Shown: positions 1 through 63,973, counted from the whole stretch's first letter. The stretch is 63,973 nt of DNA, filler included, from Licmophora abbreviata (GCA_900291995.1; 17 parts of 17 records of this genome joined end to end with filler, not necessarily neighbours in it), one strand, 5' to 3'. A program made the numbers and translations. Notes: a model not told the origin generated them from the sequence alone.

Positions 1-195
1 TCTCAAAGAAAAGGCAGGCAGGTACGACGTGGCTTTCAACGGATATTCGTCGGGCGTGCAGAGGGACGTGAGTCCGACGCGGGTCCGACCGTTGCAACCG
101 TGAGATCGATTCAAGTTGCATGATAGTAGAATTTAGTTTACCTTTACAATTCGTTCGTTGTCTTCAACGCTCAGCAGAGTCATTATTCGGGTCAA

Positions 196-1674
196 TCAAA
201 CTACATCTGCCGCTCTAATTCTCCGCCGGGGATTTCCATTTTCGGTAGTCTCATTGTCGTCCTTCGATTTTGGATGGCGCCGACCTCGATCGCCTGCGAG
301 TGGCACCGGCAAGAAGTCGGGTTCCCGTGAGGACGGAACGAGCAGTGCACGTATGGGATTGCCAGTACCGTACACTTGTTGCCAATTTCGCTTCAGTCCC
401 AAGTCGTAGGGGTTGGTCCAAACTCGATGTTGTCGTTTCGCTCTTCGGCGGTGAGCATAATTCCCGTGAAACTCAATTGTCGTCTGCGCGGTCAACAATA
501 GGTACGCGTGAAATCCACCCAAACACAGTACCGCGAGACCAACCGATAGACACAGCATGAAACAAAACATGAGCGGTGTGCTTTCGTTGGGAGTGGGCGT
601 CCAAGCATAGAGGTGCTCTACATCAAGGCCTTTCTCGCGGGCGGCTCGCACTTGTTTATAGTACGAATGTCCATGCATCTCCTTGAAGGGTTCAAAGCTG
701 ATGATTGCCCCATAGAACATTCCAATGAAGACAAAAAACAAAAAGTTGCAGAAATAGCGATAGTTGAAGTACCCAATGGTGTTGAACATCCTGTGCACAT
801 GACATGACAAGGACGATTTTAGGGACAGGCGTGGTGAATTCACGGGATGAAGCAGTGTTCCAACTTACCAAGGGCAGTAATGGTCCATATTGAGCACAAG
901 TGTCTTGGTAACATGATCATAGTGCGCTCTTGGCGGCTTTGGCTGGTTTGAATACGGACAAAAGCCCCACTCCATCGGTCCCATCAGCATCCACGAGCGG
1001 GGTCTAGTAGGTGCCTCTCCATCGGCACTGGCGGCAGTGCTTGTACTCCGATTGCTGCCGGCGCCTGCTTTTCGATGCGTAATACTGTTGTTGTTGCTAT
1101 CATTGTTGCTGGCGGGACTCGACAATGCCTCCGCCGCTCGCGCTTGCCGTCGTTCCATACGAAACAACATGCGTTCGCGATAATCTTTCTCCCAATCTTT
1201 GACTTCCGCCGGAGTGTCTGGATACCAAAAGTCAGTGGCGTCCGCGAGTTCCCGGATGACGCGATCGAAGTTGGGTCCCTTGTTGGAGGTCGTCACGCAC
1301 AAGGCGTAATTGTACAAGACACTAAGGAGGACGTATAGGACGTATGCGATGTGGCAGGTCAGTATGAGATTGAGAAAAGGAGATTCAGCGTAGGCCCGGC
1401 GAATCATGGGGAGCATCACTTGAAAGAAGCAGTAGGTCAAGCCAGATGCAATGACAAGCGCAAAGCAAATCAACACGGGTCCGAGCACATAGACCATCCC
1501 ATCCATGACGCAAGTACACCCAGAAATCAACGCATCGACCAATCGAGGAGGAAAGCGGAACGTGAACAGTCGCCCGATCCCAAAGACACGGCGCCGTGAA
1601 GTAGTAGTGGGCGACGACGACGGTCCAGCGGGACTCGCGTTTTGCGCAGTCGGTGCCGAAGGAGCAGACGGCAT
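196..1674 (-). CDS. DHHC-family protein S-acyltransferase (DHYC variant), 2 exons
   Basis: Exon 1 (1674-869) ends KPPRAHYDHVTKTLVLNMDHYCPW. A GT-AG intron (868-791) joins it to MFNTIGYFNYRYF. Hydrophobic TM segments, a TTIE motif and a C-terminal NPYDLG..NW motif are present. Confidence 0.9.
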
Positions 1675-2032
1675 GTCTTTTCGAGGATATACAATATGCA
1701 ATAGGAAAGCGCCACAGGAAAGCAAGTGAGGGTGCGGAGGAGCGCTAGACGACAAGACTTCCTTGCTGTCCTTCCCGCGCCGCGTCGTGATCATCGTCAC
1801 TTCTTGAAATTTGGACGTCTCAAGTTACATTTTTAACCATTTCGACTAGCTAAATACCAAAATGTCAATTTTATAAAAAGATTGACGTAATATGATAAAA
1901 AGAACCAAACTTGGTACTTTTTAGATACTTTTATGAGAGAGCCGTCGACATCATCCATGCATGCATCACTCGTCGTTGCTGCACAAGCCTGTTGCTTTTG
2001 CCGCCCTTCGCCATCCCTAGACAGACCTTACC

Positions 2033-2942
2033 ATGGCCAATAAAGTGCAGAAAGATGAAACGGGGCGGGAGAATGAAGAAACGTACCCTGATTCATCGTC
2101 CTGGAAGGCAAATGATGTCGAGGACGAACTCGTCGTTGTGGATGCGATCCCGGTCATGACCCGCACCCAGATCCGACAGACCATATCGCCGTACTTGCCC
2201 CCTCCAGTGCTTGTGGCCATGAAGCGAGTCGATCCATTGTTGGAACCCTATGTTGGTCCTGAACCCACTTTTACGATTGCAACGACCCTCTTGTTGAGCG
2301 TGATCTTGTGGCAGCTAGTCAAGCTCTTGAGCCATGTGACGAGCGGTCGCGCCATTGCCGAGGACGACGACGAGGAAGACCAGGAGCGCAAAATGGTCGA
2401 TAAGGAANNNNNNNNNNNNNNNNNNNNNNNNNNNNNNNNNNNNNNNNNNNNTTAATTAATTAANNNNNNNNNNNNNNNNNNNNNNNNNNNNNNNNNNNNN
2501 NNNNNNNTCCTTATTGAAAGAGTCGAATAAACGCCTGCATGTCCTCCTTGTACTGGACGCGACACAGCCCGTGCCGCCGGCGGCCGACATCCTGTACCAG
2601 CTCTTTCACGTAGCACACCAGTATCCCCGGATGATCTTTGTCTATGTGGCATGCAACAAGTCAGACCTGCCCAATTCCAAAAATTCGAAACGCATTCGGA
2701 TTCAATTGCGGACGGAGTTAGAACGAATGCTCAAGCTGGAGTCCTCAAAACGTATGGACGGCGATACAGCAAAGAGCGACGACAAGTTGTGGTGGCCTCC
2801 AGGGAAACCACTCGACATGGATCATATTGGCTCATTGGCGTTGGCACATCTCGAGTTTGCGTCCATTTCTTGCGAGAATGGTGATGGAATGGACAAGGTT
2901 CGAGCCTTTTGCAAGGGAGCAATCCCGGATATCAACAGCTAA
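2033..2942 (+). CDS. SRPRB: Signal recognition particle receptor beta subunit-like GTPase (interrupted by assembly gap 2408-2507)
   Basis: N-terminal single TM anchor before the gap. After the gap come VLLVLDAT, ACNKSDL (G4 NKxD) and LRTELERM, typical of SR-beta. The P-loop is probably lost in the gap. Confidence 0.7.
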
Positions 2943-2963
2943 TAGTAAGAAGAATGAAGTGCA

Positions 2964-4156
2964 CTAGTTGTTCTTGACAGCGTACGGCCAGATCGCCCCA
3001 GGCTCTTTCTTGCCAAGAATAACCGATAGCTCGCGTTTGCCCGATTCAGCATCGTCTTGTATTGTATAGGTTGAATCGTCTACAGCAACCCTGCCTCCTG
3101 TCGATCCTTGTGCCAACGTTTGTCCCGCAGCCGTAACCTTCAATGTGTCGCGGCCAAACTGGATCTTGACGTATTTGGCCTTTGTGCCCGACGCCACGGA
3201 AAACTTCAACTCAACTTCGTCGTCTGTCTGGGTCCAGTCGAGACCAGGACCTTGCTTCTGACGCTGTTGATTCGAGTCGAGCGTTTGAGACAAGGACCCG
3301 CTCAACGACGCCGCGGCGGCAGTCCCAGACCCCCCTCCACCGCCCGAAGACCGCGCCACCAGACACCAGTCTGCAGACGGACTGGTATCTTCCACGCGAA
3401 AGTCAAGTCGTTCCCACACATCGATATCTTCTTGGTCGCGGTACCGTCCGACGAAGACGTCGCCGTAAACACCAGGTGGTTGATTCGGATTGTCGGACGG
3501 CGGCAGTGCGTGACCGCATGATTGCATGAGCGCTGTGGCGCGGGTATTCAAGGCAAGTCCTCGGCTACGCGCATCGTCAGCACCATACATACTGACAGCC
3601 GTATACTGATTGCCTTTTGTCGGCACAGTCAACGCCATGATTTCGCACGACGGAGAAGTGTGGGTCGAGCTGTTGTGAAGCAAAGAGAGATGAAAGTAGA
3701 TTGTAAGCACAACCTTCACATCAGTACAAGCATATACAGGAAGATGAAATCGAGGATCATCTACCTACCGCACAAGTTCAACGAGCGCATCATCGTCCAT
3801 CTTGTCTATTTGTGCCTTTGCATTCGGATTTCCCGACAAGATCTGAGAGCGGACCTGATCGGCGAGCGTTTTTCGTTCTTGTACACTGGCGTTCTTCAGT
3901 ACCTCTGGAGATAATGGAAAAAGCTCAAAGACAAGGTTAGTATTTTTCTCCCTACGTCAAAAAATAGAGCACTGAATTAAAGCAACGTACCTGCTCTAGC
4001 ATCGCCGCCGCTCTGCTGATGAAAGAAGTCCTTCGCCATCTTGACGAGATGATCATCAGACAGACCTCCGGCACTTGAGCCTTCCCTTAGCTCCATTTCA
4101 GATTCCTCATTCGCAGGGATAAAGACAAACGAAAACGTGCCAGATAAGGACGACAT
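2964..4156 (-). CDS. CS (p23/NudC-like) domain protein, probably 3 exons
   Basis: C-terminal WTQTDDEVELKF..VKIQF..LKV..DDSTYTI CS domain. Upstream exons read from ATG 4156 (MSSLSGTFSFVFIPA..) via GT-AG introns at about 3990-3905 and 3768-3670. Confidence 0.75.
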
Positions 4157-4460
4157 GGTGGGGTGGCGTCTTCAACAAATCGATAATCTAATCTACGATT
4201 TGTGTTGGTTTGTCATGGTCGAGTTGCGTCTTCGTCCGATCTTGGTCCTTGGTCCGTCCCCTTCTAGCCTGACGGATACAGGGACAGACTTTGGCGCCAA
4301 AATGAATGACTTCACACGTGACTGACGTCACTCATGACTTGAAGCACAATGATGTGTTTTGTGTTTTCCGCATCTGCTGTGCTGGTTGTGCCATGTCGCT
4401 CGAAGCATTGCGTTGTCGTTCTGTGTATCATCTTTTACTGACGAGAAGAGCGGAAGAACC

Positions 4461-5516
4461 ATGAAGTCGATTGTGTCAGTTCTGGTCACCGCTTTTTTGG
4501 GAGGCTCGTCGAACGCATTTGTCAACTTGGCGCCTGCTGCGAGAGGTGCGACAACGCAGACCACTGTTACGCAGCCCATTCTTCAACGAACCCGTGGCGC
4601 CGCAGATGTACTTCAGGTCCAGAAACCAGGTTTCCCGTCAGTGGCTCTTTCCATGTTGGACGAAGAGAAAAAGTTCGGTGGCTACACGGTCAAACAACGC
4701 TTGAGAGAGGAGGTAGAGAGTCCCTTTCGTACTGCACGACTTTTCTTCTTCGGGTCGTCGACCGGATCTGCACTGGTAGCCTTTTACTTTTCGCTGCTGA
4801 CGCTGCTCAAATCGTATTCTGGGTTTTCCGATGCTCCTCCTATGGAAGATGCCCTACAGTCAGTGGGAATCAATGTTGCTGCCGTCGCTATTTGCGGATT
4901 CATTACGTATCGAGACTGGCAAGCCGGAGAAACCAATCTGAAGAGGATTGCCAAGGGCGGGGCGTTGGCCAAACTGGTAGTTACGGCACCAGATGGTGTC
5001 CCAACACCCCTGAACGAGTATCGACGCAAGGCGCGTGTCCTGATTTGTGCTGGGGGCAGAGACTACATTTCACAAGTCTGCCGTTCTCTCAATGCCGACC
5101 AACTCAAAGATGAGAATACGATCCCCGCGGCTCTGAAAGAATCAGACGTCATGGTGGTACCAGTTTTGTTGGAAGGTGACGGTACCAAAGTTGGTGACAG
5201 TGTGACAACGTGGAAGTCGACAGAGCCCGTGGAAGGTGAAGATCTCAAGTTCAGTGTGGACCGAGCTCAGCAAGTTGTAGCTTTTCCTCGAGGTTCAGGT
5301 GCCTGGGCCGAGTATCTTGAATCCGAGGTGGAAACTGCGACGAAGCAAGGATTCAATGTTATGGAAAAAGGGTTCATCATTCTCGTGAAGAAAAATGGGA
5401 AGATTTTACGGAGGGCCACAGGACTACCACCGTGGGGTGATCTCGTTGGCACCATGGAGGTTATGGACGGCAGCAAGTTTGGTATGCCGGGCGACGACGA
5501 GCGGTATGGATCGTAG
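4461..5516 (+). CDS. Plastid LPA1-like (DUF3493) photosystem II assembly factor
   Basis: Bipartite presequence (SNA-FVNLAP), LREEVESPFRTARLFFF motif, two TM helices, and a C-terminal KKNGKILRRATGLPPW. Confidence 0.75.
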   Translation: MKSIVSVLVTAFLGGSSNAFVNLAPAARGATTQTTVTQPILQRTRGAADVLQVQKPGFPSVALSMLDEEKKFGGYTVKQRLREEVESPFRTARLFFFGSSTGSALVAFYFSLLTLLKSYSGFSDAPPMEDALQSVGINVAAVAICGFITYRDWQAGETNLKRIAKGGALAKLVVTAPDGVPTPLNEYRRKARVLICAGGRDYISQVCRSLNADQLKDENTIPAALKESDVMVVPVLLEGDGTKVGDSVTTWKSTEPVEGEDLKFSVDRAQQVVAFPRGSGAWAEYLESEVETATKQGFNVMEKGFIILVKKNGKILRRATGLPPWGDLVGTMEVMDGSKFGMPGDDERYGS

Positions 5517-6064
5517 AAGTGGACCGTATATCTGAGATTCTTTGAGATAAAGCTAGAAGANNNNNNNNNNNNNNNNNNNNNNNNNNNNNNNNNNNNNNNN
5601 NNNNTTAATTAATTAANNNNNNNNNNNNNNNNNNNNNNNNNNNNNNNNNNNNNNNNNNNNAGCTAGAAGAGTCCATGGAAAGTATCGCATCTACAGTAGT
5701 ATAAGCGTACCATACATAAGGATCAAGCATAGGTAAGTCGTTGAGGAGCACATATACTTCCGAATAGATGATGGATCTCAATAGAGCAATGCGGTGTCGC
5801 CTGGCCGAAGTCCGACAAGGGGGAGCGCCTGATGTAGATGATGACTAGGCGAGTGTGCGAGAGGCGCGCGACAACGCGATGATGACGCGTTTGTCGTGTG
5901 TGCCTTTTTTCAGCCGCTGCATGATGATGATGTCAAAAGCTCTGTGCTGCACTCGAACAGTACAATCGGTCTCGTCTTCGCCGCGTTGCTGCAGGAGCAA
6001 ACCGCACTATTATAGCCGCTTTTATCGCCACATACGGATTTCTAGGTCGACCAACCTCTAAGAT

Positions 6065-6403
6065 ATGTTCTCTTTGATTTGTCAATGCAGCAATCTGCAA
6101 TTTCGACCCCAAGTGATACTACGACGGGCTATTGGTGCCCCCGCTGTCCGTCACATGGCCACGAAGAAGCAAGGGGGCTCCACTACCAATGGGCGCGATT
6201 CTGCTGGCCGTCGACTAGGCATTAAAATCTTTCCGGGGCAACCTGCTAAGGCAGGATCTATTTTAGTGAGGCAACGAGGGATGAAATTCAAAGCTGGAGA
6301 TGGCGTCGGCGTCGGCAAGGACCACACCCTCTTTGCCAAGATGGCGGGATTAGTGCGATATACTCGCACCGAGCGAAAGCGAAACGTAGTTCATGTTGTC
6401 TAG
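6065..6403 (+). CDS. MRPL27: Mitochondrial ribosomal protein bL27m
   Basis: [42 protein letters not shown]27 signature after an Arg-rich presequence. Confidence 0.93.
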
Positions 6404-6484
6404 TACTTTCGTAAAAGTTGGAATTGAACTTTGGTAATTAATTTGGTAGTTTCTACATTGCATGTTACCGGTATCTATCATACT

Positions 6485-8635
6485 CTAATACTGCTCAAAG
6501 TCAAGGTCGCAGACGAGTGACACGTGGTCGCTAGGAAGTGATTTGCTTGGCATGGCCTCCTCCTGTTGAACTTCTTCTTCTGTCAGCGTTGGAGCGTATG
6601 ACTTGGAAGTCAAACCAAAAGGCTCTCTCTCTGAGACTTGAGATGTCAATATGTAGTCGAGCGTGCCTGAGAACTCGCGAATGTAGTGAGTGAACGGAGG
6701 CGCCTCCGTGTACCCTGAGGCAAGCATGGGGAACGAATCTGGCAGCGAAATTGAGACCGGAGAAAGCGCTCCATCATCCTTCTTGTCTTTATTCTCCCAG
6801 CAATATGTGTTTAGAGTTCGCCACGTACGGTGGTCCACTGGCACGGTTCGATTCGAGATGAGATGGACGGCACCCGAGTCAGAAGTCGAGTTCAAGTCGC
6901 CGCAGAAGAGCAGCGGCGAGCCTGCTCGTACTTTCTCGAGATGATGGCAGACCATATACAGCTGCATCAATCGAATATGACTTCCCATGGGATGGAAGAA
7001 CAAGTGCGTGTTTGCGAGCGTCAGCTTGCGGGGCCTCGAAGTGGAGGAATCCTTCAGTGTGAGTGTCGCCACTTGCAAAACGTGCCCTGTCTTTTGTTCA
7101 ACAACGCTCCTGAGATCTTCGTCTTGTTCCAGCAAGTGCTTTATATCAAGCATTGACTTCCAGTCACTTAAGCACACCATCTCGTCTGACGCAGGGAACA
7201 GGCGCTGAATCGCAAACGACTTCATCTCTCCCTCTTCCGCCATCTCAAATGTCGAAAGCGACCAGAACATCGCGATCCCTTCAGATGACCCCAGCTTCTT
7301 TCGATAATATCCTTGATAACCCATTGCTTCCATCGTCGGTAGGAACAGACTTTCAAATATTAGCTTGTCGACCTCCTGGAGGCACACCACGTCCGCGTAG
7401 TACGAAAGGATCTCGTGAACAATCAAGGGAAAGCGTCGACCACGTTTCAAATATTCGGTGGCGCAGTAGGGATAGAATGGTCGCATCCCTCGATTGTCAT
7501 GAAAGGCGTTAACATCCGCAAGGACGTTGTAGGACAAGACGCGCAAGCTGGTGTCCGAGGGCGAACGTGGTCGCGTCCATTCATGTCGTTTGTTCAAGAT
7601 AGTATTTTCTGGTCGCTCCTCCACGCAATTTAGAAACTCATAGGCCTCTTCGTACCCATAACCCTCATGTCCAAGTCGCATAGGTCTAATGAGTACCGCT
7701 ACATGCTTCCCAAGATCCGCATCAGTAGGCGTGTACACCCGACTGTCATTCGACACGAGTTCCCCGTCGACATACCAATCAACGATCGCGTGAGTGGCAA
7801 AGAGCAAATCGATGTCAAGCACCAAAATAACCCCAATATACACTTTTCCTTCCAAGTTTTCAAAGGCTTGAACGGCGATGATCGTCGGGGGACACGAGTC
7901 CACCTTTATCGGAATGGTGGCACCAGCAGACTCAATACACAACGAAAGCTGAACCGTGCCTTGGGTAAACTCGGTCGCAAGATGTCTCCAGAATTCACCA
8001 TTTGTTCGACCTAAACTCTTCAGTTTTCTTCTTGACTCGCTGCCATCCTTGTCCATCGACACCCAGAGCGCAGTTTCAGGAGCAGGAGTGTGATTCGGGT
8101 GCTTGTTCTTCGACTCCCTCTGATTCCGTAAGAATGCTCTCCCTTTTCGCATGTCCGGTGGTAGTGTCGCCTCGATCTTTTTCGATACAGATATTTCCAT
8201 ACGAGCAAGGGCACTCGCGACCTCTTCTTGCGACCCCCGATTCATGTGCAAATGTATGGGCTCCAAAGACTGCAATTCGTCCTGATTGTACAGATACACG
8301 TCCAGCGTCGTCCACCGCACTTGTTCCGAAGTGAGGGCTCTCTGACTCTTTTCTCCCATGGAACCAAAGTCAGATGGTAGCGGCATGGCACTGGAGGGAC
8401 CTTTCCCATGACCACGGTGCTTGGCCAGTAGATCAGACGGTTCCTTCCTTCGAATTGGTTTTCGCAGAATCGCATAGTCACCCTCGACTTCCTCTGGCAG
8501 GATTCTGGCTACCAGTTCGCCTGTCCACCCCGATGATGGTTCTGAATTTGATGACATGAGCGCGACAGCGCTATTTTTTCTTGCGCTGGGAGCTACAGCT
8601 GCGGCGGTCCACATGGCCATTCTCCTGAGCAACAT
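6485..8635 (-). CDS. PDE12: PDE12 / CCR4-nocturnin family EEP phosphodiesterase (likely mitochondrial)
   Basis: VLSYNVLAD, CLQEVD, NTHLFFHP, CGDLNS, TLDYI and PSDH motifs, plus a PDE12-like N-terminal region and presequence. Confidence 0.85.
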   Translation of the reverse strand: MLLRRMAMWTAAAVAPSARKNSAVALMSSNSEPSSGWTGELVARILPEEVEGDYAILRKPIRRKEPSDLLAKHRGHGKGPSSAMPLPSDFGSMGEKSQRALTSEQVRWTTLDVYLYNQDELQSLEPIHLHMNRGSQEEVASALARMEISVSKKIEATLPPDMRKGRAFLRNQRESKNKHPNHTPAPETALWVSMDKDGSESRRKLKSLGRTNGEFWRHLATEFTQGTVQLSLCIESAGATIPIKVDSCPPTIIAVQAFENLEGKVYIGVILVLDIDLLFATHAIVDWYVDGELVSNDSRVYTPTDADLGKHVAVLIRPMRLGHEGYGYEEAYEFLNCVEERPENTILNKRHEWTRPRSPSDTSLRVLSYNVLADVNAFHDNRGMRPFYPYCATEYLKRGRRFPLIVHEILSYYADVVCLQEVDKLIFESLFLPTMEAMGYQGYYRKKLGSSEGIAMFWSLSTFEMAEEGEMKSFAIQRLFPASDEMVCLSDWKSMLDIKHLLEQDEDLRSVVEQKTGHVLQVATLTLKDSSTSRPRKLTLANTHLFFHPMGSHIRLMQLYMVCHHLEKVRAGSPLLFCGDLNSTSDSGAVHLISNRTVPVDHRTWRTLNTYCWENKDKKDDGALSPVSISLPDSFPMLASGYTEAPPFTHYIREFSGTLDYILTSQVSEREPFGLTSKSYAPTLTEEEVQQEEAMPSKSLPSDHVSLVCDLDFEQY

Positions 8636-9018
8636 GCTCTCGACACCTTCATGTTCACATGGGCTTCACTTCGTCGCTTCTCGTTCGTTGTTGATGTGTC
8701 ATGACGACGATGAGTGTCAGACCTCATCTTTTTCGAAGGCGACGAGCAGCGCCCTGTATATTTAGTGCTAGCAGAGCTCGAAGTTTCAATGGCTATGTTG
8801 TGCTTTATCGCCACGCAACCACCGCTGCACTGTAACTAAAGTCGGCGCGTAGTCTCTAGACTAATAGGCAGTGCTTTCAATAAGATGCACTAGTAGCAGT
8901 TTGTCTACATTATAGCTCCCACTGCGTTGCCCTGGCCACTCAACGCAGGCAACATGCAATGGCGCTCCTCATCATCAGGCAGCAGAACAAGTGACACCCG
9001 ATTCGTATTTCCTTAGGT

Positions 9019-9972
9019 TCACTCCAAGAGTGGCCTAGCATCTTCCCATGACTCCCTCGCCTGGACGAAGAGGTTGTCTTCTCCGGTTCTGTGGACTCTC
9101 AAGTCGTCGTCAAGATACAGAACGTCAAAGTACGCTTTTGGAACCTTCTTCGCTGCCTTTTTCCCGAATCGTAAGATGCGCGACACGAACACAATGATTC
9201 TCGTGATGAACGGACCTGGTACTGGAATATACAACGGTAACGTCCTGCCGAACAGAGGAAAGAAGAAGAACTTCGTCAAGATTGCCTTGGCGTATCGAAA
9301 CTGAAGCTCTACGCGTCGCTTGTCGACAGGTGTCGCCCGAATTACAACGTTGAGCTGTTTCAAGACAGGTTCCGAGCCGTCCTCTTTGGTAGCAAAGTCA
9401 ATGACGTTGGTAATTCTTCCTCTACTGGCGTCCACGATGTTCTGCGCCTTTGCACCACCGCGAGTTGAATTCTTACTGAAGGATGCATCTGCAGCAGTGG
9501 TAAACATGAGCTTCCAAGCGCCGTTGAGTGGCGCCAAGGTCCCATTCTGTTTGTCACCCAGATACTGCGTAGGTTCGTCAGTAGGAGACACTTTGGCCAG
9601 CTTGTCGCAGACGTCCATAACGTCGTCTGCAGCCTTTCCAACATCCTTCGAAATCGAATAGTAATCAACCTTTTGAGGAGCTCTTGAGGTTTCATTCAGC
9701 TCGCCGCCCTTGACACCGAAGTCAATCGAAAAGTCGCCATCTCGTTCCTGCAGCTCTCTCAGTCTGGAAACAGTCGTCAGCAATGATGATTTCAGAGCGA
9801 CTGCCTCGACACTTGGCCCCGAAACAGCACGCAAGCGGGTGGGGGTTTCCTGCGTGAGAATCCTTGTGAAAGCGACATTTTGCCGGCTACTCGGATGTCC
9901 CGCAAAGGCGTCGGAAAAGAAAGGGAGAACCCACAATAAGGCACCTATCGAACAAAATAATCTGCGCGGCAT
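9019..9972 (-). CDS. PAP/fibrillin family plastid lipid-associated protein
   Basis: Signal peptide plus SDA-FA cleavage motif, LNGAWKLMFTT, and YFDVLYLDDDLRVHRTGEDNLFV. Confidence 0.85.
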   Translation of the reverse strand: MPRRLFCSIGALLWVLPFFSDAFAGHPSSRQNVAFTRILTQETPTRLRAVSGPSVEAVALKSSLLTTVSRLRELQERDGDFSIDFGVKGGELNETSRAPQKVDYYSISKDVGKAADDVMDVCDKLAKVSPTDEPTQYLGDKQNGTLAPLNGAWKLMFTTAADASFSKNSTRGGAKAQNIVDASRGRITNVIDFATKEDGSEPVLKQLNVVIRATPVDKRRVELQFRYAKAILTKFFFFPLFGRTLPLYIPVPGPFITRIIVFVSRILRFGKKAAKKVPKAYFDVLYLDDDLRVHRTGEDNLFVQARESWEDARPLLE

Positions 9973-10281
9973 ATTGAGCTGTTCCAAGTGGCTGATTCGA
10001 TGATACAATGGGCTGTTTGGTTGACCAAAACACAGTCGAGCTGATAATGATGATGCTAATTACACCACGTGCTGAGAGAATCTCACCGCTCATTATCGCA
10101 TGTCACCAATTTCGGGACTGAATCATCAGTCACAGATGAGTCACAGTTCCAACTGACTGGTGACTCATCGATTTCGTCGCTACAAAAATGCAGCATTTTG
10201 TTCATCTTTGCTGTGTTGCCGTCGCAAGTTCTAGATAGATACAGCAAGATGCTTCCAAATAGGTTTTGTGATTTGCATGTC

Positions 10282-11784
10282 TTACGTCCTGCCTAAGGCT
10301 GCCTTGTAACAAGAGAGCGTTTCGTCGAACAATTTCCCCAGCATCGCTTGCTTGGCTTCTTTCGTAGGAACACTGCCTAGCTCTTCCTTGTGCACACGGA
10401 GCAATCGCTTCTTGACCATGAGCCGATATTTCTTTGTTAAAGTCACACCACTCTCTTCACCGGGGAGGAGCGACAACTTGTACATTTCGTGAGCAACCTG
10501 AACCTGTCGCGGTGTAAGCCGACTTATTGCACCGGCAACTATCGCGTCCGACTCTGACAAGGGAACAAAGTAGGTATCGTCGGATGGATCGGAAGCCGTG
10601 TACTTTTCAGGCAACCAAGGCGTGTCATTCGATAGTGAATCTTGGAGTCTTTCAAAATCTACACGATTGCGTAGGGCGACAAAGCCTGGAGCTGGGTCTT
10701 CGACGTTGATTTCCACAATATCTTTCGATTGACTGAGCTCGGACAAGACATAGTCGTCGTGCATCACTTTGAGGAGGGTTTTCCCATGCCCCGAGCGTTG
10801 AAAAGGTGGAAGAATCAAAGCTTGGCAGACACGAGCCACGATGCCGGGCTTGGGCTTTTTGAAGGGTGCCTCAAAATGAAAGACTGTCATGTAACCAGCG
10901 AGTGCGTACCGTTGAGGACGGTACTCACAAAATAGATACAAAACCTTCCAGTAGCCTCCCTCGCCCCCATCCGAGGTGACATCCACATCTTGCGCCGTCT
11001 CAATAAACCAGAGGGCAAGGCGTTGAACTTGTGCATGGTATTCGGTGGCTTGGGCGCCGTCTGCCACTGTGACAACAAAGTCTTGGTCCTTGCGGCGGTA
11101 GCGACGCAGCACCGTTCCGACGGGCTCGGGCAGATAATCGTCCACCACAGTGGATGGATTGTCAATGGCACGTTTAGGAAGACCCTTGTCAAGAGACAGA
11201 AGAATCTCCTCGACCGGTATGGGTGGACTTTGGTAGCCGGCGCTTTCGGTGTTCTCATGCGTCCATCTGCCGCGACCGAGACTCGCGGGTGACGAATCGT
11301 CAAGGCCATCCGCATTCGAGGAACCCGAATTTCCTTTGTCTCCACCACTCTTGTCAATGTTTAAATCCTCATTTTCTCCCGCACTCCCACCATTCGCAGT
11401 CAGTCGAGGTCGCTTGAACGAACGAGATGAGTCGACCATCCAAGATGTTGCCTTGGGCACCGCGCTCACGTCGACAGACGACATGCGACAGGAGGGTGAG
11501 AGCGCAATTTCCACTTGTAGTTCATGGGAGGTCTCTTCATCATTGTGATGAACATGCGACGAGTGCGATTTTACTGCCGCGTCCGTCATTATTCGGCGGA
11601 ACGGCTGGTATCCGCGGATCCATTCGCCCTCAAAGATTTGATGCGTGAATTCGGGACGAAAAGACGAAGACAGGAAGGAAAACGAGAGACACAGTGCAGC
11701 CGAAGACATTTCTGGATCATCTTGTTTGGAAGAAACATTGAAGACGGTCGCATCAGCGGCGTTATCATCACCGGTCGACGCCAT
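10282..11784 (-). CDS. HAT1: Histone acetyltransferase type B catalytic subunit
   Basis: FRPEFTHQIF, QRLALWFIE, RVCQALILPPFQRSGHG (acetyl-CoA motif), VEDPAPGF and YRLMVKKRL. Confidence 0.88.
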   Translation of the reverse strand: MASTGDDNAADATVFNVSSKQDDPEMSSAALCLSFSFLSSSFRPEFTHQIFEGEWIRGYQPFRRIMTDAAVKSHSSHVHHNDEETSHELQVEIALSPSCRMSSVDVSAVPKATSWMVDSSRSFKRPRLTANGGSAGENEDLNIDKSGGDKGNSGSSNADGLDDSSPASLGRGRWTHENTESAGYQSPPIPVEEILLSLDKGLPKRAIDNPSTVVDDYLPEPVGTVLRRYRRKDQDFVVTVADGAQATEYHAQVQRLALWFIETAQDVDVTSDGGEGGYWKVLYLFCEYRPQRYALAGYMTVFHFEAPFKKPKPGIVARVCQALILPPFQRSGHGKTLLKVMHDDYVLSELSQSKDIVEINVEDPAPGFVALRNRVDFERLQDSLSNDTPWLPEKYTASDPSDDTYFVPLSESDAIVAGAISRLTPRQVQVAHEMYKLSLLPGEESGVTLTKKYRLMVKKRLLRVHKEELGSVPTKEAKQAMLGKLFDETLSCYKAALGRT

Positions 11785-12125
11785 GGCCAGTCGCTGATGT
11801 TGTCCGTCGTCGCATCGCGATCGCCGCCGGAGTGTGTTTGTGTTGTCATTGTGATTACGCAAACCCGGAAGTTTGGAGCAGCGCGCAAACATTTCCAAAT
11901 TTCGCGTCAAAAAGCGTTCGTCGTAGCCGTCGCCACGCCCACACAGCTCTCTCGCCGCGTTGACGAACCAATTTATCGCGGGCTGTCCTGTGCGGAGCTG
12001 CCAAGCTTCGAATGCATGCTTGCCACTACTTTAGGAAGAGCGGAACGCTACGCTATCTCAGGTTCACAAAAATTGAAAGCAACTTTCCGCCACTTTAGTT
12101 TTCCTGCCAACGCGTGAGCTCAAAA

Positions 12126-14299
12126 ATGAAAGGATACGTACTGATGGTGGATTTGCCTCTGTTCGCGTTGCTCGTGCTCGTCACTGTCGTTGGAGTGAGG
12201 GTTTCGTATTTGATCCAGTGGCACGAACGGATCCTCGACAGCATCGCCTTGGAGTTCGTCAAGCAAAGTGCCTTCGTCAACTGCCACAGGCTCATGCTGT
12301 GCACATTCGAAAGACCACCCAAGATGACAAATACCGGATAGCAGGCGCGAAGACGTTCCTATTAGCTGGAGAGGATTCATGGGTCGTCACATCGACGCCA
12401 CAATCCGACTACGCTGGATTATTCGCTGATCAGAAAAAATCTCTAGAGCCGCGGCGCCAGCGACAAATTCGACTTCACAAGCGGCAGAAACAATGGTTGA
12501 CCGTCGCCTCGATTACTGTTGCCTCGGGCATGACGTTGTCACGTGCCGCTGCTGCTACGAGTGGGGCGATGGCTGTCTCGCACCTGATCCCCCAGATGTC
12601 GAGCTTGATGAAGGCTGCGACGGCAATTCGTCCCTCTGAAGGGTGGATTCCTGCAATTCTCGGTACAGCAGCACTCTATTTTGTCCTATCCGCGATTCTT
12701 CACAACCGACAGGTCCGAAGCCGACAGTCCATCGACGCCACGTCGGAGTGGGCTCGCTATGCTGAACATCCTGCGGCGCGAGGCCGTGCCGTCACGGCAC
12801 TGTGCTCGAAAGTTCTTCCTCTCTGGCTCATTAGCAAATTGGTCAAGGGGGAGAAGCGAAAAGTACGGCTCCTGAAAACGTCGGGTCGAATCTTTTCGGA
12901 CGGTTTGCTGCGCATGGGACCGCTCTATATCAAGCTGGGACAGATCGTATCGTGTCAAGAAAATTTGCTTCCTTCTGAATGGATCGCTGCCTTGGAAAGC
13001 CTACAAGACCGTGTGCCGGCAAAGTCAGGACAGGATGCGCTGGACCTGGCCTACGCGTCGATTGGATCGCCAGCGCAGTTTGCAGAGCTCTTTTCCTACT
13101 TTGACACGAAACCCTTGGCTGCTGCGAGTCTCGGGCAAGTACATAAGGCAGTGCTGCGGTCAACGAACGAGACGGTGGCCGTCAAGCTCCAGAGACCGTT
13201 CCTTCGAAGTATATACGACCAGGATTTGAAGTTTCTCCTCAAGATTGCTGGGATCATGGACAACTTTGTTGGAAAGCGAGCACAAGTTGGTGGCATCGCC
13301 CAATCGTGGACGGGAATTTTCTCTGATGCGAAAGCAATCCTGTACCGAGAGATCGACTATCGCGACGAGGCTGACAACATGGTTCGCTTTGCAGACGACT
13401 TTGGGCTCGACAAGGGCGGAGAGGCCGTCTCGCCAAGCGCACGAGCCAAAGACAATAGTACTCTTCCGAGTGCAGCTCCATGGCTCCGAACACCGCTTGC
13501 GTACAGAGAGTTATCGTCAGAGAAGTTCCTTGTTATGGAGTATGTTCCTTCTATCAAAATTACAGATACAGCTAAACTTGATGAAGCCAGGATTGGTCCA
13601 GAGGAAAAGATGTTTCTTGCCGATTCGATGGCCCGCGCCTACTTGCGACAGTTTACAGTCAACAAGTTCTTCTCGACAGACCCTCACCCCGGAAATCTCG
13701 GAGTGGAAATGGTGACAGAAACGGGTCAACCGCGTCTAGTCATGTATGACTTTGGACAGGCGTGTAAACTCAAGGAAGACCAAGCTGACGGAATACTCGA
13801 AGTCATCGAGGCAATCGTAGACATGGACGCCGACAAGTGCGTCACGGCGTTTGATCGAATGGGTGTACTCACGGATGATGCGGACATGGACGTCGTCCGA
13901 GCAAAAGTACAAAACAACTTCGACACCGGAAAGGTCAAGGTCAAGCGAAGAGAGCTGAAGAAGGCGGGTCATCAGTTCCGAGAACAACCTGTTGTCTCCA
14001 GGGAGGCACCAGCGACCGCTCCCGAGGACTCGGATGTCATGGCGTTCTTCACGCTTCCAGCGGAATACGCTTTTGTAGCTAGGGCTTTGTCGCAGATGCA
14101 CGGCGTGGGCAAGACTCTCGATCCTGATTTCGATTTCATTTCGAGCGCCGCCCCTCAAATTGTAGAAGTCAAGGGAGTGCGAAAGTATTTCAAGGACGAA
14201 ATGCGTAAACAAGTGGAAGTCCTTGAGAGCAGAGTCACCGACTGGCAGAAGGCAAAGTTGGAAGGACTATCAAAGATGCGCGACTATGTAAAAATATAG
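12126..14299 (+). CDS. ABC1/UbiB atypical kinase (ABC1K), likely plastid; probable short signal-peptide exon
   Basis: GPLYIKLGQ, LQDRVP, PLAAASLGQVH, VAVKLQRP, DPHPGNL and DFG motifs. A hydrophobic exon (12126-12194) joins in frame through a GTGAG..CAG intron (12195-12289). Confidence 0.88.
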
Positions 14300-14400
14300 G
14301 GATTGCAACATACTGTATCATGTCCTAACGGAAGACCATTACAAAGCACGCACGTCTGGCGTGCGTCAACTTCCCTCACTACATGGATACGTTCACTTGT

Positions 14401-14458
14401 TGCCCTTATCTAGGAAGGACTTGCCAACCTGCCCTTATCTAGGAAGGACTTGCCAACC
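14401..14458. repeat. Perfect 29-bp tandem duplication
   Basis: TGCCCTTATCTAGGAAGGACTTGCCAACC occurs at 14401-14429 and again at 14430-14458. Confidence 0.95.
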
Positions 14459-15552
14459 TGCTGCTGCAGGTGTGCGACGGTGGCGGGATCGTGCTCCAGA
14501 ATCAAGCTGTTGGCTCCAATTGTGGACAGCGTATCAAAATACTGACTAAGGAGCAAGATATCCATGACNNNNNNNNNNNNNNNNNNNNNNNNNNNNNNNN
14601 NNNNNNNNNNNNTTAATTAATTAANNNNNNNNNNNNNNNNNNNNNNNNNNNNNNNNNNNNNNNNNNNNATCCTTGGGCGTTGCCCCTTCGACTTGATCGC
14701 TGAACTGACTAACGGACTCTTGAAGTCCATGTACGATCGCTTTGCGCTGCCGAGCGACACCCAGTCCACTCAAGTAGCGCGCTTCGGCCTCTGCCTCGGC
14801 AGCCTTGACTTGCTTCACCTTGTCCGCCTCTGCCTTGTGCGACGCGGCTTCCTTGAGACGACGGCTAGCATTGATTTCGTTCATGCTCGCCTTGACACGA
14901 GAGTCCGGTGCAAGATCTGTGACAAGCGTCGCGAGAATCTCGTAGCCGTAATCCTGCATCACATCCTTGAGCTGAGCAAGTGTCGCGTCAGCAATATCCT
15001 ATATCCGACAAGAAAGTTAGACGAATGAGTAAACGAGCTGAAAATGGCTTAGGAAGTATCAGAGACGAGCGCGTCGGCCATCGAGGTACTGACCTGCTTG
15101 GACGCGAAGGCTTGATCTAGCTCCAATTTTGGGACCGTAGATCGAACGACATCGAATACATACGATTGGATCTGACCTCGAGGATCTGAAAGTCGGTAGT
15201 AGGCATCGTATGCGCTCGCGAGGAGAACTGGGGAGGTAGAGCAGGGCAGGGAGTCGTGCGCGGGTGAGGTTCTTTACATTCCGTTGCCTCCCTGTAAAAC
15301 TAGCTAGAGAAACATACCTCGATACTGAACAGCCACTGCAACCTGTACAAAGACATTATCCCTCGTCTTGGTCTCGCAGATGACGTCCAACTGCTGAATA
15401 CGCAAGGACAGGCGACCCGCGATACAGGCAATAGGGTACATGATGCAGTGAAGGCCGGGATCCAGAAGCGTCTTGAACTGTCCCAGATCTTCGACGATCG
15501 CCACCTCCTGCTGCCGAACGCACTGAAAACAACAACATCCTTGATCACACAT
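14410..15552 (-). CDS. SPFH/band-7 protein, HIR (hypersensitive-induced response) type; multi-exon, crosses gap 14569-14668
   Basis: CETKTRDNVFV, ASMNEINASRR and LSGLGVARQRKAIV motifs. The reading continues across the gap as KD|VMDILLLSQYFDTL. Confidence 0.9.
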
Positions 15553-16332
15553 GGTTGAAAGAACGACCGTTTAGCAGAAAGTGAACCAACTTCGAAACTG
15601 ATCGTCAACACTCGCTGTGCTGGTCGGGGTTCGATGGATTGTGTCTTTTGTGTCATCATCTCTCGTCCGCGGGACTTGAGATTTGTGTAGGTCGCAGTAC
15701 ATTTCCTACGTGGATCCTAGAGATCTTCCATGCGTTCGGAAGTCTTGTCACAGCCAAAGAGAGAAGGAAGACTGTGACTCGGACAGGAATATGTTCACCT
15801 TCGGTACCATTCACACAGCCAAACGTATATAACCCGGAGGAAATAGATCTGAAGCTCCAAGGGCCAAAAATCCATAAATCTCACAGGTCAGATGAATGGC
15901 CCAAGGCCAAAGTTTCTCGAAAGGCGTCTAAGTATTATTGTTGACTCTTGCTAATTGGGCCTCTTTGATATTTCTAAATTGTACAAGTCATTGTATCAAT
16001 GGTCATTTTGATATTTTCCAGCTTCAATGCCGTCGCGGTTTCTCCGTTCATGACATGTCTCACAAGTTTGGCGCCATCGTTCACCCAGGCGGTAAACAGG
16101 TATGATTGTGCCGAGAAACACTCCATGGCTCTCTCTTTATCTCTTCACCATCCCTTTCCATGAGGGAAGACCGTATTGGATGGGCGTGTGAAGTTGCGGA
16201 ACTGAATTCAGTTCACTTTGTGACAATCCTAGCTCTCTTTCTCATCCGCCGTTCTTTTCTTACTCAAATCTTCAGTGAAGAGCTATCGTTGCTTCTTCTT
16301 CGATCTCTGACTCCAGTGTTTATTAACAGTCA

Positions 16333-18554
16333 ATGATGAAATCTCGTCCTGCGTGTATTGCTGTCGGCCTTCTCTCTGTTTTCGTGACGGGAATCCATGG
16401 CGGTAGCGTAAGTCGATGAGCCCGCTTGAAACCGGCGAATGTGTGATGACAATGCATTGACTTGCACTAGACTTACCATTTCCTCTTCTTCTTCACATAG
16501 CTGCGTTCAATCAGTACGCGAGAGCTCTCGCGAGGTGTCACTTGTCATGTCCTTCAGGTGTTTGCTCGAAATGCCAATGGCGAGAATTTCTTGCACGAGT
16601 GTGCTCCAATTGATGAGAATGGGGAGGAGTCAAGTCTGACGTTTCCTATTCCGGAGAAGCTCCTCTCTACCATTGTGCTTCCATTGGATGATGGTCATAT
16701 CTTCGCTCGCATTTCAAATGCTTTCATTGAGTACGAAGACGGCGACGTACCAGATCTGGTTACCACCGATTCGTCTTCGCTTCGCCTCGTTGACCAGCCC
16801 GACGGCTACAGTCGTCGGCTTGCAACCCTCAACCAATCAGGGCCGAAGGAGGTCTTGGTTCTTCGCGTGCAGACTGTTGATGCCAGGAACAGTCTCGGCG
16901 CCTCCATCCTCAGACAGCGCATCTTTGATGGTCCTATTCTTAATGTCAAGCAACTGTACAGCGATTGCTCGCACGGCCAGCTCAACCTTCAAAAAGCTGT
17001 TGGTACTGGAATTTCCGGAGGAGTGGTCGAGGTCTTTGTCGATACGGCTGTTACTGGTGCAAACGTCAACGCAGCCTTTGAAAATAAAATTACTCTCGAG
17101 GCNGAAAAATTGGTGGGCAGGTCGATGAGTTCATTCGACCACGTTATCTACTGTATTCCACCTGGTTCCTCGGGCGCTCTTGGTTATACCGGTCCCTGGA
17201 TTGCCTATGGCTACTACAACAATTGGAAGACAGTATTCAACGACCAGATCTGTGGCTCGCTGACTACGGTGGCTCATGAAATGGGCCATAACTATGGTTT
17301 GGGCCACTCCGGTCAAGATCGACCACCGACAAACCCGACAACAGGTTTTGATTCCTATGGAGACCAGAGTGGTTTGATGGGCTACTCCTATCCGCAAGCC
17401 GGTGGGCCTCAGATGTGCTTCAACGGTGCCAAGCATGTAAGTGAAATGGGACGCGTCGGAGATAGAGTTGTTCGAAATTCATGCGCGCACTCATCCGTTT
17501 CACTTCGACGCTTCCTTCAACAGTGGGATCTTGGATGGTACAGTGACCGCTCCGCTGAAATATACCCCGGAGACGGGCCCTGGACGGGGCGGTTGGACGC
17601 TTTTGCTGACTACTCGAACCCGTGCTAGCAATTTGGTTCTCATCAAGTCTTCAGACGATACGTACGTCCAGTACAACAGACAGAAAGGCATCAATATTGG
17701 GACGAGGGAGGCTCAGAACAAAGTTACCATCACCCAGTTTTTCTTTGATCAGAGAGGGACGAGGGCTTCAAGGAAGCTGGCCGACCTTGATTTGGCTCAA
17801 CCAACATACCAACAATCTAACACTGTCTTTCAACTGTGCTCCCAAGCGACAGACGCCAACTCGGTCGACTATGTGGAACTGAGCATCTACTTGGCTGGAC
17901 AGGCTGCAGCTGCATGTACAAGCTCCACTCCCGCACCGACGCCTAACCCGACACCAAGCCCGACACCCAATCCGACGCGTAGACCGACGCCCAGTCCGAC
18001 ACCAAATCCGACGCGTAGACCGACTCCCAGTCCGACACCCAATCCGACACCCAGTCCGACGCGCAATCCGACACCCAATCCGACGCCCAGTCCGACGCGT
18101 AGACCGACGCCCAGTCCGACNNNNNNNNNNNNNNNNNNNNNNNNNNNNNNNNNNNNNNNNNNNNTTAATTAATTAANNNNNNNNNNNNNNNNNNNNNNNN
18201 NNNNNNNNNNNNNNNNNNNNCAACGGGAATGGAGAGTTTTGCGACGATGACCCGGACGCCAAAGTTTGGATCGCGTCCATCGGTGCAAGCAAGAAATGTG
18301 TCTGGCTCAAGAACCGAGAGCATGAGATCCCCGCGGCCTGTTCCGATTCCAACTCCGGCGCCCAGACTTATTGTCGTGAGACGTGCCGTGTGTGCACTGA
18401 TGATTGCGTCGATACCAACGCGGCATTCCTGGTCGACAACAAGCCCTACAAGTGTGACTGGCTTGAGCTCCGGCCGACTGAGATTGCTAAGCTTTGCAAA
18501 CCGGACCTCCCAGCGTGGGATGTCTGTCCCGAGACTTGCAATGCCTGTGACTAG
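16333..18554 (+). CDS. Secreted peptidase M11 (gametolysin-like) metalloprotease with Pro/Thr stalk and Cys-rich C-terminal repeats; frameshift near 17620, crosses gap
   Basis: Signal-peptide exon [17 protein letters not shown].., [12 protein letters not shown] zinc motif, and YGDQSGLMG Met-turn. Introns at about 16408-16500 and 17437-17523. PTPxPT repeats follow, and after the gap two C..W..C..CxxxC repeats end in CPETCNACD*. Confidence 0.82.
17929..18120 (+). repeat. 12-bp-unit tandem repeats encoding a [12 protein letters not shown] mucin-like stalk
   Basis: Repeated ccgacNcccaNN units run into the gap. Confidence 0.9.
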
Positions 18555-19836
18555 ACATCACTGAGGAACACTTACTTTGTTGTATCGCATGAGTTCATAT
18601 CCTATTTTTTAGCCTTCACATAAATTAAAAGTGCATCCGTTTAACATCAATTGGACTTTCACGCTCACTGAGTTATTTCTGTCAGTGCATTGACGCATGC
18701 ACCGAAGATGGCCTTGTTAGGACACCCCGGTGACGAGATGGACTCATAGTCAATCCGTGAATACAGACGCCACCTCTACTGATGACTCTCATAACGTCAT
18801 GACAGAATATCAGAATGACTTCCAAAACTGGTGCCACAAAACTGATGGCGCACCGGTCACGATTCGATTCATCGACGAGAGTCGCAACACACGACACAGA
18901 ATACACGATACGACCAAAGTATTCCTCTTTTTCCTTACGAACGACACTATAGCCAATGGATTCGTCCCATCGCCAAACTTTTGACGCGACGATGTTCCTC
19001 GTGTCGTCGTCGTCGTCTTCCGCCAATGCTTCTGTACTATCGGCAAGGACTCCAAAGGCCAACTGTTGCGAACTTTCCCCAGCTCCCAGCTGCCATACAT
19101 GGAAGACTTCGCACGACTGCACCGTATCATCTGCCCACGAGATTGCAAGAACGCTACTGAGCGACCAAGAAAGTTGGTACAAAGTGAAGCGAGCCATAAG
19201 GTCCCACAACGCACGATCCAGTATGAGTTTGAAACACTGTATAAATGAAATTTTGAGGGATTGCGTGGAGGAGACTACTAGTGATTGATTAGTGAAAGAC
19301 GAGGACGCAAATGATGGAACTTACAAACCTAGAGCTAGCTATTGCTAGCGAGTACTCTAGCTAGTCGAACGTAGAGGGCGTCACCGGTGTCTTCGTGTGA
19401 GGCCCTTGCTCTGTCATTCCGTCGAAGAAAATGCTGCAAGAACGCTTTAAATTTCTTAGCTAAACATATGAAAGCTCCAGAAGTCGTACCGGTAGATGTA
19501 GATTCAAGATACTAGTATGATACGGCACCTGCAACTCGGGAGGAACGTCATGCATCATTGTCGTCATACGACTTGCGACCACGTGTGGAGCTCGTGAGGC
19601 TGACGTACTCCGTAGACCCAAGATGTAAAGCCCACACACAGCTGGTATTTATCGTCAGAAATAGCTCTTGCGTGAACTCCAGCCATCCATTTTGCGCGCC
19701 CGAATCGAATTTCCTTCGCCGCGGTCACACACACCACATGAGAACACGAGAAAAGTTCTTCGCCTTTGTACGCATCGGTTCATTGTGCACCTATCCAGCC
19801 ATCTTACACTGCCTCTGAGACTATCTACTAGCTACC

Positions 19837-22245
19837 ATGTCTCGTTGGAATGAAAAACGCGCCAAGGAGGCTGAGTTTCAGATGAATAAGGCTCTCGACT
19901 CGGGCTACGATAGCATCAATGCCGAAGCAACCATGGCCCGCGACGTACGAGGCGCAGCCATGGGGGACGGCGACGAGGAGCTCTTTGAAAAGAAACTGAC
20001 CAAAGAGGAGAAGAAGGCACTGGCCAAGGCCAAGCGTGAAGCCAAGAAGAAGGTACGAAGTCGAATGTTATTTTTGAAGATGCGAATGTCAGATTCGATT
20101 TCGATTCCTTTGGAAGGGTCATTGGCGTCGCGCCTTTAACTCACAAACTAGGGGCAAAGAGAGATAAGATGTACGCAAAGATTCTAACCATTCTCTGGAA
20201 CCGCGCTTCTCTGTTTGTCTTCTACAGGCGAAGGGCGGAAACAAAGCGAAAGAACCGACGGGCGAGGAAGAGAAGAAGTCTGAGGACATGGCGACATTGA
20301 TGGAGGAAACCGCAGGTCTCACTCTCAAGGAGCGAAAGCGACAAGCCTTGTTGGATGACTTGAACAAGGAAGATATTGTAGTGACCTATGAGTCAAAGAA
20401 AGGAGCGCTTCACGCCAACACGCGTGATATCAACGTCTCGGGTGTCACGGTCAGCTTTCACGGTCGGCCGCTGGTGGAAGACACCGAACTGGTCATCAAC
20501 TATGGCAACAGATACGGCTTCCTCGGACCCAATGGAAGTGGCAAGTCGACGGTCATGAAGGCCATTGCCGCTCGTGCAATTCCGATCCCCGATGCGATTG
20601 ACATTTACTTCCTCGACCGCGAGTACGAAGCGACGGAAAAGACGGCGCTGGAGGCTGTCTTCGAGGTCCAGGACGAAGTCCAGGAACTTGAGCAGCAGGC
20701 AGAAAGGCTCAACAACGCGATTGGCGATACCGGTGACGACGAGGAGAAACAGAATGAAATTCAGCACAACTTGGAGATGGTATACGAGAAGCTTGATGCT
20801 CTGGATGTCGAGACTGCTGAAGCACGCGCTGCCGAGATTCTCTTTGGCTTGGGCTTTACGCCCAAGATGCAGAAAATGAGAACTCGGGAGTTCAGTGGAG
20901 GGTGGAGAATGCGCATTGCATTGGCACGTGCTCTTTTTCTGCGCCCTGAATTCCTTTTGCTTGACGAGCCTACCAATCACTTGGTAAGTCGCATCAGTCC
21001 CTCGTATCCATCTGACCGACTATTGCTGATCTAACCTTATTGTTGCACCTGATTTTGATGTCTCTCTAGGATATGGAGGCTGTTTTGTGGTTGGAGCAGT
21101 TCCTCAGCAGTTGGGACAAGATCTTATTCTTCGTTTGTCACTCTCAAGACTTTATGAACAACGTCTGCACCAACATTGTACGCCTCGATCCGACGTATCG
21201 CAAGCTCCGCTACTACGGTGGCAACTATGACACGTACGTACAGACCCGTCGCGACCAAGACATGGTTCAGATGCGCCAGTTCGAAGCCGAGCAGCGTGAT
21301 ATCGCGGAGATCAAGGACTTTATTGCACGTTTCGGTCACGGTACAGTCAAAATGGTACGACAGGCGCAGGCCCGTGAGAAGCTACTCCAGAAGAAGTTGG
21401 AAGCGGGACTTACAGAGAAACCGGAAGAGGTGAAAATGTGGGATTGGACGTTCCCCGATGCAGGTGATCTCCCGGTTCCTGTACTTGCCATCGAGAGCGT
21501 AAGCTTCAGGTATCCGACGGGCGAAAACCTTTATGAGAATGTTGATTTTGGTATCGACTTGCAAACCCGGGTTTGTCTCGTCGGACCAAATGGAGCTGGA
21601 AAAAGTAAGTGTCTGTCGAAGTGCACGTGCGCAGCATCCCTTGCAACTGTATCTTCACTATCTAACGGCGACTTTCTCAATGCGTTTACTATAGCGACGC
21701 TCTTCAAGCTCATTTGTTCCGATCTGATTCCTACAAAGGGGCAGATCAAGCGCAACTCGCATTTGAAAATATCCCGATTCACACAGCACTTTGAGGAGAA
21801 ACTTGATCTCAGCATGACGCCGTTGGACTATTTCAAACAGAAGCTGATGCCGAAGGAACCGATCGAGAAGATCCGTGGTCTGCTCGGCCGGTACGGCTGT
21901 ACGGGTGCCATGCAAAGTCAGATCATGGACCAGCTCAGTGCTGGGCAGAAAGCTCGTATTGTTTTTGCCATTATCGCGTGGGAGAAGCCACATTTGCTGC
22001 TCCTCGACGAACCGACGAATCCTCTTGATATGGAGTCAATTGACGCCCTTGCGAGATGTCTGAACAACTTCAAGGGCGGGGTCGTGGTAATCTCGCACGA
22101 CATGCGCTTGATTAGCCAGGTCGCCGAGGAAATCTACGTATGCGACCAGAAGCAGATCACGAAATACCGTGGTGATATTATGGACTTCAAGATGCACACA
22201 AAGAAGGAAAACAACCGTCGCTTGGCGCAGCACATGAATGGTTAG
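19837..22245 (+). CDS. ABCF2: ABC-F family ATPase (ABCF2-like), 4 exons
   Basis: Two NBDs (GPNGSGKS, FSGGWRMR, LLDEPTNHL; GPNGAGK, LSAGQKAR, LLDEPTN) and no TM segments. Introns at about 20052-20228, 20984-21070 and 21605-21694. Confidence 0.92.
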
Positions 22246-22619
22246 GTAAGCAGTAGATTTAGTTAGAGCAAGTATCTGTAGCAACAACCTCCTGGACACA
22301 GAATAGGATAGGGGCTCGCAAGCGGCCTTTGAAGGATTCCTTTTACAGTAGTGGATACAAACGTTGATACGTTGCCTACTTTTATCTCTATCATCACTGA
22401 TCGCAGGACCGTCAATGAAGATAGCGTGGAGCGGCCCATTACCCATCGATGTATTTTTATGCTGCAGCCACGCGCTGTGCGCCCCCCTCACATTGCAGTC
22501 ACACAACTGTGTGATGCGTTCTCACATCGGCTTTGTGGGTTCTCAGCTAGCAAGCAGGGTGCCCTTCGTTGCTCTGTTTCATTCCTATACATTCTATTGA
22601 CTTCCCGGAGACATAAAGC

Positions 22620-23126
22620 ATGACTTCAGGAAAACAGCTGAAGGTCGAGTTTGGCGCCATTACAGCGGACAACGTCGAGCAGCTACGAAAAGTGAACAGC
22701 GCATGCTTTCCCGTATCATACGGTGACAAGTTTTACCAAGAAGTCGTCCAACGAAAGGACGAGAATCTCAACAAGTTCGCGTATTGGAATGGATTCGTGG
22801 TGGGTGCCGTCTGTACTCGAGTTGAACCTGTTGCAGAGTCGGAGATGCATCGTCTGTACATTATGACCCTAGGGGTGTTGGCTGCGTACAGGGGACGAGA
22901 AATCGGAACGCAGCTGATTCGTTCCGTTCTCGACCACTACGAGCAGAACAAGGATGGAGAGCTGTCAACGGTGGTCGAAATTGTGCTTCATGTTCAGATC
23001 TCGAACGACGACGCGATTCGATTCTACACGGAACGCTTTGGGTTTGTAAAGGGGGAACTTGTCGAGAACTACTATCGACGAATTGACCCACCGCATTGCT
23101 ATATTCTATCCAAGAAATTACGGTAA
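22620..23126 (+). CDS. NAA50: N-alpha-acetyltransferase 50 (NatE catalytic subunit)
   Basis: FPVSY, LYIMTLGVLAAYRGREIG, LHVQISNDDAIRFY and NYYRRIDPP motifs. Confidence 0.9.
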   Translation: MTSGKQLKVEFGAITADNVEQLRKVNSACFPVSYGDKFYQEVVQRKDENLNKFAYWNGFVVGAVCTRVEPVAESEMHRLYIMTLGVLAAYRGREIGTQLIRSVLDHYEQNKDGELSTVVEIVLHVQISNDDAIRFYTERFGFVKGELVENYYRRIDPPHCYILSKKLR

Positions 23127-23148
23127 CTGGAATTATAAGATGCATCCT

Positions 23149-24360
23149 CTAGTCACGTCGTGATGTTTTCGTCTCTTGATCGTCGTCGCCGACTGTACTC
23201 AAGAAGACTTGCTCCATCCGCGCTGCAAGGTTTGGTACAAGTTTCCTTTGAACGCAAGCGACATTCGACCAATATCGACCTGCGTAATGATCCAGCCAGC
23301 ACGACGTTATCCTCCATAGTTTTTCTCTACCTGCCCAGTAACACGTGAAGTCTTTTCTATCGAGATAGTCCACCGCATCCGCAAGTTTCTGCTTGGCCCA
23401 GTGACCGCTCCAGTTGTACTCGAACTCAAGATACTCCACTCTAGCAAGCGTTTCGGGCCCACCGAGTAGTACATCGAAATCGAAACCCTCCACGTCAATA
23501 AGAAGCACGTTGATTCGTCGTCCTCCATGATCGGCGCCACTAAGATGCCGCTTGGCGTACTCATCCAACGTCAAGAGGTCCACATCATCATAGTTGTCGA
23601 CGCCTCGAACCCTGTTGTTCTCCAGCCCCCTATTTTCCGTCCCAATTTTGATATCCTGGAACCCTCGATTGTGCACAGGCACAGAGGGAAACTGGACACT
23701 TCCAATCTCATTTGCCATGGCCGCTTGGACCAGCCGGAAGCCCTTCGAGTCATATCCCGTCGCGTTGGCAGCACCCCTCAGCGCTTGTACGGTCAACGGC
23801 ATTGGCTCGATACAGTGAACTTCACCCTGTATTGCGCTGGCAGCAGCATTCGAAATGGGTACATCCGACTCAGACTCTTGGTCGCAAACACCCGGTTGTA
23901 AGTTTGCGCCGAGTTGAGCCCTCCAAGTCTCTTTCCGAATCTCGGTTTGGCGTGTTCCCATTCGCAAGAGATTGAGAGCGTCAAAGCCTTTGTTACACCC
24001 GACGTTGATGGCAGTAAAGTAATCCCTCCGAAAGGTCGTCGTCATCGTTGTATCGTAGTAGTAGTCCTTCAGCCAAGTGGACTCGGGACATTTGGTTTCC
24101 TGCGTGATGCTACACCCTTGCTCCCAGGGTGACTTGAAACAGTATTTGCTGGGAGGCAGCTGCCGACGTACCGCTTCTAACTGAGCATCAGTACAGTTCG
24201 TTGGAGGATGGCGAAGAGGAGGAGGAAAGAGGGTCTCCTGGTATTCTTCTGCGGATGAGTCTGAGGCATCCGAAAGACGCGCGAGGAATGCCCGATCGGA
24301 GTAGAAGGATACGAGGGCGACGCCCGTCATTGCAAGTCCCATTACACTATTCCGACGCAT
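23149..24360 (-). CDS. FkbM-family (Methyltransf_21) methyltransferase, type II membrane
   Basis: N-terminal anchor, INVGCNKG, HCIEP, LTLDEY, LLIDVEGFDFDVL and YLEFEY. Confidence 0.8.
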   Translation of the reverse strand: MRRNSVMGLAMTGVALVSFYSDRAFLARLSDASDSSAEEYQETLFPPPLRHPPTNCTDAQLEAVRRQLPPSKYCFKSPWEQGCSITQETKCPESTWLKDYYYDTTMTTTFRRDYFTAINVGCNKGFDALNLLRMGTRQTEIRKETWRAQLGANLQPGVCDQESESDVPISNAAASAIQGEVHCIEPMPLTVQALRGAANATGYDSKGFRLVQAAMANEIGSVQFPSVPVHNRGFQDIKIGTENRGLENNRVRGVDNYDDVDLLTLDEYAKRHLSGADHGGRRINVLLIDVEGFDFDVLLGGPETLARVEYLEFEYNWSGHWAKQKLADAVDYLDRKDFTCYWAGREKLWRITSCWLDHYAGRYWSNVACVQRKLVPNLAARMEQVFLSTVGDDDQETKTSRRD

Positions 24361-24572
24361 TTCCGACGACTTTGCTTATGATAGACAATGAGTCTACAGA
24401 TCTTCTGTCCTCCACCTTGGATCATTGTTATCGCGAAGAGGCTTTGTTGAATGCCTGTGTGTGATGTTGATGNNNNNNNNNNNNNNNNNNNNNNNNNNNN
24501 NNNNNNNNNNNNNNNNTTAATTAATTAANNNNNNNNNNNNNNNNNNNNNNNNNNNNNNNNNNNNNNNNNNNN

Positions 24573-24787
24573 GGAAGCAACGCAACAGCATGGCGACCAC
24601 GTTCCGAATGGGTGGACCTAGCGGCGGTCGAAGATCGATGGCGCAGCTGCTGCTGTCGCTTGGGTCCGCCGAGGCGAAGCGCTGACGATGCCGTGGACAG
24701 TGCCGGTGACATGAGGATGCTGGTACTAGCGGCAGCACGAGAAGAAAGCAACACAGCCAGACGAGACGAAGGCTGTCCTAGTAGCAT
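24573..24787 (-). CDS. 5' fragment of an unidentified gene (mitochondrial-presequence-like), truncated by gap
   Basis: ATG 24787 begins an Arg/Ser/Ala-rich, acid-poor frame that stays open into the gap. Confidence 0.35.
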
Positions 24788-25282
24788 GAGGAACAGCAAG
24801 ACAAGGACAGTGTAACAGACAGAGTGTGTGTGTTTGTGTTGTCTTGGCGAATTCTTTCTTTCCAGAACTTCCCGCGCTTCCGGCGAGATTGTGCGGAAGA
24901 CCATGTTGAATGTCGTCGTCATCCTTGCGAGGCCAACAGCTGGTGCGATGCTTGCGTGCACGAGCGACGACGTGGCCGGCGCGCGAGGTCGATTTTGGGA
25001 GAGATCATCACAGGGGACCCGGAGTAATAACGGATGACTGGATCTTTGTCTGGCCCTCCATCAGGTTTCATAGAACATTCTCGTGGCATCACGAACTCTC
25101 CCGCAACAAACACACACACACACAGTGATGATGATGATGACGATGATGCCGTACGATGGTTGTTGAAACGGCTCTTCTGTCTGATGCATCGTGACTGTTT
25201 CACAACTTCTTGTTCTTCAACGCCCTTTCCAAGTTCCAATCAATCGCCTTGTCTCGAAACGAAGAATAAACGAACGAATACC

Positions 25283-26431
25283 ATGGCGTGGCGCCATCCG
25301 CGAAAGACGAGTGTCATCCTGTTGCTCGCGGTCAACCGTGTCGCACATTCTCTCTCCATCAACAATGGCAATAACAATCCCATTCAGGAGCTCTTGAGCA
25401 AGGTTCGCATGGGCGATGTCTCGGCTTCAAAAGAACAAAGCGTGGCAGAGCGCACCCAACAAACGTTGCAGGATCTCGGCGTCGCGAGTAGCGCCGAACC
25501 ACGAACCTTTTTGCCTTCCAGTGTGGCGCAGCTTCCGGAGCTCTTGGCTGCGTCCATGCCGGTAAGTAGCATGATCCAAAGGTGGGACCATTTTGGACAT
25601 GCACTCATCCTACTATTGCTTTCTGGCTGTTGAAAGGCTCTCTTTCGACTTGGTAGTGGTGCGTTCGCCAATGGATATCGGATATCTTTGACACCGAAGG
25701 ATCCGACCCTTTACACCATTGCCGAGCTAGGCGACTATCAAATTGACGAATCGACGACTATTGCTGGAAAGTTACCTCAGAACAAACCGTTGATACTTTA
25801 CGACATGGAGTCATGCCCATCGTGTCGTCGAGTAAGGGAGGCTGTGTCGATGTTGTATCTTACCGTTACCTTCCTACCTTGCCCCACGAAAGGCGTTCAC
25901 CATGCACCGGACTTGGAGTCTGCGGGGATAGAAGCTCCGTTTCTGGCNNNNNNNNNNNNNNNNNNNNNNNNNNNNNNNNNNNNNNNNNNNNTTAATTAAT
26001 TAANNNNNNNNNNNNNNNNNNNNNNNNNNNNNNNNNNNNNNNNNNNNGACACTATTCCAACGACGCTGGCAAAGGACAGTCCATGGGTGCCCCTGTCGGC
26101 ATGGATGGGACTGCTGTTTCGTTTGGGTAGAGGTGGACGTGCCAAGAGTTCGAATCCACCATCAGAGCCGCTCATTCTTTGGTCGTACGAAGGAAGTCCT
26201 TGGTGCAAGCTAGTTCGGGAGGTGTTATGCGAGTTGGAGATAGTCCACACGCAGATATCTTGTCCGCGGGGAAGTCCGAATCGACAATCTCTGTCGGATC
26301 AAACGGGACGTTTCCAAGTTCCGTACCTGGAAGACCCAAATAAGGGCGTGGCCCTCTTTGAGTCGGAGGCTATTATCGAATACTTGCAGAAGCAATACGG
26401 AGTGGTGCCATCGCCCGTGAAGTACTTGTAG
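25283..26431 (+). CDS. Tandem GST-N/glutaredoxin-like domain protein (likely plastid); intron and gap inside
   Basis: LYDMESCPSCRRVRE and LWSYEGSPWCKLVRE..QVPYLEDPN..LFESEAII. Signal peptide present; intron at about 25562-25636. Confidence 0.85.
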
Positions 26432-26732
26432 ATTTTTGATTGATGCAGCGCTCAAGCCAAAACTTCAGATTTCCCACGGCGAGGAGCTGGCTGCACTAAG
26501 AATGTACTTGTAGTTGAAAGCAAACAGGATTGTCGTTTTGTGCATGCATGTACCGGTAGCAGCCCAAGACAACAAACACCAAGCGAATGGATTACAAAGG
26601 GCCAACACATCGTATGCGAAAAGATGATGGATGAACACAGATGAAGATGCTCCTTCATGAGTACGAGCTCGCGAGCTACCGTAGTATCGAGGGGTACGCA
26701 CGTGACGATCAAAATCGCGGCCTCACTTTTTG

Positions 26733-27845
26733 ATGGAATCATTCATCTTGACCATGATGATGGCGACTTATTGTACCGTGTGGCCCTTTCTCGTTGTCTT
26801 GGCATTGTCATCGAGCCTTTGTTCCTCGTTTACATCAACCAGAATCGCTCAGACCAACCATCAACGATGCCGTCATGATGAAATTCTATCCCGCTTGGAC
26901 ATGATTTCCTTTGGTGCTGGTGGATCGTCGTCGGTGTCTTTTCCACGCGACGTCAAGGAAGCGATAAGCAAGTGTCGCGCTGCGGTTCAAGAAGCCTTGG
27001 GGAGTCGTTTGTCTCGCATGGATGTAGAGTTCCCCGTCGGGACCAAATTTGGAGTGGAAAAACAAAAAGGAAGAAAGAAAGCTGCTGCGGCAGCAGATGG
27101 TGACGACGGGGCGCCTACCCGTGAGCTCTTGGATTCATCCGACCGAGAACTTGCGCGATTGTTTGTAGAAATGTTCCAACCCGTTGGAGGTGAGAACATT
27201 GCGACGGTTTTTATTGACGAGACACGGGCCGATCAGGCTCGCAAGAGCTGGAAAGGCGACCCTAGCGCGTCTTGTCGTATACTTTCCATGGGGCGAAGAC
27301 GTGGCCGCCGGAGTGGTACACAGGGAATGGGCGGTGCCAAGAAACAGAAACGGAAACCAATGGGGTTTGCTGCCAAGATGGCTGTGGAGGTAGATGGGAG
27401 CGAAGGCGGAGCGTTTGAACTTCCCGATTGTATCGAGGTGGCATTGTTTGTAGCTCCTGGACCCAAAGAGCTTATCGTCGTCGACGAGATTTGCTCTACC
27501 GTGGGTATGGGGACGCTGGTAGTGCTACTCAACGCGCGTCTGTCCAAGATCTCAAACTTTGGGAGCGACGCTGCGGCGAGGCTGTATCGGGAGGAGTTCG
27601 AACCGGTATTTCATTTAGGCGCTGCGCCTCAAAATGTCGCACCGGGTCTTCTGCTTTACCGGCAGTACCCCGGCGACTGGATGGTCGCCCGCAAACTCGG
27701 CGTAGGCAAGCCGAAGCTCCTTGCGAAACAAACCCAACGTCCCACCGCAGACGCCTGCCGAAACATATACGAGAGCATCGAGTTGAGTGATATAGAAAAA
27801 GGAGTCGAGGGAATTGTCGAAAATGTAGCGGGTTGGTTCAACTGA
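26733..27845 (+). CDS. DUF1995 family plastid protein
   Basis: Signal plus SS-F motif, SRMDVEFP, VVLLNARL and LLYRQYPGDWMV. Confidence 0.75.
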   Translation: MESFILTMMMATYCTVWPFLVVLALSSSLCSSFTSTRIAQTNHQRCRHDEILSRLDMISFGAGGSSSVSFPRDVKEAISKCRAAVQEALGSRLSRMDVEFPVGTKFGVEKQKGRKKAAAAADGDDGAPTRELLDSSDRELARLFVEMFQPVGGENIATVFIDETRADQARKSWKGDPSASCRILSMGRRRGRRSGTQGMGGAKKQKRKPMGFAAKMAVEVDGSEGGAFELPDCIEVALFVAPGPKELIVVDEICSTVGMGTLVVLLNARLSKISNFGSDAAARLYREEFEPVFHLGAAPQNVAPGLLLYRQYPGDWMVARKLGVGKPKLLAKQTQRPTADACRNIYESIELSDIEKGVEGIVENVAGWFN

Positions 27846-28216
27846 AGCGTACACATGACTCGACTTTGGTTCCGATATGTGCCAAGAGATTTCGACACCG
27901 GGCAACGGTTCTGTTAAGATAAAGGGCACGCACCAACAGTCTACGGATGTACGAGTATAGTGCAGTTGTAAATAAACAAAGGTTCAACAAACAACCAACA
28001 AATAATTTATAAATAAACTGGTAAGTACAAAGAGTAGCCTCGACCTAAACAGCCATCAGTCAAAAGATCTGAAATCACGTGCTGGCAATAGCGCGATGCG
28101 AATGTCGCAATGTCGCACCCAGTCAGGTGACCAGAAACCGATTACGGGGGTGGACGAGGCGTCGTCCGAGCTTCTATTTTGATGCGAGCACATCCTTTGC
28201 GCTCTAAGAGTGCCGG

Positions 28217-30757
28217 CTAGCTTTGGTAATGGCCTTTTCCTCCGCTGGATCCTTTCTTTCCTCCGCTGGATCCTTTCTTTCCTCCGCTGGATCCCTTCTT
28301 TCCTCCGCTGGATCCCTTCTTTCCTCCGCTGGATCCCTTCTTTCCTCCGCTGGATCCCTTCTTTCCACCGCTGGATCCCTTCTTTCCACCGCTGGATCCC
28401 TTCTTTCCACCGCTGGATCCCTTCTTTCCTCCACTGGATCCCTTCTTGCCGCCCGGACTCGGGCCAGGCGATCCTTTCTTGCCGCCTGGACCCGGGCCAG
28501 GCGATCCTTTCTTGCCTCCTGGACCAGGGCCAGGCGATCCTTTCTTGCCTCCTGGTCCTGACTTGGAGCCAGGGCCGGACTTGGAGCCCGGACCGGACTT
28601 GGAGCCAGGGCCTGACTTGGAGCCCGGACCGGACTTCGAGCCTGGACCTGATTTCGATCCAGGGCCGGACTTGGAGCCGGGGCCTGACTTGGAACCTGGA
28701 CCTGACTTAGATCCCGGTCCTGACTTGGAGCCAGGGCCGGACTTAGAACCTGGTCCTGACTTGGAGCCCGGACCGGACTTAGATCCGGGGCCGGACTTCG
28801 AGCCTGGGCCTGATTTCGATCCAGGGCCTGACTTGGAACCGGGGCCTGACTTAGATCCAGGACCGGACTTGGAACCTGGACCTGACTTAGATCCCGGACC
28901 TGACTTGGAACCCGGGCCTGACTTGGAACCTGGACCCGACTTGGAGCCTGGACCGGACTTGTAGCTCGGACCTGACTTGGAACCTGGACCGGACTTGTAG
29001 CTCGGACCTGACTTCGACCCAGGGCCTGACTTGGAACCCGGACCTGACTTTGAGCCGGGGCCTGACTTGGAACCTGGACCGGACTTGGAGCCTGGACCGG
29101 ACTTCGATCCAGGGCCTGACTTGGAACCTGGACCGGACTTGTAGCTCGGACCTGACTTCGATCCAGGGCCTGACTTGGAGCCCGGACCGGACTTGGAGCC
29201 GGATTTTGATCCTGGACCGGACTTGGAGCCGGGGCCAGATTTCGACCCGCCGCACGAGCAGTAGTGCTGGCACTTTCCGTCGTAACATCTCCAGCCGCAA
29301 CAATCATCGCTGCCACCTTTAGAGCCCTTGGACCCTGGAGAGCCTTTCTTGCCTCCAGGAGATTTACTGGAGCTTGAACCCGGACCGGAAGCATCTTCAC
29401 AAGAGCACCAGCAGGTGCAGTCATCCGAGGAGTCGTCACAATGACAGTCGCATTCGCAGTCGTCCCCACCACTTGACCCTTTCGATCCCTTCTTGCCACC
29501 CTTAGATCCCTTACTGCCTCCTTTCGAACCCTTCTTGCCTCCCTTGCCCTTGGACATCTTACTGCCTCCTTTCGATCCCTTCTTGCCTCCCTTGCCCTTG
29601 GACATCTTACTGCCTCCTTTCTTTCCTCCTTTCGAGCCCTTCTTGCCTACGGAGCTTGATCCCGGAGAGCCCTTCTTTCCTCCTGAGCCTGGTGCAGGTC
29701 CTGGAGAACCTTTTTTCCCTCCGGGACCGGACTTGGAGACTGAGCCTGATTTGGAACCAGGACCTGACTTAGATCCCGGGCCTGACTTGGAGCCTGGGCC
29801 GGACTTAGATCCCGGACCTGACTTGGAGCCGGGGCCTGATTTGGAACCTGGGCCGGACTTGTAGCCGGGGCCTGACTTGGAAGCAGGGCCAGACTTCGAG
29901 CCGGGGCCGGACTTGGAACCAGGGCCTGACTTGGAACCTGGACCTGACTTGGAGCCAGGGCCAGACTTAGATCCCGGGCCTGACTTGGAACCAGGGCCAG
30001 ACTTGGAGCCAGGGCCTGACTTGGAACCTGGACCTGACTTGGAACCAGGGCCAGACTTCGAGCCGNNNNNNNNNNNNNNNNNNNNNNNNNNNNNNNNNNN
30101 NNNNNNNNNTTAATTAATTAANNNNNNNNNNNNNNNNNNNNNNNNNNNNNNNNNNNNNNNNNNNNCCAGACTTGGAACCAGGGCCAGACTTGGAGCCGGG
30201 GCCTGACTTCGATCCAGAGCTTGGTCCGGGCGAACCTTTCTTGCCTCCGGGACTGTCGCAAGAGCAGTAGCATTCGCAGTAGTCATCACTGGAATCGCAT
30301 CCAGGTTCACACGTGCAGCAGGGCTCATCAGGACCGGATCCTGGCGAGCCTTTCTTGCCTCCAGAGCTCGGCGAGCTATATTCTCCTTTTTTTCCTCCCT
30401 TCTTGCCGCCCGATGATCCCTTCTTGCCGTCCGAGGATCCCTTCTTGCCGCCCGATGATCCCTTCTTGCCGCTCGATGATCCCTTCTTGCCGCTCGAGGA
30501 TCCCTTCTTCAGAGATCGATGTATCTCGTCGAACTGTGTCAACGCCGGAAAAGCGAGCAAAGGTGGTCGTTAGTAACGTCGGCAGTCGGCACCATGCATG
30601 GCGGGTAACGGAGAGCTCTTCATCTTACCTCGACGAGTGACCTAGGGTCGCCCCCAATCAGTTCTCTGTCACTCGAAACTTGTGATATTTCTCCGCTGGC
30701 AAGGCAGAACAACGCCAACACCAGCCATATGCTGGATGCCCATGAATATTGCCTCAT
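28217..30757 (-). CDS. Secreted Gly/Ser/Lys/Pro tandem-repeat protein with RXL motifs and Cys-rich modules (candidate cell-wall, biosilica or adhesive protein); crosses gap 30066-30165
   Basis: Exon 1 (30757-30629) reads MRQYSWASSIWLVLALFCLASG-EISQVSSDRELIGGDPRSLVE. A 95-nt GTAAG..CTAAC..CAG intron (30628-30534) leads to exon 2, FDEIHRSLKKGSS.., then GPGSKS and GGKKGSS arrays ending GHYQS*. Confidence 0.85.
28237..30500 (-). repeat. Coding tandem repeats: 18-bp (GPGSKS), 21-bp (GGKKGSS) and 48-bp (MSKGKGGKKGSKGGSK) units
   Basis: Arrays are directly visible, and variation between units is mostly synonymous in the minus-strand frame. Confidence 0.95.
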
Positions 30758-31876
30758 TTTGGAGCTCTTCGTCTCCGTCTGGTAGAGCCTTGGCGATGAG
30801 CTCCTAGAGTGTACCTAGTAAGGAGGGAAAGTGGCGAATATCGACAATTATGTGAGTGGAGATCGGGGACCGTAGCGTAATGGTTCGCATGCCGGAATTC
30901 TACATTATTGGTCGGTCGGGCATGAGCTTTCCCCCGCCAACACAATGGTCACAATCGGATCAGATCCGAAGTTAAGACCATGGCGCCAAGCGAGACAACA
31001 ATGAGCAACGCCATCCCATCGAAAGTAAAACGGAGCGAAAACGAAAGAGGAGAGAGCAACCGTGCACCAAGCCTCAGCGCTTTGATAAGGAAATTTGACG
31101 TGACTCATGGCCAGCACTGCACAACTCGTGAAATCAAAGAAGGGAATCCGCGACCAAGAAAACAAAGTCATCTCTTCACCAAGACTCTATGGAATGACTG
31201 AGAAATTCAACTTTGGGTGACGAGCAACCTCTCAGAAACGTTCAATGGCCATGGTCGTACCTTTCGCGATGATCGCCGGCTTGTATTGCCGGTGCCGTGC
31301 AAAACGAAAAATGTTGACTTACAAATTTGGCGTCGCGACCCGAGCGCACCTCGGCGCGCCGGCGAGTCGTTTAGAGCCTTTTCAGGGGACTCAATGCATG
31401 ATTTTCGGTTATATTAATTGAAAATATGTATATTGTAATTTAATATCAACGGATATTGAACCGTCACTCACTATTGCTGAATCTAATTGCATTTATTCAG
31501 GTGCTAATGCTCAAAAATTTCGTGTCACGTTAGATTTCTCGCAAAATAATTCGAATTTTTGCATGGAGTTCTTCATTATCACCAATATAAAGAGCTGTAA
31601 TCACTTCAATATACATCTACAAGACTTACGTATCCGTTGTGTAGGGTGCGATATCACGGTTTACTCATGCAACTTGATAGAAGCCTCTAAAACACTAGCT
31701 AAAACAAATTACAAATTACGATACACGGGCTCGATTTCTAAGCTTTGTACACGAATCGGATGAACCATGGCGATTGCTACTCACTATCAGGTTTGTGTAC
31801 CTGGCATCGGAGACGTAGCACGACCACGACCACCACTCAAGGCATGGTGATATTGCAAAATTTTACTATAAAAAAA

Positions 31877-31948
31877 CTCCGACACGGGGAATCGAACCCC
31901 GGTCTCCCGCGTGACAGGCGGGGATACTAGCCACTATACTATGTCGGA
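31877..31948 (-). tRNA. tRNA-Asp(GTC)
   Basis: TCCGACATAGTATAGTGGCTAGTATCCCCGCCTGTCACGCGGGAGACCGGGGTTCGATTCCCCGTGTCGGAG forms a cloverleaf with anticodon GTC and a GTTCGA T-loop, followed by a T7 Pol III terminator. Confidence 0.96.
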
Positions 31949-32392
31949 TTACGCTTTTNNNNNNNNNNNNNNNNNNNNNNNNNNNNNNNNNNNNNNNNNN
32001 NNTTAATTAATTAANNNNNNNNNNNNNNNNNNNNNNNNNNNNNNNNNNNNNNNNNNNNGAGGCGATGAGTAAACTATTAATAACTTAGTATCATGCCTTC
32101 CCTATTGATGATAGAAAGAATAAGGAATCTCTTTGAAAGCTTCACGCAAGTCCGGAGTCCCGAAGTATGTAGGGTGCACCCATCAATATCCCCCACCCAT
32201 GTTCCACCACCGATGCCCTACATATATAAAACCAAACATACGTGGGATGCAAAAACTAGGTCATGGGTGCCATCATACGCCTTTCTGAAGAGACAGCACG
32301 GGAATTTCTGTTACGGTAGTAGTTTCGTGGAGCCTGGAGTTGAGATGTCGCCTGTGGCTCCACCCGTCTCCCGCCTTACGTGAGCACAGCCA

Positions 32393-33739
32393 ATGTTACG
32401 GCGGCGCTGCTGCTGCTGCACCAGGCAGATTGTTCCGCAATGGCGTTTCACGATCATTGTGTTTGTATTGTCATTGGCTAAGGCGTGGACATCGCACTCT
32501 AACAACGATCGATATCGTGCTAGGCAGCTTCGATTCGCCTGCTTCTCACAAGGAAAGGCTGCGTCGCAGTATCATCGCTTCGACGACATCACTGAACGAC
32601 AAGCGGAGAAAGTCTTCTGGGACCGCCAATCATTCCGATGCTCCCAAGGAGTACTTGAGGAAGTTTTGCGACCCTCAGAACGCGACAGTGGACTGCCTCT
32701 TTTGGAACGATGTGGTACCTCTCAATCTGACGACGAATCTTCGCCGTTTTTGCGTTTGTTCTCGAGACTCTTCTGTCCGACTTCACCGGAGCCAAGAGAG
32801 GAGGAAGTCATGACCTCAAACGTAATCGCCCGCAGAAAACATAGCTTCCGTCTAGAAATCGCATATCGGGGCGCTGATTTCTGTGGGTGGCAAACCCAAC
32901 CAACAATCATGAGCGACCGTCGGTTCAGAAGTCGCTCGAAGATTGGCTTGAGCCACTCGCGAGCGATAACAAGGCTGTCAACTTGCGTGTCTCTGGACGC
33001 ACCGATGCTGGTGTCAGTGCGATTGGGCAGGTTTGTCGATTTCGCACGCGTCAAGCGACGTTGACTGCGAATGAGATACTGGNNNNNNNNNNNNNNNNNN
33101 NNNNNNNNNNNNNNNNNNNNNNNNNNTTAATTAATTAANNNNNNNNNNNNNNNNNNNNNNNNNNNNNNNNNNNNNNNNNNNNCGCGTCAAGCGACGTTGA
33201 CTGCGAATGAGATACTGGATCGAGTGAATGACTCTCCGTTGGTCAGGGCGGGTTCATTGCGATGTTTGTCCGTACGCCGCGTGTCAGAACGCTTCCACCC
33301 CACTTTTGATGCAAAAGCTCGTGCCTATGTTTATATGCTGGATGCTGGGTGTATTGCACAAGACGACATAGGTTGCTTGGATGCGATGCTTCGATCTTTG
33401 GAGGGACGCGAGATGGACTATGTAGGAATGTCGTACGGGAGGGTGAAGAGTTCGACGACGCTATGCACAATCAAATTGGCTAGAGCAGATCTTGTAAGAT
33501 TGTCGTCAAATGGACGCTTGGCCGTTTGCATCCAGTTGGTAGGGGACCGATTCCTACGACGCATGGTACGAATTCTTGTCGCCACCGCGTTGCGCGAGGT
33601 ACGACGAAACGCAACAACGGATCGAGCGCTGCTTGACATCATTGAGAAGCGAAACCGATCTCATAGCGCAGGAGCTGCTCCCCCAAATGGACTCATGTTT
33701 GTTGCGGCTTCGTTTGAGGTTGGTCATGAGCAAGCATAG
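32393..33739 (+). CDS. TruA-family tRNA pseudouridine synthase (frameshift near 32900; gap with duplicated overlap)
   Basis: RLEIAYRGADFCGWQ, then in another frame SGRTDAGVSAIGQV. After the gap come FHPTFDA..RAYVY, GDRFLRRMVRILV and APPNGL. Confidence 0.85.
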
Positions 33740-34170
33740 GCTCGTTGCCGTTAGGAAAAATAGCCGCTGCGCTGAAGGCCTGGTTGGCCAGATGACTCAC
33801 TTTTCTGCGGTAGCTTGTTACCAATAGTACTCTGCGATTTGATCTAATTCATAAATCTACCTAAGTTCTTCCGTCTCGTCACACCCACAGTAAGTTTTCC
33901 CTCCCATTCTGACTTGACATAAATGAGCTTCAAACGCAAGTAGTATGCTTGCGAAATTGTATCCTTCATCTTCGGGAGGACTCTTTGTTCTCCTGCGAGC
34001 GACGAGTTTTGCGCGACACAAGTCGAGTGAGTCACACGCGATGCGATGTGTGTGTGTGTGCAGGTGTGCTGGTGTGATGCTGAGATGATGCTGAAAGTCT
34101 GAGTCCATCACTGCAGCTTGCGTCCCGTCTTTCCTGTTCTCCTTATAAGGCGTACATTTCAGTGCCAGAC

Positions 34171-35517
34171 ATGTCAAATTCGATTCCTCGCCTGAGTAAC
34201 TTGTGGGGAAGGGGCCATGAGACCTTTCCGTCGACACTACGACGCATCGTATCGGTCAAGGGCGCGGGTGCGACAACGTACTTGCAAGGATTGGTCACAA
34301 GCGACCTGACAGTCGATCCGAATCCTCCCAAAGATCACCACAACACGTTCCAGTCACCGAAAGATATCGAAGAGGGACACACTCTTGAATTCTCCAAGAA
34401 TCTTCGATCCACGTGTTTTCTAGATCACAAAGGTCGCATCGTCAGTGATGGCTTGCTGTGGAAGAAGGACGAGAACGAGTACTTTCTGGATGTGCCGGGC
34501 GACACTGCCGATTCATTGCTGTCGCTCCTCAAAAAGTACAAGCTGAGACGGAGCGAAGTAACGATTACTGCCGAAGATAATATGAACTCTCATGTTGTCT
34601 ACGGTACACTGAATACGCAGGGGACACCGGAAGGCTATCTTGCCGCTCTCGACCCTCGTCACCCTACTCTTGGTATGCGAGTCTTGTCGCTGGACGATCA
34701 AAGTGGCCTTAACTTCCCAAAGCTAATGTCGGATATGTTTCCATCCAAGCCGGGAAGCTATGAAGTTGTGCGAAAGCTGTCCGGCATTGCGGAAGGCTCT
34801 GAGATTCAAGGACGAACGGCACTCGAGTGCAACCAGGAATTTCTGAATGCCGTGTCGTTTAGCAAGGGATGTTATCTTGGACAGGAACTAACAGCTCGGA
34901 CAATGTTTACTGGAGCGATACGAAAACGTGTTATGCCAGTCCTTTTGGTGGATACCAACACGGAGGTACCGCGACCATGGATCATGGCGAGTCTGCTCCA
35001 AGGGGGACGACAAGACGTGTCTCTACCCGAGGAAGATGCAGCTGCTGGAGGGAGACTACTGACCCGGTTGCCGTTGTTAGGTGCACCGACTGCTGGTATT
35101 GCGGTTGCCATGCTTATGGGCTCGATTAAAGGCCACGCTGGCGAAGAGACACAAGAGTCTGACGAACTGAAAGCTATTCAGCAGTCTTCCACAGAACTAC
35201 TCGGGCAGCTCTCGGGTCTCGCCATTCCAGGAACAAAAATTGTGGACGACAGCGACGGTAAAGCAATTGGTATGATTGTTTCTACCCCAGCGCCAGGGAC
35301 AAACGCTGTCCTGGCCCAAATGAGGTTGGATCGCGTAGGACTTGCCGAGGGCGGAGAGTGGAAACATACAAATCGAGTACGTTTGGGTGACGACAAACGC
35401 GAGTTTCGGTATCTCCCGTACGTTCCTCTTTGGTGGCCTGAGGTCGACCCTGCTACTGGCAAAGCCAAGGAAGTAGGAGACGGAAAGATAGATGGAGAAG
35501 AGGCAAGCGATGGCTAA
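34171..35517 (+). CDS. IBA57: IBA57/CAF17 (YgfZ family) mitochondrial Fe-S assembly protein
   Basis: YLQGLVTSD, FLDHKGRI and the signature KGCYLGQELTAR. Confidence 0.9.
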   Translation: MSNSIPRLSNLWGRGHETFPSTLRRIVSVKGAGATTYLQGLVTSDLTVDPNPPKDHHNTFQSPKDIEEGHTLEFSKNLRSTCFLDHKGRIVSDGLLWKKDENEYFLDVPGDTADSLLSLLKKYKLRRSEVTITAEDNMNSHVVYGTLNTQGTPEGYLAALDPRHPTLGMRVLSLDDQSGLNFPKLMSDMFPSKPGSYEVVRKLSGIAEGSEIQGRTALECNQEFLNAVSFSKGCYLGQELTARTMFTGAIRKRVMPVLLVDTNTEVPRPWIMASLLQGGRQDVSLPEEDAAAGGRLLTRLPLLGAPTAGIAVAMLMGSIKGHAGEETQESDELKAIQQSSTELLGQLSGLAIPGTKIVDDSDGKAIGMIVSTPAPGTNAVLAQMRLDRVGLAEGGEWKHTNRVRLGDDKREFRYLPYVPLWWPEVDPATGKAKEVGDGKIDGEEASDG

Positions 35518-35600
35518 TTGGTTATTGGTAATGGGTGATTTAGACTTCCATGTCCCCAGTGTTATTAGCATATGCGATGTTTGAACTGCGCCTATCGTAG

Positions 35601-37529
35601 TTATGCCGTGAGAGAGTCGCCTTCACCCACATCGGCTTGTTCAAGAAAATCTCTTAGTCGCTGCTCGTCCTGGAGTGAAAGAGCAAGCTCAGAAAAATTG
35701 ACAAGCGAAGTGCACCACATTGCTCTCCCTCGAAGCGTGTGCCCTCGCGCCTCCGTCACTTGCACGACCGCATAGTCTCCAGGATGAAGGGGTACCGGCG
35801 CCCCACCAACACCTTGTGAAGGTCCATCACCTGTGTCTTGTCTGATTTGTGAGAGGATGGACTTCATGTCATTTCCATCTGGGCAGCCGTAGTCCTCTCC
35901 CATGGGAAAGACGATTCTCTTGTTTTGGTCTGTCCGACCATGAAAAGATACGTTCCCTGGTTTGCTTCGTTTCGATTCACCTTCGACTAATACCAACCGC
36001 AACCGACCCACCTCGACTTGGTCATTGCGCTTCTGAACCTGCGTTCGAAAGACGTTGATGATCTCCTGAAGGCGCTGATGTTTCAGATCCTCCGCTACAT
36101 TGTCCTCCATGGAGCGGTGTGCGTGTGTCTTTCCTCGCATACTGTACGCAAACATAAAGGCCTGGTCATACTGAACCTGCTCCATGAGTGACAGCGTATC
36201 TTCGTGTTCCTCTTGAGTTTCCGAGCAAAATCCTGCAATGAAATCCGAGGAAATAGAGACGTCCGGAATAGTCCTTCTAACATCCTCCAATAGTTGCAAA
36301 TATGCCTCGCGCGTATAACCCCGTCGCATGCGCTCGAGCACAGTCGACGACCCCGACTGCGCCGGCATGTGCAGAGAATTACACACGTTCGGAGTCTCCG
36401 CCATGAGGGAGAGGAGTTCGGGAGGATAGTCCTTTGGGTGCGGCGATGTGAATCGTACACGCAGCTCTGGAGAAATGTCACTGACAGCTGCCACCAAATC
36501 GGAAAAGTAGTATCCCGCTCCGCCTCGCAAGCGATACAAGTTGGTGAATCCAGAGTTGGAGGTCTGATAGGTTTTTTCCGGTCTTGCCATCGTCGCCGCC
36601 TCACTCGTGTCATGATAGGAGTTAACGTTCTGTCCCAATAATACAATTTCCTTGACCCCCTCTTGCTCATACAAGTGTCTTGCTTCCGTGATAATACTGT
36701 CATAGGGTCTACTTCGCTCTCGTCCTCGCGTAAAGGGCACGACACAATAGGAGCACATGTTGTTGCATCCACGCATGACGGACACAAAGGCGGTAACATC
36801 ATTGGGATCGCGGCGAATCGGAGTCACGTCGGCGTAGGTCTCTTCCAACGACAACTGTACATTGACCGCTTGTTGATGTTGTTGTTCGGATGACGCATCG
36901 TCATGGTGTGACACTAATAGCATGGAGACAAGTCGCGGCAAGTCGCGATAAGCATCAGGACCCACGACGAGATCGGCGAGACCATCTTGAAACAAGTCTT
37001 CCTTGAGACGTTCCGCCATGCACCCCAGTACTCCAACTATCTTTTTCTTTCTGTAAACATTCGTCTTCTTTCGAGTGTGATTTTTTTTGTTGTGTTTACC
37101 CTGCAGTTCTTTCAATCGATGCCATACTTTGGCTTCTGCACCCTCCCGAATGGCACACGTGTTGGTCAATAGTACATCGGCATGGAGTTCGTCTTGCACT
37201 TCCTGCAATCCAGTGTCCAATAAGAGCGACCGTACAATGTCCGAGTCGTTGACATTCATCTGACAACCGTATGTTTTAAGATGAAAGGAATGTGTTGCGG
37301 TAGTTCTTATACTATCATCCGTACTAGTAAGCGCCGTCTTGGACGAGCCGACGACAAAGTCGGAGAGAGTCAAGCCATCTTGGGGCAGTCTGCTCGTTGC
37401 ACTATTATGTATGATTGCAGTAGAAGAAAATCCACGAGGGTGCTGCGGAGGAGGATGATAAGGCGTTGGTGGGATGAGATGGATCGAACGGCGCCGCCGC
37501 TGCAATCGGAGAGTCGAACGGCCTATCAT
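35601..37529 (-). CDS. CDK5RAP1: tRNA 2-methylthio-N6-isopentenyladenosine synthase (MiaB/CDK5RAP1), radical SAM
   Basis: TYGCQMNVNDS, NTCAIRE, GCMAE, RGCNNMCSYC, FTSPHPKD, a TRAM domain and a mitochondrial-type presequence. Confidence 0.93.
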   Translation of the reverse strand: MIGRSTLRLQRRRRSIHLIPPTPYHPPPQHPRGFSSTAIIHNSATSRLPQDGLTLSDFVVGSSKTALTSTDDSIRTTATHSFHLKTYGCQMNVNDSDIVRSLLLDTGLQEVQDELHADVLLTNTCAIREGAEAKVWHRLKELQGKHNKKNHTRKKTNVYRKKKIVGVLGCMAERLKEDLFQDGLADLVVGPDAYRDLPRLVSMLLVSHHDDASSEQQHQQAVNVQLSLEETYADVTPIRRDPNDVTAFVSVMRGCNNMCSYCVVPFTRGRERSRPYDSIITEARHLYEQEGVKEIVLLGQNVNSYHDTSEAATMARPEKTYQTSNSGFTNLYRLRGGAGYYFSDLVAAVSDISPELRVRFTSPHPKDYPPELLSLMAETPNVCNSLHMPAQSGSSTVLERMRRGYTREAYLQLLEDVRRTIPDVSISSDFIAGFCSETQEEHEDTLSLMEQVQYDQAFMFAYSMRGKTHAHRSMEDNVAEDLKHQRLQEIINVFRTQVQKRNDQVEVGRLRLVLVEGESKRSKPGNVSFHGRTDQNKRIVFPMGEDYGCPDGNDMKSILSQIRQDTGDGPSQGVGGAPVPLHPGDYAVVQVTEARGHTLRGRAMWCTSLVNFSELALSLQDEQRLRDFLEQADVGEGDSLTA

Positions 37530-37751
37530 TGTCGTCGTCGCTGTGATCGCGTATTTTTTGTATCATACTGTGTGTTGAGTTTTTGACGCCGCGTGATGAC
37601 CTTTTCTGCCCTCGTATACCGGAGCGCAGTACAGACGCCTATCAAAGAAAAAAAGCGCGCGAAAAAATACGCCGACCTTTTTACAATTGTATCATACCTC
37701 GACGATGACGATGGCGGCCATGATGACGAGGATACGACGGCACTGACGAGG

Positions 37752-37989
37752 ATGATGAAGGTGTCAATGACAGGACAGTATGCGTTCTGGCTGTTACTGA
37801 TGCGTTTCGGATGTATAGGTGCGAGGGAGGACTCTTTGGTCCATGACTTTTGGCCCTCGAAACATACTACAAACAATCAATTTGGGACCCTCGACTTGCG
37901 GTCGACCGCTCTTCCGAGTAGCAATATCAACGGCATCATGATGGAAGATCGTCAGGATGATGAGGTAAACATAGCAGGCACTCATATTT

Positions 37990-38068
<79 letters not shown>

Positions 38069-39607
38069 GATGCATCGACTTCCATTGAGACCTTCACCCT
38101 TTTCTTCTCGGAGGAACAAAGACCGAGATTGGAGGAATCGGCATCATCCATCAAGGCGGGGTGATGATGATGAGGACGACCACGCTAAACCAAAAGGGGG
38201 ACGCGTGGCGGTGGATATGAGAGGAATGCCCTTCCAACTACTGCGATCGTTCCAAACGCGACTACTCGAAAGATCCACTACCTCAATGGAACCGAGTGAC
38301 AGTACGAGCAAACAACTCAATGCTGCGTCAGTAAAACAAACGCTCTCGGACGGTATCATCCACACGGACAGAAACGCTCTCTCCGGACAGGATGTTTCCA
38401 TATCCTTCGATGCAGCTTCTTCGCTTCGACTCTTCCAAATTCTCCTCCGCTCGTCCGTTGCCTTCGGCGCCGCCTTTGGCGGTACACTGCGGTTGTTGGC
38501 TCCCATGGTCTTGGCGCGACGCGCCTTGAATGCAGGAGGCGATCTGGTCTACGACTATATGCGTGGCCGCTATTTGAGGACGACCTATACGCGTGTAGAG
38601 AACATGTACATTCGGTACTACGAAGTCATGCCTGCCTTTTCGAGGGCACTCTCACGGTTTTCGGCGCATGTCTGTATTCTGTTCGCTCTGAGTAAAATCA
38701 TTGGCGGGTGGTTGTTCATGGTGGTGGGAATACTGCTGCATCAGCCGCACTGTCGATCTACCGTCGAGGGGCCTGGAGAGTGTCGTCACTCGTGGTATGT
38801 CTTGCTGGTCTGGATTGTGGCGGTCGTGGGAACGGGACATGCCTGTTCCACCTGGGTGGCGGTTTGGGGTGGTCCCTTGCGAATACAAGTGGCAGCAAGT
38901 CATTTTCATACGGGACGAAGTCTCGCAGCTCGCGTTTTTCAGAACCCTTGGTATCTTTTGCAGTGGATGCAAGATCCCGAACAGTGGATCTCTATGGTTT
39001 CACAGAATGGAGTCTCATCATCGTCGTCTTCGCAGCCCTTTGAGCCACAACCGATTTTGTTTCCTGCAACGTGGGTGCCTTTGAAAATGTTGCAGGCAAT
39101 TGCGGTCGCCAGAGCAGCGTCGTCAGTTCCAATTCTTGAGGCGACCAATATCAACAACAACAGAGATCCCGTTCGAATTGTTATGCGACGATTCTTGATA
39201 CAATGGGCGCTGGCAGATGAATGGCATCGCGTTTTCATTGTCGAGAAGCGTGTCGGATTGGCGACTGGGGTATGCCTTTGCTATCTGATTGGTACGTTTT
39301 GTGATTAGCACTATGTGTGTATGTGTGTTTCGCTATCGGTACGGTCCTTTCAACGACGAGCAAGTAGTAGCCTTCTGACGCGTCCTATTTCATTTCTCTT
39401 CCAGCCTCGGTTACATTGATGATTGCAGCAGCCTTTATGGACCCAGTTGCAGCAGTCATGATGCTTCCCTCCGTCCTCGCGATATGCGTGTCGGGGTGGA
39501 TGAACGTGGTCATATTCTGGAATCGACTTGAGACCAAACGAAAGCGCGAAGCCATCAACGCTTTCAACATGCGTAGAGAGGCAGCACTCAAGGCCATCTA
39601 CCGATAG
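37752..39607 (+). CDS. Uncharacterised multi-pass membrane protein with poly-Asp tract, 2 exons
   Basis: Long ORF with a signal-like N-terminus and several TM segments. An intron (39292-39404) joins it in frame to ORF 39416-39607. Confidence 0.65.
37992..38066 (+). repeat. Pure (GAT)25 microsatellite encoding poly-Asp
   Basis: Uninterrupted GAT run. Confidence 0.95.
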
Positions 39608-39678
39608 GGAGAGAACGTGTCATCGTCGTCTTGTTGGGTCCGCAAGCGATGTGCATATTGTAGTCGAACTTGAGAACA

Positions 39679-41658
39679 CTAACGGTTCACCGGTAGTCTA
39701 CGACGACACCAGCGCAACAGTCGCAGTACAATGAGAAGAAACAAGACCAGGACGGATAATACTGGCAGACCCATGAGCGAAATTGGCAGTGCGAGCGACG
39801 CGGCCAGAGCTAGCTGATAATGCATCGCGAGAGGAACTCCGCGGTGATTGACGNNNNNNNNNNNNNNNNNNNNNNNNNNNNNNNNNNNNNNNNNNNNTTA
39901 ATTAATTAANNNNNNNNNNNNNNNNNNNNNNNNNNNNNNNNNNNNNNNNNNNNAGGTACGCCATGCTGTTGCAGTATTCGACTTGTCTCTACGTATTCCT
40001 CGGACTTGACTCTGCCTCCTGACAACTGTGCGGCACCCGATAGCTCGTCTATGGTCCATTGTGATTGAAAGAGTGGCTCCGCATCTTTGTCTTTGCCCAA
40101 AACCCGCAACAAGACTTCCTTGTTGTCCCAGTCGAATTCAAACTCGGCAAAGTTCAATTCAAGAGAGAACATCTTACGCTCCTTGCCTCCTTCTGTCTCG
40201 ACTACAAGGTCGGTCCATGGACTGATCCAGTGTGCAAATCTGGCAAAATTCCTGAACACAAATTGCATGTACGGAATCTTGCATGTTTTCGACGAGGGTC
40301 GAGAGCAAAACACAGTGCCCCAGCTATGCGTGAGTCCGCTGGTCGTTACTTCCATAATTGGCCGAACGGATGATGCTTTGATGGCATCGCCCATGTCGTC
40401 ACTCCTTCTCTGGCAGTCTTTTCTCATCAGTTGCGCGTGATGGACGTCACCGCTCACCAAGAACGGCGCACGTACATTGTCCTGCAGCACAGCGCGGTAC
40501 AATCGCTCCTGTGCGAGCGGGAATTTGTTCCACTCCTCCGCCACGTTTCCATCCGGATATCGGTTGGCATGAACCTGAAGGCCCTGAACGACCAAATTGA
40601 TGGATGCTCGTGATCGTCGAATCGCCTCCTCGAACCATTGCCATTGGCGCTCTCCAAGAAAGTCGCCTTTGGGGTTGACACTGTATTTGTCCCTGCCCGT
40701 GTTCCAAGGAGTCTTGTGCGTCCGCACGTCCAAGACAAAAATTGCGACCGTTCGATCGGACACCTCATTTCCACTGCTACTATCGGATACGTTGTCCGCT
40801 ACAGTGTCCAGGTCCGGATCAAGTCCTGACTCGTGGTCGGGCACCACCTCTCGTCCCAGCGGTCGTGTAAAGTCCAAGAGCTTGACCCCGTATGCCCCAT
40901 GACCCTCTTTGGCGCGCCACATCATGATGGAGTCATCAGGTTCGCCAAGAAAGTTGACAAAGGCTTCCGCACTAGCTCTCTTATGTACATAAGTAGCATC
41001 ACCGTTGTTCTTACCGTAATCATGATCTTTTGCGCAAACAGGTTTTGGAATAATGCAACAAAGGGATGAGCTTTTAAGCAAAAATGGGAGGAGGTATAAA
41101 GTATATGCACACACAAGCGATGAGAGTATAGTAGGTGTTCTACGTACCATCCCAACATCCTGTCAATAGTGAGATGCCATGATTCACAAAAGAACGATAT
41201 CCCTCGTGCGCCTGCTGTTGCTTGTAGATGCGTCGTATACTCTCAGGCGTCGCCTCTTCCACAATAACATGAGGTGGCCACAGGGACGAAAAGTCGACTC
41301 CAATGTTTCGGTCTAAAGTACGAATATATACGGAGTAATAGTAGACGCGACGAGGAGAAGGATGCCATGAGTCATATGCATGACTCAAAGATAACGATAC
41401 ACGATTCGAAGGTCTCGAGTTCGACTCACCAGCATAGATAGCGTCGCCTCCCCAGACAAAGGCAGTGGCATTCCGAGCCTCCATGATGGGCCACAAAGGC
41501 TGAGGGTAGTTTTGACTGTTGCAGGATCCAAACAAGACTCGCGATGGTCGTTGCGTATATGCACTCGACTCTGCTGTGCAAGATTCATCCGTCTCGGAAG
41601 TAGAGTCTTGATGAGACGAGGAAGGATCGTCGTCGACGTTGGTCGTCATCCTCGTCAT
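39679..41658 (-). CDS. PhoD-like alkaline phosphatase/phosphodiesterase with C-terminal TM anchor; 2 introns and a gap
   Basis: FGSCN, GDAIYA|D, WD|DHDYG.NNGD, LDVRTHK, LGERQWQW and SGDVHH motifs. Introns at 41429-41313 and 41147-41027. Beyond the gap the frame reads VNHRG..hydrophobic..RRRLPVNR*. Confidence 0.85.
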
Positions 41659-42126
41659 GGTCGGTGATGGCGACGGGCGGGTTTAGAATTGTATTGCTAT
41701 TTAGTAGTGTTGATTTAGTAGTAGTGATGTGTGTGTGTGCGTTGAGACTTTTCTGTTCCGTGTGATGATTCGATTCGCTGCGCGCCAGAAAGTAGGAGGG
41801 CCTGACAGACGCCGTGTTAGATTCCACGCGGAAGCTGTTTGTGCGACAGGCGCGCGTCTGGCAGATTTCCCGCCACAAAAAGCAACACTCATCTCGTCGT
41901 TTTTGTGGCGACACCTCAGAGGTGCGAGCACGACATCACAGTAACGCATCCTCTCTATATCGACAGTCGGTAGCGTTCTCATCGCATCGTCGTCGTCGTT
42001 GCAGGGGAATTGTACCATCCATTCATTCAAGAAGACTCTTGTCGTGTGTACGATCAAGTCTTGAGGATACAAACAAGCCTTCCGAAACAGACGTACCTCT
42101 GTTTCGGTTTCAAATTCCGTGTGGCT

Positions 42127-42894
42127 ATGACGACGAGACTGCGCCGCCGGTACTTGCTCGTGCCAAGACGACCAACATGTCGACTGCTGTCACTTCTATT
42201 CATGCCACTGCTCATCGCTTGTGGATCGTCTGTGGAAGCCTTTCTCGTGTCACCACCAGTAGCATCAGTGTTGCATACGACACGTCTATTCGCTAGTACG
42301 TTGCCTGTTATTTCCGAAATGAAGGCGGGAGAGATACGAAAGGAACTGGAAAGTTACGGTGTATCCACCAAGAGCTTTCTGGAAAAGAAAGAGCTGGTGG
42401 CGGCCTTGAGCAAGGCGCGGTCTGACGAGGGCAAGAAACGAAAAGAACAAAAGCGTGAGAGCGAACGAACAAAGAGTTATGATGCCAACAACAACAGCAA
42501 CAACGAAACGGCAAGTAGTAGTAGCTCATCGGCAGAAAAGAAAGAAAAGGAGAAAGAGTCCTCGTCGTCTTTATCACGACAAGAACGATTGCAAAAAGAA
42601 TTGGAAAAGGCCAAGGGGATGAAGGTAGGAGAGCTAAAGAAAGAATTGCAGAGCATGGGGATATCCACAAAGACCTTTTTCGAAAAGACGGAATTTGTCA
42701 AAGCCTATGCCGAGGCTGTCGTGGACGGCGTGAAGAGTAAGAGTCGAGGTACTTCTACAAGCGGAAGTACTGCGAGTGCTCCAAGACAAGACGAGCCGTA
42801 TGATTCGAGCTATCGAGATGTGTCAATGCGAAAGCTCGATCGGAGAGAACTCATGGGTGGACCACCCATCATTGATGTTCGACTGGCGCGATAG
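42127..42894 (+). CDS. Uncharacterised plastid-targeted protein with two SAP/HeH-like repeats
   Basis: VEA-FLV bipartite motif and two copies of MK.GE..KEL.S.G.STK.F.EK.E.V.A. Confidence 0.7.
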   Translation: MTTRLRRRYLLVPRRPTCRLLSLLFMPLLIACGSSVEAFLVSPPVASVLHTTRLFASTLPVISEMKAGEIRKELESYGVSTKSFLEKKELVAALSKARSDEGKKRKEQKRESERTKSYDANNNSNNETASSSSSSAEKKEKEKESSSSLSRQERLQKELEKAKGMKVGELKKELQSMGISTKTFFEKTEFVKAYAEAVVDGVKSKSRGTSTSGSTASAPRQDEPYDSSYRDVSMRKLDRRELMGGPPIIDVRLAR

Positions 42895-43278
42895 CAGTAT
42901 GTAGTGATGAGGGGCGTTCAAGCTATAGTGTAGTAGAATGGTTGAATTTGACAGTGCTATACGGCATATACGACTTTGCTATTACAGGGTGCTTTCAGCA
43001 TCCTTTTTCCTGTCGCTAGGTTCAATATTCAAACACATGCGCAAGGCTCCACATCACTTCGTCGCGCGCCATGTGTGTGACCACATCAGCGCGTGATGTC
43101 GACGGCGAGACGGAGCACACTGTGATGATGTGCGATGCACTACTGTCTGTTATCATTCTGATGAGCACGGCTACGACGACGACGATCTTTCGTCTATCGG
43201 TAGTACCAATGCAACTAAGTTCTTGCTCACAGACAGATCAAGACGTGTCAATGCCCTTTTTTTTACATCGAGTACAGG

Positions 43279-44493
43279 ATGAACAGTATGATTGTCCTTC
43301 TCGTTGGAGTGACCTTTTGTCTAGTTCTGCTGGCCACCGCCTATTTCTGCAGCTTTTCCAAGGCACAGGATGGGAGTATGGCACTGAATCTCCCCCTCGC
43401 CCGTGGTTTGATTGTGGTACAGGCAGTGGAGTTTGCGGCCTTTTCCACTTCCATACTGGCATGGATCGCAGACGAAATGACGTGCTCCTATGAAAGTTTT
43501 CAACAACGTCAGTGTGTCGAACTGGGCTTTCATCATCGCAGCAAGTACTTGTTGACAGCGACGGTCTTGGGAGTGATAATGATACTCTGTGGATGTTTCT
43601 TATCGACTCTGTTATTGGCCTACCCTGCACTGTCAAGTCGTTATTTTGCATCCAACCACAGCCACAGCAACGACAAGACCCTGTGGAGAGGCGTCGCTGC
43701 AGTGTGCTTTCTTTGTGCCGTCTGCAGCAGTCTTGTCTTGGTCTTCCTTGCACTGGAAAGCAACAGCAGTAGTAGTGGTGGTGGCAGCACGTTTCATAAC
43801 GGTGCCTATTGTGTCATGCTGTCGATTGCGCTGTATCTCATTTCAAGCATGATACTTTGGATGCTCGCTCCGAGAATGCACATGTTAAGGCAGGATGACA
43901 CCGTTGGTACTCCTTCTCCTCTCGTGTGGGGCGACAACAACGAGGAGGAGTGGGAAAGAGGTGTTGATCATGGAAATTTCGATGCGGTACATCATGGGAC
44001 AGTGGTCGCGTTGGAGTCATCGCGAGACGAAATGAGAAGCACTGCCATCACCAATATGGCAGACAACAACACCAGCAACATCGAGTCACCTCAAGAGAAT
44101 GCATCTTTCGATTCTACGACTCGATTCCTGATCGCCTTGTCTTTTCTACTCTACCTACTTCATGTTGCGGGCAGTACGACATTGTTGGTATTGCACAATG
44201 AGGCCAACAACAACAGCAACAACAACAAGAACTGGGTGACGAATCTGGTTGGCGGCGTTTGGATGCTGTTGCTTGTGCCGTATCATAGCTATGGTGCGAG
44301 ATACTACCACTATAATCACGGTGTATCGTCATCAACGTGTACAGAACAAGAAGCACAGTCATCTCATCGTCGTGACTGTTCTACTCGTATGCGAATCCCC
44401 ATTACGGACGCCAAGCAGGTACTCAAGATCAACCTGTGCGTTCATGGATCACTAGGCGTTGTCGCCGGTGTCCTGCTAGGTGTATTGCTGTGA
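43279..44493 (+). CDS. Uncharacterised multi-pass membrane protein
   Basis: 404-aa ORF with about 7-8 hydrophobic segments and no recognised motif. Confidence 0.55.
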   Translation: MNSMIVLLVGVTFCLVLLATAYFCSFSKAQDGSMALNLPLARGLIVVQAVEFAAFSTSILAWIADEMTCSYESFQQRQCVELGFHHRSKYLLTATVLGVIMILCGCFLSTLLLAYPALSSRYFASNHSHSNDKTLWRGVAAVCFLCAVCSSLVLVFLALESNSSSSGGGSTFHNGAYCVMLSIALYLISSMILWMLAPRMHMLRQDDTVGTPSPLVWGDNNEEEWERGVDHGNFDAVHHGTVVALESSRDEMRSTAITNMADNNTSNIESPQENASFDSTTRFLIALSFLLYLLHVAGSTTLLVLHNEANNNSNNNKNWVTNLVGGVWMLLLVPYHSYGARYYHYNHGVSSSTCTEQEAQSSHRRDCSTRMRIPITDAKQVLKINLCVHGSLGVVAGVLLGVLL

Positions 44494-44813
44494 TGGTGGT
44501 GGTGTTTGTTGAGTAGCATTGTGTATTTTAGAGGCATGCAGTGAACTGTAATACTTCTACGTCCGATTGGCGAAGTAGTCTAGCTAGGGTACGACACCGT
44601 GCACACTGGAATGTAACATCGTTGGGATGAGCATATGGAGACCGACTCGTTCGACTAATCACCGAGCGCGCCCCTTGCCGATGTTGCATGCGATTCAATT
44701 GCATCAATGGCACGACGGTGATGGTGGCGAGTGTGGAGTTGTGTTCATTCGGTCGTCGTCGTCGGAACCCCCTTGCATCCGGCATTGCCTTGTGCAGTAT
44801 AGTACGGCGCTGA

Positions 44814-45818
44814 ATGAAACTGCCGTGGAATCAACTGTCCATCATTACGTTAGGTGCTGGAGCATCGCTTTGTCGAACTGGGACGGCGGCACCTCGTAGC
44901 ACGAGAATGATGTCCCTCGCATCTACTCCTAGCCATCATCCAGCAGCCAAGAGGCCTTTTCCTGTATACCCTCTCTCGCATCGCGAACGAGTCATGGAAC
45001 GACGACGCAAGGATCTTGACACTGTAACAACCAGCATCAAGACACTCCATTTTGTTCGCCACGCCGAGGGATACCACAATGTCAACAAGGAGTACCGAGA
45101 CTTGAAGAATCTAGATGCAAGACTCACACCGCGTGGCAAAGACCAATGTAAACGACTGGCCGAGCAGTGCTTGCAACAGAAAAGTAGCTCGTCGTTGTTG
45201 CACCGAACCGAGTTGGTCGTCACGTCTCCGCTGACGCGATGTGTGGAAACGTCCTTGTTAAGCTTTCCGACACTGTCTTCGGTGACGCCATTTGTAGCTC
45301 ATGAGGATATACGAGAGACTGTCAATTTCAATTGTGACCGACGTAGGCGGATCAAGGAGCTGAAAGAGGAGTTTCCAAGCATTGACTTTTCTCGAGAGTC
45401 ACAAGGCAAGAGTGACCATGACGCGATATGGCAACACTATCACGAGATACTGGGTGAGACGCACGACACACATCGGGAGAGTGCGCAATTGTACAAGGTC
45501 GCAGAGCGAGGACGACGTTTCTTGGAGTGGATTGCAGAACGGCCCGAGAAGGAGATTGTCGTATGTACACATTCGGCATTTCTACGCTGTCTCAAGTCCT
45601 GGGGACAAGAGGGCGGTGTGCCTAGAATGCCACCACAGGACCTGGACGATCGATGTGATTGTGACGACATGGATGTTCCTCTCTTGCAGTACTGCGGCGA
45701 CGACCCGGACTTTGAAGACTACATGCGCAGTACGTACGACAACTGTGAACTGCGGTCCATTCTCGTGGTGTTCGACGCGGAGTCCATCAGTGACGATGCC
45801 GAGAGCACGGCAGAGTAG
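44814..45818 (+). CDS. Phosphoglycerate mutase-like histidine phosphatase
   Basis: LHFVRHAEGYHN, LTPRG, SPLTRC, IVVCTHSAFL and NCELRS. Confidence 0.88.
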   Translation: MKLPWNQLSIITLGAGASLCRTGTAAPRSTRMMSLASTPSHHPAAKRPFPVYPLSHRERVMERRRKDLDTVTTSIKTLHFVRHAEGYHNVNKEYRDLKNLDARLTPRGKDQCKRLAEQCLQQKSSSSLLHRTELVVTSPLTRCVETSLLSFPTLSSVTPFVAHEDIRETVNFNCDRRRRIKELKEEFPSIDFSRESQGKSDHDAIWQHYHEILGETHDTHRESAQLYKVAERGRRFLEWIAERPEKEIVVCTHSAFLRCLKSWGQEGGVPRMPPQDLDDRCDCDDMDVPLLQYCGDDPDFEDYMRSTYDNCELRSILVVFDAESISDDAESTAE

Positions 45819-46085
45819 TGCTATCGCTCTTGTACTCTACGTAATTAATTTCAAGGCATGATCTCTCTTTTGCTTTGAACGTGTTCACATGCGTCGACAA
45901 GACGTCATGCACACGAGCTGCAGATACTCGTCCAGTCGTCCCTGTTGAATAGATTGCGCTCCGCTCGCCACAAACGTCGACAAGACTAGTATTTGTGCGG
46001 CGGTGGCAACCATGGCGAAGTGGCTGCGTCATATATCATTATTGGGTGACTCGCTTGCCGTTCTCGCACTCCCCTCCAAGATATG

Positions 46086-47004
46086 CTACTTATTAGACGT
46101 GTTCACTACGCCACAAAAGTAGGGGTGATCCAATGCTTCTTTGGCCGAAATGCGTTTTGCAGGATTGCAAGTGAGAAGTTTTCCAAGCAAGTGAAGCGCT
46201 TCCTCACCCATGCTCTGCCTGATTCGTTTCGAAAAGGGCTGTCTTGGCCAAACAGGACAGGCATCACCACTGTAGTGTGGCAATTCAGAAAACGCTGGCC
46301 ATGTTGCCTCGGTGGGAGTACCGAGCGTTTGAAAGAGGCAATAGAGGTGAACAATCTCATTTGTCTCACACTCCTCCAATTCGTACGACGTGGAGAAGGG
46401 ATGTCGTCCGGTCGCCATGGTATCAAAGAGAAGACCTACAGACCACATGTCAATGGGGGTACCGTAGGATGCATCGCCTAGCATCACTTCTGGTGCCCGG
46501 TAGAGGAGAGTGCTCGTTGGAAGAGTCAGGCGAGGCGAGTCGACTTCTTTGTCGGGCACTAGGCGGGCACCGCGGAATCCAACGAGCTTGAGCTTTGTGT
46601 TGTCGTCAAAAAGTGACAGTGCCGAAAGGGAAAGCCGCCGATGCATCACCCCGCGTGAGTGACAGTAGGCAAGGGCGGAACACAGCTGGTGAAGGTAGCT
46701 CTGGAGCATGTTTGGCGTCAAGTGACTATTATCATCAGCAAGCCTAGTCAGATGTGTGAGCATGTTGCTGTTGCTGCAGAGTTCTTTAATGAAGTATATC
46801 TGTCCATTATTTTCAAAGCAGGCATGGAGCCGGAGAATATTTTCGTGGCTTAGCTCACGAAGAATTGCAGCCTCTCGACGAAGGTTGTCGTCGTTGCGGC
46901 CTGTCAATACAAGGCGCTCGGCTTGAAGGATTTCTCGGTTTTGGACGTCTCTGACTCTGACAAGTCCATCAGTAAATGCTGGAACGAAAGGAGCCCGCCT
47001 ATAA
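46086..47004 (-). CDS. CDK-like (pseudo)kinase; 5' end uncertain
   Basis: CDK C-lobe motifs (TLLYRAPEVMLG, YGTPIDMWSVG, LGTPTEATWP, KRISAKEALDHPYF) with degenerate catalytic motifs. Confidence 0.8.
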
Positions 47005-47636
47005 CTGGATATTGAAGTAAAAATATTGGTTTAGAGCACAGAAGAGGGGGGTGACATAGTGTTGTCCTATGCCAACGTAGTCTAGTTCCACTTCGCAGTG
47101 CATTGTAAGCTTTGAAATCAACACGAGCTAGAGCGGAGCTCGTGGGCAAGCAGCTCTGTATCTTTTGCTCAATTTCAATTTTCTCTTCTTCTCTGGTGAG
47201 TCTTTTTTCTCTTCTCAAACGCCTCAATTCCGCCGTGGTCAACTCACCGCTTCCATGGCTCCTTCATCCTGACGGAAAGAGAAAGCGCCGCGTCGCTCTT
47301 CCGACAGCGTCAAAATTCTTTGTTCCGCCGAAAAATGTTCGAGGTTTCGAGAATGGTGCTACGATAACGATGATAGAGAGCGCGACGAAAGCTCGTCGTT
47401 CAGACGCACGGCGAGGTACGAGCTCGTTTTGGGGAGCTCGACATCAATCGAAAGTCGTCCGAGAAACACGAGCAAAATTCTGCAGATGGTGACCATGGCA
47501 CTCTACTGACTGCCGCACTGCTAATGGTCAATACTTCGGCTTCTGTGGTCCTTTTCTCCCTATTGTTACCTGATATACTTGTATACTCGTTTTGGACCAA
47601 TCTTGAATTGTTCCCTCTCCATTTTTGCTGAGAGTC

Positions 47637-47878
47637 ATGAGTATTCGAAGTGTCTTATCCGATGGTTCCGAAGTCGTGCTGTACACTACCAGCAAGGAAC
47701 GCCAAATGTACGACGACCAAGCGAATCTGTATTCCATTATCATGGCAACGGAACACTTGGAGAGGGCGTATGCACGTGATAGTATTACACAAAAAGAATA
47801 TACAAATGAATGCAACAAGCTCATTTCGCAGTTTCGTCTAGCAGAAAAGGCGGCGCTGGGAAAGGACATGACCACGGA
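47637..47878 (+). CDS. VPS28: ESCRT-I subunit VPS28, first exon (truncated at gap)
   Basis: ERQMYDDQANLYSIIMATEHLERAYARDSI..EYTNECNKLISQF, followed by a GT donor. Confidence 0.85.
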
Positions 47879-48086
47879 GTACGTACCAATGAAAGAGTGG
47901 TGATGTCTGATGAATGGAGTGAAATGATCTCATCATTCCACTTGATTTCGGGCTGCTGATTACCCTGTATTTGCTCTAATACTGCCNNNNNNNNNNNNNN
48001 NNNNNNNNNNNNNNNNNNNNNNNNNNNNNNTTAATTAATTAANNNNNNNNNNNNNNNNNNNNNNNNNNNNNNNNNNNNNNNNNNNN

Positions 48087-50034
48087 GCCCGCAAGTGAGC
48101 CTCACGGCCTATGGCGAGGTGGTCGAGATCAGCGCCATCATCGGCCCGGCAGCCGGACGGGTGTGGATCTGGTCTGGGGCCGGTCGGCGCTTTATGCGCA
48201 TATCGGGCTGGATCTGACCGGGCCGAATGGCGGGATCGTGCGGATCGACGATATCGAGATCGAGGATGTCACCGGGGTCTTTCTGCGCGACATGCTGAGC
48301 GTGGTGGATGTGCGCGATTACGGTGCGGTGGGCGACGGGACGAGCGATGACAGCGCCGCCTTCGAGGCCGCCGACGCCGACGCACAGGGCCGCGAGGTGC
48401 TGGTGCCTGCGGGCATTTACCGACTGGCCGAGAGCGTGACCTTTCAATCCCGTGTCCAGTTCGAGGGCCGGGTCGAGATGCCCGAGGACAAGATCCTGGC
48501 CCTGACCAAGAATTTCGATCTGCCCAGCTATATCGACGCCTTTGGCGATGATGAGGAGCTGGCCTTCAAGAAGGCGTTTCAGGCGCTTTTGAACACGGCC
48601 GGGCACGAGTCGCTTGATCTGGGCGGGCGGCTTTTGGGCCTCCGCGCACCGATCGACATGCAGGCGGCGGTGGCCAACCGGACCTTCTATAATCAGCGGC
48701 GGGTGATCCGGAACGGCCAGTTTTCGGTGTTTTCCGGCCCGGCATGGGATACCGAGGTCGTTACCTCGCAGGCACGCTATGCGCCGGCCGATCCCAAGCG
48801 GCTGACGAATGTGCAGAACGTGGCCAGCATCCCGGTGGGCGCGTTGATCGAGGGCAATGGCGTGGGGCGCGAAGTCTATGTGCGGGCGCGCAACATCGCA
48901 GCACAGACCCTTGAGATCAGCGCGCCGCTTTATGACGCGGACGGCGCACAGGTGTTCACCTTCCGGCGGTTCAAATACATCCTCGATTTCAGCGGCTTCG
49001 ACGATCTGGGGCGGATGACCCTGTCGGATATCGAGTTTCAGTGCAGCGGCGAATGCAGCGCCATCCTGTTGCCGCCGCAGGGCAGCGGCTTTGCGCTGCG
49101 CGATTGCTTCATCACCCGGCCCAAGGATCGCGGCATCTCGAGCCATGGCGAGGGCTGTCAGGGCATGTTGATCGACCGGTGCCAGTTCCTGTCGAACGAA
49201 AGCCCGCTTGCGTCGCTCGAGCGGCAGTCCATCGGGCTGAACACCAACGCCAATGACGTGAAACTGCGCAACAACCGCGCGGTGCATTTCCGGCATTTCG
49301 CGGTGATTGGCGGATCGAGCAGCCTCATCCTTGGCAATCACTGGTTCCAGGGCGACACGCTGCAAAATTCCCCCCGGCTGGCGGGGCTGGTGCTGACGCG
49401 GACCAACAACCGTGGCACAGTGACCGGCAACTATGTGGACAACAGCTTTATCGAATGGGGCAATGAACACGATCAGGCGCCGGAATTCGCCTCGGAATTC
49501 TCGTTCAGCCAGCTGACCATCAGCGGCAACACCTTTCTGGCGAGCCAAGTGCCGCCGTGGTTCAGTTATCTTGTCATCAAGCCCTATGGCGCGGGGCATT
49601 TCCTGAACGGGCTGACGGTGACGGGCAATTCCTTCCGCATCATCGGCACGCCGGTGGACCGGGTGGAAAGCGTGGACACGAGCTTTGCCAGTCTGGACTA
49701 CAACCGCTTCGCAAATGTCACGTTCCGCGACAACATGTTCAACAATGTGAACAGCCCCTCGGCCAGCCCGGTGACGATTGAGCATACCGAAGCCAGCGCG
49801 TCGCAGGCCTGGGTGGTGGCGGCGGATGCCAAGCTGCCGTTCAACGGCTGGGCGCAGGTGGTCGAGGCGGTGACCGCCGCAGGGCCGTTGCGCCGGGCGG
49901 ACGGGTCGATCTATTACGGCGCGCCCTATTATCAGGCCAAGCAGGGGCCGAACAACGATCAGGTGACCCTGAGATGGGAAACCCCGGTGCAAGGCACGGC
50001 GATGGTGACGGTGCGGATCGACGATCCGTTCTGA
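48087..50034 (+). CDS. Pectate_lyase_3/GH28-related right-handed beta-helix protein (5' partial)
   Basis: VDVRDYGAVGDGTSDDSAAFEAA motif and Asn-rich beta-helix repeats (LILGNHW, TVTGNY, TISGNTF, TVTGNSF). Confidence 0.8.
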
Positions 50035-50153
50035 GCCGCGTCAGAAGCTGTGCNNNNNNNNNNNNNNNNNNNNNNNNNNNNNNNNNNNNNNNNNNNNTTA
50101 ATTAATTAANNNNNNNNNNNNNNNNNNNNNNNNNNNNNNNNNNNNNNNNNNNN

Positions 50154-50791
50154 CGATTTTCGCCGCGATCGCAGAGCTGCCCACAAGCCCCGCCGTCACC
50201 CCGATTTCGAGGTGGCGGCCGGGGGGCGGCGGGGATCACCCAGGAGGGCGCGATCTTGAGATATTCGTCGCCATAGGCGGGGACGCCTGCCTGAAGCTGG
50301 ACAATCGCGCGGGTCTTGCGCCATGTCTCGATCCCGAGGGTCAGATCGGTTTCGAAATCGGCGTCGTAATCCCCGTGCAGCACATCCTGAAAGATCACCG
50401 CACGGGTATCGAGCGTGATCCAGCCGGGCCGCCCCGACAGGCTGAAGCCACGCCCGAAGGACAGGCCGGGCCGGATGACCGGCTGATCCGCCACGAGGCC
50501 CACGCCCAACTCGACCGCCAGCCGCATGCCGCCCGGTGCCTGCCCGAAGGGCAGCCGCGCGAACACGACGGTTTTTTGCATCTCCTGCCGGGTGGCCCCC
50601 ATGTCGAGACCAAAGGTCAGGCGGTCATTCAGCCCATGTTCGGCATAGAGGCTGAACACGCCATCGCCCTGCACAAGCGGCGCTTCGAGCGAGGCCGCGA
50701 GGAACGTCTCGCCCTCGGCGCGCGGCCAAGGTCCAGCCTGAGCCTGAACGGCCAGCCAAAGCACAAGATTTGCCACCACCAGCATCCGCAT
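50154..50791 (-). CDS. Hypothetical exported beta-strand-rich (outer-membrane-like) protein; 3' partial, frameshift at G6 run 50221-50226
   Basis: Signal peptide AQA-GPWPR and amphipathic strands (LYAEHGL, LAVELGVG, WITLDTR). RBS GGAGG upstream. Confidence 0.65.
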
Positions 50792-50826
50792 CGCCGGACC
50801 TCCGGCGGCAAGGATGGTTCATCTTG

Positions 50827-50842
50827 GTAAACGATGGGTTAA
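50827..50842 (-). promoter_or_regulatory. CtrA-like binding site (TTAA-N7-TTTAC, 1 mismatch)
   Basis: Minus strand TTAACCCATCGTTTAC, 36 bp upstream of the 50791 start. Confidence 0.55.
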
Positions 50843-50915
50843 CGCGAGGGGATCGGGAAAGAATTTGCCCCCGGCGCAGGGCATGGTAGGATGGGGTATC
50901 AGACGGAGGCACGCC

Positions 50916-51236
50916 ATGCCGAAGATCGAACAGACCGCAGACTGCCAGACGGTGATCACCACCTTCGAGATGTCGCCGGGCACCTGTCAGGATCTGCTGG
51001 ATGAATTGACCGAAGCCTATGAGCAGTTCATCTCGAAGCAGAAGGGCTTCATCGCGGCGGGGCTGCATGTGAACGATGCGCAGACCCGGATCGCCAATTA
51101 TTCGCAATGGGAGCGCCGCGAGGATTTCCTGGCCATGCTGCGCAGCGACGAGATGCGCCGCCGCAACCGGCGGATCAACGAATTGTGCCGCAGCTTCGAG
51201 CCGGTGATGTATGATGTGGCGGCGACATTCGGGTGA
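50916..51236 (+). CDS. Antibiotic biosynthesis monooxygenase (ABM) family protein
   Basis: RBS GGAGG and KGFIAAGLH..RIANYSQWE. Confidence 0.8.
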   Translation: MPKIEQTADCQTVITTFEMSPGTCQDLLDELTEAYEQFISKQKGFIAAGLHVNDAQTRIANYSQWERREDFLAMLRSDEMRRRNRRINELCRSFEPVMYDVAATFG

Positions 51237-51556
51237 GGGACCGCGATCAAGGTCAGGAGAGCGTCCAAGACGACGCGGCGGAGATGGCGCAGCAGATGCG
51301 CGCGCTGCGCGATGAGGTCCACCAGTTGAACGCGCATCGCTTCGTGCGCATCCACAATTCGATCCCGCGGCTCTTGGCCTTCAATTTCGCGCGCGGGCTG
51401 GCCTTTGGGCTTGGCACGGTGCTGGGGGCGTCGGTGCTGTTGTCGGCGGTGGCCTGGTCGCTGTCGCAGGTGGAATTCCTGCCGATCATCGGGGAATGGG
51501 TGTCGCAGATCGCGCGACAGATGGAAGATGCCGCCGGACAATCGGGCGCGCGCTGA
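51233..51556 (+). CDS. DUF5665 family small membrane protein
   Basis: FNFARGLAFGLGTVLGAS..LPIIGEWV; GTGA start overlaps the upstream stop. Confidence 0.75.
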   Translation: MRDRDQGQESVQDDAAEMAQQMRALRDEVHQLNAHRFVRIHNSIPRLLAFNFARGLAFGLGTVLGASVLLSAVAWSLSQVEFLPIIGEWVSQIARQMEDAAGQSGAR

Positions 51557-51636
51557 TGCGCGCGGGCTGACCTGTGTCAATGTCGGGACCGCGCCGACCT
51601 GACAGAGTGGGACCGAACCGAAAGCAGGAGGACCCC

Positions 51637-52044
51637 ATGTACAAGAACATTCTGGTGCCGATTTCGTTTGATGAGGACCGCGATGCGGCGGGCGCGATCG
51701 ACGTAGCCCGCACGCTGGCTGGCAAGGACGGCAAGATCAAGCTGATCCACGTGATAGAAGACATTCCCGGCTATGCGATCACCTATGTGCCCAACACCTA
51801 CCTTGTCGAAAGCCGTCAGGCGATCGAGGCCGAGTTGGCTGAGATGGCGGCAGAGCTGGAGAACGGCGCGTTCGAGGTGATCAGCGGCCATTCGGGGCGT
51901 ACAATCGTGGATTACGCCGACAAGGACGGCGCCGATTGCATCGTGATCGCCAGCCACCGGCCCGGAATGTCGAACCTGATTCTTGGCAGCACGGCGACAC
52001 AGGTGGTGCGCCATGCCAATTGCGCGGTGCATGTGATCCGCTAG
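51637..52044 (+). CDS. Universal stress protein (UspA family)
   Basis: MYKNILVP, ADCIVIASH and LILGSTATQVVRHANCAVHVIR; RBS AGGAGG. Confidence 0.92.
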   Translation: MYKNILVPISFDEDRDAAGAIDVARTLAGKDGKIKLIHVIEDIPGYAITYVPNTYLVESRQAIEAELAEMAAELENGAFEVISGHSGRTIVDYADKDGADCIVIASHRPGMSNLILGSTATQVVRHANCAVHVIR

Positions 52045-52074
52045 GGTCCGTTCGGCACGGGAGCAGCCAGGATC

Positions 52075-52263
52075 ATGTCCGGTCTGTTTCCGCAGTTGCT
52101 GTTGGTGGGCGTGGCGATTGCCGCGAACAATCTGGCGGTGTCGCTGGCGTTGGGTTCGGTGGCGCCCAAAACGGTTTGGCCGCGCGTGCTGATGGTGTTC
52201 GCCCTGTTCGAATTCGGCGTGCCCTTGGCGGGCGCGTGGCTCGGCAGGCATCTGGCGGGGGTG
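52075..52263 (+). CDS. MntP-family manganese efflux pump (3' partial)
   Basis: VAIAANNLAVSLALG..FALFEFGVPLAGAWLG. Confidence 0.65.
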
Positions 52264-52363
52264 NNNNNNNNNNNNNNNNNNNNNNNNNNNNNNNNNNNNN
52301 NNNNNNNTTAATTAATTAANNNNNNNNNNNNNNNNNNNNNNNNNNNNNNNNNNNNNNNNNNNN

Positions 52364-52437
52364 CGGACCGGATTTTCTATTATCGCGGCGGGATGCAAAG
52401 CTGGCGGGTGCTGGGCCTTTCGGTCACAGGGGGCTGA
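52364..52437 (+). CDS. C-terminal fragment of a rhodanese-like protein
   Basis: DRIFYYRGGMQSWRVLGLSV matches the rhodanese C-terminal GG..W motif. Confidence 0.6.
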
Positions 52438-52508
52438 TCGCCTCTTGAGAGCGGCCAGCGGCGACACCACATGGAAAGCGTCTTTGGTTCAATGAGGAGA
52501 TGACGCGA

Positions 52509-52763
52509 ATGCAGTGCCCGATCGACGGAGAACAGCTTGTGATGACCGACCGTGCGGGGGTCGAGATCGATTATTGCCCGAAATGCCGCGGTGTGTGGCT
52601 GGACCGGGGGGAGTTGGACAAGATCATCGAGCAATCCGCGCCGCGCGGCGGCGGATCGGCTGGTGGATCGGGAGGTGGTCGGGACCGCGGCTATGCGCCC
52701 GAGCCGCAGGACCACAGACGCAAGAAGCGCGGCGGGTTTCTGGAAGAGCTGTTCGACTTCTGA
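52509..52763 (+). CDS. zf-TFIIB Zn-ribbon domain protein
   Basis: MQCPID..EIDYCPKCRGVWLDRGELDKII..FLEELFDF. Confidence 0.88.
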   Translation: MQCPIDGEQLVMTDRAGVEIDYCPKCRGVWLDRGELDKIIEQSAPRGGGSAGGSGGGRDRGYAPEPQDHRRKKRGGFLEELFDF

Positions 52764-52767
52764 TCGG

Positions 52768-52980
52768 TCAGCGGCTCAACACCGTCCGGACCAGCGCGAT
52801 CAGCGCGGACAGCACGACCGAGACGAGGATCGCGCTGGTCACGGGAATATAGAGCCGCAGGCTGCCGCGCTCGATGACGATATCGCCGGGAAGCCGGCCC
52901 AGACCGAGACGCGACAGCAGCCCCCAAAGCAGGCCGATGACGACCAGCACCAAGCCGGCAAGGATCAGGTAACGCGCCAT
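52768..52980 (-). CDS. DUF2905 family small membrane protein
   Basis: LGRLPGDIVIER..YIPVTSAILVSVVLS. Confidence 0.85.
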   Translation of the reverse strand: MARYLILAGLVLVVIGLLWGLLSRLGLGRLPGDIVIERGSLRLYIPVTSAILVSVVLSALIALVRTVLSR

Positions 52981-53029
52981 GGGGCGAGGTTACGCGATTT
53001 GGCCGGGACTTTACAGGGGATTTGCGGCC

Positions 53030-53353
53030 TCAGGGCGCGCCAGCGGCTGCGTCCGGGTGGGCGAAATCTTGAAAAGATTTCCGCCCGATTTCTTTTGAAG
53101 AAATCGGGGGCGGGGTGAGCCAGCGCAGGGGCGCCCGGTTGCAGAAAATCACCAATTGGCCGGAGTTTTCCACAACCTGATATCCCCGACGCTGGATTTC
53201 GCGCATGAACGCATCCATCCCGGCGAAGCGTTCCACATCCCGAGCCTTGCGCCGGATGACGGTACCTTGCTGGACCGCCTTGGAGGCGAAGAGATCATTG
53301 AGCCAGATTTCGGGCGAAAGGGGAGAATTTCGGGTCTGCATGGCCGCCAGCAT
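53030..53353 (-). CDS. Conserved small Rhodobacteraceae hypothetical protein
   Basis: WLNDLFASKAVQQGTVIRRKARDVER..RRGYQVVENSGQLVIFCN. Confidence 0.7.
   Translation of the reverse strand: MLAAMQTRNSPLSPEIWLNDLFASKAVQQGTVIRRKARDVERFAGMDAFMREIQRRGYQVVENSGQLVIFCNRAPLRWLTPPPISSKEIGRKSFQDFAHPDAAAGAP
53063..53106. repeat. Double-hairpin palindromic element inside the 3' end of a CDS
   Basis: GAAATCTT-GAA-AAGATTTC and CGATTTCTT-TTG-AAGAAATCG. Confidence 0.75.
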
Positions 53354-53365
53354 GGCCCAAACATG

Positions 53366-53381
53366 GTTAAGACCGGGTTAA
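53366..53381 (-). promoter_or_regulatory. Perfect CtrA binding site TTAA-N7-TTAAC
   Basis: Minus strand TTAACCCGGTCTTAAC, between the uvrB stop and the next gene. Confidence 0.75.
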
Positions 53382-53388
53382 AGCCGGA

Positions 53389-55562
53389 TCACCGCCCCCG
53401 CCGTTTGACATTCCCGCCGCGCTGGCCCGGCCGGCCTGCGGTGGAGCGGCCCTTGGCCTTTGTCGCCTCTTCTGACGCCTTTTCGACCGCCTGCTGGCGC
53501 GCCAGAGGATCGTCCTGAATGGCCAGATCGACCGCTTCGAGGCGCTTGACCTCGTCGCGCAGGCGGGCGGCCTCTTCGAATTCGAGGTTCTCGGCCGCCT
53601 TGCGCATCTCGGCGCGCAGCCCGTCGAGATGAGCCTGAAGGTTGGAGCCGACCATCGGCGTGTCGACCGTGGCGGTCACCCGGTTCATATCCACATCGCC
53701 CTTATAGAGACCGGCCAGGATATCCTCGACATTCTTGCGGACGGTGGCGGGGGTGATGCCATGTTCCTCGTTATAGGCGATCTGCTTGGCGCGGCGGCGG
53801 TCGGTTTCATCGAGCGCGCGCTGCATCGAACCGGTGATCCGGTCGGCATACATGATGACCCGGCCATCGGCGTTGCGCGCGGCGCGGCCAATCGTCTGGA
53901 TCAGCGAGGTTTCCGAGCGCAGGAACCCTTCCTTGTCGGCGTCCAGAATGGCGACAAGCCCGCATTCGGGAATATCCAGCCCCTCGCGCAAGAGGTTGAT
54001 GCCGATCAGCACATCGAAGGCGCCAAGGCGCAGATCGCGCAGGATCTCGATCCGTTCGATCGTGTCGATGTCCGAATGCATGTAGCGCACGCGGATGCCC
54101 TGTTCATGCAGGTATTCGGTCAGATCCTCGGCCATGCGTTTGGTCAGGGTCGTGCACAAGGTCCGGTAGCCCGCCGCCGAGACGCGGCGCACCTCGTCCA
54201 GCAGGTCGTCGACCTGCATCTCGACGGGGCGGATCTCGATCTGCGGATCGAGAAGCCCGGTGGGGCGGATCACCTGTTCGGTGAAGACACCGCCGGTCTG
54301 CTCGATTTCCCATTTCGCGGGGGTGGCGGAGACGAACACCGATTGCGGGCGCATGGCGTCCCATTCCTCGAACTTGAGGGGGCGGTTGTCCATGCAGGAG
54401 GGCAGCCGGAAGCCATGTTCGGCCAGGGTGAANNNNNNNNNNNNNNNNNNNNNNNNNNNNNNNNNNNNNNNNNNNNTTAATTAATTAANNNNNNNNNNNN
54501 NNNNNNNNNNNNNNNNNNNNNNNNNNNNNNNNCGCGACCGGTCAGGTAGCGCGAATAATTCTCGATCCCGTTGCAGACGCCGGTGGCCTCGAGCATTTCG
54601 AGATCGAAGCTGGTGCGCTGCTCGAGGCGCTGCGCCTCGAGCAGCTTGCCTTCGTTCACCAGTTGATCGAGCCGCTGGCGCAGCTCCTTGCGGATACCGA
54701 TCATGGCCTGCTGCATCGTCGGCTTGGGCGTCACGTAATGCGAATTGGCATAGACGCGGATCTGCTCGAAACTGTCGGTCTTTTCGCCGGTGAGGGGGTC
54801 GAATTCGGTGATCGCTTCCAGCTCTTCGCCGAAGAAGCTGAGTTTCCAAGCGCGGTCATCGAGGTGGGCGGGCCAGATTTCGAGGCTGTCACCGCGCACC
54901 CGGAAGCTGCCGCGTTGAAAGCCCGCATCGTTGCGGCGGTATTGCTGGGCCACCAGATCGGCCATCACCTTGCGCTGGTCATACTCGGTGCCGACCTTCA
55001 GATCCTGGGTCATCGCGCCATAGGTTTCGACCGAGCCGATGCCGTAGATGCACGAGACCGAGGCCACGATGATGACATCGTCACGTTCCAGAAGCGCCCT
55101 TGTGGCCGAGTGGCGCATCCGGTCGATCTGTTCGTTGATCTGGCTTTCCTTCTCGATATAGGTGTCCGAGCGCGCGACATAGGCTTCGGGCTGGTAGTAG
55201 TCGTAATAGCTGACGAAATATTCCACGGCATTGTTGGGAAAGAAGCCCTTGAACTCGCCATAAAGCTGGGCCGCCAGCGTCTTGTTGGGGGCGAGGATGA
55301 TGGCCGGGCGCTGCGTTTCCTCGATCACCTTGGCCATTGTGTAGGTTTTGCCGGTGCCGGTGGCGCCCAAAAGCACCTGGTTGCGTTCACCGTCGCGCAC
55401 CCCGGCACTGAGTTCGGCAATCGCGGTGGGCTGATCGCCGGCGGGCTGAAATTCGGTGACCATCTCGAAGCGCCGCCCGCCTTCGAGCTTGTCGCGGACC
55501 GCGATATCGGGGGCGGGCGAATGCAGCAGGGCTTCGGTCTTGTCAGAATGAGCGTAGGGCAT
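53389..55562 (-). CDS. uvrB: Excinuclease ABC subunit B (split by gap 54433-54532)
   Basis: [45 protein letters not shown] and a C-terminal UVR domain. Confidence 0.97.
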
Positions 55563-55616
55563 CGGATATCCGTTCTGTGATCTGCACCTAGAGTTGTCCT
55601 CTTTGGGCCGAGGTTC

Positions 55617-55682
55617 AAGGGGGGCGCGGCCCCCCTCGCCGCAAGGCGGCGAGTCCCCCCGGGATATTTGAGGCCAGAAGAA
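55617..55682. repeat. REP-like intergenic palindromic element
   Basis: Adjacent hairpins GGGGG-CGCGG-CCCCC and CTCGCCGC-AAG-GCGGCGAG, followed by CCCCCCGGGATATTTGAGGCCAGAAG. Confidence 0.6.
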
Positions 55683-55808
55683 ACCCCGGGACCGGTAATG
55701 GAGGCGGTCATGGGGCGCGGGCCTGCGCGCATTTGATCCCTTGCCCAAGGCCCGTGTTTTTGGAATAACGGCGAGGTTACCAGAAGTGCCGGATCAGGAG
55801 TGCAGTCA

Positions 55809-56120
55809 ATGTCCGCCCGCATCTATCAGCCGTCGCGCAGCACGACGCAATCGGGGACCGCCCGCAGCAATCATTGGGTTCTGGAATATTTTCCCGAAAC
55901 CCCGCGCGAGGTGGATCCGCTGATGGGCTGGACCAGTTCGAACGATACCCAGGCACAGGTCAGGCTGAAGTTTCCGACCAAGGAGGCGGCGCTGGATTAT
56001 GCAAGCGAGCACGGCATCGACGCTGTTGTTCTGGAGCCGCACAAGCGCAAGCCCAATATCCGCCCCGGCGGCTATGGCGAGAATTTCGCGACCAACCGGC
56101 GCGCCACCTGGACGCATTGA
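55809..56120 (+). CDS. ETC complex I subunit (NDUFS4-like)
   Basis: [32 protein letters not shown]. Confidence 0.9.
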
Positions 56121-56220
56121 GGCCATCGCGGCTGGGGGCACGCCCGGCGCTTGATGCGGATCAAGGCGCGCGGGCGCATATTCGGATAAGCTTTCACGGA
56201 TCGCAGTGAAGGAGATCCCC

Positions 56221-57192
56221 GTGAACGCCACAGCCACCGCAGCAGTCAAAGCAACAGCCAAAACCGCCAGCACCACAGCACAGCCGAGCCCCCAAATGAT
56301 CCCCGACGCGGCCGGGGACACCGGCATGGTGCCGACCGACACGCTGACCGAGATGCGCAACGCGTTCGAAACCGGCGACTACCCTTACAGCGACCAGATG
56401 GGCCGGCGCAGCTATGAGGCGCAGAAGGCGAAGCTGCAGGCGGAATTGCTGAAGGTTCAGCTATGGGCACAGGAGACCGGCGCGCGGTTCGTGCTGCTGT
56501 TCGAGGGGCGCGATGCCGCCGGCAAGGGCGGCACGATCAAACGCTTCACCGAACATCTGAACCCGAGGCAGGCGCGGGTCGTGGCGCTGAACAAGCCGAC
56601 ATGGGAAGAAAAGGGCCAGTGGTTCTTTCAGCGTTATGTCGAGCATCTGCCGACGGTGGGCGAAATGGTGTTCTATGACCGCTCGTGGTACAACCGCGCC
56701 GGCGTGGAGCGGGTGATGGGCTTTTGCGAGCCGTGGGAATACCTGGAATTCATGCGGCAGGCCCCGGAGCTCGAGCGCATGCTGGTGCGGTCCGGCATCC
56801 GGCTTTACAAATACTGGTTCTCGGTCACGCAGGACGAGCAGAGGCGCCGGTTCGAGGCACGCGCCACCGACCCGCTGAAACAATGGAAGCTGAGCCCGAT
56901 CGACAAGCAGAGCCTTGGCAAATGGGACGATTACACCGAAGCCAAGGAGGCGATGTTCTTCTACACCGACACCGCCGATGCGCCCTGGACGGTGGTTAAA
57001 TCCAACGACAAGAAGCGCGCCCGGTTGGCCTGCATGCGGCATTTCCTGAGCACCATCGACTATCCTGGCAAGGATGTGAAACTGGTGGGCCAGCCCGATC
57101 CGCTGCTGGTTTCGACGGCGCAGCATGTGCTGCATGGCAGCGATCACATCCTTGGAAAGTCATTGCATCCCGAGACGCGCAAGCCGCGCTGA
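56221..57192 (+). CDS. ppk2: Polyphosphate kinase 2
   Basis: FEGRDAAGKGGTIKR, DRSWYNRAGVE, DPLKQWKLSPID and SNDKKRARL; RBS AAGGAG before GTG. Confidence 0.95.
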   Translation: MNATATAAVKATAKTASTTAQPSPQMIPDAAGDTGMVPTDTLTEMRNAFETGDYPYSDQMGRRSYEAQKAKLQAELLKVQLWAQETGARFVLLFEGRDAAGKGGTIKRFTEHLNPRQARVVALNKPTWEEKGQWFFQRYVEHLPTVGEMVFYDRSWYNRAGVERVMGFCEPWEYLEFMRQAPELERMLVRSGIRLYKYWFSVTQDEQRRRFEARATDPLKQWKLSPIDKQSLGKWDDYTEAKEAMFFYTDTADAPWTVVKSNDKKRARLACMRHFLSTIDYPGKDVKLVGQPDPLLVSTAQHVLHGSDHILGKSLHPETRKPR

Positions 57193-57269
57193 TCCGGGAT
57201 CGGCAAGCCTGCGCCCAAGCCGTGCGACACTGCTTGCCGTGAGGGCGGCGAGCACCTAAGACTTTGGGC

Positions 57270-57902
57270 ATGTTGCGTGCCATCGCTCTTTTGCTGACGA
57301 CGCTCTGCGCCCCTGCCGCCTGGGCGCATCCGCATGTCTTTGTCGATGTCACGCTGCGCTTCCTGCCCGATGCCGAGGGGCGTCTGACCGGGGTCGAGGT
57401 GACCTGGGCCTATGACGATTTCTTCTCGCTCCTCGTGCTGGAGGATCGCGGGCTGGACGCTGATGGCGATATGATCCTGACCGAAGCCGAGCGCGCGGCG
57501 CTTCTGGGGTTCGATCTGAGCGATTGGCCCGAGGGCTTCGAGGGGGCGATGTTTCTCTATGTCGGCGAGCGCAAGATTGCGCTTGGCGCGCCAAGGGCGC
57601 TGCAGGCCGGGATGGAGGGGGCGCGGATCGTCACGCGCCATGTGCGCAGCTTCGATCCGATCGATCCGGCCGGGCTGGTGGTGCGCCCCTATGATCCGTC
57701 CTATTACGCGGCGCTGAGCCTGAAGGCCGCGGGCGGGCTGCCGGATGGCTGCCGCGCCCGGATCGAACCGGCCGACACCGAGGCGGCGGATGCCATCGTG
57801 GCGAGCCTTGGCGGCACATCCAACGAGACGCTGTTCGAAGAGGTCGAGGTCGGCATCCATTACGCCGACACGCTGGAGGTCACATGCGCGCCGTCGTCCT
57901 GA
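57270..57902 (+). CDS. DUF1007 family periplasmic protein
   Basis: Signal peptide [17 protein letters not shown] and YDPSYY. Confidence 0.88.
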
Positions 57903-58057
57903 GCACGGCCCTTGCCCTGCTGGCGCTGGCGGTCTGGCTTTGGGGCATGGGCGGCGCGCAGGACGTGGCGCGATGGGCCGCAGCGGGCCAGCGCGAGGTG
58001 CAAGACGCGATGGCGGGATATCTGCGGGGCCTGCGCGCGGGCGAGCCGAGCGCGCTT
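57884..58057 (+). CDS. Nickel/cobalt transporter (NicO/RcnA-like), 5' fragment
   Basis: TM helix then W...[13 protein letters not shown]; overlaps DUF1007 as in the usual gene pair. Confidence 0.6.
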
Positions 58058-58157
58058 NNNNNNNNNNNNNNNNNNNNNNNNNNNNNNNNNNNNNNNNNNN
58101 NTTAATTAATTAANNNNNNNNNNNNNNNNNNNNNNNNNNNNNNNNNNNNNNNNNNNN

Positions 58158-58679
58158 GGTACTTCATTCCCATTGGAAGTTAGCAACAGCACCCTTCCCA
58201 CGTGTCACGGAGACAGAAAGCAACATGAACCTTTCTATAGCATCCCGCTTCCAAGCGACACCCTGTTTGTTGGAGCATGTGACGACAACATTGCAACGGC
58301 AGAGTACAGGGGGTCTCTGCAATTGTACTACTTCTTCCGCCCATACCTTTACGATCGTCCAGTGGAAATACTCAACAGCTTCGTCGGCCTGTCAAGTCTG
58401 AGCAGGCTGGACTACATCGCCTACAGTGCCACAGGCTTTGAATTGAAAGCTCGGGCTCCTGAGACTGTTGCCTCTTGGGACGACTTCACGGGTCTGCATT
58501 ACCTTCTACGGGCAACTCAAAGGCGTGATATTGGAAGTTGGTTCGGAGCAGATAACCCTTGGATCACTGATATTCCTGTTGACCCTCACCACGGTTGTAT
58601 GGATGGCCCTCCCACGGACGGGGCCGCCATTCTTCTGTTTTCCATCATGTTTGATATTCACTTACTCAAGACTGGGTGA
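58158..58679 (+). CDS. 3' part of an unidentified eukaryotic protein
   Basis: Open frame from the gap to a stop with protein-like composition; no recognised motif. Confidence 0.4.
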   Translation, partial: GTSFPLEVSNSTLPTCHGDRKQHEPFYSIPLPSDTLFVGACDDNIATAEYRGSLQLYYFFRPYLYDRPVEILNSFVGLSSLSRLDYIAYSATGFELKARAPETVASWDDFTGLHYLLRATQRRDIGSWFGADNPWITDIPVDPHHGCMDGPPTDGAAILLFSIMFDIHLLKTG

Positions 58680-59462
58680 GGCAATCAACGCATCCGCCGT
58701 CATGGGTGCTACTCGTATCTTTCGGGGGACTGTGATCGTACTAAATTAAATGAGGAACAAGATGCTTAGATGATGCGTAGAGAGCTGTTCGTTAAGGGCA
58801 CTTTCTTCCGATGATTGCATAAGCGGTCGTAGCTACGAAGTATAGCTTATTCATATCCAACTTTAATCATACCTGCATTGTGTCAGGTGCAATAGAGTGA
58901 TGATGAGGTGTTGAAAGCGAAAGCAAAAAAAGCTATGACATGAAACCCCGGAGTCATTCAGTCACCCGGAGAAAATCCAACGAACCACACAGCGTTGGTC
59001 CGACGCGTGAACCGAGCGAATCGAATCAATCGATCCATCAATCGGGGCGCCACATACAACACACAACGACCGTATCGGCGCAACAGCATCAGTTGAGTAT
59101 CGCTCAAAACTGAGCTCTGGCTCACTATAATCAAAGTGTATTCTAGCAGGAAGTACCAAGCAACAGAAGGTCATGTTCGAATGTCTCAAAGCGCTTCGAT
59201 GCGGTAGATAACAGACCGCAGGATCCCTCGACCAGTCACGTGTCGGGACTCGCGGCCTATGTGTTCCTTCATGGCGCAATATTATGCCTCTCATCGCGAT
59301 CGTGAACAAACATGATCTCGATGGAGGATGTTCTTGATCACAATTTGACGACTATCACGCGTGCATCACACTGAAAGTACAAGTTGACTCTGTTTACATT
59401 GCACTTGACTTGACTCTCTAACCTCTCGCCTATAACCGTATTCAAAAGCGAAAGAAGGCATT

Positions 59463-60431
59463 ATGAAACTGGCATTTCGCCAAGAGAATGCCACGCGCTT
59501 CCAGGGGAAAGAGATTGCCAAGCTATTTCTTGTCGTCCTCGGTATGTTCTTTTTGTATTCTCGACACTCACGCAATCAGTGGACGGACGGGTTTGACCAG
59601 TTTTCGTTGTTGGAACAGGCTCCACTCCCCACGAAGATTTGGAGCGAAATGTCCCCGGTTCAACGGGATGAGGCCCTGGAGAGTGTTCTTCCATATGTCA
59701 AGTCTCTCTCGGATACGCTGAACAAGCAGCCGATCGATCGCTGGAAGGACCAAGGTCACTGTGAGGTGTTGAATGTTGGTGACCAGACATATGGAACTCA
59801 CGCCATCTGCCAGTTTCAGGTCAAGCCGGACGAGGAGTGTTCGTTCCTTTCTTTTGGAATCGAAAACGCGTACTCGTTCGATGCGCACCTGGCCGACGAT
59901 TGGGGCTGTCACGGATATGCAGCTGATCCTACAGTCGTGCACCCCTCGGAACTTCATCCAGGAGTCACCTTTCACAACGTTGCTGCCACCTTGCTGACTC
60001 CCAACAACCAGCAGCAGCAATCGAAAAAGAAGTGGTGGACAGCAAGTATGCCATCGACGAAACGCTATTTGCAGATAGAGCACCTCAATGTTCTTAAGTT
60101 TGACTGTGAAGGATGTGAGTATGCATTGTCGAGGGACATTCTTATAGAGGATCCCGAGTTTCTTCATCGTGTCGATCAGGTGACGGGAGAGTTTCATGTT
60201 TCCAACACATGGCTTAACAGTCCTGAAACTCTTTACTATTTTGGAATGCTTCTAAAGCTGCTTGATGAAGCTGGCTTTCGATTGCAAACTTCGCGTATCA
60301 GTGGCTGCAACGACAGAAACCAGAATGGCTGCATGAAGGAGCTTGCAGAAATGAGCTATCCCGGTGCATGTCAAGTGGGTGGAGCATCCGGTGCCCGCGC
60401 GTGTCACGAGTACTTGTTTTCCAAGCACTAG
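59463..60431 (+). CDS. Methyltransf_22 (METTL24-like) type II membrane methyltransferase
   Basis: N-terminal TM, FLSFGIENAYSFD, AADPT, VLKFDCEGCEY and QVTGEFH. Confidence 0.82.
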   Translation: MKLAFRQENATRFQGKEIAKLFLVVLGMFFLYSRHSRNQWTDGFDQFSLLEQAPLPTKIWSEMSPVQRDEALESVLPYVKSLSDTLNKQPIDRWKDQGHCEVLNVGDQTYGTHAICQFQVKPDEECSFLSFGIENAYSFDAHLADDWGCHGYAADPTVVHPSELHPGVTFHNVAATLLTPNNQQQQSKKKWWTASMPSTKRYLQIEHLNVLKFDCEGCEYALSRDILIEDPEFLHRVDQVTGEFHVSNTWLNSPETLYYFGMLLKLLDEAGFRLQTSRISGCNDRNQNGCMKELAEMSYPGACQVGGASGARACHEYLFSKH

Positions 60432-60744
60432 TCGGCAAACAGTCGGCAGTAGTCATTACTTTAGTAGTCTACCATCTATCAACAAGCTCTATCCTTCGTC
60501 GTGTTTAGGAGGGGTTAAAGGGTCTCTGACACATCGCAAATGCTAGAACTACCTTGCAGACGGGCTTGCTGGAAGCAAAGGACCGCGAGTCCCGTCTCCA
60601 TCTTTCGGCCCCCCGCCCCCCGCTCTACGCCAGCATGAATACATAATCGTTTGTTATTAAAAATGCAATTGTATCGTAGAGCACACCATGTATCAAGGCT
60701 ATTTGATAAGTTATTCTGGAGGCAAAACGATCGAGAGTCGTGGG

Positions 60745-61848
60745 TTATCCAGAAACTCTGTTCACAACAGAAGATTCAGATTGGTCCGTCCAATTTCTCT
60801 GTGGATACTCGTATGGCAATGATCCAGAACTCTCTAGATCTTTCACGGAGTAGAATGTGCGGGGAGTGGGGTCACGGCCGTAGGCCTTGTAGTAGAACAT
60901 CCTTGGACCAGGAGAACTTTCAATGGAAATCCCAGTCAGATTCCCCTCATCATGATGAATGATCTGTGGCTGACCAGAGACCACACGTGTGATTCGATGG
61001 TAAAACCACGATTGGTTTTGAGAATAGTTCAAAGAGACCCAAGCCAGGGCCCACTGGGCAGATATTTCCCCATAGACAAGCCCAAACTTCTTCTCGGCAC
61101 TTATTAGAGACCGACACAAGGTTCCTTGATCGTCTTCTGCAACACCAAGCTCCAGCTGGCGAAGTAGCCAGTCTACAAATAGGGAACTCACTCTGTCATT
61201 CCATTTGTACAGCAACGCAAAATTATGACACCAGAATCCTCCTGGCCTTGAGTTCGCAACAGCGAAGTCCACCTCACTACTCTCGAAGTCACGAAATGCC
61301 TCTTCCAGGGTCGTGGTCAAAAATATTGCGGTAGAGTCCACATACCATGTCGTCTGAAAGGGAGAATGCGCCAGATAGTAGATTCTACTGAACCACTGCC
61401 GAAAGACACCATCAGATCGGGAACTTTCCCCTGCGAACAGCATACTGTCTTTCACGGGAACTATCTTGTCAAACACCGCAGGCACATCTTTTCTTTCTGC
61501 GTTTGTAATCATAGCAATCTGCACGGTAGGGTTATTCGCCTTGAGCAAAGAAGCAGATTCGGCAGCCTCATTGAAGTATTTGGGTAGAGAGACGTTTGTA
61601 TCACGGCTGTAAGCACAGTATACTACACCGAAGCCCTTCTTTGCTGGCAACGTATCCCAAGCGAAAGGAGGAACTGCTGGAGTTGCTGGAGCTTCCACAG
61701 ATGTATCTGTTAAATTAATGGCATTCGTCTGTTGCTCCTGCATCTGAAGACCCGTCAAGAACGTGTTGGCGGCCAAGTGGATGGAGCGATATTGATCAAC
61801 GAAAAACACGCCACACATTACACTGAAAGCGGTGAGAATCCTCCCCAT
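60745..61848 (-). CDS. Type II membrane glycosyltransferase-like (GT-A) protein
   Basis: N-terminal anchor plus stem, GVVYCAY, SRIYYLAHSPFQTTWYVDS and DDQGTL. Confidence 0.6.
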   Translation of the reverse strand: MGRILTAFSVMCGVFFVDQYRSIHLAANTFLTGLQMQEQQTNAINLTDTSVEAPATPAVPPFAWDTLPAKKGFGVVYCAYSRDTNVSLPKYFNEAAESASLLKANNPTVQIAMITNAERKDVPAVFDKIVPVKDSMLFAGESSRSDGVFRQWFSRIYYLAHSPFQTTWYVDSTAIFLTTTLEEAFRDFESSEVDFAVANSRPGGFWCHNFALLYKWNDRVSSLFVDWLLRQLELGVAEDDQGTLCRSLISAEKKFGLVYGEISAQWALAWVSLNYSQNQSWFYHRITRVVSGQPQIIHHDEGNLTGISIESSPGPRMFYYKAYGRDPTPRTFYSVKDLESSGSLPYEYPQRNWTDQSESSVVNRVSG

Positions 61849-62311
61849 ATTGCTATGCGTCTTCTCTGACTCCTTGCTTATGAACAACCGATTTCGCTTG
61901 TTTGCTTGGGGCGAACGTGTAATTTGCCGTCCAGAGCCGCCTCTTTTTCACTTCGTAGAATGGCATTTACTGCGCGATCCAGAAAACGTTTGCACATTCA
62001 CGATCGTGTATGGATTGTTGTGAGATGCTCGGGTCCCTGGGAGGACAGTTTTGCATGCACAAATTATTAATGGATATTTATTCATTAATAAACAGTATAA
62101 TATATGACATAGGTGAACAAAATATCGTATGGGATACCAGGTAAAAGTAGTCGTATGTTAATTGTACGTACATCATGGTAGAAAACTTGTGTGGCTGAGG
62201 ATGGTAACTGCGCGCTTTTTTCAAGCGCGCGCGTAGTTACTAGTTGGCTCACAGTGATCACCGCGTAGCGTGTATGTGTGGTGGTCATTCGTCTGGATAG
62301 AAAAAGAGACC

Positions 62312-62830
62312 ATGGCGGACGAATCCAAGGAACCCGAGACCAACGCGGTCGGAGACGCTCCCGTCGCGGAGACAGAGGGCAAGAGCAATGGCAAGCATCA
62401 GCGTAAGCGGGACGAAACGCCCATTGAAGAGCTCTTTGACTTGAGCAAGCCGATCCCACGGGTACGTATCTTGTCGCGTACAGTCTTACGTGGAGAGTGT
62501 TGCTAGTAGACTACACCATGGGGTCTGACATATGTTCCTATCCACGTCAAACTGCTTCAAACAGGTCGAACGCCCGAACAAGGAGCAGTTCGAAACCGAC
62601 CTGGCCGAAATTACAGCGGCTGTCGATGCCATCAAAGAGGAGCGCCGCATCTTGCAGGAAAGCATTGACAAGACGTTGGAATCGAACCGAGGCTCCGAAG
62701 TGGGCAAGCTGCGCGAGGCTCTTTCGCAACTAAGGGCAAAGAAGGGTGCTCTCATCGACGAAAAGAAGGCCCTTCGAGCACAGGTTGACGCCACGAGATC
62801 CCAGGCTGACAAGATTGTCAAGGACAAGAA
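62312..62830 (+). CDS. Bfr1-like coiled-coil protein (3' partial; intron 62462-62564)
   Basis: KRDETPIEELFDLSKPIPR|VERPNKEQF followed by a coiled coil. Confidence 0.6.
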
Positions 62831-63020
62831 NNNNNNNNNNNNNNNNNNNNNNNNNNNNNNNNNNNNNNNNNNNNTTAATTAATTAANNNNNNNNNNNNNN
62901 NNNNNNNNNNNNNNNNNNNNNNNNNNNNNNGATGGATGGGGCCCCGAGTGGGACGAACAAGTCCAAGTTCCTACTCCCCGACTCGCACCCCTCTATACCT
63001 TTACACGTCAAGTCAAGTGT

Positions 63021-63968
63021 TTGGTATCCATTCTGCACAAGGCCAAAAAGAAACCCCTCGCTTCCCAACTACAAGCCCTCCCCTCCACGGCAGTCTCGCG
63101 TCGGACCGGCTTTTCCACCTGTTGGCCCGCGCGAGTGCAATTTCGAATGCCTCATCCAGTACGTGATGCTACTACTGGTACTAGCAGTAGCACCATGTCC
63201 GGGCGGAATAGCAATGATGTCAATGGTACGGAAGAACAGTGTTTGGAAGCAGAAGTCATGTTGACAGAGGAACAATGCATATACATTCAACCCTATGCGG
63301 CACACTTGTTGCCTCCCTATGTGGCAAAGCTCATCGTCAATCATGACAGCAATAAAAAGGATGATACTGGAGGGATGTGGTTGAAGGCAGCAAAGCATTT
63401 GCGATTGTGGAAGGAAGTACCAGAGGAAACGGGAGTTTTGCATCCAAACTTTGCGGAAGCGTGGGAATGTGCCAATGCAGATACGACTATTGTGGGTGTG
63501 TTGGGAGGAGAGCAATTCCCCTTGCAGGCGGGAACGCTCTTGTTGGAGCGATATAGAGTGTTCTCTCAAGAAGGGTATATCGATGACATGAGGGATGGGT
63601 GTCTGGTAGATTGGAGTGAACATCAGACTCCAGAGTATGTGGCACGACGAGCACGGCAACACATAAATGACGAGGATGACAACTATTTAAGGGAGGCCGC
63701 AGATGCGAGCGAGGACGACGACGACGCTCATGTCAATTCTTGCGTTCAACCCGCTTCACTACCGGCCGATCAAGATGAGAGTGACATTAGCAAACTGGAG
63801 TATTATGCATCATCCGACTCTGAAGTCAAACCCTTGGCCTTCGTCGGCGGGCCATTGACTGTCAACAGCAACATGGATGACGCGCGCGGGGACGATAGCT
63901 CGGTGGACTCGATCGTCAGGGTAAGCGTTGCTGCAGGACGTAAATGTGGCTGCTCCAGCAATGAATGA
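63021..63968 (+). CDS. Uncharacterised protein (start uncertain)
   Basis: 315-codon ORF with an acidic C-terminal half and no recognised motif. Confidence 0.45.
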   Translation: MVSILHKAKKKPLASQLQALPSTAVSRRTGFSTCWPARVQFRMPHPVRDATTGTSSSTMSGRNSNDVNGTEEQCLEAEVMLTEEQCIYIQPYAAHLLPPYVAKLIVNHDSNKKDDTGGMWLKAAKHLRLWKEVPEETGVLHPNFAEAWECANADTTIVGVLGGEQFPLQAGTLLLERYRVFSQEGYIDDMRDGCLVDWSEHQTPEYVARRARQHINDEDDNYLREAADASEDDDDAHVNSCVQPASLPADQDESDISKLEYYASSDSEVKPLAFVGGPLTVNSNMDDARGDDSSVDSIVRVSVAAGRKCGCSSNE

Positions 63969-63973
63969 ACCCA

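Follow-up and report, generated by a model that had tools for sequence, protein, structure and literature searches.

The question raised by this locus is what a long chain of glycine, serine, lysine and proline repeats, broken by small cysteine modules and probably secreted, does in a diatom, and whether it belongs to one of the protein classes described from diatom walls or diatom adhesives. The gene lies in the window, by which we mean the whole stretch of 63,973 nucleotides that was analysed, filler included. Judged from its sequence, the protein most likely works like a silaffin-type matrix protein. The reading that we prefer, with a probability of about one half, is that it forms a silaffin-like, uncut scaffold of the organic matrix of the silica wall, with disulfide-locked nodes. 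The features that would support such a scaffold are a signal-like N-terminus, an RxL pro-region, a 729-residue Gly/Ser/Lys/Pro chain under selection for its peptide, a KXXK cluster and the cysteine modules.

The host is a silicifying diatom, as seen from its silicon transporters: the family has 11 matches in the genome, the best with 708 bits, and a frame of 1334 residues contains three CMLD motifs together with YQxDxVYL and DxDID linkers and thus encodes a three-unit SIT. The same linkers are reported for the concatenated SITs of Synedra (PMC6114903), which suggests that the host may be an araphid pennate. The light-harvesting protein family has 54 matches in the genome, as befits an alga.

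The gene model runs on the minus strand from 30757 to 28217, has two exons, is single-copy and comprises at least about 770 to 780 codons (Table 1). Exon 1, a signal-peptide exon that a sequence-only reading had noticed outside the ORF track, opens with an ATG at 30757, 20 codons downstream of an in-frame stop. Its signal-like segment covers residues 1 to about 22, with the cleavage site placed by eye, and it has a hydrophobic core, with the best 11-residue hydropathy, 2.9, at residue 10. Exon 2 contributes 122 residues before the assembly gap and 615 after it, so that the whole model has 780. In the predicted intron, TACTAAC stands at intron base 53 and a pyrimidine tract is present; when the intron is left unspliced, a stop comes two codons on. 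Many other GT/AG pairs keep the frame open, and of all these donors the chosen one alone fits GTAAG. Splicing and expression of the two-exon model are predictions from the DNA. Beyond residue 30 there is no 19-residue window with hydropathy above −0.15, and hence no membrane anchor in the chain. The protein is probably secreted, as far as the predicted intron and the hydropathy of the N-terminus can tell.

Table 1. Features of the gene model, with positions counted from the first letter of the window.
Feature	Position	Strand	Remarks
Whole gene model	28217..30757	-	Exon 2 broken by assembly gap; 780 sequenced codons plus stop (28217-28219)
Exon 1, 43 aa	30629..30757	-	Signal-peptide-like segment and two RxL motifs (30659-30667, 30635-30643)
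Predicted phase-0 intron, 95 bases	30534..30628	-	GTAAGA donor, TACTAAC branch motif, CAG acceptor
Third RxL motif	30510..30518	-	Residues 49-51, directly ahead of first lysine repeat
N-terminal (S/G/D)GKKGSS heptads	30411..30509	-	
Cysteine module 1, 21 aa	30258..30320	-	8 Cys, 5 acidic residues, GGKKGSP on flanks
GPGSKS block 1	29747..30203	-	2 sequenced units before gap, 17 after
Assembly gap, fixed 100-base linker	30066..30165	.	Between contigs C3494 and C3495 (G000)
Lysine cluster, 57 aa	29477..29647	-	Residues 306-362, 22 Lys; candidate silica-targeting region
Cysteine module 2, 20 aa	29399..29458	-	8 Cys, 6 acidic residues; CxCxCxC-x6-CxCxCxC, mirror-symmetric
Cysteine module 3, 17 aa	29252..29302	-	6 Cys, more divergent
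GPGSKS block 2	28559..29236	-	37 units, three of them GPSYKS
Three 11-residue GGKKGSPGP(G/S)P units	28437..28555	-	
Ten C-terminal GGKKGSS heptads	28244..28453	-	

Three RxL motifs had been reported immediately ahead of the repeats, and they start at residues 31, 39 and 49. Shuffling the 30-residue stretch that holds them, which was chosen post hoc, gives three or more such motifs in 38 of 200000 trials, and none of the 4946 windows of 21 residues in ten other ORFs of the window contains three. No RxL follows residue 51, and the rest of the sequenced chain has a single Arg. From this follows that the earlier description of the protein as processed applies to removal of the N-terminal pro-region alone.

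After the third RxL motif the order is heptads, cysteine module 1, GPGSKS block 1 spanning the gap, GGKKGSP linkers, the lysine cluster, cysteine modules 2 and 3, GPGSKS block 2, the 11-residue units and finally the ten heptads. The sequenced part holds 51 exact copies of GPGSKS, or 56 when single variants are counted, in agreement with the 55 to 60 units in two blocks that had been estimated. GGKKGSS, said to occur at both ends, is found in 11 exact copies, ten of which are C-terminal; the N-terminus has one exact copy and otherwise SGKKGSS, DGKKGSS or similar. The C-terminal heptads are almost identical as DNA, with 4 variants among 10. KGKGGKKGSK, previously singled out as marking a lysine cluster, occurs twice. 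The eight GGKKGSP linkers, the three cysteine modules and the fact that the assembly linker also joins bacterial-like DNA had escaped the sequence-only reading.

The chain after the last RxL motif has 729 residues, with 32% Gly, 28% Ser, 18.9% Lys, 11.2% Pro and 0.3% Thr; Tyr (1.4%) and Trp (0.3%) are rare, and there is no aromatic-rich block. Its calculated pI is 10.2 and it has no N-glycosylation sites. Successive lysines are most often six residues apart (75 times), followed by one (30 times) and three (13 times). In silaffin-like screens the thresholds for a Ser- and Lys-rich domain are 18% Ser and 10% Lys, and all 35 of the 100-residue windows sampled here contain at least 20 Ser and at least 11 Lys.

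Variation among the repeats had been taken as largely synonymous and as a sign of selection on the peptide. When the 54 hexapeptide units after the gap are compared with their consensus, there are 139 synonymous and 9 nonsynonymous base differences, or per-site rates of about 0.48 and 0.013, where the units were selected by their peptide and the differences count copies rather than events. To avoid this selection, consider the contiguous block 28559-29188. In the frame of the gene 6 of 210 residues differ, whereas each of the remaining five frames has 23 to 90 differences in about 205 residues, and four of them have stops; the best antisense frame has 23 differences in 204 residues and 3 stops. 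From the fewest residue changes in the frame of the gene follows that selection acts on the GPGSKS peptide, as had been proposed. The antisense, proline-rich PGPDLE frame, with its stops and larger number of amino-acid changes, is rejected as a shadow of the coding frame.

The three cysteine modules contain 22 of the 23 cysteines of the protein, and all three terminate in an aromatic residue followed by C-S-C. In module 2 the mirror symmetry extends to four of four cysteine pairs, which is equalled by 337 of 100000 shuffles, while the symmetry of modules 1 and 3 is within chance (24665 and 74800 of 100000 shuffles, respectively). AlphaFold2, run on a two-row alignment, predicts module 2 as a two-stranded hairpin (strands 7-13 and 20-26, mean pLDDT 74, pTM 0.31) with the cysteines at alternate positions on each strand, a placement that in this model fits a disulfide ladder; the bonds to be expected would be 1-20, 3-18, 5-16 and 7-14. 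A 92-residue stretch with modules 2 and 3 is also predicted as hairpins, at a mean pLDDT of 47 that is too low for use. That the cysteines form disulfides is suggested by the predicted secretion and by analogy with Sin1, an RxL silica protein for which all 18 luminal cysteines are described as disulfide-bonded (PMC5525289).

In the PDB the modules have no match by sequence and none by fold in a Foldseek search. In the genome, the search for paralogues of the modules returns self-matches and one weak match (E = 1), which is rejected as it sits in a bacterial-like contig; the corresponding DNA pattern is uninformative, since its 794 matches, against 753 for the control, are swamped by microsatellites. 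Two other roles are set aside: that of an antimicrobial-peptide precursor, because the modules are acidic or neutral and have no flanking cleavage sites, and that of a metallothionein, because the protein appears to be secreted.

How well, then, does the chain agree with what is described for silica proteins? A signal followed by a short stretch that ends in RxL is described as typical of biosilica-associated proteins (PMC4557024, PMC5647440, PMC5525289), and RxL is described as confined to these, frustulins included (PMC5647440). The silaffin-like screen, as described in PMC5501833, looks for a signal peptide, repeated KXXK and RxL. The RxL motifs follow the signal-like segment here, and repeated KXXK is present, if narrowly, in 11 K[SG][SG]K motifs that hold 20 of the 138 lysines. 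Nine of these motifs lie inside the lysine cluster; among neighbours, one pair is 3 residues apart, five adjoin or overlap, and the other four are at least 8 residues apart. The cluster conforms both to the lysine-enriched region that is defined for cingulins by two K(X)2K at most 4 residues apart (PMC9650480) and to a weaker rule for silica targeting, which asks for two K..K in a span of 10 residues (bioRxiv 10.1101/2021.09.18.460806). In these respects the published screens and the sequence bear out the earlier assignment to diatom structural proteins on the strength of RxL and Lys/Ser-rich repeats.

The stricter rules give a different result. The pentalysine pattern K..K..K.{1,2}K..K, which is given for 29% of silica proteins and 1.5% of the background (bioRxiv 10.1101/2021.09.18.460806), has no match in the sequenced chain, and each of the silica-enriched motifs KS.KS, GKS.K, SKS.K, S..SSKS, KSGK and KSSK is absent from the chain as well. 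A looser wording, five non-adjacent lysines in 12-14 residues, describes four windows. These targeting rules were derived from centric diatoms and, in addition, a single protein of Cylindrotheca.

A second gene of the same genome, spread across contigs C588 and C589, encodes a precursor that starts in a signal-like manner, contains an acidic stretch, a pair of RxL motifs and GPGGK/KGSK repeats, and lacks cysteine modules; it has the plainer silaffin design. PGPGGK and KGSKGGK are common to both genes, and the PGPGGK pattern has 14 matches in the genome: 11 in the C588/C589 gene, 2 in the present gene and 1 elsewhere. From this distribution, GPG-containing lysine repeats look like the version of the silaffin-like design that this lineage uses. 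A KSGKSGK pattern has two matches in the genome, each with an Arg codon replacing at least one Ser. The hexapeptide pattern was also matched in a metagenome, by an insert of five units in an ORF (L071) that is high in GC, prokaryote-like and otherwise unlike the present gene, and this match is regarded as convergent.

Homology searches return no relative. Word-based searches of 5.8 billion proteins retain none of 409 candidates (lengths 338-1077) for modules 2 and 3 and none of 8000 for the whole frame after the gap, and an alignment of modules 1 and 2 retains none of 521 candidates (lengths 99-2000) in the same collection. A phmmer search with the 168-residue middle part finds no match among 1.84 billion representatives, two attempts on the ESM Atlas give no usable match, and for the four gene parts scanned Pfam gives no family, even with E values as high as 1 admitted. 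None of the sequence searches yields a full-length match to a characterised protein. The weight of these blanks is reduced by the low complexity of the chain and by the shortness of the modules. They also add little because silica-associated proteins commonly lack homologues: those of three diatoms show very low mutual similarity and are grouped by short motifs alone (bioRxiv 10.1101/2021.09.18.460806).

No paper of the open literature searched contains GPGSKS, GGKKGSS or PGSKSG, and none listed there describes this protein design; most subscription journals, which are rich in wall biochemistry, lie outside that literature. Within this scope the repeat type is as unfamiliar as had been supposed. 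GGKKGS or GKKGSS occur in papers whose titles concern unrelated subjects.

To exemplify how the silica scaffold could work, consider the protein as it enters the endoplasmic reticulum. It would shed its pro-region at an RxL site and, with no further RxL to be cut, would be kept as one long chain, which the lysine cluster might direct to the silica deposition vesicle. If, as in silaffins, its serines carry phosphate or glycans and its lysines methyl groups or polyamines, the chain would become zwitterionic, with one Lys per six residues. GPG would maintain the long blocks unfolded and flexible, while the acidic cysteine modules would fold as disulfide-locked hairpins, nodes to which polyamines, cations or further chains would attach. 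With nodes on one long chain, the protein would then pattern or toughen silica to a greater degree than it precipitates it in the manner of a small peptide.

The silica scaffold is favoured by the silicon transporters of the host, the layout of signal and RxL, the 11 K[SG][SG]K motifs, the sibling gene on C588/C589, the symmetry and hairpin model of module 2, and the disulfides of Sin1. It is disfavoured by the absence of the strict pentalysine and of the six enriched motifs, by the chance-level symmetry of modules 1 and 3, by the low pLDDT of the 92-residue model, and by the occurrence of RxL also in frustulins, which are added to the wall once its silica has formed (PMC4557024). In addition, cysteine modules between low-complexity blocks are a design of adhesive trails.

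This last point leads to the strongest rival, an extracellular adhesive or mucilage protein of a pad, stalk, chain junction or trail, which we consider possible though less probable than the scaffold. Its Pro/Ser/Gly blocks would resemble mucins in being hydroxylated and O-glycosylated, its lysines would adhere to surfaces or to anionic polysaccharide, and its cysteine modules would either link one chain to another or serve as folded elements that are sacrificed under load. CaFAP1, CaTrailin4 and Ca5609 of Craspedostauros australis are described as secreted proteins with low-complexity Pro/Ser/Gly blocks split by small Cys-rich modules (bioRxiv 10.1101/2023.03.06.531300), a likeness that is drawn from the description of their Cys repeats and not from their sequences, and the three modules between the repeat blocks raise the odds of a mucin-like protein. 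By the same account the adhesive of Craspedostauros australis has 69% Pro/Thr/Ser/Gly, against 71.5% in the present chain, and trail genes, too, break assemblies within their repeats; Lys/Gly-rich candidates for adhesion or the cell surface are known from Amphora (PMC4220933). However, Pro, Thr and Ser sum to 39.5% here with hardly any Thr, whereas the C. australis adhesive has 12% Thr and the major residues listed for it omit Lys. No CAA (pAdhesive_15), vWA or other Pfam domain is found in the four gene parts scanned; a search of the genome for the CAA family also gives no match, but its control is equally silent and the search is hence uninformative. RxL is named 0 times in the main text of bioRxiv 10.1101/2023.03.06.531300, and both the three RxL motifs and the KXXK cluster speak for the silica group.

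More tentatively, the toolkits of silaffins and adhesives may be joined in one chain. Long elastomeric polycation blocks, with one lysine every six residues, would be tied at three points by cystine-ladder hairpins, and spare cysteines, of which module 1 has two under mirror pairing, would link chains to a disulfide network. Such a block copolymer is absent from the papers searched; cnidarian capsule proteins are comparable in logic. If it exists, it would give the silica wall or an attachment pad an elastic, cross-linked framework.

A wall-coat protein that is added after silica formation, like frustulins and pleuralins, appears unlikely. Its acidic cysteine modules would bind Ca2+ or other metals and its basic repeats would hold the silica surface, so that the coat protects the silica or seals the girdle. 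Modules 1 and 2 are indeed acidic and Cys-rich, frustulins are described with acidic Cys-rich domains and RxL, and pleuralins with Pro/Ser/Cys/Asp domains (PMC4557024). The modules here, at 17-21 residues, are nevertheless small in comparison with the approximately 50 residues of the frustulin ACR and 90 of the pleuralin PSCD domains given in the same source, and they make up less than one tenth of a strongly basic chain. The homology searches found no relative of any kind, and frustulins and pleuralins were compared by description.

What remains is the integrity of the locus. The fixed 100-base linker at the gap has 16 copies in the window, and the same linker attaches the segment 48087-58057, which is bacterial-like with 63% GC and long open frames that match PPK2, UvrB and DUF1007; from this follows that a linker join is not trustworthy by default. 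In the 29.2 Mb assembly, all 51 matches of the hexapeptide DNA pattern and all 11 of the heptad DNA pattern lie on contigs C3494 and C3495, on the same strand, and the reversed control patterns have no match. The contig ends at the gap share an overlap of 33 bases with 2 mismatches, and cysteine modules 1 and 2, on opposite sides of the gap, align in their cysteines and flanks. As both repeats are restricted to the two contigs that flank the gap, its two sides are very likely one locus; the possibility that they belong to different loci had been raised as a check on the sequence-only reading. An artefact, in which two loci are joined at the gap, the gene is not expressed, or a wrong exon 1 makes a non-secreted protein appear secreted, has on its side the linker to bacterial-like DNA, the alternative GT/AG pairs and a reading frame that cannot be read through the gap, and is nevertheless very improbable in view of the confined repeats, the overlap, the related modules, the unique GTAAG donor with a branch motif at the expected distance, and the strong synonymous excess in the repeats.

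If the protein is one more silaffin-like protein confined to its lineage, a gene of this kind is what one expects in a diatom. The combination of a silica-type pro-region and a lysine cluster with discrete cysteine modules would allow a clean test of targeting versus insolubility, and the cross-linking of insoluble wall matrices is left as a hypothesis in PMC5525289. The very regular GPGSKS block, with fixed Lys spacing and without KXXK, would probe whether lysine modification and silica patterning need KXXK, and its design could readily be adopted for bio-inspired materials, be they silica or glues.

By the features tested, the protein is not a Sil1-type silaffin, a cingulin, a frustulin or a trailin. 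With Sil1p of Cylindrotheca fusiformis it shares a putative signal peptide, an RxL pro-region and basic Lys/Ser/Gly repeats, but Sil1p, as described, has 265 residues and is cut at RRIL/RRNL after every repeat into short peptides (PMC4557024), while the present chain has at least about 770 residues, no internal RxL, 11% Pro, three cysteine modules and, in most repeats, one Lys per six residues. The silaffin-like KXXK proteins of Thalassiosira pseudonana are similar, as far as they are described, in KXXK with Ser or Gly as X, RxL, low complexity, orphan status and a signal peptide, which is putative here; the present chain differs in that GPG hexapeptides and KK heptads dominate and in that the strict pentalysine pattern and the six enriched motifs are missing. 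The cingulins CinW2 and CinY2 also have clustered K(S/G)(S/G)K regions on an uncut repetitive chain (PMC9650480, PMC4557024); their KXXK regions alternate with Trp- or Tyr-rich regions that the present chain lacks, and nearly all their lysines are described as lying in K(X)nK, in contrast to the small fraction here. Silicanins and SAPs have a transmembrane helix, which this protein by its hydropathy does not. Frustulins and pleuralins, secreted wall proteins of diatoms that also have acidic modules rich in Cys and, in frustulins, RxL, are set apart by the described sizes of their domains, and the trail proteins by the near absence of Thr, 19% Lys, the RxL pro-region and the missing CAA domain. 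Cystine-ladder hairpins, which theta-defensins carry, have alternating cysteines on facing strands as module 2 is predicted to have, but module 2 is acidic, would have four rungs and lies within a long chain, so that the resemblance is one of pattern only. In diatoms, orphan Lys/Ser/Gly proteins that bear RxL come as no surprise; the cysteine modules between the repeats are the most unusual part of this one and, together with the fixed six-residue spacing of its lysines, a real departure from the known designs.

The four named neighbours of the GPGSKS/GGKKGSS repeat gene are ordinary and unrelated to it, and among them there is no sign of a wall-gene cluster.

Named neighbours of the repeat gene in the window
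Feature	Position	Strand	Remark
FkbM methyltransferase	23149-24375	-	
DUF1995	26706-27845	+	converges on the 3' end of the repeat gene
tRNA pseudouridine synthase	33185-33739	+	
CAF17/GcvT-like	34084-35517	+	

A second silaffin-like precursor occurs in the genome assembly, at the end of contig C588 and the start of C589 (L048:1174-1716, L050:1-227), and it too is split by a gap. A signal-like start is followed by an acidic stretch, two RxL motifs and finally repeats of GPGGK/KGSK/GGHPG type, in which K..K occurs 16 times; the precursor has no cysteine modules. One isolated match to the PGPGGK pattern, at C1079:3063-3080 (L065), corresponds to a rate not above that of the control. In the piece L071 (2480-2570), five tandem 18-base units translate as KSGPGS, but kinship with the repeat gene is rejected, since the surrounding high-GC, prokaryote-like ORF is unrelated and the similarity convergent.

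At positions 16501-18120 (+) of the window, a gametolysin-like M11 metallopeptidase frame is followed, in a different frame, by a Pro/Thr repeat of PTPSPT/PTRRPT type that extends into the gap at 18121; the product is probably a secreted protease bearing a mucin-like stalk. About 10 kb at 48087-58057, with 63% GC and frames for PPK2, UvrB, DUF1007 and a pectate-lyase-like protein, could be misread as horizontal transfer; these are apparently bacterial contigs that were joined to the diatom scaffold through the linker also found in the gap of the repeat gene. Contig C1021 (L002) likewise looks bacterial.

Contig C845 (L036, L037) holds a silicon transporter gene with three units within one open frame of 1334 residues, and it carries the linker motifs described for concatenated silicon transporters.
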